From assembly GCA_964485795.1 (NCBI GenBank), contig CAZAJQ010000002.1:65043-129042 (forward strand): a DNA stretch of 64,000 bases. The letters are read 5' to 3'. Of the stretch, positions 1 through 64,000 are shown piece after piece (the first letter of the stretch is position 1; every line of letters begins with the position of its first letter). The position numbers were made by a program, and so were the translations under genes. This DNA comes from an uncultured Gammaproteobacteria bacterium. GTDB lineage: Bacteria; Patescibacteriota; Patescibacteriia; VMEV01; CAZAJQ01. The notes below the pieces were generated by a model, which made no database searches, was not told where the DNA came from, and was given only the letters and a program-made list of their open reading frames with translations.

Positions 1-1476
1 CAATGCAATGGGAAGGGGCAATGCTCCGGCATTGAGGCGATTGACAAGCTGTTTCGCTTCCGGAACCGTAAAATCTCCGGTGATCACCGCATTGCCATCG
101 GAAATTTCTTGCTGCACGGTGGGAATGCTGATTGGGGTTCCGTCCAAAAAAATCGCCACCGGCTTCTGAATATTTCTTCGAGTGATTTCGCTAAAAAGCT
201 TTTTTCCCTCGTCATTGAATCGCAGCTCAACCTGTATCTCATTGGTATCCGGATGAAATTGTAAACCGCTCGATTCGAGTTCTTTTCCGGAAAGATTCGT
301 ATTTTTCCATTCATCGCGCTGCGGCAATATATCTTCTTTGGCGGTTTTTCTTGCAATGATATGGCGCACCCTATATTGCTCGGAAGGACGATCCTCGATG
401 CGATGAATGAGATGGTATCCAAACTGTGTGAGTATCGGCTCGGAAATCTTACCATTGTCAAGCGAAAACGCGGCGTCTTCAAATTCCTTGACCATAATAC
501 CTCGCTGAAAAAAGCCAAGATCACCTCCAGCGCTATCCGCTCCGGGCTCGGTGGAATGTTCCTTGACCAATGATTCGAAGTTTTCTGGCGATGCCTGACT
601 TTTGAGCTCTAAAATCTTTTTCAACGCTTCGTCTTGCGTGATTTGGCTTTCGCAACCCGTGGATCCTTGATAACAAAGTAAGAGATGGCGCGCATGCACC
701 TCCTTGTCGTCCAGCCGCTCTTCCACTCGCAAAAGAGCAAAGCTGGCGGAATTCTCGATAACTTCCGTGATTTTCCCGACCGATGCTTTTTTGGCCGCAG
801 CGAAATATTCCGGCATATTGGATGTTATCGGGATATCGAGCAATCCTCCGGTTTCCTTGGTGCCGGCATCCTCCGAATATTCTTTGGCAATGTCCTCAAA
901 GGCCACCTGACCGGAAAGAAGTTTCTTCCGCGCTTCATCGATCTTTTTTTTCGCGGCCTCATTGCGCGTTTCCAGTTCTTTCTTTTGCTCGTCACTAAGT
1001 TCGCGGGTATCGGGCGCGTCATTGAGCTCCTTAAACTCGAGCAACGGTGTTTCTCCGATCATGCGAATGGCCTCATGAACATCAGACACTCCAGCCAATT
1101 CCACGATGATCTGATGGTTTCCCGAAACCTGGATATTGGGCTCGGAAACGCCAAACGCATTCACTCGGCGCTCGATGACGTCTCGCGCTCCTTCCAAGGC
1201 TTCGCTTTCGCTTTGCTGACGGATATTGGACACATCCGCTTGATAAATCAAATGCGTCCCGCCCACCAGATCCAATCCCAGTCGATACGATAATGAATTC
1301 CTCGGAAGCTGGACAAAGGAAAACGGCGTGGAACGCAAAGCGGCATTCATCGCGTCTTGCAAGCCATTCCACCGGGCGGGAAAAATGATGGCGACGGAAA
1401 CGCCGCACAGTGCGAGAATGCCAAGTGTTTTCCACAGAAGCTTTTTTCTTGGAACAGCTCTCAAGCGGCTCCACAT
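1..1476 (-). CDS. secD: Protein translocase subunit SecD (or SecDF), 5' partial; start at 1476, continues past the window start
   Basis: Manual translation of the minus frame from ATG at 1476 gives MWSRLRAVPRKKLLWKTLGILALCG... (N-terminal TM helix), then ...LGLDLVGGTHLIYQADV... and ...NRLNAGALPLPIAL at the window edge. These are classic SecD periplasmic-domain motifs. The frame has no listed stop, so the ORF track omitted it as it runs off the window. Confidence 0.7.
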   Translation of the reverse strand, partial: MWSRLRAVPRKKLLWKTLGILALCGVSVAIIFPARWNGLQDAMNAALRSTPFSFVQLPRNSLSYRLGLDLVGGTHLIYQADVSNIRQQSESEALEGARDVIERRVNAFGVSEPNIQVSGNHQIIVELAGVSDVHEAIRMIGETPLLEFKELNDAPDTRELSDEQKKELETRNEAAKKKIDEARKKLLSGQVAFEDIAKEYSEDAGTKETGGLLDIPITSNMPEYFAAAKKASVGKITEVIENSASFALLRVEERLDDKEVHARHLLLCYQGSTGCESQITQDEALKKILELKSQASPENFESLVKEHSTEPGADSAGGDLGFFQRGIMVKEFEDAAFSLDNGKISEPILTQFGYHLIHRIEDRPSEQYRVRHIIARKTAKEDILPQRDEWKNTNLSGKELESSGLQFHPDTNEIQVELRFNDEGKKLFSEITRRNIQKPVAIFLDGTPISIPTVQQEISDGNAVITGDFTVPEAKQLVNRLNAGALPLPIAL

Positions 1477-1680
1477 CCATAATACCGACCTTTTGAATCC
1501 GTAAACCATAAATCCTAAAAATCTTTTCATACGGGGAATATTAGTGAAAAACAAAAACTTTCTTTTATCAAGAAAGAATCATATTGCCAAAAATTGTAGC
1601 AGGGAAAATTTCTCAAATCAAGACGTCCGTTCTTACCGCGTCGGACTTTGACGATCAAAAGTATGACCGAAAAGCGATTA

Positions 1681-1709
1681 TTGACAGAAAAACTATAAAT
1701 CGCTAGTAT
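1681..1709 (+). promoter_or_regulatory. Sigma70-like promoter for rpmA (TTGACA, 17 nt spacer, TAGTAT)
   Basis: TTGACA at 1681-1686 and TAGTAT at 1704-1709, about 30 nt upstream of the rpmA ATG. Confidence 0.5.
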
Positions 1710-1740
1710 TTGAGCATAAACATGAATCTGAGATACATCT

Positions 1741-2019
1741 ATGGCAACAAAAAAAGCTGGTGGCTCCACAGCCTTAGGGCGTGATTCGCAGTCCAAACGT
1801 CTGGGCATCAAAATCCATGATGGACAATTCGCCAAGCCCGGCGCCATTATCGTGCGTCAAAGAGGATCCAAAATCCGAGCGGGAAAAAATGTCATGACCG
1901 GAGTGGATTATACGCTTTTTGCAAGCGTCACCGGAAAGGTTCACTTTCGCTCAAAAAAACTCCATTCTTTCACCGGTGCTTTGAAGCAGGCCAAGTTTGT
2001 GGATGTGCTGCCGGCCTAA
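1741..2019 (+). CDS. rpmA: 50S ribosomal protein L27
   Basis: [51 protein letters not shown]... is the canonical L27 sequence. Confidence 0.95.
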
Positions 2020-2045
2020 ATCGTGAAATTCACTTTTGACGATAC

Positions 2046-2080
2046 CAAACGTCCTCTCATGGAGGGGACGTTTTTGATTG
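2046..2080 (+). terminator. Rho-independent terminator after rpmA (bidirectional position, convergent with pyrG)
   Basis: aaACGTCCTCtcatgGAGGGGACGTtttt: about 9-10 bp GC-rich stem followed by a T-run. Confidence 0.5.
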
Positions 2081-2095
2081 GCTGCGACAGGTTTT

Positions 2096-3760
2096 TTATG
2101 CGTTCTGTGAGCGCTGTACGCCGGAACGACGTAAGGAATCGCATGCCACCTCGATGAACTTGGCAAACAAAGGATGCGGATGAAGCGGTCGGGATTTAAA
2201 CTCGGGATGAAATTGTACACCCACAAAAAAGGGATGAACATGCACCGGAAGCTCGATGATTTCCACCAAAGTTTCATCCGGAGAAAGACCCGATAAAACC
2301 AAACCCTTTTCGCAAAGCCTTTCCCGATAGGCATTGTTAAATTCATATCGGTGACGATGCCGTTCGGAAATTTGTTTCCTGCCATAGGCCGCTTCCGCCA
2401 AACTGCCTTTTTTCAAAATGCATTCATACGCCCCAAGCCTCATGGTGCCCCCGTATTTTTTTTCCGCCATATACTTCCGCTGAGTAGGCATGATATGGAT
2501 CACCGGGTGATCGGCGGCGTCATCAATCTCGGCGGTATTGGCGTCCTTGATGCCCGCCACGTTGCGAGCGAATTCAATCGTCGCAAGCTGCATGCCGTAA
2601 CACAGTCCGAAGTATGGAATATTATTTATGCGCGCATATTCTATGGCTCGGATTTTACCCTGCACACCGCGAGATCCAAATCCCCCGGGGACAATGATGC
2701 CGTTGTATCCGGAAAGTTCGGAAAGTTTTTCCGAATCCTTTTCATAGCCCCCCGAGTCAAGCCAATCGATCTTTGGCTTGCGGTGCAGATGCCAACATGC
2801 GTGTTTTACCGCCTCTATCACGGATATATAGGAATCCGAAAGCACAAAGTCGCCGGTTTCAAAATATTTCCCCACAATACCGATCTTGATTTCGTTTTTG
2901 GCATCATCAATGTCCGCGAGAAGCTTTCTCCACTGTTTGAGATCTTTTGACCTCGGCTTCATGCCAAAGGACGACAATATTTTATTTCCCAAATCATCTT
3001 CCTCAAAATTGATCGGTACGCGATAGATGGAGTCCACATCGGGAGCTGAAATGACCCGATCGACGCCGACATTGCAAAAGGTCGAAATTTTTTGTTTTCT
3101 TGGAGCGTCAAGCGAGTGCTCTCCTCGGCATACGATGAAATCCGCAAGAATCCCAGCGGAATTCAAGGTACGGGCGGCATACTGCGTGGGTTTGGTTTTC
3201 ATTTCCCCGACATTGGAAGGTACGGGCAGGTAACTCACCATGATAAAAATTACATCCTGAGGAAATTCGCTTTTCATCATTCTTCCGGCTTCCAAAAAAA
3301 GGATGTTTTGATATTCTCCTATGGTTCCTCCGATCTCGACGATCAAAAAATCGGCTTTTGAAATCTCGGCGGCTTTTTTGATGCGCGAAATCACTTCCAT
3401 GGGAATATGCGGCACCACTTCGACGCATTTCCCACCATATTCAAGGTTTCTCTCTTTTTCGATGACGCTCAAATACACTCGACCGGTCGTCATATAATGA
3501 GTCGAAAGAATGTCCTGATCCAGAAATCGTTCATAATTGCCGATATCCTGGTCGGTTTCATCTCCGTCTTCGGTGACAAACACTTCCCCGTGTTCCGTCG
3601 GATTCATGGTACCGGCGTCAACGTTGATGTAGGGATCGATCTTCACCGCCGATACACGAAATCCCTTGCTCTGCAAAATTTTTCCGATGGACGCCGCAGT
3701 AATGCCCTTTCCGACTCCGGACATCACTCCTCCCACGACGAAGATGTATTTGGTGTTCAT
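2096..3760 (-). CDS. pyrG: CTP synthase
   Basis: MNTKYIFVVGGVMSGVGKGITAASIGKILQ... N-terminal synthetase domain and C-terminal glutamine amidotransferase (GLCYGMQLA) are typical of PyrG. Length 554 aa. Confidence 0.95.
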   Translation of the reverse strand: MNTKYIFVVGGVMSGVGKGITAASIGKILQSKGFRVSAVKIDPYINVDAGTMNPTEHGEVFVTEDGDETDQDIGNYERFLDQDILSTHYMTTGRVYLSVIEKERNLEYGGKCVEVVPHIPMEVISRIKKAAEISKADFLIVEIGGTIGEYQNILFLEAGRMMKSEFPQDVIFIMVSYLPVPSNVGEMKTKPTQYAARTLNSAGILADFIVCRGEHSLDAPRKQKISTFCNVGVDRVISAPDVDSIYRVPINFEEDDLGNKILSSFGMKPRSKDLKQWRKLLADIDDAKNEIKIGIVGKYFETGDFVLSDSYISVIEAVKHACWHLHRKPKIDWLDSGGYEKDSEKLSELSGYNGIIVPGGFGSRGVQGKIRAIEYARINNIPYFGLCYGMQLATIEFARNVAGIKDANTAEIDDAADHPVIHIMPTQRKYMAEKKYGGTMRLGAYECILKKGSLAEAAYGRKQISERHRHRYEFNNAYRERLCEKGLVLSGLSPDETLVEIIELPVHVHPFFVGVQFHPEFKSRPLHPHPLFAKFIEVACDSLRRSGVQRSQNA

Positions 3761-3827
3761 AGATGTCTATTCGCAAAAAAAAATTTGAGATGACTCAAGA
3801 TGAAAATGCATCAAAACTTATTGTCAA

Positions 3828-3856
3828 AGTATACCAGCAGCTCTTCCCTCAAGCAA
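3828..3856 (-). promoter_or_regulatory. Candidate sigma70 promoter for pyrG (TTGCTT, 17 nt spacer, TATACT on minus strand)
   Basis: Reverse complement reads ttgcttgagggaagagctgctggtatact, about 40-70 nt upstream of the pyrG start. Confidence 0.35.
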
Positions 3857-3860
3857 AAAA

Positions 3861-4865
3861 TCATGCGTCTTTTTTCCCGGACATGACTTCCAAAACTCCC
3901 GAAACGATGTCCACATGCAATGGGGTGAATCCAAACGGTTCTCCGTCGATATGCACGTCGATATTTTCCTCGCTTTCCAGAGAAACTTTTTTTGCCTTTC
4001 GATATTCCACATCCCCGCCCCGATAGTTTCCCAAGATTCCCAGTGAAATTTTCATCATATAGGAAATCAGGGCGGCCGCGCTTTGTTTTTTAAAAATCAC
4101 AATATCAAGGAATCCATCGTCAATCACGGCGTCCGACGTGATTTCAAATTCTCCGGCATAGAAACGCGTATTGCAGATGATCGCAAAAAAACCTTCGGTG
4201 CGAACGGTATCATCGATCATGATGCGAAGCTTTTTGTGACGATAGGTGAAGAAAACTTTCATGACGGCCAGAATATACGCAAAGCTTCCGAACATGCGCT
4301 TGATGCCCGGTCGAACTTCTTTGACGGCCCGAGCGTCAAATCCCACTCCGGCGGCGATGCTGAAATACCGACCGTTGGCGCGCCCAAGATCGATGATTTG
4401 CGGTTTTCCGGAAACGCATATTTCCAAAGCCTCGGTCAATTCAAAAGGAATCTGCATCTGTGCCGCAAAACTGTTTGCCGTTCCCAATGGCAGCACGCCA
4501 AGCCTTGCTTTGCCGCCTGCCATACCATTGATGACTTCATTGATCGTTCCGTCGCCACCTGCCGCAATAATGAGATCTACGCTTAAAATAGCCGCTCCGC
4601 GCGCAAATTCCGTCGCTTCTCCGATTTTTTTTGATTCAAAAATTTCGACGGAGATATTCTTTTTTTGAAAAAAATTCCTGACGGTGTCAAGAATTTCACG
4701 GTTTGATTTTTTCGGCACGTAAAGATTTCCGAGCGTCTTCATGCTGAGCTTCTTCAAAGGCGGAATCCTCCCGCGCATGGAGCCCGCCAATGGATTGAAA
4801 ATCACGGCTACTCTTTTGATGTGCATAGCGTTTTTTTTCACATTGCGAGAAACGCAAATTTTCAA
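3861..4865 (-). CDS. Diacylglycerol/lipid kinase catalytic-domain protein (YegS/BmrU family)
   Basis: DAGK_cat-type motifs (IIAAGGDGTINEV, GTANSFA) in a 334-aa protein. Confidence 0.75.
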   Translation of the reverse strand: MKICVSRNVKKNAMHIKRVAVIFNPLAGSMRGRIPPLKKLSMKTLGNLYVPKKSNREILDTVRNFFQKKNISVEIFESKKIGEATEFARGAAILSVDLIIAAGGDGTINEVINGMAGGKARLGVLPLGTANSFAAQMQIPFELTEALEICVSGKPQIIDLGRANGRYFSIAAGVGFDARAVKEVRPGIKRMFGSFAYILAVMKVFFTYRHKKLRIMIDDTVRTEGFFAIICNTRFYAGEFEITSDAVIDDGFLDIVIFKKQSAAALISYMMKISLGILGNYRGGDVEYRKAKKVSLESEENIDVHIDGEPFGFTPLHVDIVSGVLEVMSGKKDA

Positions 4866-4871
4866 AACAAA

Positions 4872-5249
4872 TCAACCGAACAATTTTTTCCAAAAATTCG
4901 CCTTTGAAGGCGTTTCGGATATTTTTCCCTTCGACGGCGCAAGCAAGGACCGATGCATGCGCGTAATGCGATAGGCTTCTTTCGTGACAAGCTCGGAATC
5001 ATATTCTGCCGAATGAGCGGTTTGCCCCTCATACATTGCCGCCTTCATATCGAGATGAAGATTTATGGAAAAATCCTTCGATGTTTCGTCCAAAATATAG
5101 ATGTGAAATCGAGGATATTTTGCGCCTCCATGCAAGGTACGTACAAAGCTTACTTTTTTCGTATGAAAATCGCGAATCTGGGTATATCCGCACTTGCGAA
5201 GAAAATTTCGGCTGTTCTGGGTGATATTGCTTTCGTATTTGAGATTCAT
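4872..5249 (-). CDS. Hypothetical protein (125 aa)
   Basis: The ORF is in the operon orientation between ctp and the lipid kinase. The antisense ORF 4953..5432 looks non-protein-like. I recognise no family. Confidence 0.3.
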   Translation of the reverse strand: MNLKYESNITQNSRNFLRKCGYTQIRDFHTKKVSFVRTLHGGAKYPRFHIYILDETSKDFSINLHLDMKAAMYEGQTAHSAEYDSELVTKEAYRITRMHRSLLAPSKGKISETPSKANFWKKLFG

Positions 5250-5286
5250 ACATCGCTCATGAAAAATTTCTATGGCCTCAACGCCT

Positions 5287-6570
5287 TTATTGAGCCTTGC
5301 TGGCAGAAATCTTTTCCTTCACAATATCGCATTGCAAAAAATCCGAAAGGCATTGCTTCATCATCTCAAAAGCAAAATCCAGCTGAGGATCGCGCTCCGC
5401 CTGATAATCTTCCTCAGTCATGGGAACCTTGACGTCCGGGGCGATGCCCATGCCTTCGATCTGACGCGACTTGGGGGTCAACCATTTTGCGATCGTGATT
5501 TTCACGGCCGAGCCGTCGGAAAGTTCGTGAATTTCCTGAACCGTGCCTTTTCCAAACGAGGTTTCTCCGACGAGTACAGCAACTCCATAGTCCTGCATTG
5601 CACCGGCAACGATCTCCGAAGCCGAGGCCGAGGCCTGATTCATGAGGACGATGGTAGGAATTTTCGCGAAAAGCGGAATGCCTTCTGCGGAGTACTTTTC
5701 GATTTTTTCTTCCGAGTACTTTTGCTGGACGACAATCCCTTTTTCCACCCACAAACTCGATACTTCAATGGCCTTGTCCAAATATCCGCCGGGATTATTT
5801 CTCAAGTCAAGAATGATTTTTGGGGATTTCATTTTTAAAATCTGCGGAGCGATCGCATGGAGCATGTCCGAGGTATCGGAATTAAAATGCGAAAGCGTGA
5901 TATGAGCGACTTCATCCTTGATATCGAGCTTGACGCTGATGATGGCTATGGTGTCTCGCACCACGAGAACCTCTCGATTTTGCTGCCCCTCGCGGGCAAG
6001 CAGCAGCTTCAGCGTCGTGCCCTTTTTCCCGCGAATTTTGCGAACGGCCTCTTCGAGCGGCATCTGCGTCGCGTCTTCTCCGTCAATGGCGAGAATGGTG
6101 TCGCCCGAACGTATGCCGGCTTTTTCCGCCGGAGTTCCGGAAAGTGGCGCTATGACGGTCAAAAACCCATTTTTTATGGCTATCTCAATGCCTATGCCTT
6201 CAAAGCTGCCATTGAGCTCTTCGTTGAACTGCTTGTATTTTTCTGGATCAAAAAAGTACGAATACGGATCGCCGATTCCCGCAACCATTCCGCTCATGGC
6301 GCCGTAAAAAAGTTTAGTTTCGGGGAAAGGACGATCAACATGCTGACCGGAAAGCAAATCCCATGTTTTCCAGAAAAGATTAAAATCAACCTTTTTTGAC
6401 AAATATTCCGGAATGGCTTCTTTGTTCTCGACGCTACCATTGCCGTTTTCTCGCAAGATGCGAGATGCTTTCCCCGAATTTCCCAAAAACAATCCAAGCC
6501 CGAAGGCGATGATGAGAAAAACAACAACGGATTTCACGGATAAAGGCTTTGATGACGTAGACATAATCAA
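5287..6570 (-). CDS. ctp: Carboxyl-terminal processing protease (S41) with PDZ domain
   Basis: N-terminal TM helix; PDZ segment (GIGIEIAIKNG...AGIRSGDTILAIDG); S41 catalytic region (LDLRNNPGGYL, VLMNQASASASEIVAGAMQD, GETSFGKG). Confidence 0.9.
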   Translation of the reverse strand: MIMSTSSKPLSVKSVVVFLIIAFGLGLFLGNSGKASRILRENGNGSVENKEAIPEYLSKKVDFNLFWKTWDLLSGQHVDRPFPETKLFYGAMSGMVAGIGDPYSYFFDPEKYKQFNEELNGSFEGIGIEIAIKNGFLTVIAPLSGTPAEKAGIRSGDTILAIDGEDATQMPLEEAVRKIRGKKGTTLKLLLAREGQQNREVLVVRDTIAIISVKLDIKDEVAHITLSHFNSDTSDMLHAIAPQILKMKSPKIILDLRNNPGGYLDKAIEVSSLWVEKGIVVQQKYSEEKIEKYSAEGIPLFAKIPTIVLMNQASASASEIVAGAMQDYGVAVLVGETSFGKGTVQEIHELSDGSAVKITIAKWLTPKSRQIEGMGIAPDVKVPMTEEDYQAERDPQLDFAFEMMKQCLSDFLQCDIVKEKISASKAQ

Positions 6571-6604
6571 TAATAATGAAAGCTTTGCTCATTTTCTTGC
6601 ATTT

Positions 6605-7870
6605 CTAACCCTGAATTCTTCGGATATCGGCTCCGAGCGTCGTGAGACGCTGATCGATATTTTCATAACCTCGATCGATGTGATGAATATTGTTCAGCTC
6701 CGTGGTGCCTTCCGCTATGAGGGCTGCGATGACCAGCGCCATACCGGCGCGAATATCCGGACTGTCGAGCTTTTTTGCATATAATTTTGTCGGGCCGAGG
6801 ACGATCGCGCGATGTGGATCTGCCAAAATGACATTGGCTCCCATGGAATTGAGTATATCGGTGTAATACAATCTGCCGTCGTAAATCGTTTCATGCACGA
6901 GGCTCATACCCGTGGCTTGAGTGAGAAGCACGGTAAACGGAGCCTGAATATCCGTAATAAATCCAGGATATTCATGGGTCTTGACATTGATCGCCGTCAA
7001 TTTCCCTGATTTTTTTATGATGACCGAGTCTTTTTCACGCTGAAATTTCGCTCCAACCTGCTCGAGATTGGTCCAGAAAACTTCAAGATGATCGGGATTG
7101 CAATTTGTAATGCGCACCTCGCCTCCGCTCAATGCCGCCATCGCGGCAAAAGTGCCGGTTTCGATGCGATCCGGAATGATCGTTGCCGTACCTCCCGACA
7201 ATTTTTTCACTCCCTCGATCACCAAAGTACTCGTGCCAATGCCGCGTATCTTCGCACCGCAGACATTCAAAAAATGGCAAAGCTCTTGAACTTCAGGCTC
7301 GAGCGCGACGTTGATCAAGGTACTGGTACCGTCGGCAACCGTGGCGGCCATAATCATGTTTTCCGTGCCGGTATGGGTCACCCATCGGAACACAAGTTTT
7401 GAAGCTTTGAGTGTTTTCCCTTTTAACTTGAATGAAACGCTGTCGGCCTTTGTGGTTACGCTCACACCCATTTTCTCGAGATTTTCCGTTGTCATGTCAA
7501 TCGGACGTCTGCCAATGGCGTCTCCTCCCGGCAAGGAGAGCTTCACTTCCCCAAATCGAATAAGCAAAGGTACGATAAAGAGAATCGACGCACGCATTTT
7601 TCTCACAAACTCATCCTTGATCAAATGACTTGAAATATTGGCGCAATTGATCACATAAGAATGCGTTCCTTCTTTTTTCACGGATGCGCCCAAATCCACA
7701 AGGATATCGGATGCCACATGAATATCAAGAATGTCAGGGACATTGTGAAGGATAACGTCCTCATCCGTGAGAATGGCCGCCGCAAACATCTTGAGCGCTT
7801 GGTTCTTCGCACCGTATACCGCAATATCACCATGCAGGATATTTTGCCCGGTAATGAGAAATTTCGACAT
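6605..7870 (-). CDS. murA: UDP-N-acetylglucosamine 1-carboxyvinyltransferase
   Basis: MSKFLITGQNILHGDIAVYGAKNQALKMFAAAIL... Full-length MurA, 421 aa. Confidence 0.95.
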   Translation of the reverse strand: MSKFLITGQNILHGDIAVYGAKNQALKMFAAAILTDEDVILHNVPDILDIHVASDILVDLGASVKKEGTHSYVINCANISSHLIKDEFVRKMRASILFIVPLLIRFGEVKLSLPGGDAIGRRPIDMTTENLEKMGVSVTTKADSVSFKLKGKTLKASKLVFRWVTHTGTENMIMAATVADGTSTLINVALEPEVQELCHFLNVCGAKIRGIGTSTLVIEGVKKLSGGTATIIPDRIETGTFAAMAALSGGEVRITNCNPDHLEVFWTNLEQVGAKFQREKDSVIIKKSGKLTAINVKTHEYPGFITDIQAPFTVLLTQATGMSLVHETIYDGRLYYTDILNSMGANVILADPHRAIVLGPTKLYAKKLDSPDIRAGMALVIAALIAEGTTELNNIHHIDRGYENIDQRLTTLGADIRRIQG

Positions 7871-7944
7871 ATTTGCTATTATTTTTATAGCTGCATCGTA
7901 TCAGCCTTTGCCGGTTTCTTCAAGCAGGATTTTTCTCATGCCCA

Positions 7945-9390
7945 ATGAAGGAAATGGATGCACGTTTTTTTATCCTTTTTGTTCAATATCTTATGGACAT
8001 CCTCTATCGTCGATTCCTCGTGCTTATTTTTGCTCTCGTCTTTGTGATATCCGCCCCCCTTCTTATCCTCTCCACCGCCGGCTATCGCTACAATGCGAAA
8101 ACCGGAAGTTTTGAAACCACCGGAGTTCTCGTCATCGATACCTTACCCACCAAGGCGGATATTTTCATTAATGATCGACTCAACCGTGAGAAAACCGATA
8201 CCATTCTGACTCGCCTCTATCCGGGGAATTATAACATTCGCATAGAAAAACCCGGTTATCATGCATGGGAAAAAAATCTCTCGATCAAACCCACGCTCTC
8301 GACCTTCATCAAAGACCTGCCGCTGCTTCGCAAAGAATTTCCGCTGCTTCGCGTTTCGGGAACAATACTCGATTACAGGATAGCACCAAACCAAAAATCG
8401 GTCGTTTTTCAAACACAAGAAGCTCCGGAAAAACTCTGGTATTTTTCGGCCGCTGAAAACACACCATTCCTCGTTGCAAAAGACAGTGAGACATTACCGA
8501 TCAGCCTCAGGTTGATAACCTGGAACGAACGCAATGACAGAGCCTTTATTCTCCTGAAACGAGGAACTCAAACACAAGCTTTCGTCTTTGATTCTGCGAA
8601 GATGACGGTAACGCTCATACCGTTTTTGTCCGGCAACGATATTCGAAAATTCGCATGGAACGGAATCTCTCCGTCGGGGTATCTTCTCGAAAACCGATCC
8701 ATTCTTTTTGTCGATTTCGAAAAAAACTTATCGGAAAAATATTTTTCAAATCCCGAGGACGTTTTGCTCGATCTGATGGTTTTTCAATCTTCGGTTTTTG
8801 TACTCACGTTTGATCCCAAAAAATCATCGGGAGCGTTTCAAAAAATTCACATCAGCGAATCGGGAGAAAAAAAAATGCAATCGTTGCTGACGATCGATAT
8901 CAGCGATCAGGCACAATTTACCGATCACATCAATGACGCGTTCATCGTCTCCGACGCGGCGAATGATCGCATGATTGCCATATCCCCGGCCAACGACGCT
9001 TTGCATTCTCAGCAAATTTCCGTCCAACAAACGAATATGGTCATCAAGCATGCCAACAATGAAGGTTCTTTTCTCGCGGGCAATAATCATGAAATACAAT
9101 GGTGGCCGGACGGCATATCGTTTTCTTCTCCCGTCAAAAAAACGCTCCTCCTGCGAACCGGTAAAACGCTCGCATCCGTGAATTTTTCGATTGACGGATA
9201 TTGGATATTGTATGCCACGAAAGATGCCATTCACGCATTGGAATTTGACGGCAGAGATGCCAGAAACGATGTCTCGCTCGTAACCGCCGACAGGTTGGAA
9301 GCTTTTTTCCTCAATAAAAACGGCGATGAAATTTTTTTCCTTGGCAGCTATGACGGCAAAGAAGGCATTTTCTCACTTGATATTCACTAG
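7945..9390 (+). CDS. Membrane-anchored PEGA-domain protein with C-terminal beta-propeller-like region (hypothetical)
   Basis: N-terminal TM helix. PEGA-like segment (DIFINDRLNREKTDTILTRLYPGNYNIRIEKPGYHAWEKNL). The rest is a repetitive beta-rich region. The only long plus-strand gene in the core; its 3' end overlaps rfbD convergently by 18 nt. Confidence 0.55.
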   Translation: MKEMDARFFILFVQYLMDILYRRFLVLIFALVFVISAPLLILSTAGYRYNAKTGSFETTGVLVIDTLPTKADIFINDRLNREKTDTILTRLYPGNYNIRIEKPGYHAWEKNLSIKPTLSTFIKDLPLLRKEFPLLRVSGTILDYRIAPNQKSVVFQTQEAPEKLWYFSAAENTPFLVAKDSETLPISLRLITWNERNDRAFILLKRGTQTQAFVFDSAKMTVTLIPFLSGNDIRKFAWNGISPSGYLLENRSILFVDFEKNLSEKYFSNPEDVLLDLMVFQSSVFVLTFDPKKSSGAFQKIHISESGEKKMQSLLTIDISDQAQFTDHINDAFIVSDAANDRMIAISPANDALHSQQISVQQTNMVIKHANNEGSFLAGNNHEIQWWPDGISFSSPVKKTLLLRTGKTLASVNFSIDGYWILYATKDAIHALEFDGRDARNDVSLVTADRLEAFFLNKNGDEIFFLGSYDGKEGIFSLDIH

Positions 9391-10239
9391 ATAACGCTCC
9401 AAGGCATCCTTCCAGTGCGGTTGAACGGGGCATTTTGTATTGCGAAGCTCTGAACGCATCGGACGCCGAGCGGGACGTGTAAGCCGCCCTGAAGGTATGG
9501 GAACGATTTTTACGGCTTCATTTTTCGCCGCCGAGAAAATACTTTCGGCAAAATCATACCAGCTGCATACCCCGTAATTTGAACCGTGATAGATTCCATC
9601 CGGGTACTCTTGAAGTATCAATCGGGTCGTAAAATCGATGATATCCGGAACATAGGTGGGGCAGCTGAATTCATCGTTTACCACCGGAATCTCTCTTTTC
9701 TCGTTCGCAAGCCGCAACATGCTTGACACAAAACTCGATTTGCCGTTTGGGCTGCACTCTTCGCCGCCGAAGAGTCGAGAAATTCGTATCAAATAGTATC
9801 TCTGAGCGTTTGAGAAAACGTTTTTTTCTCCGGCAGCCTTGGATTTCCCGTAGCGATTGACGGGATTTTGCGCAAAATTTTCGACATAACCATGGGTATT
9901 CACCCCGTCAAAAACATAGTCGGTCGAAAAATGAATCAGGAGTATTTTTTTTTCATGGCAGAGCATCGCCAAAAGCTTGGGAAGTTCGGCATTGATACGC
10001 ATCGCTTCGCGAGCATACGCTTCGTCGGTTTCCATCCGATCGACATCATTACACGCCGCGCAATTCATGACGATATCTGGGGAATACGCGATGAAAAGAG
10101 AATGAATTGCTTCGCTCTCAGAAAGATCGGCATCACAACGATCGATGCCGATACACTCATGACCCGAAATGTCTTTTTTGAAAAACGCTGCGCCGAGCAT
10201 TCCGCGACTCCCCAAAATAAGTATCTTTTTGGTTTTCAT
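9373..10239 (-). CDS. rfbD: dTDP-4-dehydrorhamnose reductase (RmlD family)
   Basis: MKTKKILILGSRGMLGAAF... Rossmann N-terminus and SDR-type RmlD architecture, 288 aa. Confidence 0.8.
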   Translation of the reverse strand: MKTKKILILGSRGMLGAAFFKKDISGHECIGIDRCDADLSESEAIHSLFIAYSPDIVMNCAACNDVDRMETDEAYAREAMRINAELPKLLAMLCHEKKILLIHFSTDYVFDGVNTHGYVENFAQNPVNRYGKSKAAGEKNVFSNAQRYYLIRISRLFGGEECSPNGKSSFVSSMLRLANEKREIPVVNDEFSCPTYVPDIIDFTTRLILQEYPDGIYHGSNYGVCSWYDFAESIFSAAKNEAVKIVPIPSGRLTRPARRPMRSELRNTKCPVQPHWKDALERYLVNIK

Positions 10240-10646
10240 ATCCGTAAGGTCGCTCTCGCCCGCTTAAACGCATCGTAATCTTCGATATAGTCCGATCGAT
10301 CCGGTCGGTATGTTGTGGACGAAAGCGCGACAAGGATCGCGTCAGAAGAAAAATTTTTAAAATGATGCCAGACATAGTTGCCGATCAAAATGGCTTCCGC
10401 TCCGGCGTTCAACGGGATATCCTGCAGTCCTTTGCCGGCGTCCAGCTCGGCCGTTGCGCTTCCCTGAATCAAAAAAAAGAGCTCTTGCTCTTCTCGATGG
10501 CAATGAGCCCCGGTCGGCGCTTGCGGACATACGATCCAATACACTCGCAATATCGGGAAATCAACGTATTCAGCAAGCTCCATGGGATGCAATGTGTATC
10601 GTGGCGTATCAACTCGACGTATCGGAAAAACTCGAAACGATGTCAT
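10236..10646 (-). CDS. WxcM/FdtA-like cupin, putative dTDP-4-keto-6-deoxyhexose 3,4-ketoisomerase
   Basis: 136-aa cupin with GAHCHREEQELFFLIQGSA...DGK and C-terminal ...SDYIEDYDAF, which resemble FdtA/WxcM rather than the longer RmlC. ATGA stop/start overlap with both neighbours. Confidence 0.6.
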   Translation of the reverse strand: MTSFRVFPIRRVDTPRYTLHPMELAEYVDFPILRVYWIVCPQAPTGAHCHREEQELFFLIQGSATAELDAGKGLQDIPLNAGAEAILIGNYVWHHFKNFSSDAILVALSSTTYRPDRSDYIEDYDAFKRARATLRI

Positions 10647-11704
10647 AGCGTTTGTGAAACCATCATCATGTCGCTGGAGCGTTTCAGCGATTGCTGAAAC
10701 GCATTCATTTCATGCTCCTTTTTGGTAATGATATTGTGCACCCATGCTGAATTTGACCGATACCATTCGATGGTGTCTTGCAATCCTTCAAGAAAATTTT
10801 TCGCATGGTACTTCGGCTTCCATCCGAGGCTTTCCATTTTCCGCGGATCAATCGCATACCGACGATCATGACCGGGCCGATCCGTCACATACTCGATGCT
10901 TTCTTCGGATCGTTTCATGAGAGCCAGTATCATGCGCGTCAATTCGATATTGCTTCTTTCGTTATCGGCGCCGATATTATACACTTCCCCGTCTTTTCCC
11001 TTTTCCAAAAGCATATCGAGCGCCTCGCAATGATCCTCCACATGGATCCAATCGCGGACATTTTTCCCGTCCCCGTACACCGGCACTTTTTCCCCATTGA
11101 GCAATTTGCAAACAAAAAAAGGAATGAGCTTTTCCGGAAATTGATATGGCCCGTAGTTGTTTGAACAATGCGTCACGATCACGGGTACCCGATGCGTGGC
11201 GACATACGCGCGACACATGAGATCTCCTCCGGCCTTAGCCGCAGCATATGGCATATTCGGCGCAATGGGTGAATCTTCGGTAAACGCGTCATCGCTTTCG
11301 AGGGGCAGTGAACCATACACCTCATCCGTGGAGACATTGATCATGCGCGAAATGCTCTTTTCGCGCACCAGGTCAAGAAGCATTTGCACCCCCAATGTGT
11401 TCGTCAGCACAAAATCGCGGCAACTGACATGGATGGAGCGATCCACATGCGTTTCTGCCGCAAAATTGATGATATGCGTGATGCGGTGTTTTTCCGCAAC
11501 GCTTCGCAGCAATGCGATATCCGTAATATTTCCCCGCACAAAGGTATAACGAGGATCATTTTCTACGGCTGAAAGATTTTCGAGGTTGGCCGCATACGTC
11601 AAACAATCGTAATTGACGATACGACGATCCTGATGGCGCCTCAAAGACGCGAGAATGAAATTTGAGCCTATAAAACCCGCTCCCCCGCAAACGAGAAGAT
11701 TCAT
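10643..11704 (-). CDS. rfbB: dTDP-glucose 4,6-dehydratase
   Basis: MNLLVCGGAGFIGSNF... NAD Rossmann, YxxxK; 353 aa. Confidence 0.9.
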   Translation of the reverse strand: MNLLVCGGAGFIGSNFILASLRRHQDRRIVNYDCLTYAANLENLSAVENDPRYTFVRGNITDIALLRSVAEKHRITHIINFAAETHVDRSIHVSCRDFVLTNTLGVQMLLDLVREKSISRMINVSTDEVYGSLPLESDDAFTEDSPIAPNMPYAAAKAGGDLMCRAYVATHRVPVIVTHCSNNYGPYQFPEKLIPFFVCKLLNGEKVPVYGDGKNVRDWIHVEDHCEALDMLLEKGKDGEVYNIGADNERSNIELTRMILALMKRSEESIEYVTDRPGHDRRYAIDPRKMESLGWKPKYHAKNFLEGLQDTIEWYRSNSAWVHNIITKKEHEMNAFQQSLKRSSDMMMVSQTL

Positions 11705-12111
11705 ACAAAGGCTTGCATTATTTTTGCCGCCACAGCTTCCATTTCACCTTTCGCATACTTTTTCCCCTTCCAGAGCTGATAACCGTCCGAGGCTTTTCTC
11801 GGCATAACATGAATATGCATATGAAACACGACCTGTCCGGCCGCCGAACCGTTGTTGATGCCGATATTCACTCCCTCATAGCCAAACGCCGAAAGAACCG
11901 CAGCGGCAATCCTTTGCGACTGTATCACGGTATGGGAGAGGACATCCTTGGGGGTCGAAATGAAATCAGGATAATGTGTCTTTGGCACCACCAAAGTATG
12001 ACCGATATTGACCGGAGAAATATCCAAAAAAGCCATCACGATATCGTCCTCGTACACCAAAGCTTTTGGCAATGCGCCGCTGATGATTTTACAAAAAATG
12101 CAGTCGTTCAT
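11701..12111 (-). CDS. HIT-family (histidine triad) nucleotide hydrolase
   Basis: MNDCIFCKIISGALPK... and the HMHIHVMPR histidine triad. Confidence 0.85.
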   Translation of the reverse strand: MNDCIFCKIISGALPKALVYEDDIVMAFLDISPVNIGHTLVVPKTHYPDFISTPKDVLSHTVIQSQRIAAAVLSAFGYEGVNIGINNGSAAGQVVFHMHIHVMPRKASDGYQLWKGKKYAKGEMEAVAAKIMQAFV

Positions 12112-13382
12112 AATTTCAATTCCTCTTCGATGGCCATAAGGCGATTGTACTTTTCCACGCGTTCGGATCTCGAAAGCGATCCTGTCTTGATATAGTCGGC
12201 ATTGACCGCGCAGGCGAGATCAGCAATGAAGTCATCTCCGGTCTCACCCGAACGATGCGAAACAATCACCTGGTAATGATGTTTTTTGGCCAGCATGATG
12301 GCATCGATGGTTTGGGACAAACTTCCAATCTGATTGACCTTTATGAGAATAGCATTCGCCACTTTCATGTCAATCCCGGTTTGCAGGCGCTTGACATTGG
12401 TAACAAAAAGATCGTCTCCCACGAGCGCCGCACGATCGTGGACGACCTTGGTCAATGCTTGCCATGAATCCCAATCGTCCTCGGCCAGCGGATCTTCCAA
12501 AACTTCAAACGGATATTTGGAAAGCCAACGTTCTATGGTATCCATAAGTTTGTCGGCTTCCCACCATATGCCCTTTTTGGCGAATTCGTACTTATTTTTA
12601 TTGTAAAATTCCGACGCAGCAAAATCGCATCCCAAAAAAACATCATGACCGGCCTGATACCCCGATTTCGCTATAGCATCCAGCAGAAGCTTCACCACCG
12701 CTTCATTGTCTTTGGGCCCGTCCGCAAAACCTCCTTCATCGCCGACAAGCGTCAAAAAACCTTTTTTTGCAAGCAGACTTTTGAGGGTATGAAAAATTTC
12801 CGCACCCATGCGAACGCGATCACGGAAACGCTTTGCATGGGGAATAATCATAAATTCCTGAATAGACAACCCGTTATTCGCGTGTTTGCCGCCGTTGAAA
12901 ATATTCATGGTTGCCAGCGGCATGACAAATTTTTTTTCCGAAATGCCATACACCTCTCGCATCCAGCGATACAAGGGCTTTTTTTGAGCGAGCGCTGCGG
13001 CTCGCACGCATGCCATCGACACCGCCAAAATCGCATTGGCACCCAGCGATGATTTATTTTCGGTCCCGTCCAAATCGATCATGGCTTGGTCGATGTCGCG
13101 CTGCTTTCGGCTGTCCATTCCGATCAACTTTCTCAAAATGCGCGTTTCTATGTGTTTGCAGGCTTTTTGAACGCCTTTCCCATGGTATCGCTCGGGATCA
13201 CCATCGCGCAGCTCAAGAGCCTCGTGTATACCGGTGGAAGCTCCTGAAGGAACGGAAGCGTCCGCAGAAACTCCGCTTGAGAGCGTGACGCTGCATAAAA
13301 CCGTCGGATTGCCGCGAGAATCCAATATCTCACGAGCTTGAAAATTTTTTATTTTCATAGGTTCCCGGATAAAGTGTTTCAA
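12108..13382 (-). CDS. eno: Enolase (phosphopyruvate hydratase)
   Basis: ...KIKNFQAREILDSRGNPTV... and full-length enolase motifs. The true start may be the internal Met at about 13358 (MKIKNF...). Confidence 0.95.
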   Translation of the reverse strand: MKHFIREPMKIKNFQAREILDSRGNPTVLCSVTLSSGVSADASVPSGASTGIHEALELRDGDPERYHGKGVQKACKHIETRILRKLIGMDSRKQRDIDQAMIDLDGTENKSSLGANAILAVSMACVRAAALAQKKPLYRWMREVYGISEKKFVMPLATMNIFNGGKHANNGLSIQEFMIIPHAKRFRDRVRMGAEIFHTLKSLLAKKGFLTLVGDEGGFADGPKDNEAVVKLLLDAIAKSGYQAGHDVFLGCDFAASEFYNKNKYEFAKKGIWWEADKLMDTIERWLSKYPFEVLEDPLAEDDWDSWQALTKVVHDRAALVGDDLFVTNVKRLQTGIDMKVANAILIKVNQIGSLSQTIDAIMLAKKHHYQVIVSHRSGETGDDFIADLACAVNADYIKTGSLSRSERVEKYNRLMAIEEELKL

Positions 13383-14316
13383 TGATTTTTTTCAAAACAT
13401 TAGCCGATGAGCGAAAGGCTTTTTTTTCACCCGCGTTCATGGGTACCAAAAGCTTACTTTTGATCCCTGCGCGATTCACGATACAGGGAACGCTCACGCA
13501 AACGCCGGATACGCCGGCATAGTCGGAAACATAGGCTGAAAGGGGGAGAATGTCGTTTTTGTCCTGCATCACGGCCTGCGCGATACGCTTCACCGCCGAA
13601 CCGATGCCGTACATGGACGGCACTCCGGATCTGATGATATCATACGCGGCGTTTCTGGCATTCATGAATGCGGCATCCGTCGCTTGCTTGGTATATGATT
13701 TCATTTTTTGCAAAGGAATTCCTCCCGCCTGCGCCGAACTCCACACCGGAAATTCCGAATCTCCATGCTCACCGAGGATATACGCGGAAATATCATGAAG
13801 GTTGACGTCAAGTCGCTTGCCAAGCTCAAAACGCAAACGCGCCGAATCAAGCACGGTTCCGCTCCCAAAAATCCGATGCGCGGGATACCCCGATTCGCGT
13901 AAAGCAATATAGGTAAGCACGTCCACGGGATTGGAAACCATGACAATGATCGCCTCGGTGGTATGGCGGCAAATTTCATGCATGATGGAAGCGACGATCG
14001 TCGCATTCGTTTTTATCAAATCAAGTCGACTTTGACCGGGATGCTGCTGCGGCATGCCGGCGGTAATGATGATCATGTCCGCGTCTTCGCATGCGGAATA
14101 ATCATGAGCCGCTTTCAAGTCAATGGCTCGCGTGAACATCATGCCACCCGCAAGATCCAAGGCAAGGCCTTTCGCTTTTTTGAAACTTTTGTCCATGAGA
14201 ACCATTTCGTGCATGAGCTCGTCGTGCATCAGCGCATAGGCGCATGCCGAACCGACATTTCCGCAACCGATGATAACCGCTTTGAGATGATCTTTGTTTT
14301 TTCTTTTTTGAGACAT
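13330..14316 (-). CDS. ldh: L-lactate/malate dehydrogenase
   Basis: KAVIIGCGNVGSACAYAL... NAD-binding N-terminus and the LDH/MDH fold. Start reassigned to the internal Met (MSQKRKNKDHLKAVIIG) at 14316. The ORF-track start at 14388 would overlap gap. Confidence 0.85.
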   Translation of the reverse strand: MSQKRKNKDHLKAVIIGCGNVGSACAYALMHDELMHEMVLMDKSFKKAKGLALDLAGGMMFTRAIDLKAAHDYSACEDADMIIITAGMPQQHPGQSRLDLIKTNATIVASIMHEICRHTTEAIIVMVSNPVDVLTYIALRESGYPAHRIFGSGTVLDSARLRFELGKRLDVNLHDISAYILGEHGDSEFPVWSSAQAGGIPLQKMKSYTKQATDAAFMNARNAAYDIIRSGVPSMYGIGSAVKRIAQAVMQDKNDILPLSAYVSDYAGVSGVCVSVPCIVNRAGIKSKLLVPMNAGEKKAFRSSANVLKKIIETLYPGTYENKKFSSS

Positions 14317-14320
14317 ACAT

Positions 14321-15319
14321 TTACAGAGATTTTGCGACAATCTGCGCCATTTCCACCAATCGATGGGAATATCCCCATTCATTGTCATACCACGAGAGAA
14401 TCTTCACAAAGTCGCCGTCAATCACACGCGTCAAACTCAAATCGACGATGGCGGAATATTCGGATCCGATGATGTCGGAAGACACGATCGGATCATTCGT
14501 TACGCTGAGTATGCCGCTATAACGTCGGTTTTCAGAAGCCTCGATAAACGCGCGATTCACTTCGTCTTCCGTGGTTTTGTGCGCAAGCAGGAGCGTAAAA
14601 TCCGACAGAGAACCCGTCATGATCGGCACTCGGAGGGCAAGACCGTCGAATTTGTTTTCCAGCTCGGGAATGATGCGCGTGGTGGACACGGCCGAGCCGG
14701 TGGACGTGGGGATGATATTGCCGGCCGCCGCTCGAGCGCGACGCAAATCCTCATGCGCATTATCATGGAGCCGCTGATCGCTCGTATAGGCATGCACCGT
14801 GGTCATAAACGATTTCAAAACCCCGAATCGACTGTGCAGCACTTCAATCACCGGCGCAATGCAATTCGTGGTGCAGGACGCATTGTCGATGATATCATCA
14901 CCTTTATAATGATCGGAATTCACGCCGAGAATATAGGGCAGCACATCATCTCCCTTGGCGGGAGCGGATATGATCACGCGTTTGGCCCCCGCCGTGAGGT
15001 GCATGGACGCCTGCTCTCGCGAACGAAATACACCCGTGCATTCAAGCACGATATCAATGCCGAGTTTTTTCCATGGCAGCTGCAATGGATCCTTCACATT
15101 GAATACAGGGATCTTTTTCCCGTCGATGATGAGGTTGCTTTCGTCGTGCTCCACCTTGCGGTCATATCTTCCGTATACCGTATCGTATTTCAAAAGATGC
15201 GCGATCGTGGCCGTATCGCTCATATCGTTGATGGCCGCGATGCGCACCTTTTTTTTCACGGCCGCTTTAAAGGTATTACGCCCGATGCGACCAAAACCAT
15301 TGATAGCTATTTTTGCCAT
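14321..15319 (-). CDS. gap: Glyceraldehyde-3-phosphate dehydrogenase
   Basis: MAKIAINGFGRIGRNTFKAA... and the ...ASCTTNCIAP catalytic Cys motif. Confidence 0.95.
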   Translation of the reverse strand: MAKIAINGFGRIGRNTFKAAVKKKVRIAAINDMSDTATIAHLLKYDTVYGRYDRKVEHDESNLIIDGKKIPVFNVKDPLQLPWKKLGIDIVLECTGVFRSREQASMHLTAGAKRVIISAPAKGDDVLPYILGVNSDHYKGDDIIDNASCTTNCIAPVIEVLHSRFGVLKSFMTTVHAYTSDQRLHDNAHEDLRRARAAAGNIIPTSTGSAVSTTRIIPELENKFDGLALRVPIMTGSLSDFTLLLAHKTTEDEVNRAFIEASENRRYSGILSVTNDPIVSSDIIGSEYSAIVDLSLTRVIDGDFVKILSWYDNEWGYSHRLVEMAQIVAKSL

Positions 15320-15384
15320 ACTATGAGTTAATAATGACTTTTATCATACCATGCGCGCTTGCAAAAATTCCAGTCATGAGGAAT

Positions 15385-15412
15385 GAAAAAACCCGCCTTT
15401 GCGGCGGGTTGC
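15385..15412 (-). terminator. Rho-independent terminator downstream of tsf
   Basis: Minus strand reads ACCCGCCgcaaaGGCGGGTtttttc: GC stem, 5-nt loop, then a T-run. Confidence 0.55.
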
Positions 15413-15452
15413 TGCGAAGCAATCACTTGGATAACCTTCACGGCGATCGATC

Positions 15453-15476
15453 GCGTTTTCAGATCTGAAAACGCGT
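15453..15476. repeat. 24-bp perfect palindrome cgcgttttcagatctgaaaacgcg spanning the tsf stop codon
   Basis: Exact inverted repeat read directly from the sequence. The stop codon (15459-15461) sits inside it. Confidence 0.6.
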
Positions 15477-16043
15477 GAATTTGCCGATATCGATTTTTTC
15501 TCCGAGTATGGAAATTTTTTCGGCCATAAGCTCTTCAACGGTCTTGGCCTCGTCTTTGAAAAAAGTTTGCTTGAGAAGACATACCTCTTCATAATATTTT
15601 TGCATTTTGCCTTCGACGATTTTCGCAAGAATCTCCTGAGACTTGGCGCTTGCGCTGCTTTGTTCGGCGATAATTTGCTTTTCTTTTTCGAGAATATCGG
15701 CTGGAATGTCTTCCGGGCGAACATAAAGCGGAAACGTCGCGACGATCTGCATGGCGATATCATGCGCAAGAGACAAAAACACTTCATTTCGCGCCACAAA
15801 ATCCGTCTCGCATAAAAGCTCAACCATTGCCGCGATTTTCTTGTTGGCATGCACATACTGCCCTATCACTCCCTCTTTGGTGATATGATCGTTGCGTTTG
15901 GAAGCTTTTGCCACTCCATGTTTTCTCAGAATTTCCTCGGCTTTTTCCATCGAATCGCCCGACTCTTTCAAAGCTTTCACGATATCTCCTATGCTCGCTC
16001 CGGTCTTTTTCCGAAGCGCGAGAAGCAATTCTTTTTGACTCAT
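15459..16043 (-). CDS. tsf: Elongation factor Ts (short form)
   Basis: MSQKELLLALRKKTGASIGDIVKALKESGDSMEKAEEILRKHG... UBA-like N-terminus plus an EF-Ts core. Located immediately downstream of rpsB. Confidence 0.9.
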   Translation of the reverse strand: MSQKELLLALRKKTGASIGDIVKALKESGDSMEKAEEILRKHGVAKASKRNDHITKEGVIGQYVHANKKIAAMVELLCETDFVARNEVFLSLAHDIAMQIVATFPLYVRPEDIPADILEKEKQIIAEQSSASAKSQEILAKIVEGKMQKYYEEVCLLKQTFFKDEAKTVEELMAEKISILGEKIDIGKFTRFQI

Positions 16044-16137
16044 AGGTATCTTTCTTTAAAATTTTTAAATCTTATTTGATTTTTTTTTGCGAACTGCGAA
16101 ACGGTCGCTTAACGCGATTTAACTTCAAAAAAAAATG

Positions 16138-16875
16138 TTATGCTTGGGGTTCGGGCATGATTTTTTTGTCATTCCCCGCCACCTTCATCATGTCGGCTTT
16201 GGCTTCAAGAATCGTTTTCGCAATGAATGCGGTAATAAGATCGATGGACTTGATCGCATCGTCATTGGCGGGAATCGGATAATCGACGAGCTCGGGATTG
16301 GCATTGGTATCCACCATCGCAATGATGGGAATCCCCTTTTTTCTGCATTCATCAACGGCGGTCTTTTCGCGCCCAATATCGACAACATAGATCGCACTCG
16401 GAAGCTTATCAAGCATTTCTATGCCACCGATGAAATTATCAAGCCGCCCTATTTCTTTTTCAAATTGCAATTGTTCTTTTTTCGTGTACTTTTTCAATTG
16501 GCCGGATTCTCTTCGCTGCTTGAGATTGCGAAATTTATTTATCAATCGATGGATTTCCGCAAAATTGGTGATCAATCCTCCCAACCAACGATTCGTCACC
16601 GACGGCATTCCGCATTCCTTCGAATACTTTTTGATAATCTCGACGGCCTGCTTCTTCGTGCCCACAAAGAGGATGTTTCCTCCCTCTTTCATCGTATCGC
16701 TCACAAATCGAGAGGCCTTTTCCAAGGCTTTTTGAGTGGATTCGAGATGAATGAGGTGTACCCCGCTTTTGAGCATGAAAATATGGGGTATCATCTTTGG
16801 ATTGCGCTTGGACTTGCGATGTCCGAAATGCACGCCGCTTTTGAGCATGTCTTCCATGCTGGGTATCTGAACCAT
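16138..16875 (-). CDS. rpsB: 30S ribosomal protein S2
   Basis: MVQIPSMEDMLKSGVHFGHRKSKRNPKM... is the canonical S2 sequence. Confidence 0.95.
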   Translation of the reverse strand: MVQIPSMEDMLKSGVHFGHRKSKRNPKMIPHIFMLKSGVHLIHLESTQKALEKASRFVSDTMKEGGNILFVGTKKQAVEIIKKYSKECGMPSVTNRWLGGLITNFAEIHRLINKFRNLKQRRESGQLKKYTKKEQLQFEKEIGRLDNFIGGIEMLDKLPSAIYVVDIGREKTAVDECRKKGIPIIAMVDTNANPELVDYPIPANDDAIKSIDLITAFIAKTILEAKADMMKVAGNDKKIMPEPQA

Positions 16876-17095
16876 ATCCTTAATATCCTTTTTCCCTTGT
16901 GTGCAATGACCTCATATGAGGCAGGATAGGCTACCAAGGGAGGGGGGAAAACCCCATGAAAAAGGATAGAATTTAATAATAAATGTATCAAAGATACGTC
17001 AATGTAACATTTTCATCGTCAAAACGCAAGTCAACGGCAAAAATTCCAAGCGCCAGAGCAACCGCTAGAAAAAAACTTTTTTTCATACCTTTTTT

Positions 17096-17524
17096 TCACT
17101 TTGACGAATGATCAAAATAGGTTTTTCCAGTTTTATAGGCATCCACAGCCATTGCGCAAAACTCAAACATCGGCTTCGGAAGAGCGTCGAGATCGTACCA
17201 ATTCCATGACTCACACTTCTCTGATTCCAAAACGCTTGGGATGCCGTTTTTCCAGTCAGCCATCAAGCCGATATGAACATAATGCTTCGGGGCATACGAG
17301 ACAACGTTCGCCACAAATTGAAACCTCACATTTTGAATCTCAATGCCGCATTCCTCCATGGTTTCGCGTCGGCCACAATGTTCAAATGTCTCGAGATAAT
17401 CAAGATGTCCGCCTGGAAACGAATATTCCCCGGATCCATGCGATCCTTTTCTTTTGCCAAGAAGAATTTTCACATCTTTGAAAATCATCACTCCCACGCC
17501 AACCTTAGGTTTTTGTTCTTCCAT
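17096..17524 (-). CDS. NUDIX hydrolase
   Basis: NUDIX box GGHLDYLETFEHCGRRETMEECGI. Start set at the internal Met (MEEQKPK) so the gene does not overlap the 3' end of secA. Confidence 0.8.
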   Translation of the reverse strand: MEEQKPKVGVGVMIFKDVKILLGKRKGSHGSGEYSFPGGHLDYLETFEHCGRRETMEECGIEIQNVRFQFVANVVSYAPKHYVHIGLMADWKNGIPSVLESEKCESWNWYDLDALPKPMFEFCAMAVDAYKTGKTYFDHSSK

Positions 17525-17549
17525 ATGAATGTTTCTTTTTAAAAAAAAC

Positions 17550-20294
17550 CTACCTCCCATGACACTTTTTGTATTTCTTTCCGGAACCGCAAGGACACAG
17601 GTCATTTCTTCCGACTTTTGGTACCGATGAAGACGGGGTGGTATCCTGCTGATTCATTTCATCGCTTGATGGAGAAAGATTTTCAGAGGACGATGGAGAG
17701 CGACTCTTGGAATTTGTCTCAATCGATCCCCTTCCCGTTTGCATCGCCTCTTGCGAAAAGACGGCCGGAAGCATATCCAGTCCGACGGCGGTTTTGAAAA
17801 ATCCGTAGGCAATCTGCTTTTGAATGCTTTTTTGGAGAATATGAAACAAACGAAACGACTCTTTCTTGTATTCTATCAATGGATCTCGCTGTCCGTACCC
17901 TCGAAGTCCGATACCCGCACGCAGATGGTCGATGGATTCGAGATGCTCGATCCAAAGCGCATCGATGCTGCGAAGAATGATTTGCCGCAAAATATCAGCT
18001 ATCATGTCCTCCGAAAATCGCAAATCTTCTCTCATGCGCTTCAATAACTCATCGTATGCGTGATCCGAACTTTGCAAAAAAAACTCCAAAATCTCTTTTT
18101 TCGTGTTTTCGACACTCTCTCCATCCATGGCCCTTCGATGAAGGGCTTGCAAACTCTTCCACGCCTCCTCCGGTAAACCATACATGCTTTTTGCGGTTTC
18201 AAAAATTTCCCTGATATTCCAATCATCCGGCCGTTCATCCGAAGTATGAAATGAAACAAAATCCTCGATTTCCTTGTCGATGTTTTCCGATACCATGTCA
18301 AAAAGTAATTCGGGATTTGCAAATGAAAAGAGTAAAATCGTGCGCCTTTTTTTGTAAATGGATTCGCGCTGCTTATTCATGACATTGTCGTATTCCACAA
18401 CATGCTTTCGGATATCAAAGTTGTGAGTTTCAACTTTTTTTTGCGCGGTTTCGATGGATTTTGAAATCAGTTTGTTTTCGATGGGCATATCTTCGGGCAT
18501 ACCGAGACGCTCCATGATGCCCGCGATGCGATCGGATCCGAAAATGCGCATGAGATCATCCTCCATGGAAACATAAAATTGCGAATGACCGGGATCTCCT
18601 TGTCTTCCGGATCTGCCGCGAAGCTGGTTGTCGATACGCCGAGACTCGTGTCTTTGGGTGCCGATGATGCAGAGTCCGCCAAGCCCGCGCACTTCATCGG
18701 CGACGCTTCTGTCATACGGGTGACCGCCGAGGATGATATCCACGCCTCGACCGGCCATATTGGTGGCGATTGTCACGGCTCCTTTTTTTCCCGCTTGGCT
18801 GATGACTTGGGCTTCCCTTTCATGCTGCTTGGCGTTCAAAACATGGTGTTCGATGCCCTGCTCTGAAAAAAGTTTGCTGAGAATTTCGTTTTTTTCGATC
18901 GAAATCGTTCCCACGAGGACGGGCTGGCCTCTTTTTTGCAATTCTTTCACTTCTTCTGCCACGGCTCGAAATTTCCCCATTTCCGTTTTGTAAATACGGT
19001 CGGAGAGGTCCTTGCGTATCATGGGCTGATGCGTCGGAATCACGCGCACTTCCAACCCGTAAATTTTATAAAACTCTTCTTCTTCGGTGATGGCCGTACC
19101 CGTCATCCCCGAAAGCTTCCGGTATTGTTTGAAATAATTCTGAAACGTGATCGTCGCAAGCGTAATGCTCTCCTGCTGTATTTTGACGTTTTCTTTTGCC
19201 TCCAAAGCCTGATGAAGACCTTCCGAATATCGTCTTCCGGGCATCAAACGACCGGTGAATTCATCCACGATCACGACTTCACCGTCTTTGACGATATAAT
19301 CCACGTCATTTTTGAAAACGTACTCGGCTTTGAGCGCCTGTTCGAGATGATGCACGGCCGATATGCCGCTTTCGACGTAAATATTTTCCACGCCGAGCAT
19401 ATTCTCCACCTTGCGGATGCCGTCGTCGGTCAGCGTGGCGGTACGGCGTTTTTCGTCGACGTTGAAATCTCTGTCAATCGAAAGTTTTCGAACCATGTCG
19501 GCAAACTGATGATACTTTTCCGTGGCGTCTTTTGCGGGAGCGGAAATGATCAGCGGCGTGCGCGCTTCGTCGATCAAAATGCTATCCACCTCGTCAACGA
19601 TCGCATAATGAAGCTCTCGCTGCACGATGCGCTCCTTGGAATCGGCCATATTGTCTCGCAAATAATCAAAGCCGAATTCATTGTTCGTCCCGTAGGTGAT
19701 ATCGCATGCATAGGCTTCGCGCCGAGTGCAGGGAACAAGAAAATTCATATCGATTTTTATTCCCTGATCGCGCACCTTATCGGCGGCAGGATCCGTGTTT
19801 TCCTGATATCGAAACGCAGTCGCATGAACGATGCACCCAACGCTCAAACCCAAATATGAAAAAATCTGTCCCATCCACTCGGCGTCGCGTTTTGAGAGGT
19901 AATCATTCACCGTGACGATATGCACCCCTCGTCCGGTCAAGGCGTTCAGATACGCGGAAAGCGTGGCCGCCAGAGTCTTTCCCTCGCCGGTTTTCATCTC
20001 GGCGATATGTCCGCGATGCAAAGCGATGCTGGCCAGCAGCTGCACGTCATAATGACGCTGCGAGAGCGTCCGCTTTGCAGCTTCTCGAACACTTGCAAAC
20101 GCTTCGGGCAATATATCGTCAAGAGCGACGCCATTCGCAATTTTGCGTTTAAAATCCTGCGTTTTCTCACGAAGCTGTTCCCGAGTTAGAGCGGACATCT
20201 CGTTTTCAAACGCATTCATGCGCTCGATAATAGGCTGCCATTTGCGAGCAAATTTCTCGTGCGGATCGCCAAATATTTTCGTATAAAGTGACAT
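17550..20294 (-). CDS. secA: Preprotein translocase ATPase SecA
   Basis: 914 aa. DEAD-like motor motifs and the C-terminal zinc-binding tail [14 protein letters not shown]. Confidence 0.95.
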
Positions 20295-20520
20295 GGAGAT
20301 GAGGTTAAAAAATTGATGAAACGCAAGCGTCTCCCAAGCAATATCCCTTCAGATCCGCCATTTCCAGAATCCAAGATGCGGGAATTGTACCCTTGTCGCG
20401 AAAATCGGGCAAGAGTTTTTCGCGAATGCTTTCACTCCACTGACCCAAGGCGGGATTTTCAAGCTCCAATGTCCCAATTTTTTAGAAAAATATCTTCGAA
20501 AAGAGGGATATCCGATAATC

Positions 20521-21372
20521 TCATACGTTATGATCAAGATGTTTTTTTTCCAGATACAGTATCATGCATTCCATCAATTCAACCGTCGTTTGCACGGCTG
20601 CGGCGTCCATACTGCGCAAAATGACGCGAAACCAGTCGGCGTCAAAATCCATATCGCGGATATTCGCACGAAACGAAACGATTTTTGACGCGCATTCCTC
20701 CCCCACCTCTTGCGTCAGTATTTCCACATCAAGCAAAGTCAAAGAGATATATCGTCCGAACGGATTTTCGGTCTTTATGGATATGCCAAAGAGAAAATCG
20801 TTCAAAAAATATATACGTTTTCCGACCGGAAATTTCAATCCATCTTCGGTCACTTCCGAGATTCCCATGCTCGCTCCCAAATCAAGCAATTTCCGAGAAA
20901 TATCGGCGGGCAATGATCGAAATCCGAAAATAAGCTTGAGCGTCAACGCCACAAGACTTGCAAAAATCATTCCCCAAAAAAGTACTGCAAATTCCGAGGA
21001 AAATATCCGTTCCTCATACGTCCTATACCGATATACATTGGATGCGAGACCAAAGGCAACATAGAATATCACCGGAATAATATACAGAAAATATTGAAAA
21101 AAATAAATGTCCCTGTTTCGCTTGCTATTGATGAAAAGATCCGGACGAAACTTCGAAAGAAGCGCTTGAAATTGAATATCAAGCATTGTCCCGAGTTTTT
21201 TTGACAGCAACACATATCCTGCGAGTGCGGGGATAAAAACGATAAAGGAGAGCGCAAACCAAAGCGCGTAAAGCTGCGGGATCGTCAGTCCAAAAACAAA
21301 AAAAAGGAATTCCAATCCTATGCTCCAAAAACAAACGGCGGTCACTATTTTTTTGAATTTCTTTTTATCCAT
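20521..21372 (-). CDS. Hypothetical polytopic membrane protein
   Basis: Several hydrophobic helices (FWSIGLEFLFFVFGL..., YFLYIIPVIFYVAFGL..., VLFWGMIFASLVALTL) and a soluble C-terminal region. Start moved to an internal Met to avoid a large overlap with murC. Confidence 0.45.
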   Translation of the reverse strand: MDKKKFKKIVTAVCFWSIGLEFLFFVFGLTIPQLYALWFALSFIVFIPALAGYVLLSKKLGTMLDIQFQALLSKFRPDLFINSKRNRDIYFFQYFLYIIPVIFYVAFGLASNVYRYRTYEERIFSSEFAVLFWGMIFASLVALTLKLIFGFRSLPADISRKLLDLGASMGISEVTEDGLKFPVGKRIYFLNDFLFGISIKTENPFGRYISLTLLDVEILTQEVGEECASKIVSFRANIRDMDFDADWFRVILRSMDAAAVQTTVELMECMILYLEKKHLDHNV

Positions 21373-21385
21373 ACGCTGTAAAATG

Positions 21386-22783
21386 TCAGCATGTTCGAAC
21401 GACATTTTCCGCCTCGCGGTAAATGTCTCCGGCTCCCAAAAACAGCAACACGCTTTTTTCGTCTGCAAATGGGCTTACCAAATCCCGAATATTCGAAAGG
21501 TTTTCCGCGAATTGAACGGATCTTTTTTTGCGTTTTTCTTTATCCCGCGCTCGAATCGCCGAAACCAAATCTTTGGAACTGATGTCCGCATTCGTAAGAT
21601 CATCCCTGCCGATGACGTGAAATATTTCACTCATTATCACGGCATCAGCGTCGTCAAATGACGAGACGAACTCTAAAAACAATTCTTTCGTGCGATGATG
21701 ATGATGCGGCTGAAAAATCGCGATAACTTTTTTTTCGGGGTAAAACTCCTTTGCTCCCGCCAAAACCGAACGCAAGGCCGACGGATGATGAGCATAATCG
21801 GAAATCACCGATGCTCCGCGATATTGCCCGAGGAGCTCAAAACGTCTCCACGTGCTTTGAAAACGCATCAGCGTTTTCGCGATCGCATCGGACTCCACGC
21901 CCAGCTCCAAGGCCATGAGGCTTGCCGCTGCGGCATTGGCGATATTGTAATCGCCGGGAAACCGCATCGATGTTTGAATTGTTTCCTCATGCTTCCATGT
22001 CAAATCAAAACACATCTTTCCCGCGCGAACGATTCCTTTTGACGCTTTCAAATCCGCTGACGCAAGAAATCCGAACGTCTTGGTTTTCAACTCGGATTTT
22101 TCGATGCGATCTTTGAGGATCGGATCGTCGGCATTGATGACGGCAAATCCCCGATGTCGAATCTTGTCCAAAAATTGCTGAAACGATGCGATTTCATTGT
22201 CAAACGTCTGAAAATAATCCATGTGATCCGGCTCTATATTGGTGATGATTTCGTACGTGGGATGCAAAAGAAGAAAATGATCTCGAAATTCGCAGGCTTC
22301 CACCACGAGGAATTCGCCTTTCCCGCCGCGAAAATTGCTTTTCCACTCCTTCACGATGCTGCCGACAATCACCGTCGGATCCAGCCCGGCCGCCTCAAGC
22401 ATCAGCCCCAGCATGGCCGTCGTAGTCGTTTTCCCCTTGTTTCCGGCTATGGCAATAGTGGTATAGAGTTTTGACAGCTCCCCCAGACAAGCGTTGTAGC
22501 TCATCTGACGGATACCTCGCGCAGTCGCCATCGTTCGTTCGGGATTACCTTCCGGAACCGCCGAGCTGTACACGATCAAATCAACGCTATCGTCGAGATG
22601 CTTTGCATCATGTCCGATGAACATTTCAACACCTTTTTTTTTCAAATCATCCGTTATAAATGATGCGTTTTGATCCGATCCCGATACCGTGATGCCGCGC
22701 GAATGAAACCATTTTGCAAGGGCTGAAATACCGATGCCTCCGATACCGATGCAATGTATTTTTCGGAATTTTTCAAATTTCAT
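21386..22783 (-). CDS. murC: UDP-N-acetylmuramate--L-alanine ligase
   Basis: MKFEKFRKIHCIGIGGIGISALAKW... Mur ligase N-terminal, central and C-terminal domains (GNKGKTTTTAM). Confidence 0.9.
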   Translation of the reverse strand: MKFEKFRKIHCIGIGGIGISALAKWFHSRGITVSGSDQNASFITDDLKKKGVEMFIGHDAKHLDDSVDLIVYSSAVPEGNPERTMATARGIRQMSYNACLGELSKLYTTIAIAGNKGKTTTTAMLGLMLEAAGLDPTVIVGSIVKEWKSNFRGGKGEFLVVEACEFRDHFLLLHPTYEIITNIEPDHMDYFQTFDNEIASFQQFLDKIRHRGFAVINADDPILKDRIEKSELKTKTFGFLASADLKASKGIVRAGKMCFDLTWKHEETIQTSMRFPGDYNIANAAAASLMALELGVESDAIAKTLMRFQSTWRRFELLGQYRGASVISDYAHHPSALRSVLAGAKEFYPEKKVIAIFQPHHHHRTKELFLEFVSSFDDADAVIMSEIFHVIGRDDLTNADISSKDLVSAIRARDKEKRKKRSVQFAENLSNIRDLVSPFADEKSVLLFLGAGDIYREAENVVRTC

Positions 22784-23862
22784 ACATTTTTTGATTTCGC
22801 GAGTGTTATGATGATGTCCGAAATCCTTTCATTCGCGCCTTTCATCATGATAGCGCCGATATTATTTTGCAATGAACTTTTTTTATTGTCATTGTCAAAG
22901 AGCTCCATAAGCATGTTTGAAAAAAAATTCGGATCAAAACTCGCTTCGTCATATGTAAGCGCCGCCTTTTTTTCTTCAAAGTATCGGGCGTTTTCTTCTT
23001 GATGCGAGCGAGGAAGCGGGATAAGGAGGGAAACTTTTTTCAAAAAACACAACTCGGTCAATGTGGACATTCCGGCGCGAGACACCACGATGTCGGCGCA
23101 TGACAAGATATCCGCCATCGCATCCGTGGCGAAGTGCATCGCATGGTAGCGATCCCTGCCCTTCGCGATACGCGGCAATTTCACATCTTTTTTCTCCCCG
23201 AGAAGATGGATCACCTGAAATCGCTTCAGAAGAATCGGCAATGACGTCGTGATTTTTTCATTGAGATGCAAGGCGCCGCTCCCTCCGCCGGTAATGAGCA
23301 ACACGGGGAAATCATGGGTCAATCCGAACGATTGATACGCTTTCTCCTTGCTTCCGCTCAATATCTCCGGACGCACGAGATTTCCGGTCAATTCGGTTTT
23401 TTCTTTTTGAAACGATTGGAGGGTGATCTCAAACGTAACCGTGATTTTTGTCGCCATGCGGCTGCAAATGCGGTTTGCCAGTCCCACTTTCACGTCCTGC
23501 TGATGCATGAGACAAGGAATTTTCAGCCGTTGTGCGGCGATAAAAACCGGTACGGCGACAAATCCCCCGACTGATACGATCACATCCGGCCGATAGGTTT
23601 TCAACGTTACATACGACTGACAGATGCCCAAGAGCACCTTCCATGGATCCACGAGATTCCAAAGAGAAAAGTACCTTCGCCATTTTCCCGAAAAAATCTT
23701 TTTTTGATCGATGCCATAATCCGCTGCAAGTTTTTTCTCCATCGATGAACCGGATCCTATCAATAAAAAATCACACGGCGTCTTTTTTTCAAGCGACTTT
23801 TTCAAGGCAAAAAGCGGCATCAACGCTCCGCCGGTGGACCCCCCGCAAAAAACGATTTTCAT
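22780..23862 (-). CDS. murG: Undecaprenyldiphospho-muramoylpentapeptide beta-N-acetylglucosaminyltransferase
   Basis: MKIVFCGGSTGGALMPLFAL... GT28 N- and C-terminal domains. ATGA overlap with murC. Confidence 0.9.
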   Translation of the reverse strand: MKIVFCGGSTGGALMPLFALKKSLEKKTPCDFLLIGSGSSMEKKLAADYGIDQKKIFSGKWRRYFSLWNLVDPWKVLLGICQSYVTLKTYRPDVIVSVGGFVAVPVFIAAQRLKIPCLMHQQDVKVGLANRICSRMATKITVTFEITLQSFQKEKTELTGNLVRPEILSGSKEKAYQSFGLTHDFPVLLITGGGSGALHLNEKITTSLPILLKRFQVIHLLGEKKDVKLPRIAKGRDRYHAMHFATDAMADILSCADIVVSRAGMSTLTELCFLKKVSLLIPLPRSHQEENARYFEEKKAALTYDEASFDPNFFSNMLMELFDNDNKKSSLQNNIGAIMMKGANERISDIIITLAKSKNV

Positions 23863-23971
23863 AACTTTCTATGTATTACAAAGTTTCCCCTGCGATCTGA
23901 ATGCTCATTTCAAATTCATGAGAATCAAAACCCTCGATTGATGACTCGCTTGTCAAAAATATCATCATCAT

Positions 23972-25075
23972 TCAAGCTGAAACATATCTTTTTTTCTTCA
24001 TGGACTGCTCCACGGTTTGCTTGGAAATATTGATCAAAATGCCCACCGCTATGAGCAATATCACCAATGACGAGGAACCATAGCTGATGAAAGGCAAAGT
24101 CAAGCCTGTCAAGGGAAGTAATCCTACCATGGCGGCAATGTTGATAAAAGCCTGCAATGAAATCCACGATACGATTCCGGCCGACAAAAGCATGGAAAAC
24201 CGATCCGGAGCGTATCGAGCAATAAAAAAACCGCGATAGGCCAATAGTCCGAACAAAATGACAAGAAACGAAATGAATACAAATCCCAATTCCTCGGCCA
24301 TCACCGCGAAAATCGAATCTCCGATCACTTCCGGCAAATACAGATGTTTTTGCCTTGAATGTCCGAATCCGACTCCAAAGAGTCCGCCGGATCCGATGGC
24401 GAGCAAGGCCTGATTGATATGATAGCCAGCGCCTCCGGGATCAAGATCGGGATTGAGAAAAACTTTGAACCGCGCCGCTCGGTACGGTGCGATGCGGATG
24501 AGCAGGGCAAGAAACGCCATACCCGCCATACCAAGGCCCAAAAGATACTTCACGGATGCCCCGCCGATAAAGTATACGACGAGACTGATCATGACAATGA
24601 TGGACATGGTGCCGATATCCGGCTGCATGGCGATAAGGAAAATAACGAGAAGCAACGCGCTTACGAAAGGTATGAATCCGCTTTGAAAATCCTTGACCTT
24701 GCGCTCTCCTCTTTTTTCCAGCCATGCCGCCAAATACATGAGAAAGGTAAGCTTCAAAAGTTCGGACGGTTGAAATGCGATGCCGAAAAAATTCACCCAG
24801 CTTCGCGCTCCTCCCAGCTTTATTCCGATTCCCGGAATGAAAACCAGTATCAGGAGCGCCATCGTGAAAAGCAACAAGAGAAAAGCGTATTTTTTCCACA
24901 CTCGATAATCGATGCGTGAAACGATAAAAAGAAAAACCAGCCCCGGCAATACGCCGTACAAAAGCTGATGTTTGATGTAATAATAACTGTCTCCGAATTT
25001 ATGAAACGCTACGGCCGTGCTCACCGATGAAAGCATGAACAACCCAAAAAAAAGGATGCTCGCAAAAATCCCCAC
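23972..25075 (-). CDS. ftsW: SEDS-family peptidoglycan glycosyltransferase (FtsW/RodA)
   Basis: 10-TM SEDS protein. Position between murD and murG suggests FtsW. Confidence 0.8.
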   Translation of the reverse strand: MGIFASILFFGLFMLSSVSTAVAFHKFGDSYYYIKHQLLYGVLPGLVFLFIVSRIDYRVWKKYAFLLLLFTMALLILVFIPGIGIKLGGARSWVNFFGIAFQPSELLKLTFLMYLAAWLEKRGERKVKDFQSGFIPFVSALLLVIFLIAMQPDIGTMSIIVMISLVVYFIGGASVKYLLGLGMAGMAFLALLIRIAPYRAARFKVFLNPDLDPGGAGYHINQALLAIGSGGLFGVGFGHSRQKHLYLPEVIGDSIFAVMAEELGFVFISFLVILFGLLAYRGFFIARYAPDRFSMLLSAGIVSWISLQAFINIAAMVGLLPLTGLTLPFISYGSSSLVILLIAVGILINISKQTVEQSMKKKRYVSA

Positions 25076-25148
25076 AAACCAATAATCCGCTTTGTGATAC
25101 GCGATGTTTTTCAGAAACGATGTCTCAAAAAAGAAATTTTGAGTTCCT

Positions 25149-26567
25149 TCACTTCTCGTCCGAGCCAGTTATTTTTTTCACCTCCTCGATGAATTGCATC
25201 CCGCGCGTGAACTCATCGTAAAAAGGAAGCCAGCTCACTCCCGGAGACAAGAGCACGATATCGCCGCTTGTCGCCCCTTGATGCGCAAGTGCAACCGCCT
25301 CCTTCATATCCGAGACTTTTTGACCAAACGCCGGGAAACTTTCGGAAGCTTTGCCGGGAAGCAGTATCAATTTTTTCACGCGATCCGCGATTTTTCCGTT
25401 CATCTCTGAAAGATCCAGCCCCTTGGCGTTGTTTCCTCCGGCGATGAGAATAATCGGGTTGTCCGGAAAGGTATCCAATGCGGCGACGGTGGCGTACGGC
25501 GTGGTGGACGTCGTGTCATTGTAATACCGAACCCCGTTTTGATCGGCGATCAATTCAAGACGATGCGGAACTCCCGTAAATCCGTAGACCGCGTTTCGTA
25601 TCTTGGCATCGGAAATATCCGCAAGCTTTGCCGCGCATACCGCGAGCATGACATTGCCAACATTGTGTTTGCCCAAAAGTCGGATTTTGGAAATGTCTAT
25701 CAAAGATTCATCGTTTTGACCGTCTGAAAAATGGATATGACCGTTCATTTCATAACAGCCCATCTTTTTTGATCCGAGGCTGCCCTTGTGCGTGCAATAA
25801 TACACTTGAGCCGGCGCGTCTTTTGACATGGCAAGGGCTTCTTCATTGTCCAACGTGGTGACGAGAAAGTCATTTCGACCCTGATACAGCATAATATTTC
25901 GCTTGGCGTCTTTGTAGGCCTGGAAACTCCCGTGTTTTTCCAGATGGTCGGGCATGAGATTGGTAAGCACCGCAATATGGGGAGCGGGCGTGGATGCGTC
26001 GAAATTTTCCAGCATGAAGCTGGAAAGTTCCAGCACGACCGGAGTATGTGGCGACACTTCATCAAAATGCGCCAGCGGCGATACGGTCACATTTCCGCCC
26101 AGTATCGCGTCCGGATATTGCGAGGCGATTATTTTGTGAATCAAAGTCGTGGTCGTGGTTTTCCCGCGCGTGCCGGTAACGGCAACGATGTTTTTGCTCG
26201 GGGTATTTTTCAAAAAAAGCGTAATGTCATTTTCGACGGAAATATGATTTTTTTTTGCATGTGCGATATAGACGCTCTTCATCGGCACATCGGGATTTCT
26301 CACGATCATGTCCGCATCTTCAAAGTCCGAGAGTTCATGTTTTCCGAGGACAAAGCGAACGCGATCGTCGCGTATCGAGTGCTTGCGCATGAAATCGCGC
26401 AATGAAGCGAGCGGAGCCGCGAGGGCGATCTCGTCCAAAAGATCGGTGACGGTCACTACGGCACCGTGAAGCAATAAAAACTTCGCGGCCGATATGCCGC
26501 TTCCCTGGCCATACCTTCCCAGTCCCATAACCGTGATAATTTTATTCAAAAAAAGATTGCGTTTCAT
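25149..26567 (-). CDS. murD: UDP-N-acetylmuramoylalanine--D-glutamate ligase
   Basis: ...VMGLGRYGQGSGISAAKFLL... and the GTRGKTTTT P-loop, in the mur cluster context. Confidence 0.9.
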   Translation of the reverse strand: MKRNLFLNKIITVMGLGRYGQGSGISAAKFLLLHGAVVTVTDLLDEIALAAPLASLRDFMRKHSIRDDRVRFVLGKHELSDFEDADMIVRNPDVPMKSVYIAHAKKNHISVENDITLFLKNTPSKNIVAVTGTRGKTTTTTLIHKIIASQYPDAILGGNVTVSPLAHFDEVSPHTPVVLELSSFMLENFDASTPAPHIAVLTNLMPDHLEKHGSFQAYKDAKRNIMLYQGRNDFLVTTLDNEEALAMSKDAPAQVYYCTHKGSLGSKKMGCYEMNGHIHFSDGQNDESLIDISKIRLLGKHNVGNVMLAVCAAKLADISDAKIRNAVYGFTGVPHRLELIADQNGVRYYNDTTSTTPYATVAALDTFPDNPIILIAGGNNAKGLDLSEMNGKIADRVKKLILLPGKASESFPAFGQKVSDMKEAVALAHQGATSGDIVLLSPGVSWLPFYDEFTRGMQFIEEVKKITGSDEK

Positions 26568-26679
26568 ATTTTTCTCTTTTTCGATGCTTTGGATTCTCGA
26601 CTATGAATCTTCGTTTTTTAAAAAAAATGATACGCTCTTTGCTCCGCGATAGAGCTTCAGCGCATTCCGATAGTTCGCA

Positions 26680-27438
26680 TCACCATGTCTTCATTCCGGC
26701 TATCGTCAAAAGTCTTTTTCCAAGAACCTCTCCTTTCTGCCGATAATACGAAGGAAGATGTTTTGATGAACACGAGGTGCAGATCGGAGAAATTTCGATC
26801 TTTTTCACTCCAAAATCCTTGAGCACCGCTTCGTTTGCGGCTCGGATGTCCAGTACCCGTTTTCCGCCGGTTTCAAACGCCGCTTTTTTTCCGAACATGT
26901 TTAAAAAATTCTCATACCTGCTGTCTTTCGCCATTGCAACGTCATAGCAACAGGAACCGATGGACGGACCCAAATATGCGATCAGCTCGCAAGGATCGAT
27001 TTTCCATCTTCTCACCATCATTTGCAAAGCGTTTCCGGTAATATTTTGCAATGTCCCCTTCCATCCGGCATGGATATTGGCAATCACGTCGTTTTCCGGG
27101 TCGTAGAGAACGACGGGAACGCAATCGAGTGTCTTGATGACGAGGTATATCCCGTGTTTATCCGTCAGCATTCCATCCGTATTTTCGACTCGGCCAAAAT
27201 TTTCCTGCAATCCCCTTCCCCGATCATCATGGGAAACTTCCCTGACATTCCCCGAATGCGTCTGATCGCAAGCGACGCAATCTTCATAGGAAAGGTTCGA
27301 TTCGGAAAGCAGGTTTTCAAATTCCTGCGATCGAATATCCGAAAGATTTTGTCGAGTCGAACTTTCAAATGTCAGCACCATGACCCGCGGGTATCGTGAT
27401 AATGATTCGGAATAATAACCCTTTACCGATTCGCTCAT
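26680..27438 (-). CDS. pgeF: YfiH/PgeF-family (DUF152, Cu-oxidase_4) peptidoglycan editing factor / purine nucleoside phosphorylase-like
   Basis: ...HSGNV...LTDKHGIYLVIKTLDCVPVVLYD...NIHAGWKGT...CTSC... match YfiH-family motifs. Start set to the internal Met (MSESVK) abutting the mraY stop. Confidence 0.7.
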   Translation of the reverse strand: MSESVKGYYSESLSRYPRVMVLTFESSTRQNLSDIRSQEFENLLSESNLSYEDCVACDQTHSGNVREVSHDDRGRGLQENFGRVENTDGMLTDKHGIYLVIKTLDCVPVVLYDPENDVIANIHAGWKGTLQNITGNALQMMVRRWKIDPCELIAYLGPSIGSCCYDVAMAKDSRYENFLNMFGKKAAFETGGKRVLDIRAANEAVLKDFGVKKIEISPICTSCSSKHLPSYYRQKGEVLGKRLLTIAGMKTW

Positions 27439-28514
27439 ACGGATAAAAACATGGAATGATCCAAGAGAAACAGAGAAAGTCCGAGCACGGCCGCCATAAA
27501 TCCGATCACCCAAAAACGCATGGTGATTTTGTGCTTTGGCCAACCGAGGGCTTCAAAATGATGATGAATCGGTGCGGAGAGAAACACTTTTTTTCCGAAC
27601 AATTTTTTTGACGTCAGCTGAATGGCCACGCTTGCCGCCTCAAGAAAAATAAGAAATCCGATGACGAGCAGAAGTATCACCGAGTCCGTGATAAAGGCGA
27701 TCACCGCTATCGTCGTGGTCAATCCCAAGCTTCCGGTTTCACCCATATAAAATCGTGCGGGAGGGATATTGAACCACAAAAATCCCAGAAGCGCTCCGAC
27801 GATCACCGCGCAAAGTACGGCCAGATCATATTGCCCGCGCACAAAAGCCATCGCCGCAAACGTCGCAAATATCGTCGAGAAACTTCCGCCCGCAAGGCCG
27901 TCCAGCCCGTCGATGACACCGCCGGAAAAAACCGCCAGCATCATAAAAATGAAAAAAGGCGCATACCAGATTCCAAGCGAAATATCTCCCCAAAATGGCA
28001 CATGGAGCGTATGCCATCCCAATTTTTGATAAAACCAATACGCTCCCACCATCCCGATAAGCAACACCACAAAAGCTCGTATGCGAAAACTCAAGCCGGC
28101 TCCTTTTTTCACGGGGCCGATGCCGAGGATGACAAGGATATCGTCAATCAATCCGAGAAGCGACGCCGAAATAAGCGTGAAAAATGGAATCCATGTTTGC
28201 TCGCGGCTCAAAAAATTCAGCCGATCCCACAAGGGGCTCGGAAGAATCCATGAAAGTAAAAAAACCCCACCTGTCAAAATCAAAGTCGTCCCCCATACGA
28301 GGATACCGCCCATGCGTGGCGTGCTCACTTCGGCAGTCCCGTGCAATTTGGTGAAAATCGGAGTCGCCGAACCGTCCGGAGCCTCGGTACGCGCCTTTTT
28401 TTTCCAGCATTGATATTTATAAAGGTAATGCGTCAAAAGCGGAGCGCATACTATGGAAATGGCGAATGCTACGGATGAAAAAACAAACATGCGAATGGCA
28501 AAAAAGGTATCCAT
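27435..28514 (-). CDS. mraY: Phospho-N-acetylmuramoyl-pentapeptide transferase
   Basis: 10-TM protein with MraY-family motifs (DDxxD-like LIDDILVILG, HHHFE). Confidence 0.95.
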   Translation of the reverse strand: MDTFFAIRMFVFSSVAFAISIVCAPLLTHYLYKYQCWKKKARTEAPDGSATPIFTKLHGTAEVSTPRMGGILVWGTTLILTGGVFLLSWILPSPLWDRLNFLSREQTWIPFFTLISASLLGLIDDILVILGIGPVKKGAGLSFRIRAFVVLLIGMVGAYWFYQKLGWHTLHVPFWGDISLGIWYAPFFIFMMLAVFSGGVIDGLDGLAGGSFSTIFATFAAMAFVRGQYDLAVLCAVIVGALLGFLWFNIPPARFYMGETGSLGLTTTIAVIAFITDSVILLLVIGFLIFLEAASVAIQLTSKKLFGKKVFLSAPIHHHFEALGWPKHKITMRFWVIGFMAAVLGLSLFLLDHSMFLSV

Positions 28515-28519
28515 AAAAA

Positions 28520-28873
28520 TTATACATTGAGAAGGAGACTAAAGATGCCGGCTATAATCAGGATGATTTGGCAAATCATCGACGCAAAGACAAAAAAGTA
28601 CGTCAATAGCATATTCTTTCGAAAAAACAGCAATGCCATCACGGTATTGATCAAAAAAATGACGCTTCCCAAAGCCGGAATCACGTAGATGTAATACCAG
28701 TAATGCTGAAAATCAATATTGAAATAGATGTTGTAATGAAGAGGAATGGGATTTTCGGAAACCACGACTCGGCTCGATATGAAAAAATACAAAACCGCAT
28801 TTCCGATCAAAGCCATCAGTACCCCAAACAAAAGAGGCTTGGTGAAAAAAAAATCTTTGAACAATGATTTCAT
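28520..28873 (-). CDS. Hypothetical small membrane protein (117 aa)
   Basis: Three to four hydrophobic helices. Tightly packed between mraY and the cysteine desulfurase gene. Confidence 0.4.
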   Translation of the reverse strand: MKSLFKDFFFTKPLLFGVLMALIGNAVLYFFISSRVVVSENPIPLHYNIYFNIDFQHYWYYIYVIPALGSVIFLINTVMALLFFRKNMLLTYFFVFASMICQIILIIAGIFSLLLNV

Positions 28874-30069
28874 ATTTTTTTCATTCGCAATTCACGCACT
28901 TTTTTTTCAATCACGGAGATGCAGCGATTCACTTCCTGCAGCGTATTGTATTTTCCAAACGTGAATCGCAAAGAAGATGCGGCAATCTCGGCATCGGCTT
29001 TGATGGCCGTAAAAACGTGCGATACGGACAGTGAACCTGAGGCGCACGCCGATCCATGTGATGCGGATATTCCCTCATGATCAAGGGAAAGAAGCAAGGC
29101 TTCGGCGGTTATTCCCCTGAAACTCACATTGACGTTGCTTGGAACGCGATGCTTGAGACTGCCATTGATCACCGTTTCGGGAATGGTTTTTAATCCTGAA
29201 AGGAAGGCCTTTTGCAAACATATCATTTTTTCACGCCCATGTTCTTTTTCGTCCTTTTGCATCTCAACGGCTTTTCCCATTCCGACGATAAGGGGTGTGT
29301 TCTGCGTACCGGGTACAATGCCCCTTTCCTGCGAACCACCAAAGCATATGGGATCTACTTTCACACCTCGTCTGATGAAAAGCGCGCCGATGCCCTTTGG
29401 CCCGTAGATTTTGTGACCGCTGCATGAAAGCAGATCCACCGCCAATGCGTTCACATCGCATGGCAGCCATGCGATAGCCTGCGTGGCATCCGTATGAAAT
29501 ATGATCGGAATATCCCCGCCTTTCAAACGCTCTTTATTGAGATCTCCTATCGCCTTTCCTATCTCCGCAATCGGCTGAATGGTCCCGAGTTCATGGTTCA
29601 CATACATGACGGACACCAAAAAAGTTTGGGGTGAGATGTGCTTTACAAGCTCCGAAACGTCCACATGGCCGTCTTTTCGAACGCCGACAAAGGATACTTC
29701 AAACCCGTTTCGCTCCAGCGCAATGCATGTCTCAAATACCGAAGGATGCTCGATGGCGGTCGTCACGATATGAAGCTTCCCGTTTCCGTATTTTCTCCTT
29801 GCGAAACCCGCCGCTCCCTGCAAGGCGATATTATTGCTTTCCGTAGCGCCGCCCGTAAAAAAAATCTCACCGTAATGACATCCAAAAAAATTCGCTACCC
29901 TATCGCGACTCTTGTCAATCGCCGCAATGGCGGCCTGTCCATGGGCGTGAACGCTGCCGGGATTCCCGTAGTGGGTCAAAAAATACGGTCTCATGCTTTC
30001 CCATACGTCGCTGTCCAGCGCGGTACTGGCGGCATTGTCAAAATATATAGGGTGCTTTTGATATTTCAT
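28870..30069 (-). CDS. Cysteine desulfurase (NifS/IscS-like, class V aminotransferase)
   Basis: MKYQKHPIYFDNAASTALDSDVWESMRPYF...GNPGSVHAHGQ...SGHKIYGPKGIG...CASG. PLP-lysine and catalytic Cys-loop motifs. Confidence 0.85.
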   Translation of the reverse strand: MKYQKHPIYFDNAASTALDSDVWESMRPYFLTHYGNPGSVHAHGQAAIAAIDKSRDRVANFFGCHYGEIFFTGGATESNNIALQGAAGFARRKYGNGKLHIVTTAIEHPSVFETCIALERNGFEVSFVGVRKDGHVDVSELVKHISPQTFLVSVMYVNHELGTIQPIAEIGKAIGDLNKERLKGGDIPIIFHTDATQAIAWLPCDVNALAVDLLSCSGHKIYGPKGIGALFIRRGVKVDPICFGGSQERGIVPGTQNTPLIVGMGKAVEMQKDEKEHGREKMICLQKAFLSGLKTIPETVINGSLKHRVPSNVNVSFRGITAEALLLSLDHEGISASHGSACASGSLSVSHVFTAIKADAEIAASSLRFTFGKYNTLQEVNRCISVIEKKVRELRMKKI

Positions 30070-30150
30070 AACGCCGCACCGTATCATGAAAAATTACAAA
30101 AAACAAGGCTTTTCCTTTGTTTATTATTATAGCATACTGACCCGACCGGC

Positions 30151-31989
30151 TCACTTGGCATTGACGATCGCTTTGATTCTTCGGATTCCGGAGCCGCAGG
30201 ATTCTTCCTTGGTGATGCGAAACCCTTTCAATTCTCCCGTACGATTCACATGAGGACCGCCGCAAATCTCGACGGAAAAATCACCGACGGTATACACTTT
30301 CACTTTTTCTCCATATTTTCCCTCAAAAAGACCTATGGCACCGCGTTCCTTGGCTTCTTTCACGGTCATCTCCTCATAAGTCACCGACATATCTTTCGCG
30401 ATTTGCTCATCGACGATTTTTTCCACGGCGCGGATTTCGGCGTCCGTCATTTTTCTCTCAAAATTGAAATCAAATCGAAGGCGGTCTTTGGTGATATTGC
30501 TTCCTTTTTGATTCACATGGTTTCCCAGCACCTGTTTCAAGGCTCGATGAAGGAGATGGGTGGCGGTATGGAGTTTCGTAGTTTCGTCGCTGGCATCCGC
30601 GAGTCCGCCCTTGAACATGCCTGCTGACGCGGTTCGCGAAAGCTCCCGATGCTTCTTCATCTCCTCTTCAAAAGCCGCCCGGTCGATCGAAACGCCATTT
30701 TCCTTGGCCAATTCTTCGCTCATTTCATAGGGAAACCCATAGGTCGAGAAGAGAACAAAAGCTTCTCTTCCGGACAAACTCCCGGATTGAGCCGATTTTT
30801 CAAACATTTTCAATCCCGTGTCCAAAGTTTCACGAAATTTCCTCTCTTCGCGCTTCATTTCGTCGACGATAAATGCCTTGCGCGGTTCCAAATGCGCATA
30901 ATGGTTTGAAAAAAGTCCGATGATCGTATGCGCGATATCCGCAAGAAAATCCTCTTTCATGCCGATATGATCGCCAAACCGTATGGCTCGACGAATGAGT
31001 CGGCGAGTAAAATAGCCCTGCGCCATATTCGAAGGTACGGCACCGTCGGCGAGTATGAATACCGCGGCCTTGATATGATCGGCGATGATTTCAAAGGCGC
31101 GATATTCGTTTTCATACGATTTCCCCGAAAGTTCGGATATTCGCCTCATGATCGGCATGAAAAGCTCGGTGGTAAAGACATTGTCCTTGCCTTCATGAGC
31201 CATTGTGAGCCGCTCGAATCCTCCTCCAAAGTCGATGTTTTTGTTTTGCAATTCTTCCCAGCCATTTTCGGATTTTTTGTACTGCATAAATACCGAATTG
31301 CCGATCTCGATGAATCGTCCGCAATCGCAGTTTACATGACAGTATTTTCCGTACTTCGCATCATGTTCCTTGCCGGTATCATAAAACGTTTCGGAATCCG
31401 GCCCCCCCGGCTCCCCGACCGCATCTCCGCGCTGCCACCAATTTTTATCCACATAAGCAAATATCCTTTGATTGCCGCCAAAATGAATTTCCACTCCGGG
31501 TCCGTCTTCGCCTTTTCCGGACGTTTGGGGCCCCTCTTCGGCCTTGATGCCGTATTTCTGAAACACTTCCTTGAGAATTTCAATGGCTTGAGTATCCTTT
31601 GGTGCATCTTTGGATCCGCCGTACACGGTTTGATACAGTCGACCTGAATCGAGTTTCAACACTTCGACAAGAAATTCATACCACCATGAAAGCTGTTCTT
31701 TTTTGAAGTAATCACCCAGCGACCAATTTCCGAGCATTTCAAAAAGCGTATTATGACGATGATCGCCGACTTCCTCGATGTCTTTGGTGCGAAACGAAGG
31801 CTGGCTATTGCAAAGTCGCTTCCCTGCCGGATGTTTTTCGCCGAGCAAATAAGGAACCAGAGGAAACATCCCCGAATTCACAAAAAGCAAACTGGGATCG
31901 TTTTCAGGAATAAGTGAAGCCGCACTGATGATGGCATGGCCTTTGGATGCGAAAAAATCAAGATAGGATTTGCGAAGTTCAAAGGGGGA
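30151..31989 (-). CDS. alaS: Alanine--tRNA ligase, short form lacking the C-Ala domain
   Basis: MSPFELRKSYLDFFASKGH...LLFVNSGM...FEMLGNWSLGDYFK... (catalytic domain), then HTATHLLHRALKQVLG and CGGPHV (editing domain). The protein ends about 30 aa after the editing domain. Start set at the MSPFEL Met. The ORF-track start at 32142 adds 51 non-conserved residues. Confidence 0.9.
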   Translation of the reverse strand, partial: SPFELRKSYLDFFASKGHAIISAASLIPENDPSLLFVNSGMFPLVPYLLGEKHPAGKRLCNSQPSFRTKDIEEVGDHRHNTLFEMLGNWSLGDYFKKEQLSWWYEFLVEVLKLDSGRLYQTVYGGSKDAPKDTQAIEILKEVFQKYGIKAEEGPQTSGKGEDGPGVEIHFGGNQRIFAYVDKNWWQRGDAVGEPGGPDSETFYDTGKEHDAKYGKYCHVNCDCGRFIEIGNSVFMQYKKSENGWEELQNKNIDFGGGFERLTMAHEGKDNVFTTELFMPIMRRISELSGKSYENEYRAFEIIADHIKAAVFILADGAVPSNMAQGYFTRRLIRRAIRFGDHIGMKEDFLADIAHTIIGLFSNHYAHLEPRKAFIVDEMKREERKFRETLDTGLKMFEKSAQSGSLSGREAFVLFSTYGFPYEMSEELAKENGVSIDRAAFEEEMKKHRELSRTASAGMFKGGLADASDETTKLHTATHLLHRALKQVLGNHVNQKGSNITKDRLRFDFNFERKMTDAEIRAVEKIVDEQIAKDMSVTYEEMTVKEAKERGAIGLFEGKYGEKVKVYTVGDFSVEICGGPHVNRTGELKGFRITKEESCGSGIRRIKAIVNAK

Positions 31990-32025
31990 CATAGAAAAAA
32001 AATTAACGGCTTCACATGAAATTGT

Positions 32026-32054
32026 ACTATACAAAAAATCTCGTGGATAGACAA
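32026..32054 (-). promoter_or_regulatory. Candidate sigma70 promoter for alaS (TTGTCT, 17 nt spacer, TATAGT on minus strand)
   Basis: Reverse complement reads ttgtctatccacgagattttttgtatagt, about 35-65 nt upstream of the alaS ATG. Confidence 0.4.
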
Positions 32055-32074
32055 ATAAGCGTCGGCGGAAGGTT

Positions 32075-32135
32075 GAAAGGGAGTTGGGGGAGGTTGGGGT
32101 GGACACAGAGGTCCACGCCAACTCCACCCCAACTC
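32075..32135. repeat. GC-rich imperfect palindrome (GGTTGGGG / CCCCAAC-type arms) upstream of the alaS promoter
   Basis: gggagttgggggaggttggggtggac-acagag-gtccacgccaactccaccccaactcc. Arms about 24 nt with a few mismatches or indels. No U-run. Confidence 0.5.
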
Positions 32136-32201
32136 CACTCAAACCCCACCCAAGTCGACCTATTCCAGCGTAGCCTTCCGAGGATTTCTTTTTTTAACAA
32201 A

Positions 32202-32232
32202 AAAAAATCCCTTCATAAGAAAGGATTTTATA
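32202..32232 (-). terminator. Putative terminator of the lipoprotein gene
   Basis: Minus strand reads aaATCCTTTCttatgAAGGGATTttttttttg: imperfect stem plus a T-run. Lies 25 nt past the stop at 32255. Confidence 0.4.
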
Positions 32233-32254
32233 AAAACAAAATATATAAAAAAAT

Positions 32255-33397
32255 TTATTTAAGCACTACAAACCACCCTACTTGAACGGAAATTTGGCCG
32301 GTGGCGTCAATCAAATTTCCGGAAAGATCAAAAATTTTATATTTCGTATTCCCGCCAAAAGTCAATCTGACGGGACCGCTGGTATTGTTATAGATAACAA
32401 CACATTTTAATCTCTCAATGTACTTGACCACCGTGGGAGTGGTGGCAACATCAAAACTCATGTCGAGAAAACTGCTCCCACTTTGAACCCCGGTACCCAT
32501 ATCCAGCCCGTAGTCATGCTTTGCTGGGTTCAACCTCAAAGCATTTTCTCTCGGCCCTGCCTTGGTCAGGGACAGGAAGATTTTATTCCAACCGAGGCTA
32601 TCGAGCCATAAAACGAGACCGATAAATGAAAGTTCCAAATCGTGCTTGGCCTGATCTGTTGTTGCACCGGTTTGATCTCCCAAAATTAAATAAGAATTTA
32701 ATTTTGGAAAGCCATTCTGAACTAAGGTGGAATAAAATTGCCCGGGATTTGAGTTTTGATCGCCGGATATAATCCCTGGATCATTCCTTAACCCGGTCTC
32801 AGTATAAGGCAGCCCCACGAGATTATTGAACCCTCCCCAAGACCCCCATGTTTGAAATCCGGCATTTTTGAATTCCTGCCAGAGATCTTTCAAATTTGGA
32901 ATCACTTCGTCCATCGTGTCCATAAACACTCCTTCCTGGTAAGCGAATCCAGGACGATGATTTTGAACATAACTGACGCAATACTGCCTCACGGATGAAT
33001 CTTCCAACTTTACCCTTACGATATCGGTTGGGATGCTAGGATTGGGAACAAGCTGGGCATCACTAAAGCCGAACTTGGTCATCAAATCCGTTTTTTTCCC
33101 CTTCACCGGTAAATAGATCAAAACTGTTCCCTGACCTAGTGGACGCAAGAAATCAATTTTGGATGTGGAATCAAAGAATGACACCCAGCCATTGATAAGC
33201 AAGAATGCATCAGATAATGCTTTGGCCTCATTATAAGAAATGAGGTGACCAAAAACTTTTATCTGATAATCCGCAGGGGGGGCAGCCAAGGGAGCGGAGG
33301 TGGTTTGAGTTTTGGGCTTATAGTTTTTCACCTCAATACCACAGCCAGTAAGTAACAGAGCCATAACACCAAGAACGAGCACAGCATTCATCTTCAT
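32255..33397 (-). CDS. Hypothetical lipoprotein (signal peptide plus lipobox LLTGC)
   Basis: MKMNAVLVLGVMALLLTGCGIEV... The mature part is rich in G/N/T/Q/S with no recognisable domain. Strong SD (TTAGGAGAtttctcATG) at the MKMNAV start. Confidence 0.55.
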   Translation of the reverse strand: MKMNAVLVLGVMALLLTGCGIEVKNYKPKTQTTSAPLAAPPADYQIKVFGHLISYNEAKALSDAFLLINGWVSFFDSTSKIDFLRPLGQGTVLIYLPVKGKKTDLMTKFGFSDAQLVPNPSIPTDIVRVKLEDSSVRQYCVSYVQNHRPGFAYQEGVFMDTMDEVIPNLKDLWQEFKNAGFQTWGSWGGFNNLVGLPYTETGLRNDPGIISGDQNSNPGQFYSTLVQNGFPKLNSYLILGDQTGATTDQAKHDLELSFIGLVLWLDSLGWNKIFLSLTKAGPRENALRLNPAKHDYGLDMGTGVQSGSSFLDMSFDVATTPTVVKYIERLKCVVIYNNTSGPVRLTFGGNTKYKIFDLSGNLIDATGQISVQVGWFVVLK

Positions 33398-33745
33398 GAG
33401 AAATCTCCTAATCAAAATAAAAAAATGTACGGTATTTACCATCACACCTCTTCAACCAATTTCCGCTGAAATTCGTCAAAAAAGGTGTGATGCCAAATAT
33501 TTCTTGAATGCGTATTTTTATACTATTTTTCATATTTTGTCAAATTTTCACGCTAATGAATAACCTCTGTTTCCGCTCTCTGTGATAATGACTCTACTCC
33601 CTCCTTCTTATTTTCAAACCTCTCAAAACGTCCCAACAAAGCCGCGGAGCTATATTTTTGAATCAACCTCCTTCACTATTTCGCATCATAGTAAATATAG
33701 GCGGCTTGCATTTCCTTTATATTAGCCAATTATCCTCTAATCTAG

Positions 33746-33774
33746 TTGACATCATTAACAAAATATGATATTTT
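33746..33774 (+). promoter_or_regulatory. Sigma70-like promoter (TTGACA, 17 nt spacer, TGaTATTTT extended -10) for the 33822 gene
   Basis: ttgacatcattaacaaaatatgatatttt, followed by SD GGCGGAGGAAAG 5 nt before the ATG. Confidence 0.5.
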
Positions 33775-33821
33775 GTTTAGTTGTTGAAATTCTGATTTTA
33801 AAGTTATTTTAGCCACAAAAA

Positions 33822-35162
33822 GTGGCGGAGGAAAGATTCATGGAAAGAAAAATCTTTTTGGCAATTTTTTTTATCTTTACAATTTTTTTGGGGAATGAAG
33901 TGCTAGCGTTTGGTCAGGAAGAATTTAAAGTTTATCTCAATCCGAAATTCATCAATGACCCTGATACCATTGATAGCTGGAGATCAATGTCTGATCTCTT
34001 GATCAAAGGTATTGACAGTCTGGATCAGGCGCTCAAGCAAGATCCATACGGACGCGGCATGTGGAGACTCGCATCTTTTGGACTCTTATGGTTGCATACG
34101 GAAGGGGAATCTACTTTGATACATGAGAGAGGGCACAGAAGGCTCCATGAGAATTATCTAGGAGTTCGAAAATTCCGTCTGGAAACCAAGGATAAGACAC
34201 ACTCGGTGTCTGCCAATTATCTCACGGAATATCTGTATGGCATCGGCGCCTATGGATATGAGACGCATTTTTATACCTCATTCATAACTGCTGACCAGCT
34301 CACTGAGTTCATGCAAAGATACTCAGATAAAGTAGGAGAAAACCCAGAGAAGCACTTTCAAACTACTGGATTATATTATGGCGATGGGCTAAATCGACAA
34401 CAATATGCTTCAGAAGAGTTAGAGGGGAGGTTCCTGCAAGAAAAAGTGCATCCGCTCCATGGCGTGTCATATTTTGATAACATGCGCAGCGCGCTCTTCT
34501 ATGGAGGAATTGAAAATCAAACTTTTGGGGATCCTTATAATTATATCAAGTGGGCTCGCTATGGTGACGTCCGAACATCAATGAAAGATTTGAAGTATCA
34601 TTCTCAGATACCAAAAATTCTTCTCTCGAGAACGAGTTGGGTGGCCTCACTTGGGGTAGTAGGATGGCTTCTCATCCCAAGAACCATAGAAGAAAACTGG
34701 AAAAAAATTCTCAACCTTGGTAGCTTTCTACTGCCAAAAAAAATGGGAAGAATTTTCATGCCTGACTTTGCGACATATCTCACCTCGCAGGGGGTAACAT
34801 GGAAAACGACCGTTCCATGGAAGTCACCAGTGGGAATATGGCAACTCTCGGCAGAGACCAACGCCATCTTCAACAATGTACGGGGGAAGGCCATCAGTGA
34901 AATTTCTCTGAAATATGATTCCGCTTATTTCCGAGACATGTTCCGGTGGTCAAATAAACTCGTGCTCAATCTCAACGGGAGAGGGTTCTGGAATGAGACT
35001 GAACTGGGACTGAAATTCCCCATCGGTCTCGAAGTCGGTGTCAAGTATAGCGTTGGATACGGCTTCACATACTGGAGAGAAGTAGGCGGAAATACGGCAT
35101 ACTTCCTCAAAGAGCGTGAGGTGAATTTCAAACTCTATCTCAAATACGATCTCAGTTTCTAA
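33822..35162 (+). CDS. Secreted hypothetical protein with HExxH motif and C-terminal beta-strand-rich region ending in Phe
   Basis: N-terminal signal peptide (IFLAIFFIFTIFLGNEVLAFGQ). HERGH matches the HExxH zincin motif. The C-terminus is alternating aromatic/hydrophobic (...VGYGFTYWREVGGNTAYFLKEREVNFKLYLKYDLSF). Strong SD. Confidence 0.55.
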   Translation: MAEERFMERKIFLAIFFIFTIFLGNEVLAFGQEEFKVYLNPKFINDPDTIDSWRSMSDLLIKGIDSLDQALKQDPYGRGMWRLASFGLLWLHTEGESTLIHERGHRRLHENYLGVRKFRLETKDKTHSVSANYLTEYLYGIGAYGYETHFYTSFITADQLTEFMQRYSDKVGENPEKHFQTTGLYYGDGLNRQQYASEELEGRFLQEKVHPLHGVSYFDNMRSALFYGGIENQTFGDPYNYIKWARYGDVRTSMKDLKYHSQIPKILLSRTSWVASLGVVGWLLIPRTIEENWKKILNLGSFLLPKKMGRIFMPDFATYLTSQGVTWKTTVPWKSPVGIWQLSAETNAIFNNVRGKAISEISLKYDSAYFRDMFRWSNKLVLNLNGRGFWNETELGLKFPIGLEVGVKYSVGYGFTYWREVGGNTAYFLKEREVNFKLYLKYDLSF

Positions 35163-35192
35163 AAATTGGAAAGGAATTTGTTCATTATAAAA

Positions 35193-35230
35193 ACCTCTTT
35201 TTACAAGGAGGTTTTTGTTTTTTCATAAAA
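35193..35230 (+). terminator. Putative rho-independent terminator after the 33822-35162 gene
   Basis: aaAACCTCTTtttacaAGGAGGTTtttgtttttt. Confidence 0.4.
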
Positions 35231-35345
35231 AATAAATATCCAAGTTGACTTTTTTATATTTTTATTATTATATATTCAGTTACGGTTTAATCGTTAGTAC
35301 TTTGATATTTTTTACTTTTATGCCCATAGAGGGCAGGGAGTTGCC

Positions 35346-36152
35346 ATGAAAAATTGGATTAATTTTATTGATATTTCCTGTGAGCTGCAGGAAATTGAAA
35401 AAGGAGAGAAAATGCAAAAAGAGGGGTATGATAACATGCAGCTCAAAAATCTAGATGCTGATCCAGAGATTATAGCCATGGAAAATGAAATCAAAAAAAT
35501 TAAGAAAAAAATTGATGAAGTGAAAAAGGAAAAAGCATGTCATGAAATAGCCCTTATGGAACGTGGAGCAGCGCTTCGGATACATGGAACTGAAACCATT
35601 GAAAAAAAATTCAGCGAGTTTATGAACCGCGCCGAAAACGGGGAGCTGGGAGTCGGGCATCTCGCCTTGGTGAAGAGCATTCCACCCTATTTTGCTCGAT
35701 TGCTGTGTATCAATGGAATGGAATTCGCTTGCGTCAATTCCAGCAAAATTCTCGGCCATCACATATATCCCAGTCTGTTCAAGGATTTCAATTCAGGGAA
35801 GGTAAAGGATATCTATATAAAGGTAAAATCAATCGACCATACAGAAATCAATCTCAATGACGCAAAAGCTCTCTTTGAGCGAATCGCCATGGAAATGATT
35901 CAGCTCGGAGAAATTTTGAATCCTTTCTGTAAAATCCCCGGCTTCGAAATCCCTATCGGGGTATGCTATTTGCTCTCGGAAAAAGGCGATTCTGACCGAG
36001 TCACCTATGGAGCGAGATTAAACTCAGGGAGGTATGCACTGGTGGATAAAAAATTTGAGCTGAATTATTTTTCCATCGATCCCTATGGCAAAATCCATGT
36101 CGAGGGAATGCCAGAAGATCACGCAGACGTAGAGAAGTTCTTTAAAAAGTAA
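35346..36152 (+). CDS. Hypothetical protein with N-terminal coiled-coil (268 aa)
   Basis: Lys/Glu-rich heptad-like N-terminus (EIKKIKKKIDEVKKEKA). No signal peptide. SD AGGGAG 5 nt before the ATG. Family unknown. Confidence 0.5.
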   Translation: MKNWINFIDISCELQEIEKGEKMQKEGYDNMQLKNLDADPEIIAMENEIKKIKKKIDEVKKEKACHEIALMERGAALRIHGTETIEKKFSEFMNRAENGELGVGHLALVKSIPPYFARLLCINGMEFACVNSSKILGHHIYPSLFKDFNSGKVKDIYIKVKSIDHTEINLNDAKALFERIAMEMIQLGEILNPFCKIPGFEIPIGVCYLLSEKGDSDRVTYGARLNSGRYALVDKKFELNYFSIDPYGKIHVEGMPEDHADVEKFFKK

Positions 36153-36173
36153 TTTATTTTTTCAAAAGGATCA

Positions 36174-36210
36174 TAAAAAAACCGCGCATACAAAAACGCG
36201 GTTTTTTTTC
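36174..36210 (+). terminator. Rho-independent terminator (plus-strand gene 35346-36152)
   Basis: aaaaaaACCGCGcatacaaaaaCGCGGTtttttttc: perfect GC stem plus a T-run. Confidence 0.55.
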
Positions 36211-36221
36211 GTTTTAATGAC

Positions 36222-36256
36222 AAAAAAAGGGAGAGAAACATTTTCTCTCCCTAAAA
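36222..36256 (-). terminator. Rho-independent terminator of the Cys-rich precursor peptide gene
   Basis: Minus strand reads GGGAGAGAAAatgTTTCTCTCCCttttttt: 10-bp perfect stem, 3-nt loop and a 7-U run. Lies 6 nt after the peptide stop codon. Confidence 0.6.
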
Positions 36257-36261
36257 TTCAG

Positions 36262-36426
36262 TTATTTCCTACAATTGCAGTTGCAATTGCAAGCATTGTC
36301 TCCGCACTTTCCGGAACATTGACTCCCATTAGTTTTGGGGGTAATGCCAGATGGCTTCACTGCCGGGACAATCTTTGTAACAAGATGTTTCTCGAGCAGT
36401 ATTTTTTTCATCTGCGCAGTAGACAT
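36262..36426 (-). CDS. Cys-rich small peptide, candidate RiPP precursor (54 aa, six Cys in the C-terminal 18 residues)
   Basis: Manual translation of the minus strand: MSTAQMKKILLEKHLVTKIVPAVKPSGITPKTNGSQCSGKCGDNACNCNCNCRK*. SD GAAAGGAGG (36432-36440) sits 5 nt before the ATG. Dedicated terminator. The gene begins 73 nt downstream of a radical-SAM/SPASM gene on the same strand. Absent from the ORF track because it is under 60 aa. Confidence 0.6.
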   Translation of the reverse strand: MSTAQMKKILLEKHLVTKIVPAVKPSGITPKTNGSQCSGKCGDNACNCNCNCRK

Positions 36427-36431
36427 TGCTG

Positions 36432-36440
36432 CCTCCTTTC
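36432..36440 (-). promoter_or_regulatory. Shine-Dalgarno site (AAAGGAGG) of the precursor peptide gene
   Basis: Reverse complement of cctcctttc. 5 nt spacer to the ATG at 36426. Confidence 0.5.
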
Positions 36441-36499
36441 TGAGTAAAATATTTCAGAAACTTCTCACACTTCAGCCTTATTCGATAGGTATCACCTCC

Positions 36500-37537
36500 T
36501 TACATAGGAATAACTTCCCTAGGATCATATACAAACCATAATAAAGGACAACCGCCACCGCATTCATGATATTGTTTGCAATTCAGACAAGTTTCCGCAG
36601 GAATTCTCACGAGCATGTCATTAAACTCTCGTCTCTCAGAAGTATCCCAAAACGTTTGTAACCCTTCCGCATCACTGAAGTCTTCCCCGAGTTTACCGAG
36701 TGTAAAACCATGCATGGCGTTACAGGGGATAATCCTTCCCCGATCATCAAATATCACACCGCTCCGTTGCATAACATGACATCCGCTATAAATCTGATTC
36801 CTTTCTTTCAAAAGCTTTGAAAACTCCTGAGAAAAAAGACAGAAAGGGAGTGAAACATGTATCGAGAGCTTTTCACCAACTCTTTCATAGAGTCTCGGGT
36901 AAATCTCTTCAAATTTCTTTGCAGCGTTTTTCGGATCAATCATACACCCTTTTTCTGCCACTAAATTCGTATTAAAGGTCGTCGTGCAAAATTCCAACGA
37001 TACATGCGGAGCACCATTTTTACATGCTATATTCACCATTTCATCAAGATTCCCTATATTTAATTCGGTGATGGTAATAGATACGCTGAATCCAATGTTT
37101 GATTGCGATAAATTTTGGATTGCAGCTAGAACCTTGTGAAAATTATTCGCCTTTGTAAGACGCCTTTGCTGTTCTTCATTGCCAGCTTTCAAAGAGACAC
37201 TCACGTTTAATTTCAAACCATCAAATTTTTGAAGATATTTAGGGTCTGAAAAGCGAACACCATTACTGACCACCACAGGATAAAGATCCATATCATTGGC
37301 GCATGATATAAGCTCTGGTAGAGGTTTCCAGAGGGTTGGTTCACCACCCAAAATCTTTGGGCTCAAAATCCCCAAATCTCGAGAAATCTGCAAATATTGT
37401 TTCGCTTCATCAAACGTCATCTGAGAACTTGGAGTAAATCCTGTGGAACTCGCATAGCACCAACTGCATCGCAACTGACAAGCACGGTTAACGGTAATCC
37501 AGATACCAGAAATACCGTTATCTGTTTTCTGATCCAT
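36500..37537 (-). CDS. Radical SAM enzyme with C-terminal SPASM domain (putative peptide maturase, anSME-like architecture)
   Basis: CQLRCSWCY (CxxxCxxC) at residues 21-28. GGEPTL SAM-binding motif. C-terminal CHVMQ...IIPCNAMHG...ETCLNCKQYHECGGGCPLLW (Cx2Cx5Cx3C) is a SPASM/twitch auxiliary cluster signature. SD AAAGGAG 7 nt before the ATG. 345 aa. Confidence 0.85.
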   Translation of the reverse strand: MDQKTDNGISGIWITVNRACQLRCSWCYASSTGFTPSSQMTFDEAKQYLQISRDLGILSPKILGGEPTLWKPLPELISCANDMDLYPVVVSNGVRFSDPKYLQKFDGLKLNVSVSLKAGNEEQQRRLTKANNFHKVLAAIQNLSQSNIGFSVSITITELNIGNLDEMVNIACKNGAPHVSLEFCTTTFNTNLVAEKGCMIDPKNAAKKFEEIYPRLYERVGEKLSIHVSLPFCLFSQEFSKLLKERNQIYSGCHVMQRSGVIFDDRGRIIPCNAMHGFTLGKLGEDFSDAEGLQTFWDTSERREFNDMLVRIPAETCLNCKQYHECGGGCPLLWFVYDPREVIPM

Positions 37538-37602
37538 GATAAGGCTCCTTTATTAAAAAAATTCTTAAACAACTACCCATTAAGTATTCAACATATATAG
37601 CA

Positions 37603-38739
37603 CTATCCGGCTATATTCTTCAAGCTTTCCACGATCACCCCTCCCCCGATCAGCTTCTCGCCTTTATAGAAAACCGCCGACTGGCCGGGCATGACGGCAC
37701 GCTGGGGGCTATCGAATTCAATGCGATACCGCCCGTCTCCAAGCTTTTCCATCACGAACGCCGGCTCGCGATGATGATATCGGATGGAGCAGATCACCGA
37801 CATGGGAAGAATCGGCAGTTTTCCGTCAATCCAATTTGTGGATTCGCAAACCAAAGTTTTTGAAAACAGCTTGGGATCATTGCGATCATAGGAAACTTCA
37901 AGGATATTGTCATCGTAATTCAGACCAACCACATACATCGGCCCGATACCGCCAAGCTTGATTCCTTTTCTCTGTCCGAGCGTATAGAGCGGCAAACCGT
38001 CATGCTTTCCGACAACATGGCCATTGCTATCAAGAATATCTCCGGGTACGAGCACAAGATGACGCTTCAAAAATGGATACTGATCTTTTTCTTTGTAAAA
38101 ACACACTTCCTGACTGTCCGGCTTTTTTGCGGTCGGGAGGCAATAGTCTTCGGCCAGTTTGCGAACTTCGGTTTTTCTAAAATTGCCGAGGGGAAACAGG
38201 ATACGCTTCATCTGACTTTGCGTGAAATGATACATGAAATACGACTGATCTTTTTTCTCGTCAATGCCGCGAAGCAAAGCATGGCTCCCATCGGATTCCT
38301 TTCTGATGCGCGCATAATGACCGGTCGCGACGGCATCGCAGCCGAGCTCATCGGCACGATTGAGAAACTCGCCGAATTTCACGAATTGATTGCAATTCAG
38401 GCATGGATTGGGTGTCAATCCGCTTTGGTATTTGCGAATGAAGTCATCCACGACTTTTTCCTTGAACGTTTTTCGAAAATTAAGCGTGTAAAGCGGAAAC
38501 CCGTACGAATGAGCGATTCTTCGAGCCCCTTCATAGGCGTCCAGATCGCAACATTTATTTTGAGCCGAATCCATCGTCAAAGTGTCAAATTTCACATCCG
38601 CGGAGTCCAAGGATTCCTCCCAAAATTTCATAAAGATGCCGACCAAATCATGCCCTTTTCCAGCAAGCATCGCGGCAACGACGGAGCTGTCCACTCCGCC
38701 CGACATGGCCACGAGAATTTTCTTTCGAGCTCTTCCACT
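37603..38739 (-). CDS. mnmA: tRNA-specific 2-thiouridylase
   Basis: KILVAMSGGVDSSVVAAML PP-loop, catalytic Cys residues and the C-terminal beta-barrel. Start set at the MSGRARKK internal Met. Confidence 0.9.
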   Translation of the reverse strand, partial: SGRARKKILVAMSGGVDSSVVAAMLAGKGHDLVGIFMKFWEESLDSADVKFDTLTMDSAQNKCCDLDAYEGARRIAHSYGFPLYTLNFRKTFKEKVVDDFIRKYQSGLTPNPCLNCNQFVKFGEFLNRADELGCDAVATGHYARIRKESDGSHALLRGIDEKKDQSYFMYHFTQSQMKRILFPLGNFRKTEVRKLAEDYCLPTAKKPDSQEVCFYKEKDQYPFLKRHLVLVPGDILDSNGHVVGKHDGLPLYTLGQRKGIKLGGIGPMYVVGLNYDDNILEVSYDRNDPKLFSKTLVCESTNWIDGKLPILPMSVICSIRYHHREPAFVMEKLGDGRYRIEFDSPQRAVMPGQSAVFYKGEKLIGGGVIVESLKNIAG

Positions 38740-38928
38740 CATATATAAAAAATCGAAACTTTTGAGTTTCGCTTTTAAACAGCTTAAATTAGAATATTTG
38801 CGTTTGGAAGTCAACTTTTCTAGAGACAGTCTCAAGAATCTCGCGCAATGGTGAATTTAAAACCTCATAAGAGGCTGCATAACCCAAGACCGTTCGAGGT
38901 TTGCCATCGAGAAGTGCTTGCACACGCT

Positions 38929-39348
38929 TCACTTATCGGCGCTCATCCGATCCAGCGCTTCATTCACCAGCGTATCCGCATGCTTATTTTTTTCCCGCGG
39001 AATATGATGGAACCGAACTTTTTTGAAATTCGAAAGAAAATTCCAAACCTCAAGATAGATGACCGCGATATCCGGATGTTTCACCCTGTACACTCGCTTC
39101 AGCTGCTTCACCACGAGCAAGGAGTCCAAAAAACAATCCACCTCCTCGGCTCCCAGTTCTTTCGCTTTATGCAGTCCTGCAAGGAGCGCCCGATACTCGG
39201 CCTGATTGTTCGTCGTGCTCCCGATATATTTTGAAACCGTCGCAACGACCTCATTTGTTTTGCCGTCCGATATCACCGCCCCGATCCCGGCCGGCCCGGG
39301 ATTTCCCCTCGCTCCTCCGTCAGAAAAAATTACGACTTTTTTATGCAT
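38929..39348 (-). CDS. rnhA: Ribonuclease HI
   Basis: VVIFSDGGARGNPGPAGIGAV...NNQAEYRALLAGL...DSLLVV...HIPREKNKHADTL. RNase H type-1 DEDD motifs. Confidence 0.85.
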   Translation of the reverse strand: MHKKVVIFSDGGARGNPGPAGIGAVISDGKTNEVVATVSKYIGSTTNNQAEYRALLAGLHKAKELGAEEVDCFLDSLLVVKQLKRVYRVKHPDIAVIYLEVWNFLSNFKKVRFHHIPREKNKHADTLVNEALDRMSADK

Positions 39349-39379
39349 ATCTTCTCCGTCAAAAAAAAATCACAAAACA

Positions 39380-41125
39380 TCACTTTGAAGATGTCCCCGA
39401 TACCTTTCTCATATCGATGATCTTGAGCTGCAATTCCCGATTGCCGTTCCATTCATTCACATCAATCTCATACACGATATCCACCGTATCGCCAGCAGCA
39501 AGCATGCCGACCCAATGCCCGAGCTGAAAACCGATGCATTTTCTTTTCGCTTTCCCGTCGGTAAGCGTCATTTGCAAATGCTTCTGATCTTTTCCCACGG
39601 CGCGAACCGTATCAAGTGACAATCCATAGCTAACAAACTTGATGGGAGGATTGGCTTCTCCGAAGGGTTCGAACTTTTTGACCTCATCATAGGTTGTCCA
39701 GCTAATGTCGGAAAACGGCAATTCAAAATCTATGCCGATCTCCGGTATGAGATCCTTGCCGGAAAGCTGCCGTTTGGCTTCAGCAAGCATTCGTTCATGA
39801 AATTTTTCAAACGAAGCGTCCGACGCCAAGCTGAATCCGCAGGCGGCTTTATGTCCGCCGAATTTCGCGAGCATGTCCTTTTGATGCGTGATGGCCATGA
39901 TGCAATCGTATCCCTTGATGCCTCTTCCCGACCCGGCGATGAACTCATTGAGATTGCCCAAAATATAAGTGGGGCGATAAAATCTTTCGGCTACCTTTCC
40001 GGCAACAAGCCCAGCAAGTCCGATATTCCAATGTTTTTTATACAGCAAAATCGCAGGAGCGTCCGCATCATACGACTTCATCTCCAAAAGCACCTCTTCA
40101 AACATCTGATCGGTGGTCGCTTTTCTTTTTTGATTGTTCTCTTCGATTTTTTGAGCCAAATCATACGCGGTATTCGGATCCTCGCTCATCAGCAGCTCAT
40201 ACGCGAGACTGGCATGATCCATCCTTCCGGCGGCATTGATGCGAGGAGCCACGGCAAAAGCGATATGGTATGTGCTCACCGTGTCTTTTTCGGGATGCAA
40301 TTTCACACCCGCATTGTTGAGCAAATAACGAAGCCCCAGACGACGCGTCTTGTGCAAGACGATGAGCCCATACTTCACCAAGGTGCGATTTTCGCCGACC
40401 AGCGGAACCAGATCGGCCACCGTGCCGATCGCGGCCAAATCAAGCAGCCACTTTTCAAATGCCCTACAGGCAGCGACTTCGGTCTCGTCCGCTTCGCACG
40501 ATCGAAGCAGCAGCCCCTGCGCAAGCTTGAACGCCACTCCGGCACCGGCCAATTTTTTAAATGGATACTTCTCTCCGGAAACTTGGGGATGAAGTGTCAG
40601 ACAATCCGGCAATACCTCCGGAGGATGGTGATGATCCGTCACCATCACCGTCATGCCCATCTCCTTCGCCAACGCTATTTCTTTTTCATTGCTAATGGCG
40701 CAGTCAACCGTGATGATGTGTCGCGTTCCTTTGTCCCTGAGATACTCAAGCGCCTTCACGTTCAAACCGTATCCTTCCTTCTCCCGATGCGGCAGGTAAG
40801 CGTCAACCTCGGCTCCCAGCTTTTTGAGCGTGCTGACAAGGATCACGGTTCCGCTCACACCGTCGGCATCATAGTCTCCATACACTGTTATTTTTTCATG
40901 TTTGCGGATGGCGTCAAAAATATGCGCGACGCATTTTTCCATCTGCGAAAACAAAAAAGGATGATGGATGTCCAAAGCGTAATCCGCGTTCATGAATTCA
41001 TCCACCTGCTCCTGCGTTTTGAGATCGCGATCGTAGAGAAGCTGCAAAACGAGCGGCTGAATTTCGGGAAATCGGAGTCGAAATTCCTCGGGAGCCTGTG
41101 TTTTGATAATCCACTTTTTTTCCAT
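39380..41125 (-). CDS. recJ: Single-stranded-DNA-specific exonuclease RecJ
   Basis: DHH (ITVYGDYDADGVSG...VTDHHHP) and DHHA1 domains, plus a C-terminal OB fold. 581 aa. Confidence 0.9.
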   Translation of the reverse strand: MEKKWIIKTQAPEEFRLRFPEIQPLVLQLLYDRDLKTQEQVDEFMNADYALDIHHPFLFSQMEKCVAHIFDAIRKHEKITVYGDYDADGVSGTVILVSTLKKLGAEVDAYLPHREKEGYGLNVKALEYLRDKGTRHIITVDCAISNEKEIALAKEMGMTVMVTDHHHPPEVLPDCLTLHPQVSGEKYPFKKLAGAGVAFKLAQGLLLRSCEADETEVAACRAFEKWLLDLAAIGTVADLVPLVGENRTLVKYGLIVLHKTRRLGLRYLLNNAGVKLHPEKDTVSTYHIAFAVAPRINAAGRMDHASLAYELLMSEDPNTAYDLAQKIEENNQKRKATTDQMFEEVLLEMKSYDADAPAILLYKKHWNIGLAGLVAGKVAERFYRPTYILGNLNEFIAGSGRGIKGYDCIMAITHQKDMLAKFGGHKAACGFSLASDASFEKFHERMLAEAKRQLSGKDLIPEIGIDFELPFSDISWTTYDEVKKFEPFGEANPPIKFVSYGLSLDTVRAVGKDQKHLQMTLTDGKAKRKCIGFQLGHWVGMLAAGDTVDIVYEIDVNEWNGNRELQLKIIDMRKVSGTSSK

Positions 41126-41275
41126 AGACGATACAAAAAAAATACTCTTTCAACGCCTTTTGAAGCTATTTGTTCATCCCAGCAACGGAGCGATGGTAAA
41201 AATAATCATCGAGGCGATCATGATGATGACGATGCATTTCCACAATTTCTCCGCAAATTTTTTTTTCATAATCGT

Positions 41276-43060
41276 TCACCTTTTCAATACCGACAAAAAA
41301 ACATCGGGCGGTATATCCACCTTTCCTTGTCCCATTTCTTTCATCTTTTTTTTGCCCTTTTTCTGCTTTTCAAGCAATTTTCTCTTACGCGTCACATCGC
41401 CTCCGTAGAGTTTTGCGATCACATCTTTTCTCATCGCCGGAATGCGAGCGGCGGCGATGACTTTTGACCCGATGGCCGCTTGTAATTTTACTTCAAAAAG
41501 TTGCTTGGGTAAAACGGTTTTCAGCTTTTCCACGACTCTTTTTCCCGAATAATAAGCGTCGTCACGATACACAATGCTCGCCAATGCGTCCACGACTTCT
41601 TCGGCGATGAGGATATCGAGACGGATCACATCCGAAATCTGGTAATGGGAAAATTCATAGTTCAAAGATGCATAGCCTGAGGTGGCGGATTTGAGAATAT
41701 CGTAAAAATCCACCAGCAATGAAGAAAGCGGCAATTCATAGTGCAGGATGGCGCGCTCCTCGAGAACGTATTCGGTGGTGAGATACTTACCCCTTTTTTC
41801 GGCCACAAACGGCATGATATTCCCGACATACTTGCTGGGAGTGATGATGTCCACTTTCATGATCGGTTCTTCGATATGTTCGATCTGAGATGGATCGGGT
41901 AATTCTTGGGGCGAACGAATCGTCATGTTTTCACCGTTGGTTTTCACCACCTTGTACGCCACCGACGGAACCGTGATGATGAGATCAAGCCCAAATTCGC
42001 GTTTGAGTCTTTCTTGGAAAATTTCCAAATGCAACAACCCCAAAAATCCGCATCGAAAACCAAATCCCAAAGCGGGCGAATGCTCGGGTTCGTAGAGTAA
42101 AGACGCGTCCGTGAGTTTGAGTTTTTCTATTCCTTCGCGCAAAAATTCAAAGGCGCTTCCTTCTTTGGGAAATACTCCGGCAAAAACCATGGATTTTATT
42201 TCTTTGTATCCGGATAATGCTTCAGATACTCGGGGTGCGGCGATCGTATCTCCCACGCGGCAATCTCCGACCGCTTTCATGCCGGTCACGACATAGCCTA
42301 TTTCTCCGGATACGAGGCGCTCGCATTTTTTTCGATCGGGTTTGAAATACCCGACTTCCAAGACTTCGGCCTCTTTGGCGTTTGCCATGAATTTCACCCT
42401 GTCTCCTCGGCGAATGGAGCCGTCGACCACCCTGACATACGCGATCACACCCTGATAATCATCAAAGTAGGAATCAAAAATCAATGCTCTCGCCGGCTTT
42501 TCATCGGCCGCTTCCGGGGGGGGCACATGCTTCACAACCGCCGAAAGAACGGCCTCCACGTTTTTTCCTGTTTTCGCGGAAATTTTTACGATCTCATCTT
42601 CGGTGAAACCCAGCAATTTCTGCACTTCGCTCACCACGCGAGGAACATCGGCGGCCGGGAGGTCGATTTTATTGATCACCGGAATGATGGAGAGATTTTG
42701 ATCCAGCGCCAGATACAGGTTTGCAAGAGTTTGTGCCTGTATGCCCTGCGTCGCGTCAATAAGCAGCACGGCTCCTTCCACGGCCGCGAGCGAGCGAGAC
42801 ACCTCATAGGAAAAATCCACATGACCCGGCGTATCGATGAGATTGAGAATATACTCTTGACCGTCAAGCGAATATTCCATGCGCACGGGTTGCAGCTTGA
42901 TGGTAATGCCGCGTTCCCTCTCCAGATCCATGGAATCCAGCACCTGTTCCTTCATATGCCGCTTATCCACCGTACCCGTGATTTCCAAAAGCCTATCAGC
43001 CAAGGTGGATTTACCGTGGTCGATATGGGCTATGATGCAGAAATTGCGAATATTCGTCAT
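41276..43060 (-). CDS. lepA: Elongation factor 4 (LepA)
   Basis: [25 protein letters not shown]...DTPGHVDF...NKID. GTPase motifs plus the LepA C-terminal domain. 594 aa. Confidence 0.95.
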
Positions 43061-43132
43061 GGAATCTCAAAAAAATGTGCCATTCAAGGAAAAATATGGA
43101 TTTACACTAACAAATAAAATCATAAAAAAGAA

Positions 43133-43176
43133 GAGGTCGTGCATGTTTAATTTTGGATTGAATACGGCACGACCTC
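43133..43176 (-). terminator. Putative terminator (10-bp stem GAGGTCGTGC/GCACGACCTC, large loop, U-run on minus strand)
   Basis: Inverted repeat read from the sequence, followed on the minus strand by cttctttttt. Lies downstream of the 43203-43538 gene. Confidence 0.4.
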
Positions 43177-43202
43177 AAAAAAAGGTTGAATAAAATGATT
43201 TC

Positions 43203-43538
43203 TTAGGCGTCAGTAACTTCCATCGCTTCAAACACCTTGTATTGCAGCGGATTTCTGACAATAAGTTTATTCCTCTCCAGCGCCATCTTCAGGAGTTTCA
43301 TCTGAAGAGGTTTCCCTACGGAAATTTCGAGTTGACATTCGCCATCATCACAATAAGCGAAGATTCCTTCATTGCAAAGACTCGATCCTGCATACCCGCG
43401 CTGAATCTTTAAAAGAAAAACACTTCCCGTCTTCTCCACGAGGATTTTCATGCATGTGATCGAATAGACAACGTCTTCTTTAACAGAAAATCGCTTCTGT
43501 TCCCCTACCCTGAAAAAAAACTCAGTTTCCGAATTCAT
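43203..43538 (-). CDS. Hypothetical protein (111 aa from internal Met)
   Basis: ORF in the operon orientation downstream of the ligase-like membrane protein. No confident family (PilZ-like considered, not supported). Confidence 0.3.
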   Translation of the reverse strand: MNSETEFFFRVGEQKRFSVKEDVVYSITCMKILVEKTGSVFLLKIQRGYAGSSLCNEGIFAYCDDGECQLEISVGKPLQMKLLKMALERNKLIVRNPLQYKVFEAMEVTDA

Positions 43539-43629
43539 CTTTATTTCCTTTCCAACCGTTGAAAAATAAGAAAACATTCGAGCACAACAAGAAAAAAATA
43601 TACCATGAAATTCGATAGCGTACAACCTT

Positions 43630-45189
43630 TCATGCCTCCCTTTCCACATCGATCAAAAGTTTTCTCTCGATAATCACGGCAACCGCCATCACATATGCGA
43701 TGCCCAGCGGATGATTCAGGTAGGGCGTGAACATATGCACCGCAAGCAAAGCAAAAAAACTCAAAAGCATTCCAAAAAGATACGCCACGAATTCTTGATT
43801 TCCGCGCTTCTCGGCCGCAAAAAATTGCCGTACGCCTCGATAGCCTATTGCGCAAAGGAAGGTCAAATAGGCCATCATGCCCAAGAAACCCATTTTCAGC
43901 CATTGATCCAAATACCCCCATTCAAAAGCCGACGTCGTGATCACCCCGCTTCCGCCGGTTTGTTTGCGAACGGTCGGGTCATTGGAAACATAGGTGACGG
44001 CAGCGCCGAACCCTTTACCGAAAAAAAATTTCCCCGAAATCGAATTCCAAAGCGGCGGAAGCATCTGAAAACGGGTTGACAGCGCGGCCTCATCTTCATA
44101 GCCAAAGGCTCGGCTGGAAAAAACGTCCAATGCGTTGAAATCTTTTGCCGAAGGAATGGGAAATTTCACGGTAATCACGATCAGAATCAAAGCTAAAAAA
44201 ATGGTGGAAAAAATCAAACATCCTTGCAAAAAAATCCCTTTCCAAAACGATTTTGAATACCATGAAAAAATGATGATCCAAACCAGCGACGCCGCAAGCC
44301 CCGCGACCCAAAAACTTCTCGAAAAACTCATGAGCAGGACGGCTCCAAAAATCACCATGTGGCCATACCAAAAAAGCTGAACGCCGCTTAATCGCAGTGA
44401 TGCCTTTTTTACCTGCGGGAGAATATAAAAAACGCTGACGCAAACGGTGAGTATGAAAAATATCATCAAAGCATATATTTGGCTTTGGAAAAAAATGCGA
44501 TAAAAGGGCTCTTGCACTTTTGTGATTTCTCCCACGCGGGTATCTCTCACCCATGTATAGACGATTTTTAATATCGGGAGAAAAAAGGGATGTGAAAACA
44601 GATACAGCAAAACGAACATTTTTAAAATACCTCCCCACAAAGCTCCCAAAAGAACGGAAAGAAAAGTTTTCAAGCGATCTATTGAGATAAACGTTTCAAA
44701 AAGGGGGAAAAAATATGCATAATACAAAAATCCGTTTACATCAAAAAAAATCTCCCGCCTGTCGTTTCCGCTCAAAAATCCGTTGATGACACCCCATATC
44801 AAAAAAAGAAAAAAAATACCGGAGAAGATTATAGGCACTCGCAATGATGAATTTAACAATCGAGGAAATGATAGAAACGATTGATATTTTCGATCGAGGA
44901 GAAATCTTACAAACCAAATACCCATCACGCAAACAAAGATTCCCACTCGCAAAGAAAGCGAAACCCCACCGACGTTGAGCGCCAGCACATACCCCCATGA
45001 TCCGATCATCAGCTCGGTAAAGGCGGCGTAGAGTCCATATTCGAGGCGACGCAATGCGGCGCAAACGACGGCGACGATGACAGCGACAAAAAAATACGGT
45101 TCCAAAACCGGTACGATATGCGCCAAGAGTGAAATCACTTCCACGCAAACGACGCCGAGAAAACTCAGCAACATGATTTTCTTTTTCAT
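43630..45189 (-). CDS. Polytopic membrane protein, O-antigen ligase/polymerase-like (Wzy_C-type)
   Basis: About 12 predicted TM helices and a large periplasmic loop. Sits beside a GT4 glycosyltransferase and a Wzx flippase. Confidence 0.45.
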   Translation of the reverse strand: MKKKIMLLSFLGVVCVEVISLLAHIVPVLEPYFFVAVIVAVVCAALRRLEYGLYAAFTELMIGSWGYVLALNVGGVSLSLRVGIFVCVMGIWFVRFLLDRKYQSFLSFPRLLNSSLRVPIIFSGIFFLFLIWGVINGFLSGNDRREIFFDVNGFLYYAYFFPLFETFISIDRLKTFLSVLLGALWGGILKMFVLLYLFSHPFFLPILKIVYTWVRDTRVGEITKVQEPFYRIFFQSQIYALMIFFILTVCVSVFYILPQVKKASLRLSGVQLFWYGHMVIFGAVLLMSFSRSFWVAGLAASLVWIIIFSWYSKSFWKGIFLQGCLIFSTIFLALILIVITVKFPIPSAKDFNALDVFSSRAFGYEDEAALSTRFQMLPPLWNSISGKFFFGKGFGAAVTYVSNDPTVRKQTGGSGVITTSAFEWGYLDQWLKMGFLGMMAYLTFLCAIGYRGVRQFFAAEKRGNQEFVAYLFGMLLSFFALLAVHMFTPYLNHPLGIAYVMAVAVIIERKLLIDVEREA

Positions 45190-46391
45190 GTGACGATGGA
45201 CTCAATATGTCTCATGATGGGTTCCATTCTTTTTTCCCAGGTATGCTCCCTCATTTGTTCGCGCCGCATCAGCCTCTTGTCTTCCGAATCGGTTTCAAAA
45301 GCCACGCGGATATTGGCCAAAAACTCATCATGTCCGTCGGAAAGGTAAACGAGGTTCGCAAAACGCGTGAGAGAATCAGATCGGGTCGCCACCACCGGTT
45401 TTCCGCAGGCGAGGTAATCGTAGAGTTTCATGGGATCCATTGACTCGCAAAAAGCGGAGTTTTTATGCGGTATGATGGCCACGTCAAACGCGTTGATCAA
45501 TGCGACTGCGGAAACGTATGGCACTCTTCCGGGAAAAAAAACGTTTTCATACCCACCCAGCTCACGATTCACTTCATCGGCGACGGTTTTCCAAATTTCT
45601 CCGGCGATGATAAAGGCAAATTCGGGATAACGCAAAACGGCCTGCTTTACCAAAGCTATGTCAAAACGTTCCTGGACATTGCCCACATAACCGACGACGG
45701 TTCTTTTTTTCCCGGCAATATCAAACGGATTGATATGAAATAATTTCTCAAGCTCTTCATGAGCATTATTTTTGCATGCGCTTGCAAACGCTTTCACATC
45801 CACGCCATTGGGAGAGAAAAAGGCTCTTGAATGTCCATGAAATTTTTCAAGAAGCCTCTTGGAAACCGTAAAAATCACGTCGGATCTTTTTGCGATCACA
45901 TCGTAATTTTTTGATAATTCCTTTTTATACTTCTTATAATTGGGATGCAGCGACCAGTCGTCCACGGCATGAAAGACAAATTTCGCATCCGGAAAAGCAT
46001 CGAAATAATCGATATACAGAGGATTGTATGACCATACCACTGGCGGCTCATCCCATTTTTTTGCATACTCGACGGCCAAGCGATCCGAAAATCCGGTGGA
46101 AAAAACGATTTTTTCGTTTCTTCGACCGAATATATGCGCGGGAAAATACAATTGACCCGACGCATTTCCCATAAGATAGCCATCCTTTCTGACATACATG
46201 CGATCCAAAAAAAACATCCGAAATTTTCTTTCCAATGAAAACGGAAGAAAATCAATGGCAAGGATATGCGTCACTTCATCTCGTTTCGAGAGTTCGGAGA
46301 GTATCTGCCGATTGCAATTGACGACACCCTTTTCCCAATCCGAAGCCGGAGACATATTGTACATCACGATATTCATAGCCGTGGAAATCAT
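45186..46391 (-). CDS. Glycosyltransferase, GT4 family (glycos_transf_1)
   Basis: C-terminal GT-B motifs (GYVGNV...FIIAGE...NVFFPGRV...CGKPVVAT) with the conserved E. Confidence 0.8.
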   Translation of the reverse strand: MISTAMNIVMYNMSPASDWEKGVVNCNRQILSELSKRDEVTHILAIDFLPFSLERKFRMFFLDRMYVRKDGYLMGNASGQLYFPAHIFGRRNEKIVFSTGFSDRLAVEYAKKWDEPPVVWSYNPLYIDYFDAFPDAKFVFHAVDDWSLHPNYKKYKKELSKNYDVIAKRSDVIFTVSKRLLEKFHGHSRAFFSPNGVDVKAFASACKNNAHEELEKLFHINPFDIAGKKRTVVGYVGNVQERFDIALVKQAVLRYPEFAFIIAGEIWKTVADEVNRELGGYENVFFPGRVPYVSAVALINAFDVAIIPHKNSAFCESMDPMKLYDYLACGKPVVATRSDSLTRFANLVYLSDGHDEFLANIRVAFETDSEDKRLMRREQMREHTWEKRMEPIMRHIESIVT

Positions 46392-46490
46392 CGTTTGCTG
46401 AGCCGATCATTTCGGATATCCATTCCTTTGCAGAAAAAAGCATATGCGAAACATTCCGGAGAAGAGATTTTAAATTCAATCGTTATAGAA

Positions 46491-47948
46491 TCAATATTCA
46501 CGCTCCTCGACGCTCAGATGCGTTGAAGGTTTTCGAAAATACGACAATAACTCATTCAAATCATGGCGATCCACGATGCGGAAAACAAATAGTCCGACTG
46601 TATAGATCAGCCCTCCGACGGGGATCGCAGCGAGAAAATGAATGAAATTTTTCGACCAAATCACCCCAAGCATCATGATCATCGCCAAAAAGAGAGTTTT
46701 CGCGAAAAAAAATACCATACCCATCCTCAATCGGACGAGGCGGTTTGCAAAAAACATGCCCAAAACAAGAAATATGCCGTAGCTTATCAAAAGCGAAATG
46801 CTGGCTCCAATATGCTGACTTCGGGGAATGAGTATGAAATTCAAGACAACATTGCTCACCAAGACGGCGGCCAAAATCCATGTATGCTGCTTTTGACGAT
46901 TGCAACCGTTCAGCAACGCTCCCACGGGAAACGTCAAAAAAGAAAAAATGATTGAGAGGCTCATGAAGGAAAGCGCGGGGATGGAAAGCGCAAAAGCATC
47001 GGAATACACCATCATAATGATATCCCGCGATAAAGCGAATATCCCAAACGCGATCGGAAATGAGATCACGGTCATATATTTCAATCCCGTTTCATAGAGA
47101 TGCGCCAGTTTCGCGCGATTCGTGTCATAAGCTTCGCTGATGGCTGGATATAATGCCGCGGAAAATGCGATGGGAATGAATTGCAAAGCAAAAGTGATCT
47201 TATACGGTACGGAATACAAGCCCAAAAATTTTTCACCGGAAAGAAACGCCAAGAGCAGCTGATCGGAAAGCCCGAAAAGTCGCGCAAACACGGCGGAAAG
47301 TGCAAACGGTATCGATAGAACGGTGATTTTTTTCATGAGCGAAACGTCCCGATAGGGCTTGATCGCGACACCCAATTTATTCCGGAGCAAAGCAGCCGAC
47401 CAGATGATCTGAAATACGCTTCCGACCAATAATGCGAAAAGCAAAGTGTACAGGGGAGCATGAAGGAGGAGAGCGCCCGTACCGACCAGCAACGTGATGG
47501 CCTGACTCACGATAATCGCCATCGATTCATAACGCAAATTTTGAAACCCGCGAAAAACTCCCCAAAAACTCAATGTAAATGCATCCAATATCATGGTCAG
47601 GAGAGCCAAAGCTATCATCAACTTCATGTCAAACGGCTTTTGGAGAAAAAAAAGCGATATCCCAAGCATCGCCGCAACCAATGCGGAGAGAAATGATTTG
47701 ACAACGCATATGGCCGAAAGGTAGGAGGCGGCTCGCTTGCGATCTTGCGCCACTTCGCGAATGAGAATCGGCGTGAATCCAAGGTCCACGAACACGGCAA
47801 AAAGCCCCGCAAATGAAAGCGAAAACGTATACATGCCGGTAGCCTCCACGCCGATAAAACGCGTTATCAACGTAAAGTAGAGAAAAGAAAAAATCTTTTG
47901 CCCCACATAGGCGAATGTCAAAAAAGTAGCGTTTTTTGCCAATGACAT
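46491..47948 (-). CDS. Polysaccharide biosynthesis flippase (Wzx, MOP superfamily)
   Basis: 485 aa, about 14 TM helices. The N-terminus MSLAKNATFLTFAYVGQKIFSFLYFTLITRFIG is typical of the Polysacc_synt family. Confidence 0.8.
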   Translation of the reverse strand: MSLAKNATFLTFAYVGQKIFSFLYFTLITRFIGVEATGMYTFSLSFAGLFAVFVDLGFTPILIREVAQDRKRAASYLSAICVVKSFLSALVAAMLGISLFFLQKPFDMKLMIALALLTMILDAFTLSFWGVFRGFQNLRYESMAIIVSQAITLLVGTGALLLHAPLYTLLFALLVGSVFQIIWSAALLRNKLGVAIKPYRDVSLMKKITVLSIPFALSAVFARLFGLSDQLLLAFLSGEKFLGLYSVPYKITFALQFIPIAFSAALYPAISEAYDTNRAKLAHLYETGLKYMTVISFPIAFGIFALSRDIIMMVYSDAFALSIPALSFMSLSIIFSFLTFPVGALLNGCNRQKQHTWILAAVLVSNVVLNFILIPRSQHIGASISLLISYGIFLVLGMFFANRLVRLRMGMVFFFAKTLFLAMIMMLGVIWSKNFIHFLAAIPVGGLIYTVGLFVFRIVDRHDLNELLSYFRKPSTHLSVEEREY

Positions 47949-48041
47949 AAAGACGAATAAAGATCCTCTCTGGTACCAGAGATCATATCATAAAAAAAGC
48001 CCGCAGATGAGCGGACTTTTTTCTTCTCACTGAAAAAAAGT

Positions 48042-48488
48042 TTAACGTTTGGCCCATTGCGGCGCTCGTCGGGCTTTTTTCAAACCCGGCTTACGACGCT
48101 CTTTCACTCTCGGATCGCGTGTGACAAAACCCGCCTTTCGAAGCGTTTTTTTGTTTTCCGGATCCAGCAAAACCAATGCCTTGGCGATACCATGTCGCAA
48201 GGCGTCCGATTGTCCGCGTTTTCCACCGCCATAGACTTTGGCATCCACGGAATATTCTTTTTTCATGCCCAGCACCTGAAACGGCGATACGATCGCATAC
48301 TTCATATCGGCCGTAAATCCCAAAACCTGTTCATAATTTTTCCCATTGACCACAATATCACCCTTGCCGGTCATATACAGCTTCACTCTCGCGATGGATG
48401 ATTTTCTCTTTCCCACCGCATAAAGGTACTTTCCTTCGAAAGCGGCTTTTGAGTCATTTGATTCGACTGATGGAGATGGCTTCGTCAT
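48042..48488 (-). CDS. rpsI: 30S ribosomal protein S9
   Basis: GKRKSSIARV...GGGKRGQSDALRHGIAKAL...RDPRVKERRKPGLKKARRAPQWAKR. Confidence 0.95.
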   Translation of the reverse strand: MTKPSPSVESNDSKAAFEGKYLYAVGKRKSSIARVKLYMTGKGDIVVNGKNYEQVLGFTADMKYAIVSPFQVLGMKKEYSVDAKVYGGGKRGQSDALRHGIAKALVLLDPENKKTLRKAGFVTRDPRVKERRKPGLKKARRAPQWAKR

Positions 48489-48494
48489 AAGAAA

Positions 48495-48857
48495 TTACTT
48501 GTTTATGGTCAAGCGTTTCAACCAGATTTTCTTTAATTTGTTCTTTGGCAGCATGGTATTGATAGCATGTTCCAAAACTTTTTTCGGATTATGCTCCATC
48601 AAAGAATCCATATGCTCCTCGATGATTCCGCCCGGATATCCGGTAAATCGATAATATTTTTTTTGCTCCAACTTTCGCCCTGAAGTGCGCATCTTTGAGA
48701 CGTTGTTGACGATCACAAAATGTCCCATATCGATATGGGGAGTGTAGTCAACGCGATTTTTCCCCCGTAAAAGTCGAACGATTTCCGAAGCCAATCTTCC
48801 CACGATTTTATCCGTGGCATCAAGCGTAATGGTTTTTCTTTCAAGAGTTGTATTCAT
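48495..48857 (-). CDS. rplM: 50S ribosomal protein L13
   Basis: ...LDATDKIVGRLASEIVRLLRGKN...YYRFTGYPGG... Confidence 0.95.
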   Translation of the reverse strand: MNTTLERKTITLDATDKIVGRLASEIVRLLRGKNRVDYTPHIDMGHFVIVNNVSKMRTSGRKLEQKKYYRFTGYPGGIIEEHMDSLMEHNPKKVLEHAINTMLPKNKLKKIWLKRLTINK

Positions 48858-48866
48858 ATCCTCGCC

Positions 48867-49217
48867 TTATACAAATTGAATAACCGACACTTTCGCGGCA
48901 TCTCCGCGTCGCTGCCCCATATTCATGATTCTCGTATACCCGCCGTTTCTCTTCGCGTATCGCGGACCGATCACTTCCAGCATTTTCTTGACGGCATTTT
49001 TGTCGGTAAAAAATCGCAACAATTGTCTTCGAGTCGCGATATCGTTGCTTCGGCTCTTGGTCACATAACGCTCGATTATCGGACGAATCTCTTTTGCTTT
49101 CGCTCGAGTCGTTTTGATCTTTTCATACAAAACCAAGCTGGTCGCCAAATTTCGAAGAAGCATTTTGCGATGCGGAGTGGTGCGTTTGAGAATTCTGCCC
49201 TTATGAAGATGTTTCAT
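48867..49217 (-). CDS. rplQ: 50S ribosomal protein L17
   Basis: MKHLHKGRILKRTTPHRKMLLRNLATSLVLYEKIKTTRAKAKE... Confidence 0.95.
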   Translation of the reverse strand: MKHLHKGRILKRTTPHRKMLLRNLATSLVLYEKIKTTRAKAKEIRPIIERYVTKSRSNDIATRRQLLRFFTDKNAVKKMLEVIGPRYAKRNGGYTRIMNMGQRRGDAAKVSVIQFV

Positions 49218-49235
49218 AGACTTCGGTCAATGGAA

Positions 49236-50114
49236 TTATTCGGTTTTTTTCGGTCTTCCGCGTTTTTTCTTTTCTTGCGTGGATTCGTCGGCGATCGGTG
49301 ATTCTTCCTGCGCGCCGGCTGTCAATCCCGCTTCCGCGACTTCCACGACATGTTCATCGGCCGTTGACGGTTCGACGGCGACTTTCGCGCGGCGCTCCTC
49401 GTCTTGCTTTGCAAGCGCTTCTTTGAGATTGGATTTGGTCATGAGATGCAGGTGCATGATAAGGGTATCGGCCGCATAAGCGCATGCCTCTTCGGCCGTG
49501 ATCGTGCCGTCGGTTTCGACGGTCAAAATGAGCTTGTCAAAATTCGTCATCTCACCGACGCGAACGTTTTCAATCTTGTAGCCGACATTGACGAGAGGAA
49601 CAAAAATACTGTCAATATCGATCACTCCGACCTCTTCTCGATCGGTTCTCTGCTCCGTAGCATAGTAGCCAAAACCTTTTTTCACGAAAATATCCATTTC
49701 AATAGGCTTTTTTGCATCCGTCACCGTAAAAAGCGCAAAGTCCGTATTAATGATCTCAACAGCCGAATTTTTGTCTATTTGCCCGGCTTTCACGATCCCC
49801 TCTTCATCGACTTTCAGATGCAGTCGAATCTCTTCATCCGTGTTTTCAAAAATTTTCATGCGCAGCTTTTTGAATCGCAAAATTATCTCAATAGCATCTT
49901 CCAGCACCCCAGGTATCGTGGCAAATTCATGATCCACTCCCTTAATTTTTATGGCCGTAACCGCCGCTCCGGGAATCGACGACAAAAGTACGCGACGCAA
50001 AGTATTGCCAAGCGTTGTCCCATACCCAGGGAAAAGCGGCTCAAAAATAAGCTCCGACTTTTTGTCCGTAATGTTATGAAATTGAATTTTTTCAGGCAAT
50101 GGTATGGTTTTCAT
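49236..50114 (-). CDS. rpoA: DNA-directed RNA polymerase alpha subunit, no recognisable alpha-CTD; Lys/Arg AT-hook-like C-terminus
   Basis: N-terminal domain (...FEPLFPGYGTTLGNTLRRVLLSSIPGAAVTAIKIKGVDHEF...) is canonical. No alpha-CTD helix-hairpin-helix segment is recognisable in the tail. The protein ends with an acidic linker then ...TQEKKKRGRPKKTE (RGRP AT-hook core). 292 aa. Confidence 0.9.
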   Translation of the reverse strand: MKTIPLPEKIQFHNITDKKSELIFEPLFPGYGTTLGNTLRRVLLSSIPGAAVTAIKIKGVDHEFATIPGVLEDAIEIILRFKKLRMKIFENTDEEIRLHLKVDEEGIVKAGQIDKNSAVEIINTDFALFTVTDAKKPIEMDIFVKKGFGYYATEQRTDREEVGVIDIDSIFVPLVNVGYKIENVRVGEMTNFDKLILTVETDGTITAEEACAYAADTLIMHLHLMTKSNLKEALAKQDEERRAKVAVEPSTADEHVVEVAEAGLTAGAQEESPIADESTQEKKKRGRPKKTE

Positions 50115-50183
50115 ATTTTTGATGATAAATTTTTACCTTTCGGCCGTACGCATTTATCATGTTAATGATGAATAAAAAAATGA

Positions 50184-50798
50184 TTATCTTGAATAAAATT
50201 CGACAACGGTTTTGACATTCGCCGTTTCCATCTGACTCGTCACATCCGGATCGGAAATGATTTTGCCTTCGAATTTTGCGGCATCAAGGTACAGCCACCC
50301 GGGTATGTTTTTGCCGGTCAAATCTTTTGCCAAATCACGGTACATCTTGGACTGCTTGCTTTTTTCGCGGATACTGATGATTTCTCCGGTTTTCACGCGA
50401 TATGAGGGGATATTTACTTTTTTGCCGTTCACAAGGATATGAGCGTGAGAAACTTTTTGCCTCGCTTCGGCGCGGGTTTTGGCGAACCCAAGTCGGTAAA
50501 TGACATTGTCCAGTCGACGCTCCAAAAACTGCAAAAGATACAAGCCCGTATCACCTCTCTTCACCCTCGCTTCCTTGTATGCCTTGATAAATTGCTTTTC
50601 TCGCAATCCATAGGAACGCTTCAGCCTTTGCTTGGTGCGAAATGCCGTCCCATATTCGGTCAATCTCGGCATACCCTTGGGGCCATGCATTCCCGGCGGA
50701 TATTTTCGTCGCGTCAAAACCTTTGCGCACGATTCATTGTCAAAAATCTTTACACCCTCTCGTCTGCAAATTTTTCCTTTGGTTAATTTTGATGGCAT
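50184..50798 (-). CDS. rpsD: 30S ribosomal protein S4
   Basis: MPSKLTKGKICRREGVKIF...PGMHG... plus the S4 domain. Confidence 0.95.
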   Translation of the reverse strand: MPSKLTKGKICRREGVKIFDNESCAKVLTRRKYPPGMHGPKGMPRLTEYGTAFRTKQRLKRSYGLREKQFIKAYKEARVKRGDTGLYLLQFLERRLDNVIYRLGFAKTRAEARQKVSHAHILVNGKKVNIPSYRVKTGEIISIREKSKQSKMYRDLAKDLTGKNIPGWLYLDAAKFEGKIISDPDVTSQMETANVKTVVEFYSR

Positions 50799-50810
50799 AC
50801 GTGAATATAA

Positions 50811-51212
50811 TTATACTCTTCGAGGTCTCGGAGGACGGCATCCATTGTGCGGAATGGGGGTGATATCTTTGATCGTGATAACTTCCAATCCATTGGCGTT
50901 CAAGGCTCTGACCGCGGATTCTCTTCCCGTACCGACTCCTTTCAAAAATACGTCGACCTGCTTCATCTGATGAGAAATCTTTGCGGCGGCGTCCTTCACG
51001 ATCATTTGCGCCGCATAAGCCGTGGCTTTTTTGGGACCCTTGAACCCCATTTTCCCCGCGCTTGCCCATGACAGAACATTCCCCTTTTCATCCGTAAAGG
51101 TTACCAAGGTGTTGTTGTACGTGGCCTTGATATAGGCGCGACCTCGAGAAGGGATGGATACCTTTTTGCGTTTTTTCCGAGCTCCTTTTTCTTGGGCTAA
51201 AGCCATATGCAA
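50811..51212 (-). CDS. rpsK: 30S ribosomal protein S11
   Basis: ...[30 protein letters not shown]...[26 protein letters not shown]. Confidence 0.95.
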
Positions 51213-51224
51213 TGTTTAGAAAAA

Positions 51225-51611
51225 TTATGTCTTCTGACCGGTAAGCTTGCGTCCGCTTCCCATGGTCTTGCGAACGTTTCCTCGGACGGTGCGGCTATTG
51301 GTCTTGGTTCTCTGCCCTCTCACCGGAAGACGCTTGGCATGACGAATGCCTCGATAGCAATTGATTTCGCGAAGCAAACGAATATTCAGAAGCTTTTGGC
51401 GACGAAGATCTCCTTCAACGACCATTTTTTTTACGGCATCACGAATGAGATTGACCTGATCGTCGGAAAGGCTTTTGGTGCGGATGCTTTTGTCGATCCC
51501 AAGATCATCCAAAATGCGTACCGACATTTTACGACCGATGCCATAAATGTACATGAGTGCGACCTCGATTCTTTTGTTATCCGGCAATGCCACTCCTGAG
51601 ATGCGTACCAT
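51225..51611 (-). CDS. rpsM: 30S ribosomal protein S13
   Basis: MVRISGVALPDNKRIEVALMYIYGIGR... Confidence 0.95.
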   Translation of the reverse strand: MVRISGVALPDNKRIEVALMYIYGIGRKMSVRILDDLGIDKSIRTKSLSDDQVNLIRDAVKKMVVEGDLRRQKLLNIRLLREINCYRGIRHAKRLPVRGQRTKTNSRTVRGNVRKTMGSGRKLTGQKT

Positions 51612-51646
51612 AAAAAAAATTTAATTCTCTAAAGAATACATTTGGA

Positions 51647-51763
51647 TTATCCCTGTCTCTGTTTATGCTTGGCGATTTTTTTACAAATCACCACCACTCG
51701 CCCTTTGCGTCTGGTGATGATGCAATCCTTGCAGATTTTTTTGACCGATGCTCTGACTTTCAT
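51647..51763 (-). CDS. rpmJ: 50S ribosomal protein L36 (38 aa; missed by ORF track)
   Basis: Manual translation: [38 protein letters not shown]. Canonical L36 with a CxxC...C...H zinc ribbon, in the expected infA-rpmJ-rpsM position. Confidence 0.85.
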
Positions 51764-51800
51764 AAACCAAAAGTTCGTAAGATAATTTTATCTGAAACCA

Positions 51801-52019
51801 TCAATATCGATAGACGATTCTTCCCTTGGTAAGATCATAGGGACTGAACTCGATCTTTACTTTGTCCCCGGGCATGACTTTGATCTTGTGCATGCGAATC
51901 TTCCCCGACAGATGCGCTAAAATCGTATGACCGTTTTCCATGGTCACGCGAAACCGCGCTGCGGGTAAAGCTTCAAAAACGGTACCGTCCATGGTAAGGA
52001 CTTCTTTACCCTGCGTCAT
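51801..52019 (-). CDS. infA: Translation initiation factor IF-1
   Basis: [72 protein letters not shown]. Confidence 0.95.
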
Positions 52020-52131
52020 AGCTGAATACCTTCAAAGAAAAAAAATGAATCATGCAGAGAATCAATAAAAAATATGGATATACCTCTGATACCCACATTT
52101 GATCTTTTGGCTGAAAATCGTACTTTTTTGA

Positions 52132-52158
52132 ACATTAATGATAGTATACGGGTTCAAA
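52132..52158 (-). promoter_or_regulatory. Candidate sigma70 promoter for infA-rpmJ-rpsM... (TTGACT, 16 nt spacer, TATACT on minus strand)
   Basis: Reverse complement reads ttgacttttctttttgaacccgtatact, about 110 nt upstream of infA. Confidence 0.35.
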
Positions 52159-52290
52159 AAGAAAAGTCAAGGATTGCGCTGCCGTATCGAGCAGCTCAAT
52201 GTCTTCGAAGCACAAAAAATCAATAAATAAACCTCCTTTCTCGACTTGCTATGAAACAAGTGAAAAAAGAGGTTTAAACGTGATACGCCC

Positions 52291-53649
52291 TCAGCTTTTT
52301 AAGAGTCGTATCCTCATATTTCTGTAGTTGACCATGAAATCGACTATCCATGGGAGTTTCATAAACTCATCACGCTTACTCAATGTATCCCATAAAAGAT
52401 CGAAAACTTTGATGAAATGCTTTTGGCCGTGATTCGCCTGATAGAGACAGTACATGACCGCCATCATCTCCTCCACGGATTTAAAAACGGTCCAGGAAAA
52501 ACCATCCTTTTTATTCTTCGCCCCTTTTACCGACAATCCGTACAGCTCAGTTATTCTCGAAATAAAATGGATAGGTATGAACTGAGACAGTGGCTTGATA
52601 TATTTTTCTTGAAACATTGCCTCATCTTCAGCTTTCCATTTTTTTCCGAATGAACCTTTTTTCTGATAGGAAGCCATATCTCCCAAAAATATTTCTCCCA
52701 TATCATGAATGAGGGACATCAATACATAGTCTCGAGGCTCTATTCTCCGATAATGAGGAGAAAGGATGGAGAATCCTGCTCTGCAAAGTTTGATGATATG
52801 CTCCAGAACAGTTTCATAATTTCCATAAACTTCTCCGTTGGCTCTGCTGATCCAGCGGTTAATCCCGTCGAGCGAAAAAATGGCATCAAGAAAAAAAATG
52901 GCATGATCATCGTTCATAGACCCTGAAAAAAAAATTTGCCAATACTTCTTTTTTGATAACGCCTCTTTGCATTTTTTAAATTGGAGTTGGCAAAAAAAAC
53001 TTCCCCAGGCTGCTTTTTTTGCATCGATTGCCATGGACACTTGTACACGCCAGTACAACCAGTCGCAAATCATGATGCAATCATTGATCAATTCGGATCC
53101 CTGTTCTCGAGTCAAATTCAAAGAATCTTTTACAAACCGCGTGTCCCGGCTGTCCAAATAGGGAACCTTCAAATCAAATACATGCTTTGACTCTTGAGCG
53201 TACAGCTTGAAAATTTCCACTTGCAAATCATAGTGATTCAAAGCCAAACTGGTTACATCTCCCATCCGATGCCATATCAGATCTCGAAAAAGAATATGGG
53301 AAAACAGCCGCGCCTCCAAACTTTCAGCTCCTTCCGACATATCCATTCCATAGATATCGCAGAGTTCCTCATATGTCTTTTCGTGCAGCATGGCGCAGAG
53401 AATAAACAATCGCAAATACGCCTGATGAAGCCCCGTGAACTTTTTTGGAGGAAAATAGAAAGCACACTTGTACGGCTCATACTCACGAAGTATTTTGCAC
53501 ATCCACGCGTCAAACTCCAGATGCTGCTTTAATGTTTGAGTCGATACTTTCTTTCCCGTTTTTGGAGATTTTTCTTTCATACAAAAGTCCTTTCCATTCA
53601 AATAAAAATAACAAAAAACATGCCACGACATCCGTATCATAGCATCCAT
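52291..53649 (-). CDS. Hypothetical protein with C-terminal HD-domain-like phosphohydrolase motifs
   Basis: ...ETVLEHIIKLC...(28 aa)...LMSLIHDMGEIFLGD... matches the H...HD...D pattern of HD domains. The N-terminal 250 aa have no recognisable family. AT-rich ORF inserted upstream of infA. Confidence 0.5.
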   Translation of the reverse strand: MDAMIRMSWHVFCYFYLNGKDFCMKEKSPKTGKKVSTQTLKQHLEFDAWMCKILREYEPYKCAFYFPPKKFTGLHQAYLRLFILCAMLHEKTYEELCDIYGMDMSEGAESLEARLFSHILFRDLIWHRMGDVTSLALNHYDLQVEIFKLYAQESKHVFDLKVPYLDSRDTRFVKDSLNLTREQGSELINDCIMICDWLYWRVQVSMAIDAKKAAWGSFFCQLQFKKCKEALSKKKYWQIFFSGSMNDDHAIFFLDAIFSLDGINRWISRANGEVYGNYETVLEHIIKLCRAGFSILSPHYRRIEPRDYVLMSLIHDMGEIFLGDMASYQKKGSFGKKWKAEDEAMFQEKYIKPLSQFIPIHFISRITELYGLSVKGAKNKKDGFSWTVFKSVEEMMAVMYCLYQANHGQKHFIKVFDLLWDTLSKRDEFMKLPWIVDFMVNYRNMRIRLLKS

Positions 53650-53752
53650 ACATTAGTAAATCTCATCACGAAAGTCAAAAATAAGAAATAAAAAAGCCTC
53701 CCTTGTATCGTTTCTTGTTACAACACGCGGGAGGCAATATTCCTGTTTTAAA

Positions 53753-54001
53753 TTACACGGGACTGTGCTTCTTGAGAAGCACTTCAATCATGGTGACTAG
53801 GTCGCCGATGGTTTCTCTGGGCCCTTCATAACTATGGGTTTTTACATTGAATAAATCTTCTATTCGGTTATAAAGAACCAGATAACCAATCTCATCAAAC
53901 CATCCACTCAGTGGGGTACTTTCCATGATAAGTTCCCCGGGAATGGGCGTGTCTTCGAATAGAATTGTTGCTAATGTAGTAAAAATTTCAGCTCGGTTCA
54001 C
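53753..54001 (-). CDS. Small hypothetical protein, possibly carrier-protein-like (82 aa)
   Basis: Segment ESTPLSGWFDEIGYLVLYNRIEDLF loosely resembles the helix-II region of ACP/DltC-type carrier proteins. Hairpin plus U-run (53675-53735) downstream. Weak assignment. Confidence 0.3.
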   Translation of the reverse strand: MNRAEIFTTLATILFEDTPIPGELIMESTPLSGWFDEIGYLVLYNRIEDLFNVKTHSYEGPRETIGDLVTMIEVLLKKHSPV

Positions 54002-54262
54002 TCTTTTTTATCCTTTCATAAAAAAGCAGTCCATATCCTAAAACTTTTTTTAAGGTTTCACTAAACCCCTTTTTCTTACATGCTCATGTCCTTTGAGGTT
54101 TTCAGAGTTTTTTTCGTTGGCCTCCTTCATCTGAAAAAACCTACCTTTCTTTATTTCTTTATCAAAACAACGAACAAAACAACAAATAGTATCCACTCCA
54201 AGCTCGGAAGTCAAGCTATCGCATTGAATCCCCCCTTGGTATACAAACGACTTCTTGTCATT

Positions 54263-55384
54263 CTATCCTCCCGCCAAATTCACGAAAAACCCGAAAATTC
54301 TGCCTCCATATCTCTGGATATCCTGAAACGTCACCACCACCATCAGAGTTATCAGAAGCGCAAAGCCGATGCCGTGGGCGATATTTTCAAATCGCATGCT
54401 CAGCGACCTTCCTCCGCGAAGAAGCTCAAAAAACAGAAAGAGAATACGCCCCCCATCAAGAGCCGGAAAAGGAAGAATATTCACAATCGCAAGGTTCAAA
54501 GAAAGAAAAGCCGAGAATTGCAAAAGCTGCACAAAACCTCGCTCCACGACCTCGCCGGTCAAAACCGCAATGCCTATGGGGCCAGTCACTTCAAAGTCAA
54601 CCTTTTCACGCTGAATAAACTTCACGACCAATCCCGCGAGCGCCTTTCCCACCTCCCATGTAATCACGGCCGTTTCAGAAAAACCTTTCACTGCAGCATT
54701 CAAAGGAGCATAAGAGACGATCCCGATATGCGCCAATTCGATGCCGAGAATATTTTTTTGATAATCATCATTCCATTCGGTTTTCACCCAAAAATTCAAT
54801 ATTTCCTGCTTCCGTTGCAAAGCCAGACTGATTTCGCGATCTTCTCCCTCTCTCAAAATTGCATTGAACTCATCGGTATTCTTGACGGGTCGATAATTGA
54901 CGCTCAAAATGCGATCATGGGAAAGAATTCCAGCTTCATATGCGGGGCTTTTTTCAAGAACGGAAACGATTTCCACACGGCTGTCGGAAATCATGGCCGC
55001 GGAATCATCGGAAACCCGATCCAATGGCATGGTGACGCCCATCATGAATGTCACGGACAAAAGTACGCCCGCCAAAATCATATTCATGATCACTCCGGCG
55101 CTCAGAATATATGCGCGCGCCAGGATGCTTTTGTTTGAAAAACTGCTCGGGTTTTCCCGATCTTCGCCGGTTTCGCCTTTGATTTTCACAAACCCTCCCA
55201 AAGGAATCCAGTTGACTGAATACAAGGTATCGCCTTTTCGATACGAAAAAATCCGCGGTGGAAATCCGATCGCAAATTCATCAACCTGCACGCCCATGTG
55301 CTTGGCGGCCATAAAATGACCGAGCTCGTGGACAAACACGAGCAATGCAAGGACGGCTATGAATGCAAGTATGGTGGATATCAT
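54263..55384 (-). CDS. rseP: Site-2 protease RseP (M50 zinc metalloprotease with PDZ)
   Basis: MISTILAFIAVLALLVFVHELGHFMAAK (HExxH in TM1). PDZ region. C-terminal TM helices with an LDGG motif. Confidence 0.9.
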   Translation of the reverse strand: MISTILAFIAVLALLVFVHELGHFMAAKHMGVQVDEFAIGFPPRIFSYRKGDTLYSVNWIPLGGFVKIKGETGEDRENPSSFSNKSILARAYILSAGVIMNMILAGVLLSVTFMMGVTMPLDRVSDDSAAMISDSRVEIVSVLEKSPAYEAGILSHDRILSVNYRPVKNTDEFNAILREGEDREISLALQRKQEILNFWVKTEWNDDYQKNILGIELAHIGIVSYAPLNAAVKGFSETAVITWEVGKALAGLVVKFIQREKVDFEVTGPIGIAVLTGEVVERGFVQLLQFSAFLSLNLAIVNILPFPALDGGRILFLFFELLRGGRSLSMRFENIAHGIGFALLITLMVVVTFQDIQRYGGRIFGFFVNLAGG

Positions 55385-55396
55385 GAAACAATGGGG

Positions 55397-55951
55397 TTAT
55401 ATTTCCCGCAACTCGGTCGATTTTTTCTCTGCCAATTCACGAATTTTTTCATTATATTCGCCGCAAAACATATCCAGCTCTTTCAAATATCGAAATTTAT
55501 CGTCTTCGGTGATATCTTTCCCCTTTTCGGCTTCCAATATCGTTTCGCGAGCCTTGTCCCTCGCCTGTCGAACCTTGATTTTTGCATCTTCGACTTTTTC
55601 ACCGAGCTTTTTTATCAGCTCATTTCTTCGCTCCTCGGTAAGCGGAACCATTCCGATCCGAATCATATTCCCTTCATTGACCGGCGAAAATCCAAGATTC
55701 GCGGCGGCGATGCTCCTTTCAATATCTTTAATCACGGACTTGTCCCAAGGCTCGATGGCGATCGTTTTCGGATCCGGCGCTGAAATACTCGCCAATTGCT
55801 TGAGCGGGCTTCGCATGCCATAGGCTTCGATACTGATGTCTTCGACCATCGCGGGATTGGCCCTGCCGGTACGAATCGTCACAATGTCTTTTTTGAAATA
55901 CTCGATAATGCCGTCAAATTGAGGTTTGTGTTCGAATACAAATGGATTCAT
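55397..55951 (-). CDS. frr: Ribosome recycling factor
   Basis: ...FDGIIEYFKKDIVTIRTGRANPAMVEDISIEAYG...TEERRNELIKK... Start set at the internal Met (MNPFVFEH), giving 184 aa. Confidence 0.9.
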   Translation of the reverse strand: MNPFVFEHKPQFDGIIEYFKKDIVTIRTGRANPAMVEDISIEAYGMRSPLKQLASISAPDPKTIAIEPWDKSVIKDIERSIAAANLGFSPVNEGNMIRIGMVPLTEERRNELIKKLGEKVEDAKIKVRQARDKARETILEAEKGKDITEDDKFRYLKELDMFCGEYNEKIRELAEKKSTELREI

Positions 55952-56120
55952 AGGAGAGTACGTTATCCAAAAATTATGAGGTTGCCGATCTATTACAAAA
56001 TATCGTCGGAATATCTGCACGGCGTAATAGGCTTGCTTTACTACCGCATGTGGCTTCAATATCTTTCATAATTTTCCGTTCATTGTCAATGATTCGGAAA
56101 CGCTCCATGTGATGAAAGTT

Positions 56121-57149
56121 TTAAAGCGGCGATATGGCACCCAGATAGAGGGTATTGAAATCTTTGGGATCGATCAATATCGGATGCCCGACACGCTTCG
56201 TGGGAAGAGGTGCGGTGCTCCATGTCTTGCCGCCATCAATCGAATGATAAAAATTCGTCAGCGTCGAGTAGTATATCTCATCGGAATTTTTGGGATTCAC
56301 GGACACGCTGAAAATGAACACTTTCCCTATTTCGGACAAAAGAGGAATATTCACCCAATTTTTACCGCCATCGGTGCTTCGGAAGAGGCCGTAATTGGAA
56401 GCATAGAGTATTCCGTCTTTTTGATTCGCATCCGGCTGCATATCGCGATAAATCCACGCTTCAAAAAGCCCTTCCAAACTCTGGCTGACATTGTCCCATG
56501 TCTCACCGGCATTGGAGCTGCGATAGATGCCGCGCTCGGTGAGAGCAACATAGATGATGCGAGTGTCACGCTCGTTGATGACGATACGCTCGATCTTGTC
56601 CAAAAATTTTTGCAAAAGCCTCCAGCTTTTCCCGCCGTCTTCGCTAGCGAGCAAACTGCCGTTTGAAAGCGACGCATACACTTTTTCCGGATTGTACCCG
56701 TCAATCTGAAAATCCGTCACCAAATCCTGATTCGTATCCGTATAGAGAAGCTCCCATGCATTCCCGCCATCCTTGGTTTTGAATATCTTCCAATCTATGG
56801 CCGTATAAATCACCTTGCTGTCTTTGGGATGAACCTTGATCGTTTGCACTCTGCCTTTATTCGTGAAAAAGGGTATCCACGTTTCACCGCCGTCTTTTGT
56901 CAGAAAGGCTCCGTCTTCGCGCGACCCCAGATAGATGATCTTGCTATCCTGCGGGTCAAACTGCATCGTGACCACATTCACCTTGTCAATCGCTAGAGTT
57001 TTGCGTCCTTGCTTGCCTATGAAAACCTTTTGCTCCCATTTCCCCCCCTTGTTTGAACTTCGAAAAACACCGCCGTCCTGCGTCTTTTGCACGGTAATGC
57101 AACCCGTCAACAAAAAGGTGCATAAGAAAAGAAAACATATTTTTTTCAT
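56121..57149 (-). CDS. BNR/Asp-box repeat lipoprotein (Ycf48/sialidase-like beta-propeller)
   Basis: Lipobox FLLTGC. At least seven S/TxDGGxxW repeats (TKDGGETW, TKDGGNAW, SEDGGKSW, STDGGKNW, SIDGGKTW...). Start set to the internal Met (MKKICFL) with a 4-nt overlap of holB. Confidence 0.7.
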   Translation of the reverse strand: MKKICFLFLCTFLLTGCITVQKTQDGGVFRSSNKGGKWEQKVFIGKQGRKTLAIDKVNVVTMQFDPQDSKIIYLGSREDGAFLTKDGGETWIPFFTNKGRVQTIKVHPKDSKVIYTAIDWKIFKTKDGGNAWELLYTDTNQDLVTDFQIDGYNPEKVYASLSNGSLLASEDGGKSWRLLQKFLDKIERIVINERDTRIIYVALTERGIYRSSNAGETWDNVSQSLEGLFEAWIYRDMQPDANQKDGILYASNYGLFRSTDGGKNWVNIPLLSEIGKVFIFSVSVNPKNSDEIYYSTLTNFYHSIDGGKTWSTAPLPTKRVGHPILIDPKDFNTLYLGAISPL

Positions 57150-58087
57150 ACTCGCTGTTTTTTTATTTGAAGAAAAAGATTTTGTAAAAGAAGGGGCTCG
57201 GACAAAGGGATCTTTTCCATTTTCCGTCTCCACTCCAAAATCCAATCGGCGATCATTTTATGAGAAAGGAGTCTCTGTTGTTTTTCAGAAGCATCCTCAC
57301 CCTGATCGCTCTCCAGAAATGATTTTCTCACGCGATGCAAAACAAAATCCATAACTTCAGAAATATCGTGATGCTTGATGATGTCCTGCTCATTGTCCAT
57401 ACTCCCCCGATCGAGAATATCGGAAACCAATTTCCAAAGCTTCAGAGCGTGTTCAAAATCATCCCTGTTTTCCGCATATCGTTTTGCACAACCGAGCTTT
57501 CCAAACGTAAGCTCCGCAATGTTTTTTGCTTCATCATCGGAACAGGACAAGTCTTTCAAAAAATCAAAGATTTCGACATCGGATGCGATCGAAACCGAAT
57601 ACTTTTGAGTTCGAGAAAGCATGGTGGGAAGCACGTTCGAAAGGTTGCTCGATGTCATCAAAAAAATCGTGCCGGGAGGCGGTTCTTCCAGAAGTTTTAA
57701 AAGTGCATTGCCCGCTTCAAGGGAAAGATGCTCGATGTTTTTCAGTATAGCAATTTTATACGAACCGAGAAACGATTTTTGATACAGGGTTTCCTTCAGT
57801 TGCCGTATGCGTTCGATGGGAATAAAAAATTTTTCCGATTCTTTTTCCAAAAAATAAACATCCGAATGAATCCCTTTTTCCATCTGCGAGCAATGTAAAC
57901 ATCGACCGCAAGGAACAAAAGCCTTTCCATCGGGTTTTTCGCACAGGATCATCTGGCAAAAACACCGCATCAGAGTCGATTTGCCGACATGCGAAGGGCC
58001 GGAAATCAACGTGGCGTGATGGATTCGCCGTAAACGCAATGCGAGTCGAAAAATATTTTTTTGCGTCTCATGACCGAAAACTTTCAT
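57146..58087 (-). CDS. holB: DNA polymerase III subunit delta'
   Basis: ...HATLISGPSHVGKSTL... P-loop-like, CGRCLHC zinc module and an AAA+ clamp-loader fold. 313 aa. Confidence 0.85.
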   Translation of the reverse strand: MKVFGHETQKNIFRLALRLRRIHHATLISGPSHVGKSTLMRCFCQMILCEKPDGKAFVPCGRCLHCSQMEKGIHSDVYFLEKESEKFFIPIERIRQLKETLYQKSFLGSYKIAILKNIEHLSLEAGNALLKLLEEPPPGTIFLMTSSNLSNVLPTMLSRTQKYSVSIASDVEIFDFLKDLSCSDDEAKNIAELTFGKLGCAKRYAENRDDFEHALKLWKLVSDILDRGSMDNEQDIIKHHDISEVMDFVLHRVRKSFLESDQGEDASEKQQRLLSHKMIADWILEWRRKMEKIPLSEPLLLQNLFLQIKKQRV

Positions 58088-58168
58088 AGTTTTAAAAAAG
58101 ATTCCCCGCTCAAGAAATCAACGGATAGACATCATGGAGTTATCCTGAATTTTACATCATGCCGTGCT

Positions 58169-59176
58169 CTACCGTGTCGCAAGGAGACTTCTTTTGTACG
58201 ACTCGAGATTTTCAAGGGCAACACCCGTGCCTTTTGCCACGCAAAGCAAGGCTTCATCGGCAACATACGCGCTGATTCCCGTGGCGCGGGTCAATAATTT
58301 ATCGATGTTGCGCAGCAAGCTGCTGCCTCCCGAAAGTATCATGCCTTTTTCGATGACATCGGCGGCCAATTCCGGAGGCGTCTTATGAAGCACGTCTTTT
58401 GCGGCGATAATAATGCCCTCAAGCTCGTTTTGAATGGCATCCGTCACATCGTCGGAACTCACCACAATGCTTTTCGGCAAACCCGAAAGCATGTCTCTTC
58501 CTCGAACTTTCATACTCAATTTGTCATCAATATAGAGAGCCGATCCGATCTGAATCTTCATCTGCTCGGAAGTGCGCTCACCGATGGCAAGTCCGTATTT
58601 CTTACGAATATGCTCGGAAATGGCCTGATCAAGCTTATTGCCTCCGATGCGAACCGAGGTGCTTGCCACGATCCCGCCCAGGGAAATGACCGCCATTTCC
58701 GATGTTCCTCCTCCGATATCGATGATCATATGACCGGATGCGCTTCCGATGGGAATATTGGCTCCGATCGCGGCGGCAATGGGTTCTTTGATGATATAGG
58801 CCGCCTTCGCTCCGGCGGCGATCGTGGCGTCAATGACGGCACGTCGCTCGGTAGAAGTGATGCCGGCGGGTACGGCCACCATAACCTCGGGACGAAAAAA
58901 ACGTATGCCTCCCAAGGCTTTATTGATAAAATAGCGCAGCATGGCTTCCGTGGTCTTGTAATCGGCAATCACGCCCTCTTTGAGAGGACGTGAAGCGATG
59001 ATGGTTTCCGGTGTTCGTCCAAGCATTTCCTTGGCTTCGAATCCGACGGCCATGACTTTTTTATCTCTTGTCGAAATGGCCACCACCGAGGGTTCATTGA
59101 TCACAATGCCCTTTTTGGGTACGTGCACGAGCACATTGGTCGTGCCCAAATCAATGCCGATTTTGCGAATAAACAT
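58169..59176 (-). CDS. mreB: Rod shape-determining protein MreB
   Basis: MFIRKIGIDLGTTNVLVHV... plus actin-fold phosphate motifs (DIGGGT). Confidence 0.95.
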   Translation of the reverse strand: MFIRKIGIDLGTTNVLVHVPKKGIVINEPSVVAISTRDKKVMAVGFEAKEMLGRTPETIIASRPLKEGVIADYKTTEAMLRYFINKALGGIRFFRPEVMVAVPAGITSTERRAVIDATIAAGAKAAYIIKEPIAAAIGANIPIGSASGHMIIDIGGGTSEMAVISLGGIVASTSVRIGGNKLDQAISEHIRKKYGLAIGERTSEQMKIQIGSALYIDDKLSMKVRGRDMLSGLPKSIVVSSDDVTDAIQNELEGIIIAAKDVLHKTPPELAADVIEKGMILSGGSSLLRNIDKLLTRATGISAYVADEALLCVAKGTGVALENLESYKRSLLATR

Positions 59177-59194
59177 GGTAAATGCGGATACGCT

Positions 59195-61099
59195 TTACTC
59201 AGCGAAAAATATCTCCACGCGCTTATCTTCACGCAAAGCACTGGAAACTTTCAAGGCCGTTTCGCCATCGAGCTTTCCATCAAGCTCGGATGAGAAGGAT
59301 TCGATTTTTTCTCCAAAATCCGCGGATAATGAAATCGTCGGATTCGTACCCGGCTGTTTCTGAACCATGAGTTCATAATGATTTTCACGAAGCGACGTTT
59401 CTATCGTTTCCGGTAGCACATATTCAAATTTCAAAACTCCCGTCTTACCCGGCTCAATGGAAATGAATCCGCCAAAATACGTCTTGCCAAATTCATCGGC
59501 CACCGTCACTTCGCCGGCCGCATCGCTTCTATCCGTATCCATCACTCCTTTTGAGGAAATCAGCTTGGCTCCCTTTGGCACATACACCCTCGTATAGGTG
59601 CGGTAGCGCGTGATACGCGGGTCAAAATTGCCGGTATGCGTATAAGTGATTTCGACTGACGCCACGAACTTCCCTTCTTGCTTCGCAACTTTGTATAGAA
59701 TGTCTCTCTTGATGACCGGATCGGTTTTCAAACTGCCGAGGTTGGCGTCAACGACCATGAGATAATCCCCATCCTGCGTATCAATGGTACCACCTCCCCA
59801 ATACTTCACGATATGCGCCTGATAGATTTCGTTGCGATGGAACATAAGAATGTCCTTTTCTTTCAAAGAAGTCTTCACCGCCGCCCAAATATCCGCAAGC
59901 TTCCCCAAAGGAAGATTTTGGATTCTCTTGATCATTTCGATAGCAATATCATTGATGATTTGTTTTCTCTCATCGTCGCTGGGACCGATTTCGCTGGGTT
60001 CCCTGCGATATTCGAGCAAGTCGACGAAGTTTTCCGGCGTATACACGATATTTTTCACAGTAACGTTTCCCACCACATTCATCACTCGCGCCACCGATGC
60101 GGGCATCACGGCAATCACCCCGTCAAACTGCAAATCACCACCCTCTTTGCGATAAAAATCCAATGCGCGATTGGCCGATGCCGGAAAATGCGGATCCCAA
60201 TTGGAGTCTCTCAGGTACCAATACGGGATGTCCAGATACCTCGCAAGAGGTGCCGGAGGGGTTTCCTGAAAGAAGTCTTTGGACGGAATATCCAGAGAAT
60301 AGATATTTTCCGTCTGAATATGCTCCACTTCTCCGGAATCAACGCGTACGATGCCGTAATTGCCGATAAAGCCTCCGGTGGGTCGAAGCTCATCGCTGTT
60401 TTGCAGGAGAAGAAGATAATTCTGCGAAACCGGATAACCGGATATGAAAGGAAACAACGTCGAAAAATCATAGGCTTCGGAGACGTATTGATGCGCTTTC
60501 TGCAATCCCGCGGTGAATTTGTTCGCTAGATTGCGAATTTCCGTATGAACTTTGGGATTTTGATCGATCTCGATGATGGCCACCTGCAATCGCTCGATGG
60601 AATCGTTGAGCTCGCCGATCAATGGAATGGATTCGGAAATTTTTCCCAAGATAAATCTCTTTTGATCCTTATCAAGCTCGGATACCGATATGGATCCTTT
60701 GTTCGTCGCTTCATAAATCTCGTCGAATTTCACCAAAAATTTATCGCCGGTGGACATGATCGAAAGCCCGTGCTTGAAAACCGAAGCAACGGCTTTGTAC
60801 TGCGCATTGTAAAAAGGAAGCAGACGAAAAATGAAGGTCATTTTCAGAGACCAATAGGCGCGTTTGAATTTCTTTTCCGCAGATCGAATATGTTCCGCGG
60901 CGGTTAAAAAATTATTTTTTTCCGAAAGCTCGGCTTTTGCGGCCGTAAGGTAATCGCGACCGTCATTGGTGAAATCATAGGTCAATTTCATCCCTATCAT
61001 TCCCAAAAATATGCAAAATACCAAGATGATCAAAATCACTGTGGTAAGCCTGTTGATGTCCTTCAACGAATAAAAAAATTTTTTGAGCGTGATAAGCAT
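59195..61099 (-). CDS. Hypothetical membrane-anchored extracytoplasmic protein (634 aa)
   Basis: Single N-terminal TM helix (TTVILIILVFCIFLGMIGM) and a large extracytoplasmic domain. Located immediately downstream of a processive GT2 gene. Family not recognised. Confidence 0.5.
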   Translation of the reverse strand: MLITLKKFFYSLKDINRLTTVILIILVFCIFLGMIGMKLTYDFTNDGRDYLTAAKAELSEKNNFLTAAEHIRSAEKKFKRAYWSLKMTFIFRLLPFYNAQYKAVASVFKHGLSIMSTGDKFLVKFDEIYEATNKGSISVSELDKDQKRFILGKISESIPLIGELNDSIERLQVAIIEIDQNPKVHTEIRNLANKFTAGLQKAHQYVSEAYDFSTLFPFISGYPVSQNYLLLLQNSDELRPTGGFIGNYGIVRVDSGEVEHIQTENIYSLDIPSKDFFQETPPAPLARYLDIPYWYLRDSNWDPHFPASANRALDFYRKEGGDLQFDGVIAVMPASVARVMNVVGNVTVKNIVYTPENFVDLLEYRREPSEIGPSDDERKQIINDIAIEMIKRIQNLPLGKLADIWAAVKTSLKEKDILMFHRNEIYQAHIVKYWGGGTIDTQDGDYLMVVDANLGSLKTDPVIKRDILYKVAKQEGKFVASVEITYTHTGNFDPRITRYRTYTRVYVPKGAKLISSKGVMDTDRSDAAGEVTVADEFGKTYFGGFISIEPGKTGVLKFEYVLPETIETSLRENHYELMVQKQPGTNPTISLSADFGEKIESFSSELDGKLDGETALKVSSALREDKRVEIFFAE

Positions 61100-61262
61100 A
61101 GGTATTGAAAAATGGTTATGAAATGTTTTTTTATAAAAAACCGAATTGGAGCCCTAAAATTAGCCTAAAATCTTTAAAAAGTCAAGGGACGTCACCGCTT
61201 TGCGTCGTGAAAAATCACCATGCGGTTCCATGCGAAATTGACGCTTATGCTTGCGAAATTTT

Positions 61263-62741
61263 TTATTTTCTTCCTCGGCTTTTCTCAGTCACCCAGAAGC
61301 CGAGATATTTTCCAAGCATGAGTCTGGTCTGCGATTCAATGGCAGGAATGGCTCCAAAAAGGATGAATGTAACCGGCAATAAAAACCACTGCAGGATCAT
61401 GGTGATGATCTTATGGTGGGGTTGGCCCATTGGCTTTGGAAGGAGGAGGAAAAGACTGATGCCGGCCGATGCGAAAATACCGATCATGGAGGCGCTCATA
61501 AGCCACTGAAGAACATAGGGCGCCGCCTGAGCCAATGCCGTCGCTTTCAACTCCGCGGGCGCAACGTAGAGCGGCAGATATCCAAGCAAAAAAAGCAAAA
61601 TTGGAGCTGTGGCCCATGTGTACATGCCTTCAACATGATTGAAAAGATACTTGATCTTCAAGCGAAACGGAATGGTGTTTGGCGTGAAAAAAAACTTTTC
61701 CATCATATAGGGAAAATGTTCCACGCCCCATGCCCAGCGTCTCTGCTGTTTATACAGATTTATCGCGGCTCGCAAAAGCGTGGGAGCCGTCACCGTATCC
61801 ATGGAAACCGGTATAAAAAGCGGGGTGACGGTATAGTCACCCTGATAACGGACAAAGCATTGCAAAAAAATCCTGCTGTCGTCCGTAACCTTGTCCTTTT
61901 CCCAAAATCCCACGTCAACCAAGGCTTTGAAAGGCATTGAATGCGACGAAAAAGTGAAAAGACGATCCGGCCTCGCCAGCTCTGTAAAAAGCCAAAATGT
62001 GGTGCCAAACGCTGAAATGCGCGTCACCATCGGAGCGTCCCAAATATTGTTGTTGTACAGCACCGCGGGCTGATACGAGGTGCGCAAACGATCCGGGTGA
62101 GACAAAAACGTCTGCGTCAAATGTGCGAAGTATTGCGGATGCACGACGGTATCCACGTCAAAATACGAAACGATGATATTTTCATAGGGTATCTTGATAT
62201 CGTCAATGTACTCCTGAGCCCTATGCCCCGCCCAATTCGCGTTGGCTCCCTTGGCTTTGATTTCTCCCCTAAGGTTATCGGGGTGCAGAGTGATAAGAAT
62301 ATGCGCGAATTTTGATGCGTATTTTTTTGAAATGGCTTTGGAAACTTTTGCAAAATGCTCCTTGGATCGCTCCTCCCCGGCCAGAACGACGATCATATGC
62401 TCTTTGGGATACTTCGAAGCCAGGAGCGCTTCAAAGGTCTCTTCCACCACTTCATAGGGCTCTTGATACATGGGAAGGAAAATGAGGTGACGTATCTCTC
62501 GCCAATCCGCGTTTGCGCGCAGCTTTTGATACCAATCCACCTGTAACGCTCTACGATAGGCGATCCAACCGTGAAAAACGAAAATGACGAAATACAAAAC
62601 GCGCAAAAGCCATAACAGCGAAAAAATGATGATAAAATAAATCACCCACAAAGGGGCGATAAATGAAAAAAGTATGGAGCATACAAAGGTAGTCCATACC
62701 AAAAAACCGGGAATGATTTCAAAAATTCTGTAGCGATACAT
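61263..62741 (-). CDS. Processive family-2 glycosyltransferase (cellulose/chitin-synthase-like, membrane-integrated)
   Basis: N-terminal TM helices. DVD (D.D) motif and QQRRWAWG (QxxRW) motif. C-terminal TM helices. Confidence 0.8.
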   Translation of the reverse strand: MYRYRIFEIIPGFLVWTTFVCSILFSFIAPLWVIYFIIIFSLLWLLRVLYFVIFVFHGWIAYRRALQVDWYQKLRANADWREIRHLIFLPMYQEPYEVVEETFEALLASKYPKEHMIVVLAGEERSKEHFAKVSKAISKKYASKFAHILITLHPDNLRGEIKAKGANANWAGHRAQEYIDDIKIPYENIIVSYFDVDTVVHPQYFAHLTQTFLSHPDRLRTSYQPAVLYNNNIWDAPMVTRISAFGTTFWLFTELARPDRLFTFSSHSMPFKALVDVGFWEKDKVTDDSRIFLQCFVRYQGDYTVTPLFIPVSMDTVTAPTLLRAAINLYKQQRRWAWGVEHFPYMMEKFFFTPNTIPFRLKIKYLFNHVEGMYTWATAPILLFLLGYLPLYVAPAELKATALAQAAPYVLQWLMSASMIGIFASAGISLFLLLPKPMGQPHHKIITMILQWFLLPVTFILFGAIPAIESQTRLMLGKYLGFWVTEKSRGRK

Positions 62742-62925
62742 GGGAATACAATTTCAAATATTCAGAGGGAATCAAACAAAACAGCCAAGAAGATGAAACG
62801 ACCCTTTCGTCAAATAGTATAGCAGGAATTCATTCCGCAAAAAATAAAAATTTCCACGGCTTGGGCCGGGATGTCTCGAATATAAAAAAATCCCCCGCAT
62901 GACGAAGAGGAATTTTTTTCCTGAC

Positions 62926-63633
62926 CTATTTACCATGTTCTGAAATGTCTTTTTTCAAAAGTTCCATCACCTCCTTGGCATGTTCTCTGCCTCCGAGACC
63001 GAATGCCAATCCAGCGGCCAATGCGACCATGGCGATAAACCCCGTGTACAGCGTCGCGATAAAATGCTGGGCGATATCCAGCTGCACCAGTGCCGCCATC
63101 GCCGCAAAAACCACCACCGCCCACTTTGCCAATCCGGCCAAAAGTTTTGCGGATCGCAATTCGGCCGCGCTCACCGATTTGTAGACGATTTGGAACATGA
63201 AATTGCCCAAAAGTATCCCGGCGAGCAAAATAATAACCGCGATGAATACATTGGCGATGAAATCCACTATGCTGCTGAGAAATTCATTGATCTGTTGCCA
63301 CTGCAATATGTCCGCCGAAGCCACCAAAAAAACGATGACGAGAAGCCACTTCGCAATCCATCCGAGCAATATCGCGACATTGAGCTTTATTCCGGCCTTG
63401 ATGAAACTTTCTTTGAGCCCGACATTTTCGATGAGCTCATCGATCTTCAAGGCTTCAACGATCTTTTTGATAAAATTCCCCACGAATCCCGCGATAAACC
63501 AACCGATGACAAAGATAATCACCGCCCCCAAAAAATTCGGCAAAAACTTAATGAAGGCAAGCCAAATTTCCTGAAATGACGATGTCAGAACTATTGCCCA
63601 AGCTTCAAGAATTCCTGTTTCCATACGGTTCAC
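62926..63633 (-). CDS. Small-conductance mechanosensitive-channel-like membrane protein (conserved TM-helix repeats)
   Basis: 235 aa with about five TM helices and repeated LxxxGxxhhhxxxxhxxh segments. Assignment by pattern only. Confidence 0.45.
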   Translation of the reverse strand: MNRMETGILEAWAIVLTSSFQEIWLAFIKFLPNFLGAVIIFVIGWFIAGFVGNFIKKIVEALKIDELIENVGLKESFIKAGIKLNVAILLGWIAKWLLVIVFLVASADILQWQQINEFLSSIVDFIANVFIAVIILLAGILLGNFMFQIVYKSVSAAELRSAKLLAGLAKWAVVVFAAMAALVQLDIAQHFIATLYTGFIAMVALAAGLAFGLGGREHAKEVMELLKKDISEHGK

Positions 63634-64000
63634 CTCCTTTCAATAAGGAATCAATTACCCATCCATGATAGCAGAGAAGGAAAAATACGCAAATGACGTT
63701 TTTTCCGTCATGATTGAAAAGAAAAAAGCGTTCTCCTTTGAACGCCTTTTAAGATTCCCAAACTTACAAAAAAAGTGCGGCATGTCGCTCTCCGATCTGC
63801 TCTCCGAGACGAATGGTCGCCTCCACCTTTTTTGGATCCCTCTCAAAGGTATCGGCGGCCGGCATCTCTTGCGGCGCGATCACGGATATCTGATGTTTTG
63901 CGATAAACTCCCAAGTCTCGCGCTGATAATCCGGATGCTTGCGAAACACAAACCAAAGCTTGGGGAACATGACAAACGCAAGAAGCTGCATCCATACGCT

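Follow-up and report, generated by a model that had tools for sequence, protein, structure and literature searches.

In the canonical alpha subunit of bacterial RNA polymerase (RNAP), of the E. coli RpoA type, an N-terminal domain (NTD) is connected by a flexible linker to a C-terminal domain (alpha-CTD, PF03118). The NTD assembles alpha2-beta-beta', and the alpha-CTD, treated as near-universal in bacterial RNA polymerase, serves as the hub for UP elements and for class I and class II activators. AT-hooks place an R-G-R core into the narrow minor groove of A/T-tracts; those of the HMGA type were reportedly described by Aravind and Landsman in 1998. Hooks and RNA polymerase come together in Myxococcus, where the RNAP-binding protein CarD contacts AT-rich promoter-upstream DNA by means of HMGA-like AT-hooks and an acidic region; CarD is, however, a separate accessory protein with several hooks and not an alpha subunit.

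Alpha dimerises; assembly and basal transcription do not depend on its CTD, whereas the action of UP elements and activators does (PMC8321222). Alpha subunits that have naturally lost the CTD but kept the NTD have been described from reduced genomes: those of the insect endosymbionts Hodgkinia and Tremblaya and, with the chloroplast rpoA, of Euglena (PMC8321222). Loss of the alpha-CTD in Parcubacteria is covered by one sentence of the same paper, and in the source cited there (PMC4508563) RNA polymerase is absent from the main text. AT-hooks are considered rare in bacteria (PMC8786299). [quoted passage not shown]

The rpoA gene described here lies on the minus strand of a 64-kb stretch of DNA, analysed as a whole and referred to below as the window (GC content 45.8 %). 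The order of genes on that strand is rpsM, rpsK, rpsD, rpoA, rplQ, rplM, rpsI, so that rpoA sits in the canonical S13-S11-S4-rpoA-L17 operon (Table 1). The synteny of rpsD with rpoA is conserved in related loci, and L17 was matched by tblastn in all of them, with Pfam Ribosomal_L17 found in loci L081-L086. An NCBI entry annotated as 'MAG: DNA-directed RNA polymerase subunit alpha [Parcubacteria group bacterium]' matches the protein at 100 % identity, which places the window in a genome of the Candidate Phyla Radiation (CPR; Patescibacteria). Against the equivalog model TIGR02027 it scores 237.0 bits (cut-off 227.8), with model positions 2-238 of 298 aligned; for want of the C-terminal third it stays under the cut-offs of the PRK05182 sub-models. 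The protein thus has the NTD, the equivalog score and the synteny of the RpoA family and lacks the alpha-CTD. It is an authentic alpha subunit of RNA polymerase, typical of its lineage, whose alpha-CTD has been replaced.

Table 1. Features of the rpoA locus, in window coordinates
Feature	Position	Strand	Basis or remark
rpsK	50811..51212	minus	ORF
rpsD (ribosomal protein S4), immediately upstream of rpoA	50184..50798	minus	ORF
rpoA, RNA polymerase alpha subunit without alpha-CTD, 292 aa	49236..50114	minus	ORF, TIGR02027
Alpha NTD (residues 1-226), dimerisation and insert domain, intact	49437..50114	minus	PF01193, PF01000, AlphaFold2
Extra alpha-helix opening the tail (residues 227-246)	49377..49436	minus	AlphaFold2 DSSP, pLDDT about 70-80
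Disordered acidic linker (residues 247-281)	49272..49376	minus	AlphaFold2, composition
AT-hook K282-K290 (KKK-RGRP-KK), then T291, E292 and stop	49245..49271	minus	Sequence, Pfam AT_hook
rpoA stop codon TAA	49236..49238	minus	18 nt upstream of rplQ start
rplQ (ribosomal protein L17), immediately downstream, bounds rpoA	48867..49217	minus	ORF; ATG at 49217

The NTD is orthologous to that of canonical alpha and stands at the same operon position. Pfam places PF01193 at residues 25-222 (profile positions 1-74 of 74, E=2.8e-22) and PF01000 at residues 55-171 (profile positions 1-118 of 119, E=2.9e-26). In an AlphaFold2 model with a 37-sequence alignment as input, 10-residue blocks of residues 11-220 have mean pLDDT values of at least 90, apart from one block at 82. 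Alignments of the alpha subunits in the PDB to RpoA, for all solved ones, are confined to the NTD; that of an E. coli-length PDB alpha chain pairs 7-226 with 11-232. The stretch 49236-49420, corresponding to residues ~232-292, is the post-NTD tail. No secondary structure is predicted by AlphaFold2 beyond residue 246; pLDDT is below 50 for residues 253-279, and the 10-residue block means for residues 251-292 are 44, 36, 43, 58 and 52. Residues 233-281, which include part of the helix, carry a net charge of -9, and the protein ends in ...ESTQEKKKRGRPKKTE followed by the stop codon. RpoA therefore consists of the alpha NTD and a tail of ~60 residues made up of one helix, a disordered acidic tether of ~35-50 residues and the AT-hook KKKRGRPKK.

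Absence of the alpha-CTD was examined at the level of domain models, structure and coding potential. PF03118 finds no match in RpoA even at E<=10 (Pfam), and only the first ~240-250 positions of the NCBIfam rpoA models (298-344 positions) align to it. A CPR-specific alpha-CTD HMM, built from 15 CTD-bearing CPR relatives and searched with filters off, gives -1.3 to 0.8 bits on the RpoA protein, and no hit in any of the six reading frames of the entire window (top score 3.1 bits, E=9) or in 152 kb from 20 related CTD-less loci. The same HMM detected the CTD in 10/10 held-out control loci, drawn from Saccharibacteria, Nealsonbacteria, Taylorbacteria, Chloroflexota, Alphaproteobacteria and Bacteroidota, at E<=4e-10. 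The AlphaFold2 model contains no folded region past residue 246. A CTD hidden behind a frameshift, against which the initial annotation had cautioned, was rejected: the three frames downstream of the NTD were translated in addition to the six-frame HMM searches, and nothing was found. Moreover, since the rpoA stop lies 18 nt before rplQ, no frameshift could supply a CTD of ~85 residues in any frame, and rescue of the domain is impossible. In 14/14 independent CTD-less CPR assemblies, among them the closed chromosomes OZ246416.1 (886 kb) and OY970175.1 (899 kb), S4, rpoA and L17 follow one another directly, and rplQ begins 5-38 nt after the rpoA stop. [quoted passage not shown]

An AT-hook was defined as a GRP core preceded by R, with K/R on both flanks. 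Residues K282-K-K-R-G-R-P-K-K290 of RpoA have this form, and the motif is located in a segment that AlphaFold2 leaves disordered and non-globular. Pfam AT_hook (gathering threshold 17.4 bits) aligns to residues 282-291 at 12.5 bits when the full protein is searched, and scores 16.5 bits (E=0.007) on the isolated tail. For comparison, a sequence taken as that of human HMGA1 scores 16.2 bits as a whole three-hook protein, also under the threshold; taken singly, its hook 1 scores 13.2 bits and its hook 3 gives no match. P0009, a relative of RpoA with two hooks, scores 20.7 bits and lies above the threshold. Given that HMGA1 itself falls short, the Pfam cut-off is uninformative for single hooks; judged by score, the predicted hook of the RpoA tail matches the family as well as the archetype does. 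Two statements of the initial annotation are borne out by these results: that the 292-aa protein has no recognisable alpha-CTD, by Pfam, NCBIfam, the lineage HMM and AlphaFold2, and that it closes with an acidic linker and an AT-hook-like KKKRGRPKK, by sequence, charge, Pfam scores and homologues.

The tails of related alpha subunits were compared in the best 120 database homologues of RpoA, clustered at 90 % identity, and can be grouped into five classes. Class one, retaining the alpha-CTD, includes 15 of these relatives. Class two, ending in an acidic linker and an AT-hook of the [KP][KR]K-RGRP-[KR]K type, includes 44, 41 of them with exact RGRP; AT-hook tails are thus widespread among the related rpoA genes. 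Class three, with an acidic linker and a lysine-rich (poly-K) tip, includes 37. Class four, with an acidic tail only, includes 11, and class five, a bare NTD of 227-250 aa, includes 13. Exact RGRP in 41/105 CTD-less tails compares with 0.015 expected (1000 tail shuffles, maximum 1). The hook consensus, [KP][KR]K-RGRP-[KR]K, lies 3-17 residues from the C-terminus, within linkers that are otherwise unalignable. RGRP was found in none of the CTD-bearing alphas (0/15 among the best 120, 0/89 among 50 %-identity representatives), nor within the NTD of any of the best 120 homologues, and hook and alpha-CTD are mutually exclusive in all sequences examined. The search of 50 %-identity representatives returned mostly CTD-bearing distant alphas and frameshifted sequences, and added four tails of the hook type; RGRP is exact in three of them and degenerate (RGRK) in the fourth, P0208.

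The linker of the hook class is 15-83 residues long (median 35). Homologue linkers cannot be aligned with one another, yet all are acidic (median net charge -6), and an acidic linker with 30-37 % D+E and a net charge of -5 to -7 is common to all tail classes. Degenerate hooks, namely RGRA, RGRK, LGRP and KGRA, occur among the relatives; from their sequences, they suggest that lysine tips and AT-hooks interconvert. On a neighbour-joining (NJ) tree of the NTDs the AT-hook class requires 15 parsimony changes, against ~39 with shuffled labels. Tail classes are strongly clustered on it yet interleaved, a pattern to be read as that of a single 229-column protein, which cannot count events or separate one origin from several. 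The taxonomic extent of the tail classes can be sketched from species-representative genomes, with ~25 CPR loci among the matches listed. Among these matches, which are mostly non-CPR, every non-CPR phylum sampled keeps the CTD, as do Saccharibacteria, Nealsonbacteria and Taylorbacteria. An AT-hook is present in Candidatus Veblenbacteria (Parcubacteria group) and in the closed 886-kb chromosome OZ246416.1, and poly-K tips are present in several Paceibacterota/Parcubacteria genomes; the closed 899-kb chromosome OY970175.1 carries a tail of the poly-K type.

Selection on the hook is evident from nine hook-bearing genomes with a local GC content of 30-55 %, in which the RGRP residues are invariant. 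The codons are not: all four Pro codons are in use, along with three for the first Arg, three for Gly and five for the second Arg. Codon differences in the hook number 171 synonymous versus 28 non-synonymous, and every non-synonymous difference falls in two flanking positions upstream of the core. Invariant residues encoded by freely variable codons mean that it is the hook peptide, as protein sequence, that is under strong purifying selection. A DNA-level signal, such as a translation element for rplQ, was rejected, as the hook codons vary and their distance to the stop ranges over 3-17 codons.

What the tail does can be proposed by analogy. Our preferred reading, in which belief and doubt are evenly balanced, is that the hook is a tethered minor-groove anchor that replaces the contact between alpha-CTD and UP element. 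Alpha being a dimer, each RNAP would carry two flexibly tethered hooks. [quoted passage not shown] The acidic tether may limit non-specific adhesion of the basic tip. As a polyanion it may, in addition, compete with DNA for the hook, which would then be captured by favourable AT-rich minor grooves only. The UP-element-type, activator-independent role of the alpha-CTD would thus be carried out by a different, minimal module, and its activator-docking role would simply have been lost. Such a loss fits the sparse transcription-factor repertoire of CPR, which have no CRP/FNR-type activators (PMC12531629). Among ~36 intergenic regions of the window, searched with a simple and noisy -35/-10 matcher that works from predicted rather than mapped transcription start sites, A-tracts near -45 to -55 precede some strong promoter candidates (e.g. 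upstream of 35346) but not many others, and A/T-tracts at -40 to -60 are not a uniform feature of the predicted promoters.

The initial annotation had suggested that an AT-hook could stand in for the alpha-CTD on AT-rich upstream DNA. The mutual exclusion of hook and CTD, the selection on RGRP in the nine genomes and a tether long enough to reach speak for this, and substitution of the DNA contact may be inferred from them. The suggestion does not extend to the docking of activators, which a hook cannot replace. Nor is the hook obligatory after loss of the CTD: relatives have tails with poly-K tips, acidic tails only or none, which shows that a specific AT-hook is not required once the CTD is gone.

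The proposed anchor can be set against the systems described above. RpoA shares with canonical alpha an assembly domain flexibly tethered to a DNA-contacting end, that contact being predicted here from the sequence; it differs in that the helix-hairpin-helix CTD of ~85 residues is absent, with a 9-residue AT-hook on a longer and strongly acidic tether, and in that the class I/II activator surface is absent as well. WhiB7 likewise holds a C-terminal RGRP AT-hook on the RNAP holoenzyme, and the same mechanism is proposed for the RpoA tail. WhiB7 is, however, a separate and inducible sigma-bound Fe-S protein with a specific regulon, whereas the RpoA hook is covalently built into the core enzyme, in two copies, and could act at potentially every promoter. 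No Wbl domain was detected in RpoA, where Pfam and NCBIfam find alpha-NTD domains only, and the presumed resemblance to WhiB7 is one of function only. With HMGA-type AT-hooks (PF02178) the tail has in common the R-G-R-P core, the K/R flanks and the position in a disordered region beside acidic stretches. HMGA1 has three hooks per chain, as against one per chain and two per alpha dimer in RpoA (two per chain in P0009), and the RpoA hook is bacterial and fused to a core subunit of RNAP. In Hodgkinia, Tremblaya and Euglena the loss has been described as erosion, nothing having been added in its place; in the RpoA of the window, a conserved motif with predicted DNA-binding function stands at the new C-terminus.

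An alternative with some claim to attention, though unlikely, is that the tail is a generic electrostatic anchor to DNA or nucleoid, whose basic tip raises the non-specific affinity of RNAP for DNA (in sliding, promoter search or retention) with no AT-specific or promoter-upstream role, the AT-hook being one sequence solution to this end. Consistent with this, poly-K tips with a net charge of +5, compared with +6 for hooks, sit on equally acidic linkers in 37/105 of the CTD-less tails, hook and poly-K clades interleave in the tree of NTDs, and the degenerate forms RGRA, RGRK, LGRP and KGRA suggest interconversion. Generic basic charge may indeed be the common denominator of the tails. Charge alone, however, does not explain the invariant Gly and Pro, nor the exact RGRP in 41 proteins, kept through saturating synonymous change in genomes of 30-55 % GC; this exactness points to the minor-groove-inserting conformation of a true AT-hook. 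The phylogenetic clustering of the tail classes (15 changes versus ~39 expected) also argues against a generic anchor.

It is improbable that the disordered acidic linker is the main element, i.e. a polyanionic mimic of nucleic acid that sharpens promoter specificity or aids recycling, with the tip folding back as an intramolecular regulator. Comparable elements would be region 1.1 of sigma70 or, in Gram-positive bacteria, the acidic C-terminal region of the delta subunit. The linker is shared by all tail classes, and 11 relatives have an acidic tail without a basic tip; against this, 13 relatives have no tail, no sequence is conserved within the linker, and an exact AT-hook at the tip, instead of any basic patch, is left unexplained.

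A tail directed at RNA or ribosomes, with the basic tip on nascent RNA, rRNA or ribosomes (e.g. in transcription-translation coupling) and not on promoter DNA, is very improbable. AT-hook-like and lysine-rich peptides can bind RNA, and rpoA is embedded in a ribosomal-protein operon, but such an operon is the universal setting of rpoA and is uninformative as to the function of the tail. The alpha NTD, moreover, is on the upstream, DNA-facing side of RNAP, the usual workplace of the alpha-CTD, and the documented bacterial RGRP hook tethered to RNAP acts on promoter DNA. That the tail is meaningless read-through left by a frameshift, misassembly or pseudogene decay is refuted: clear artefacts by frameshift or duplication do occur among database relatives (e.g. 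P0121 and several tails outside the five classes), but the space before rplQ is too short for a CTD, none of the frames has CTD-like coding potential, the same architecture recurs in dozens of independent assemblies, closed chromosomes included, and the hook is selected at the protein level.

A minor-groove anchor on RpoA, if confirmed, bears on more than this locus. A more tentative proposal, towards which we lean slightly less than away, is that a large block of CPR, of Parcubacteria/Paceibacteria-type lineages with Veblenbacteria included, has rebuilt the reading of upstream promoter DNA. The CTD would have been discarded and two HMGA-style hooks (lysine tails in sister clades) mounted on acidic tethers in the core enzyme, and recognition would be independent of activators and guided by the shape of the minor groove, with a different 'UP-element grammar'. 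If so, a major bacterial radiation runs upstream-promoter recognition and regulation differently, essentially without alpha-CTD-dependent activation, and AT-hooks are a recurrent part of the core enzyme in bacteria. A tethered minor-groove arginine clamp could then be the minimal need for UP-like stimulation. Loss of the alpha-CTD as such is already known. Full-text searches of an incomplete literature returned no description of AT-hook, lysine-tail, acidic-only or bare variants of RpoA, and no description of an AT-hook replacement on this subunit; as read from the sequences, the architecture is possibly new, and would then be a previously undescribed one for the bacterial transcription initiation machinery. 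The RpoA tail would also be relevant to promoter prediction and to heterologous expression of genes from uncultured CPR organisms.

No long ORF of the window other than rpoA has a canonical K/R-flanked RGRP hook, and AT-hooks as a general habit of the organism's proteome were rejected on this ground. One other RGRP occurs near position 4080 on the minus strand, in a 92-aa reading-frame segment outside the greedily chosen ORFs; its downstream flank has acidic and aromatic residues, and it is treated as a chance occurrence.

Besides the C-terminal AT-hook, alpha subunits without an alpha-CTD show three further tail architectures, noted in RpoA homologues P0010, P0013, P0020, P0045, P0058 and others, and at the related loci L002, L013, L014, L018, L019, L035, L036, L041, and L047. 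A lysine-rich tip on an acidic linker is the second common architecture, e.g. ...KKAKKKKSE and ...KKVAKKAKKK. The third consists of the acidic tail alone, and the fourth of a bare N-terminal assembly domain of 227-250 aa, as in P0026 from Candidatus Uhrbacteria. Variation is also evident within the hook itself. The 330 aa relative P0009 carries two AT-hooks, RGRGRPKK near residue 266 and KKRGRPKK near residue 321, and its Pfam AT_hook score of 20.7 bits is above the gathering score. Degenerate hooks (LGRP, RGRA, RGRK, KGRA) occupy the same C-terminal position in P0047, P0048, P0113, P0136, and P0208, and may be evolutionary intermediates between the lysine tip and the canonical AT-hook.

Among the homologues, P0121 (569 aa) is an RpoA sequence repeated exactly, head-to-tail, most likely through an assembly artefact. 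Two alpha-NTD stretches are also present in P0125 (526 aa) and P0139 (664 aa).

Four of the related loci, L003 (OZ246416.1, an 886-kb chromosome), L006, L007, and L013, are titled 'uncultured Gammaproteobacteria bacterium' in their GenBank MAG records. The rpoA genes of all four are CPR-type, lack the alpha-CTD and have an operon context resembling that of CPR, and one of the four chromosomes or contigs is a chromosome of less than 1 Mb; the Gammaproteobacteria label looks wrong.

Additional features surround rpoA in the window's own operon. The rpmJ gene is missing from ordinary ORF lists because it is too short. Equivalent gaps of ~130 nt at related loci probably also contain rpmJ, which among these loci is called in L086 only. 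The spacer upstream of rpoA may act as an internal promoter or in regulation; alternatively, it may simply be AT-rich spacer. An Rfam scan of the whole window (1..64000, 64 kb) at gathering threshold gave zero matches, with no tRNA, ribosomal-protein leader or riboswitch.

Features neighbouring rpoA in the window
Feature	Position	Strand	Remarks
rpmJ (ribosomal protein L36), 38 aa	~51647..51763	minus	between the 51801..52019 ORF and rpsM
infA (probable)	51801..52019		by synteny with L081-L086
rpsD-rpoA spacer, 69 nt	50115..50183		26 % GC; T-run (...atcatttttttattcatcatt...)

Near the hook-type rpoA of homologue P0005, locus L082 (1..358) holds a 378-aa product with Sigma70_r4 and a faint match to HARE-HTH, the fold of the delta-subunit N-domain. 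This product may bear on the organisation of hook-type RNA polymerases.
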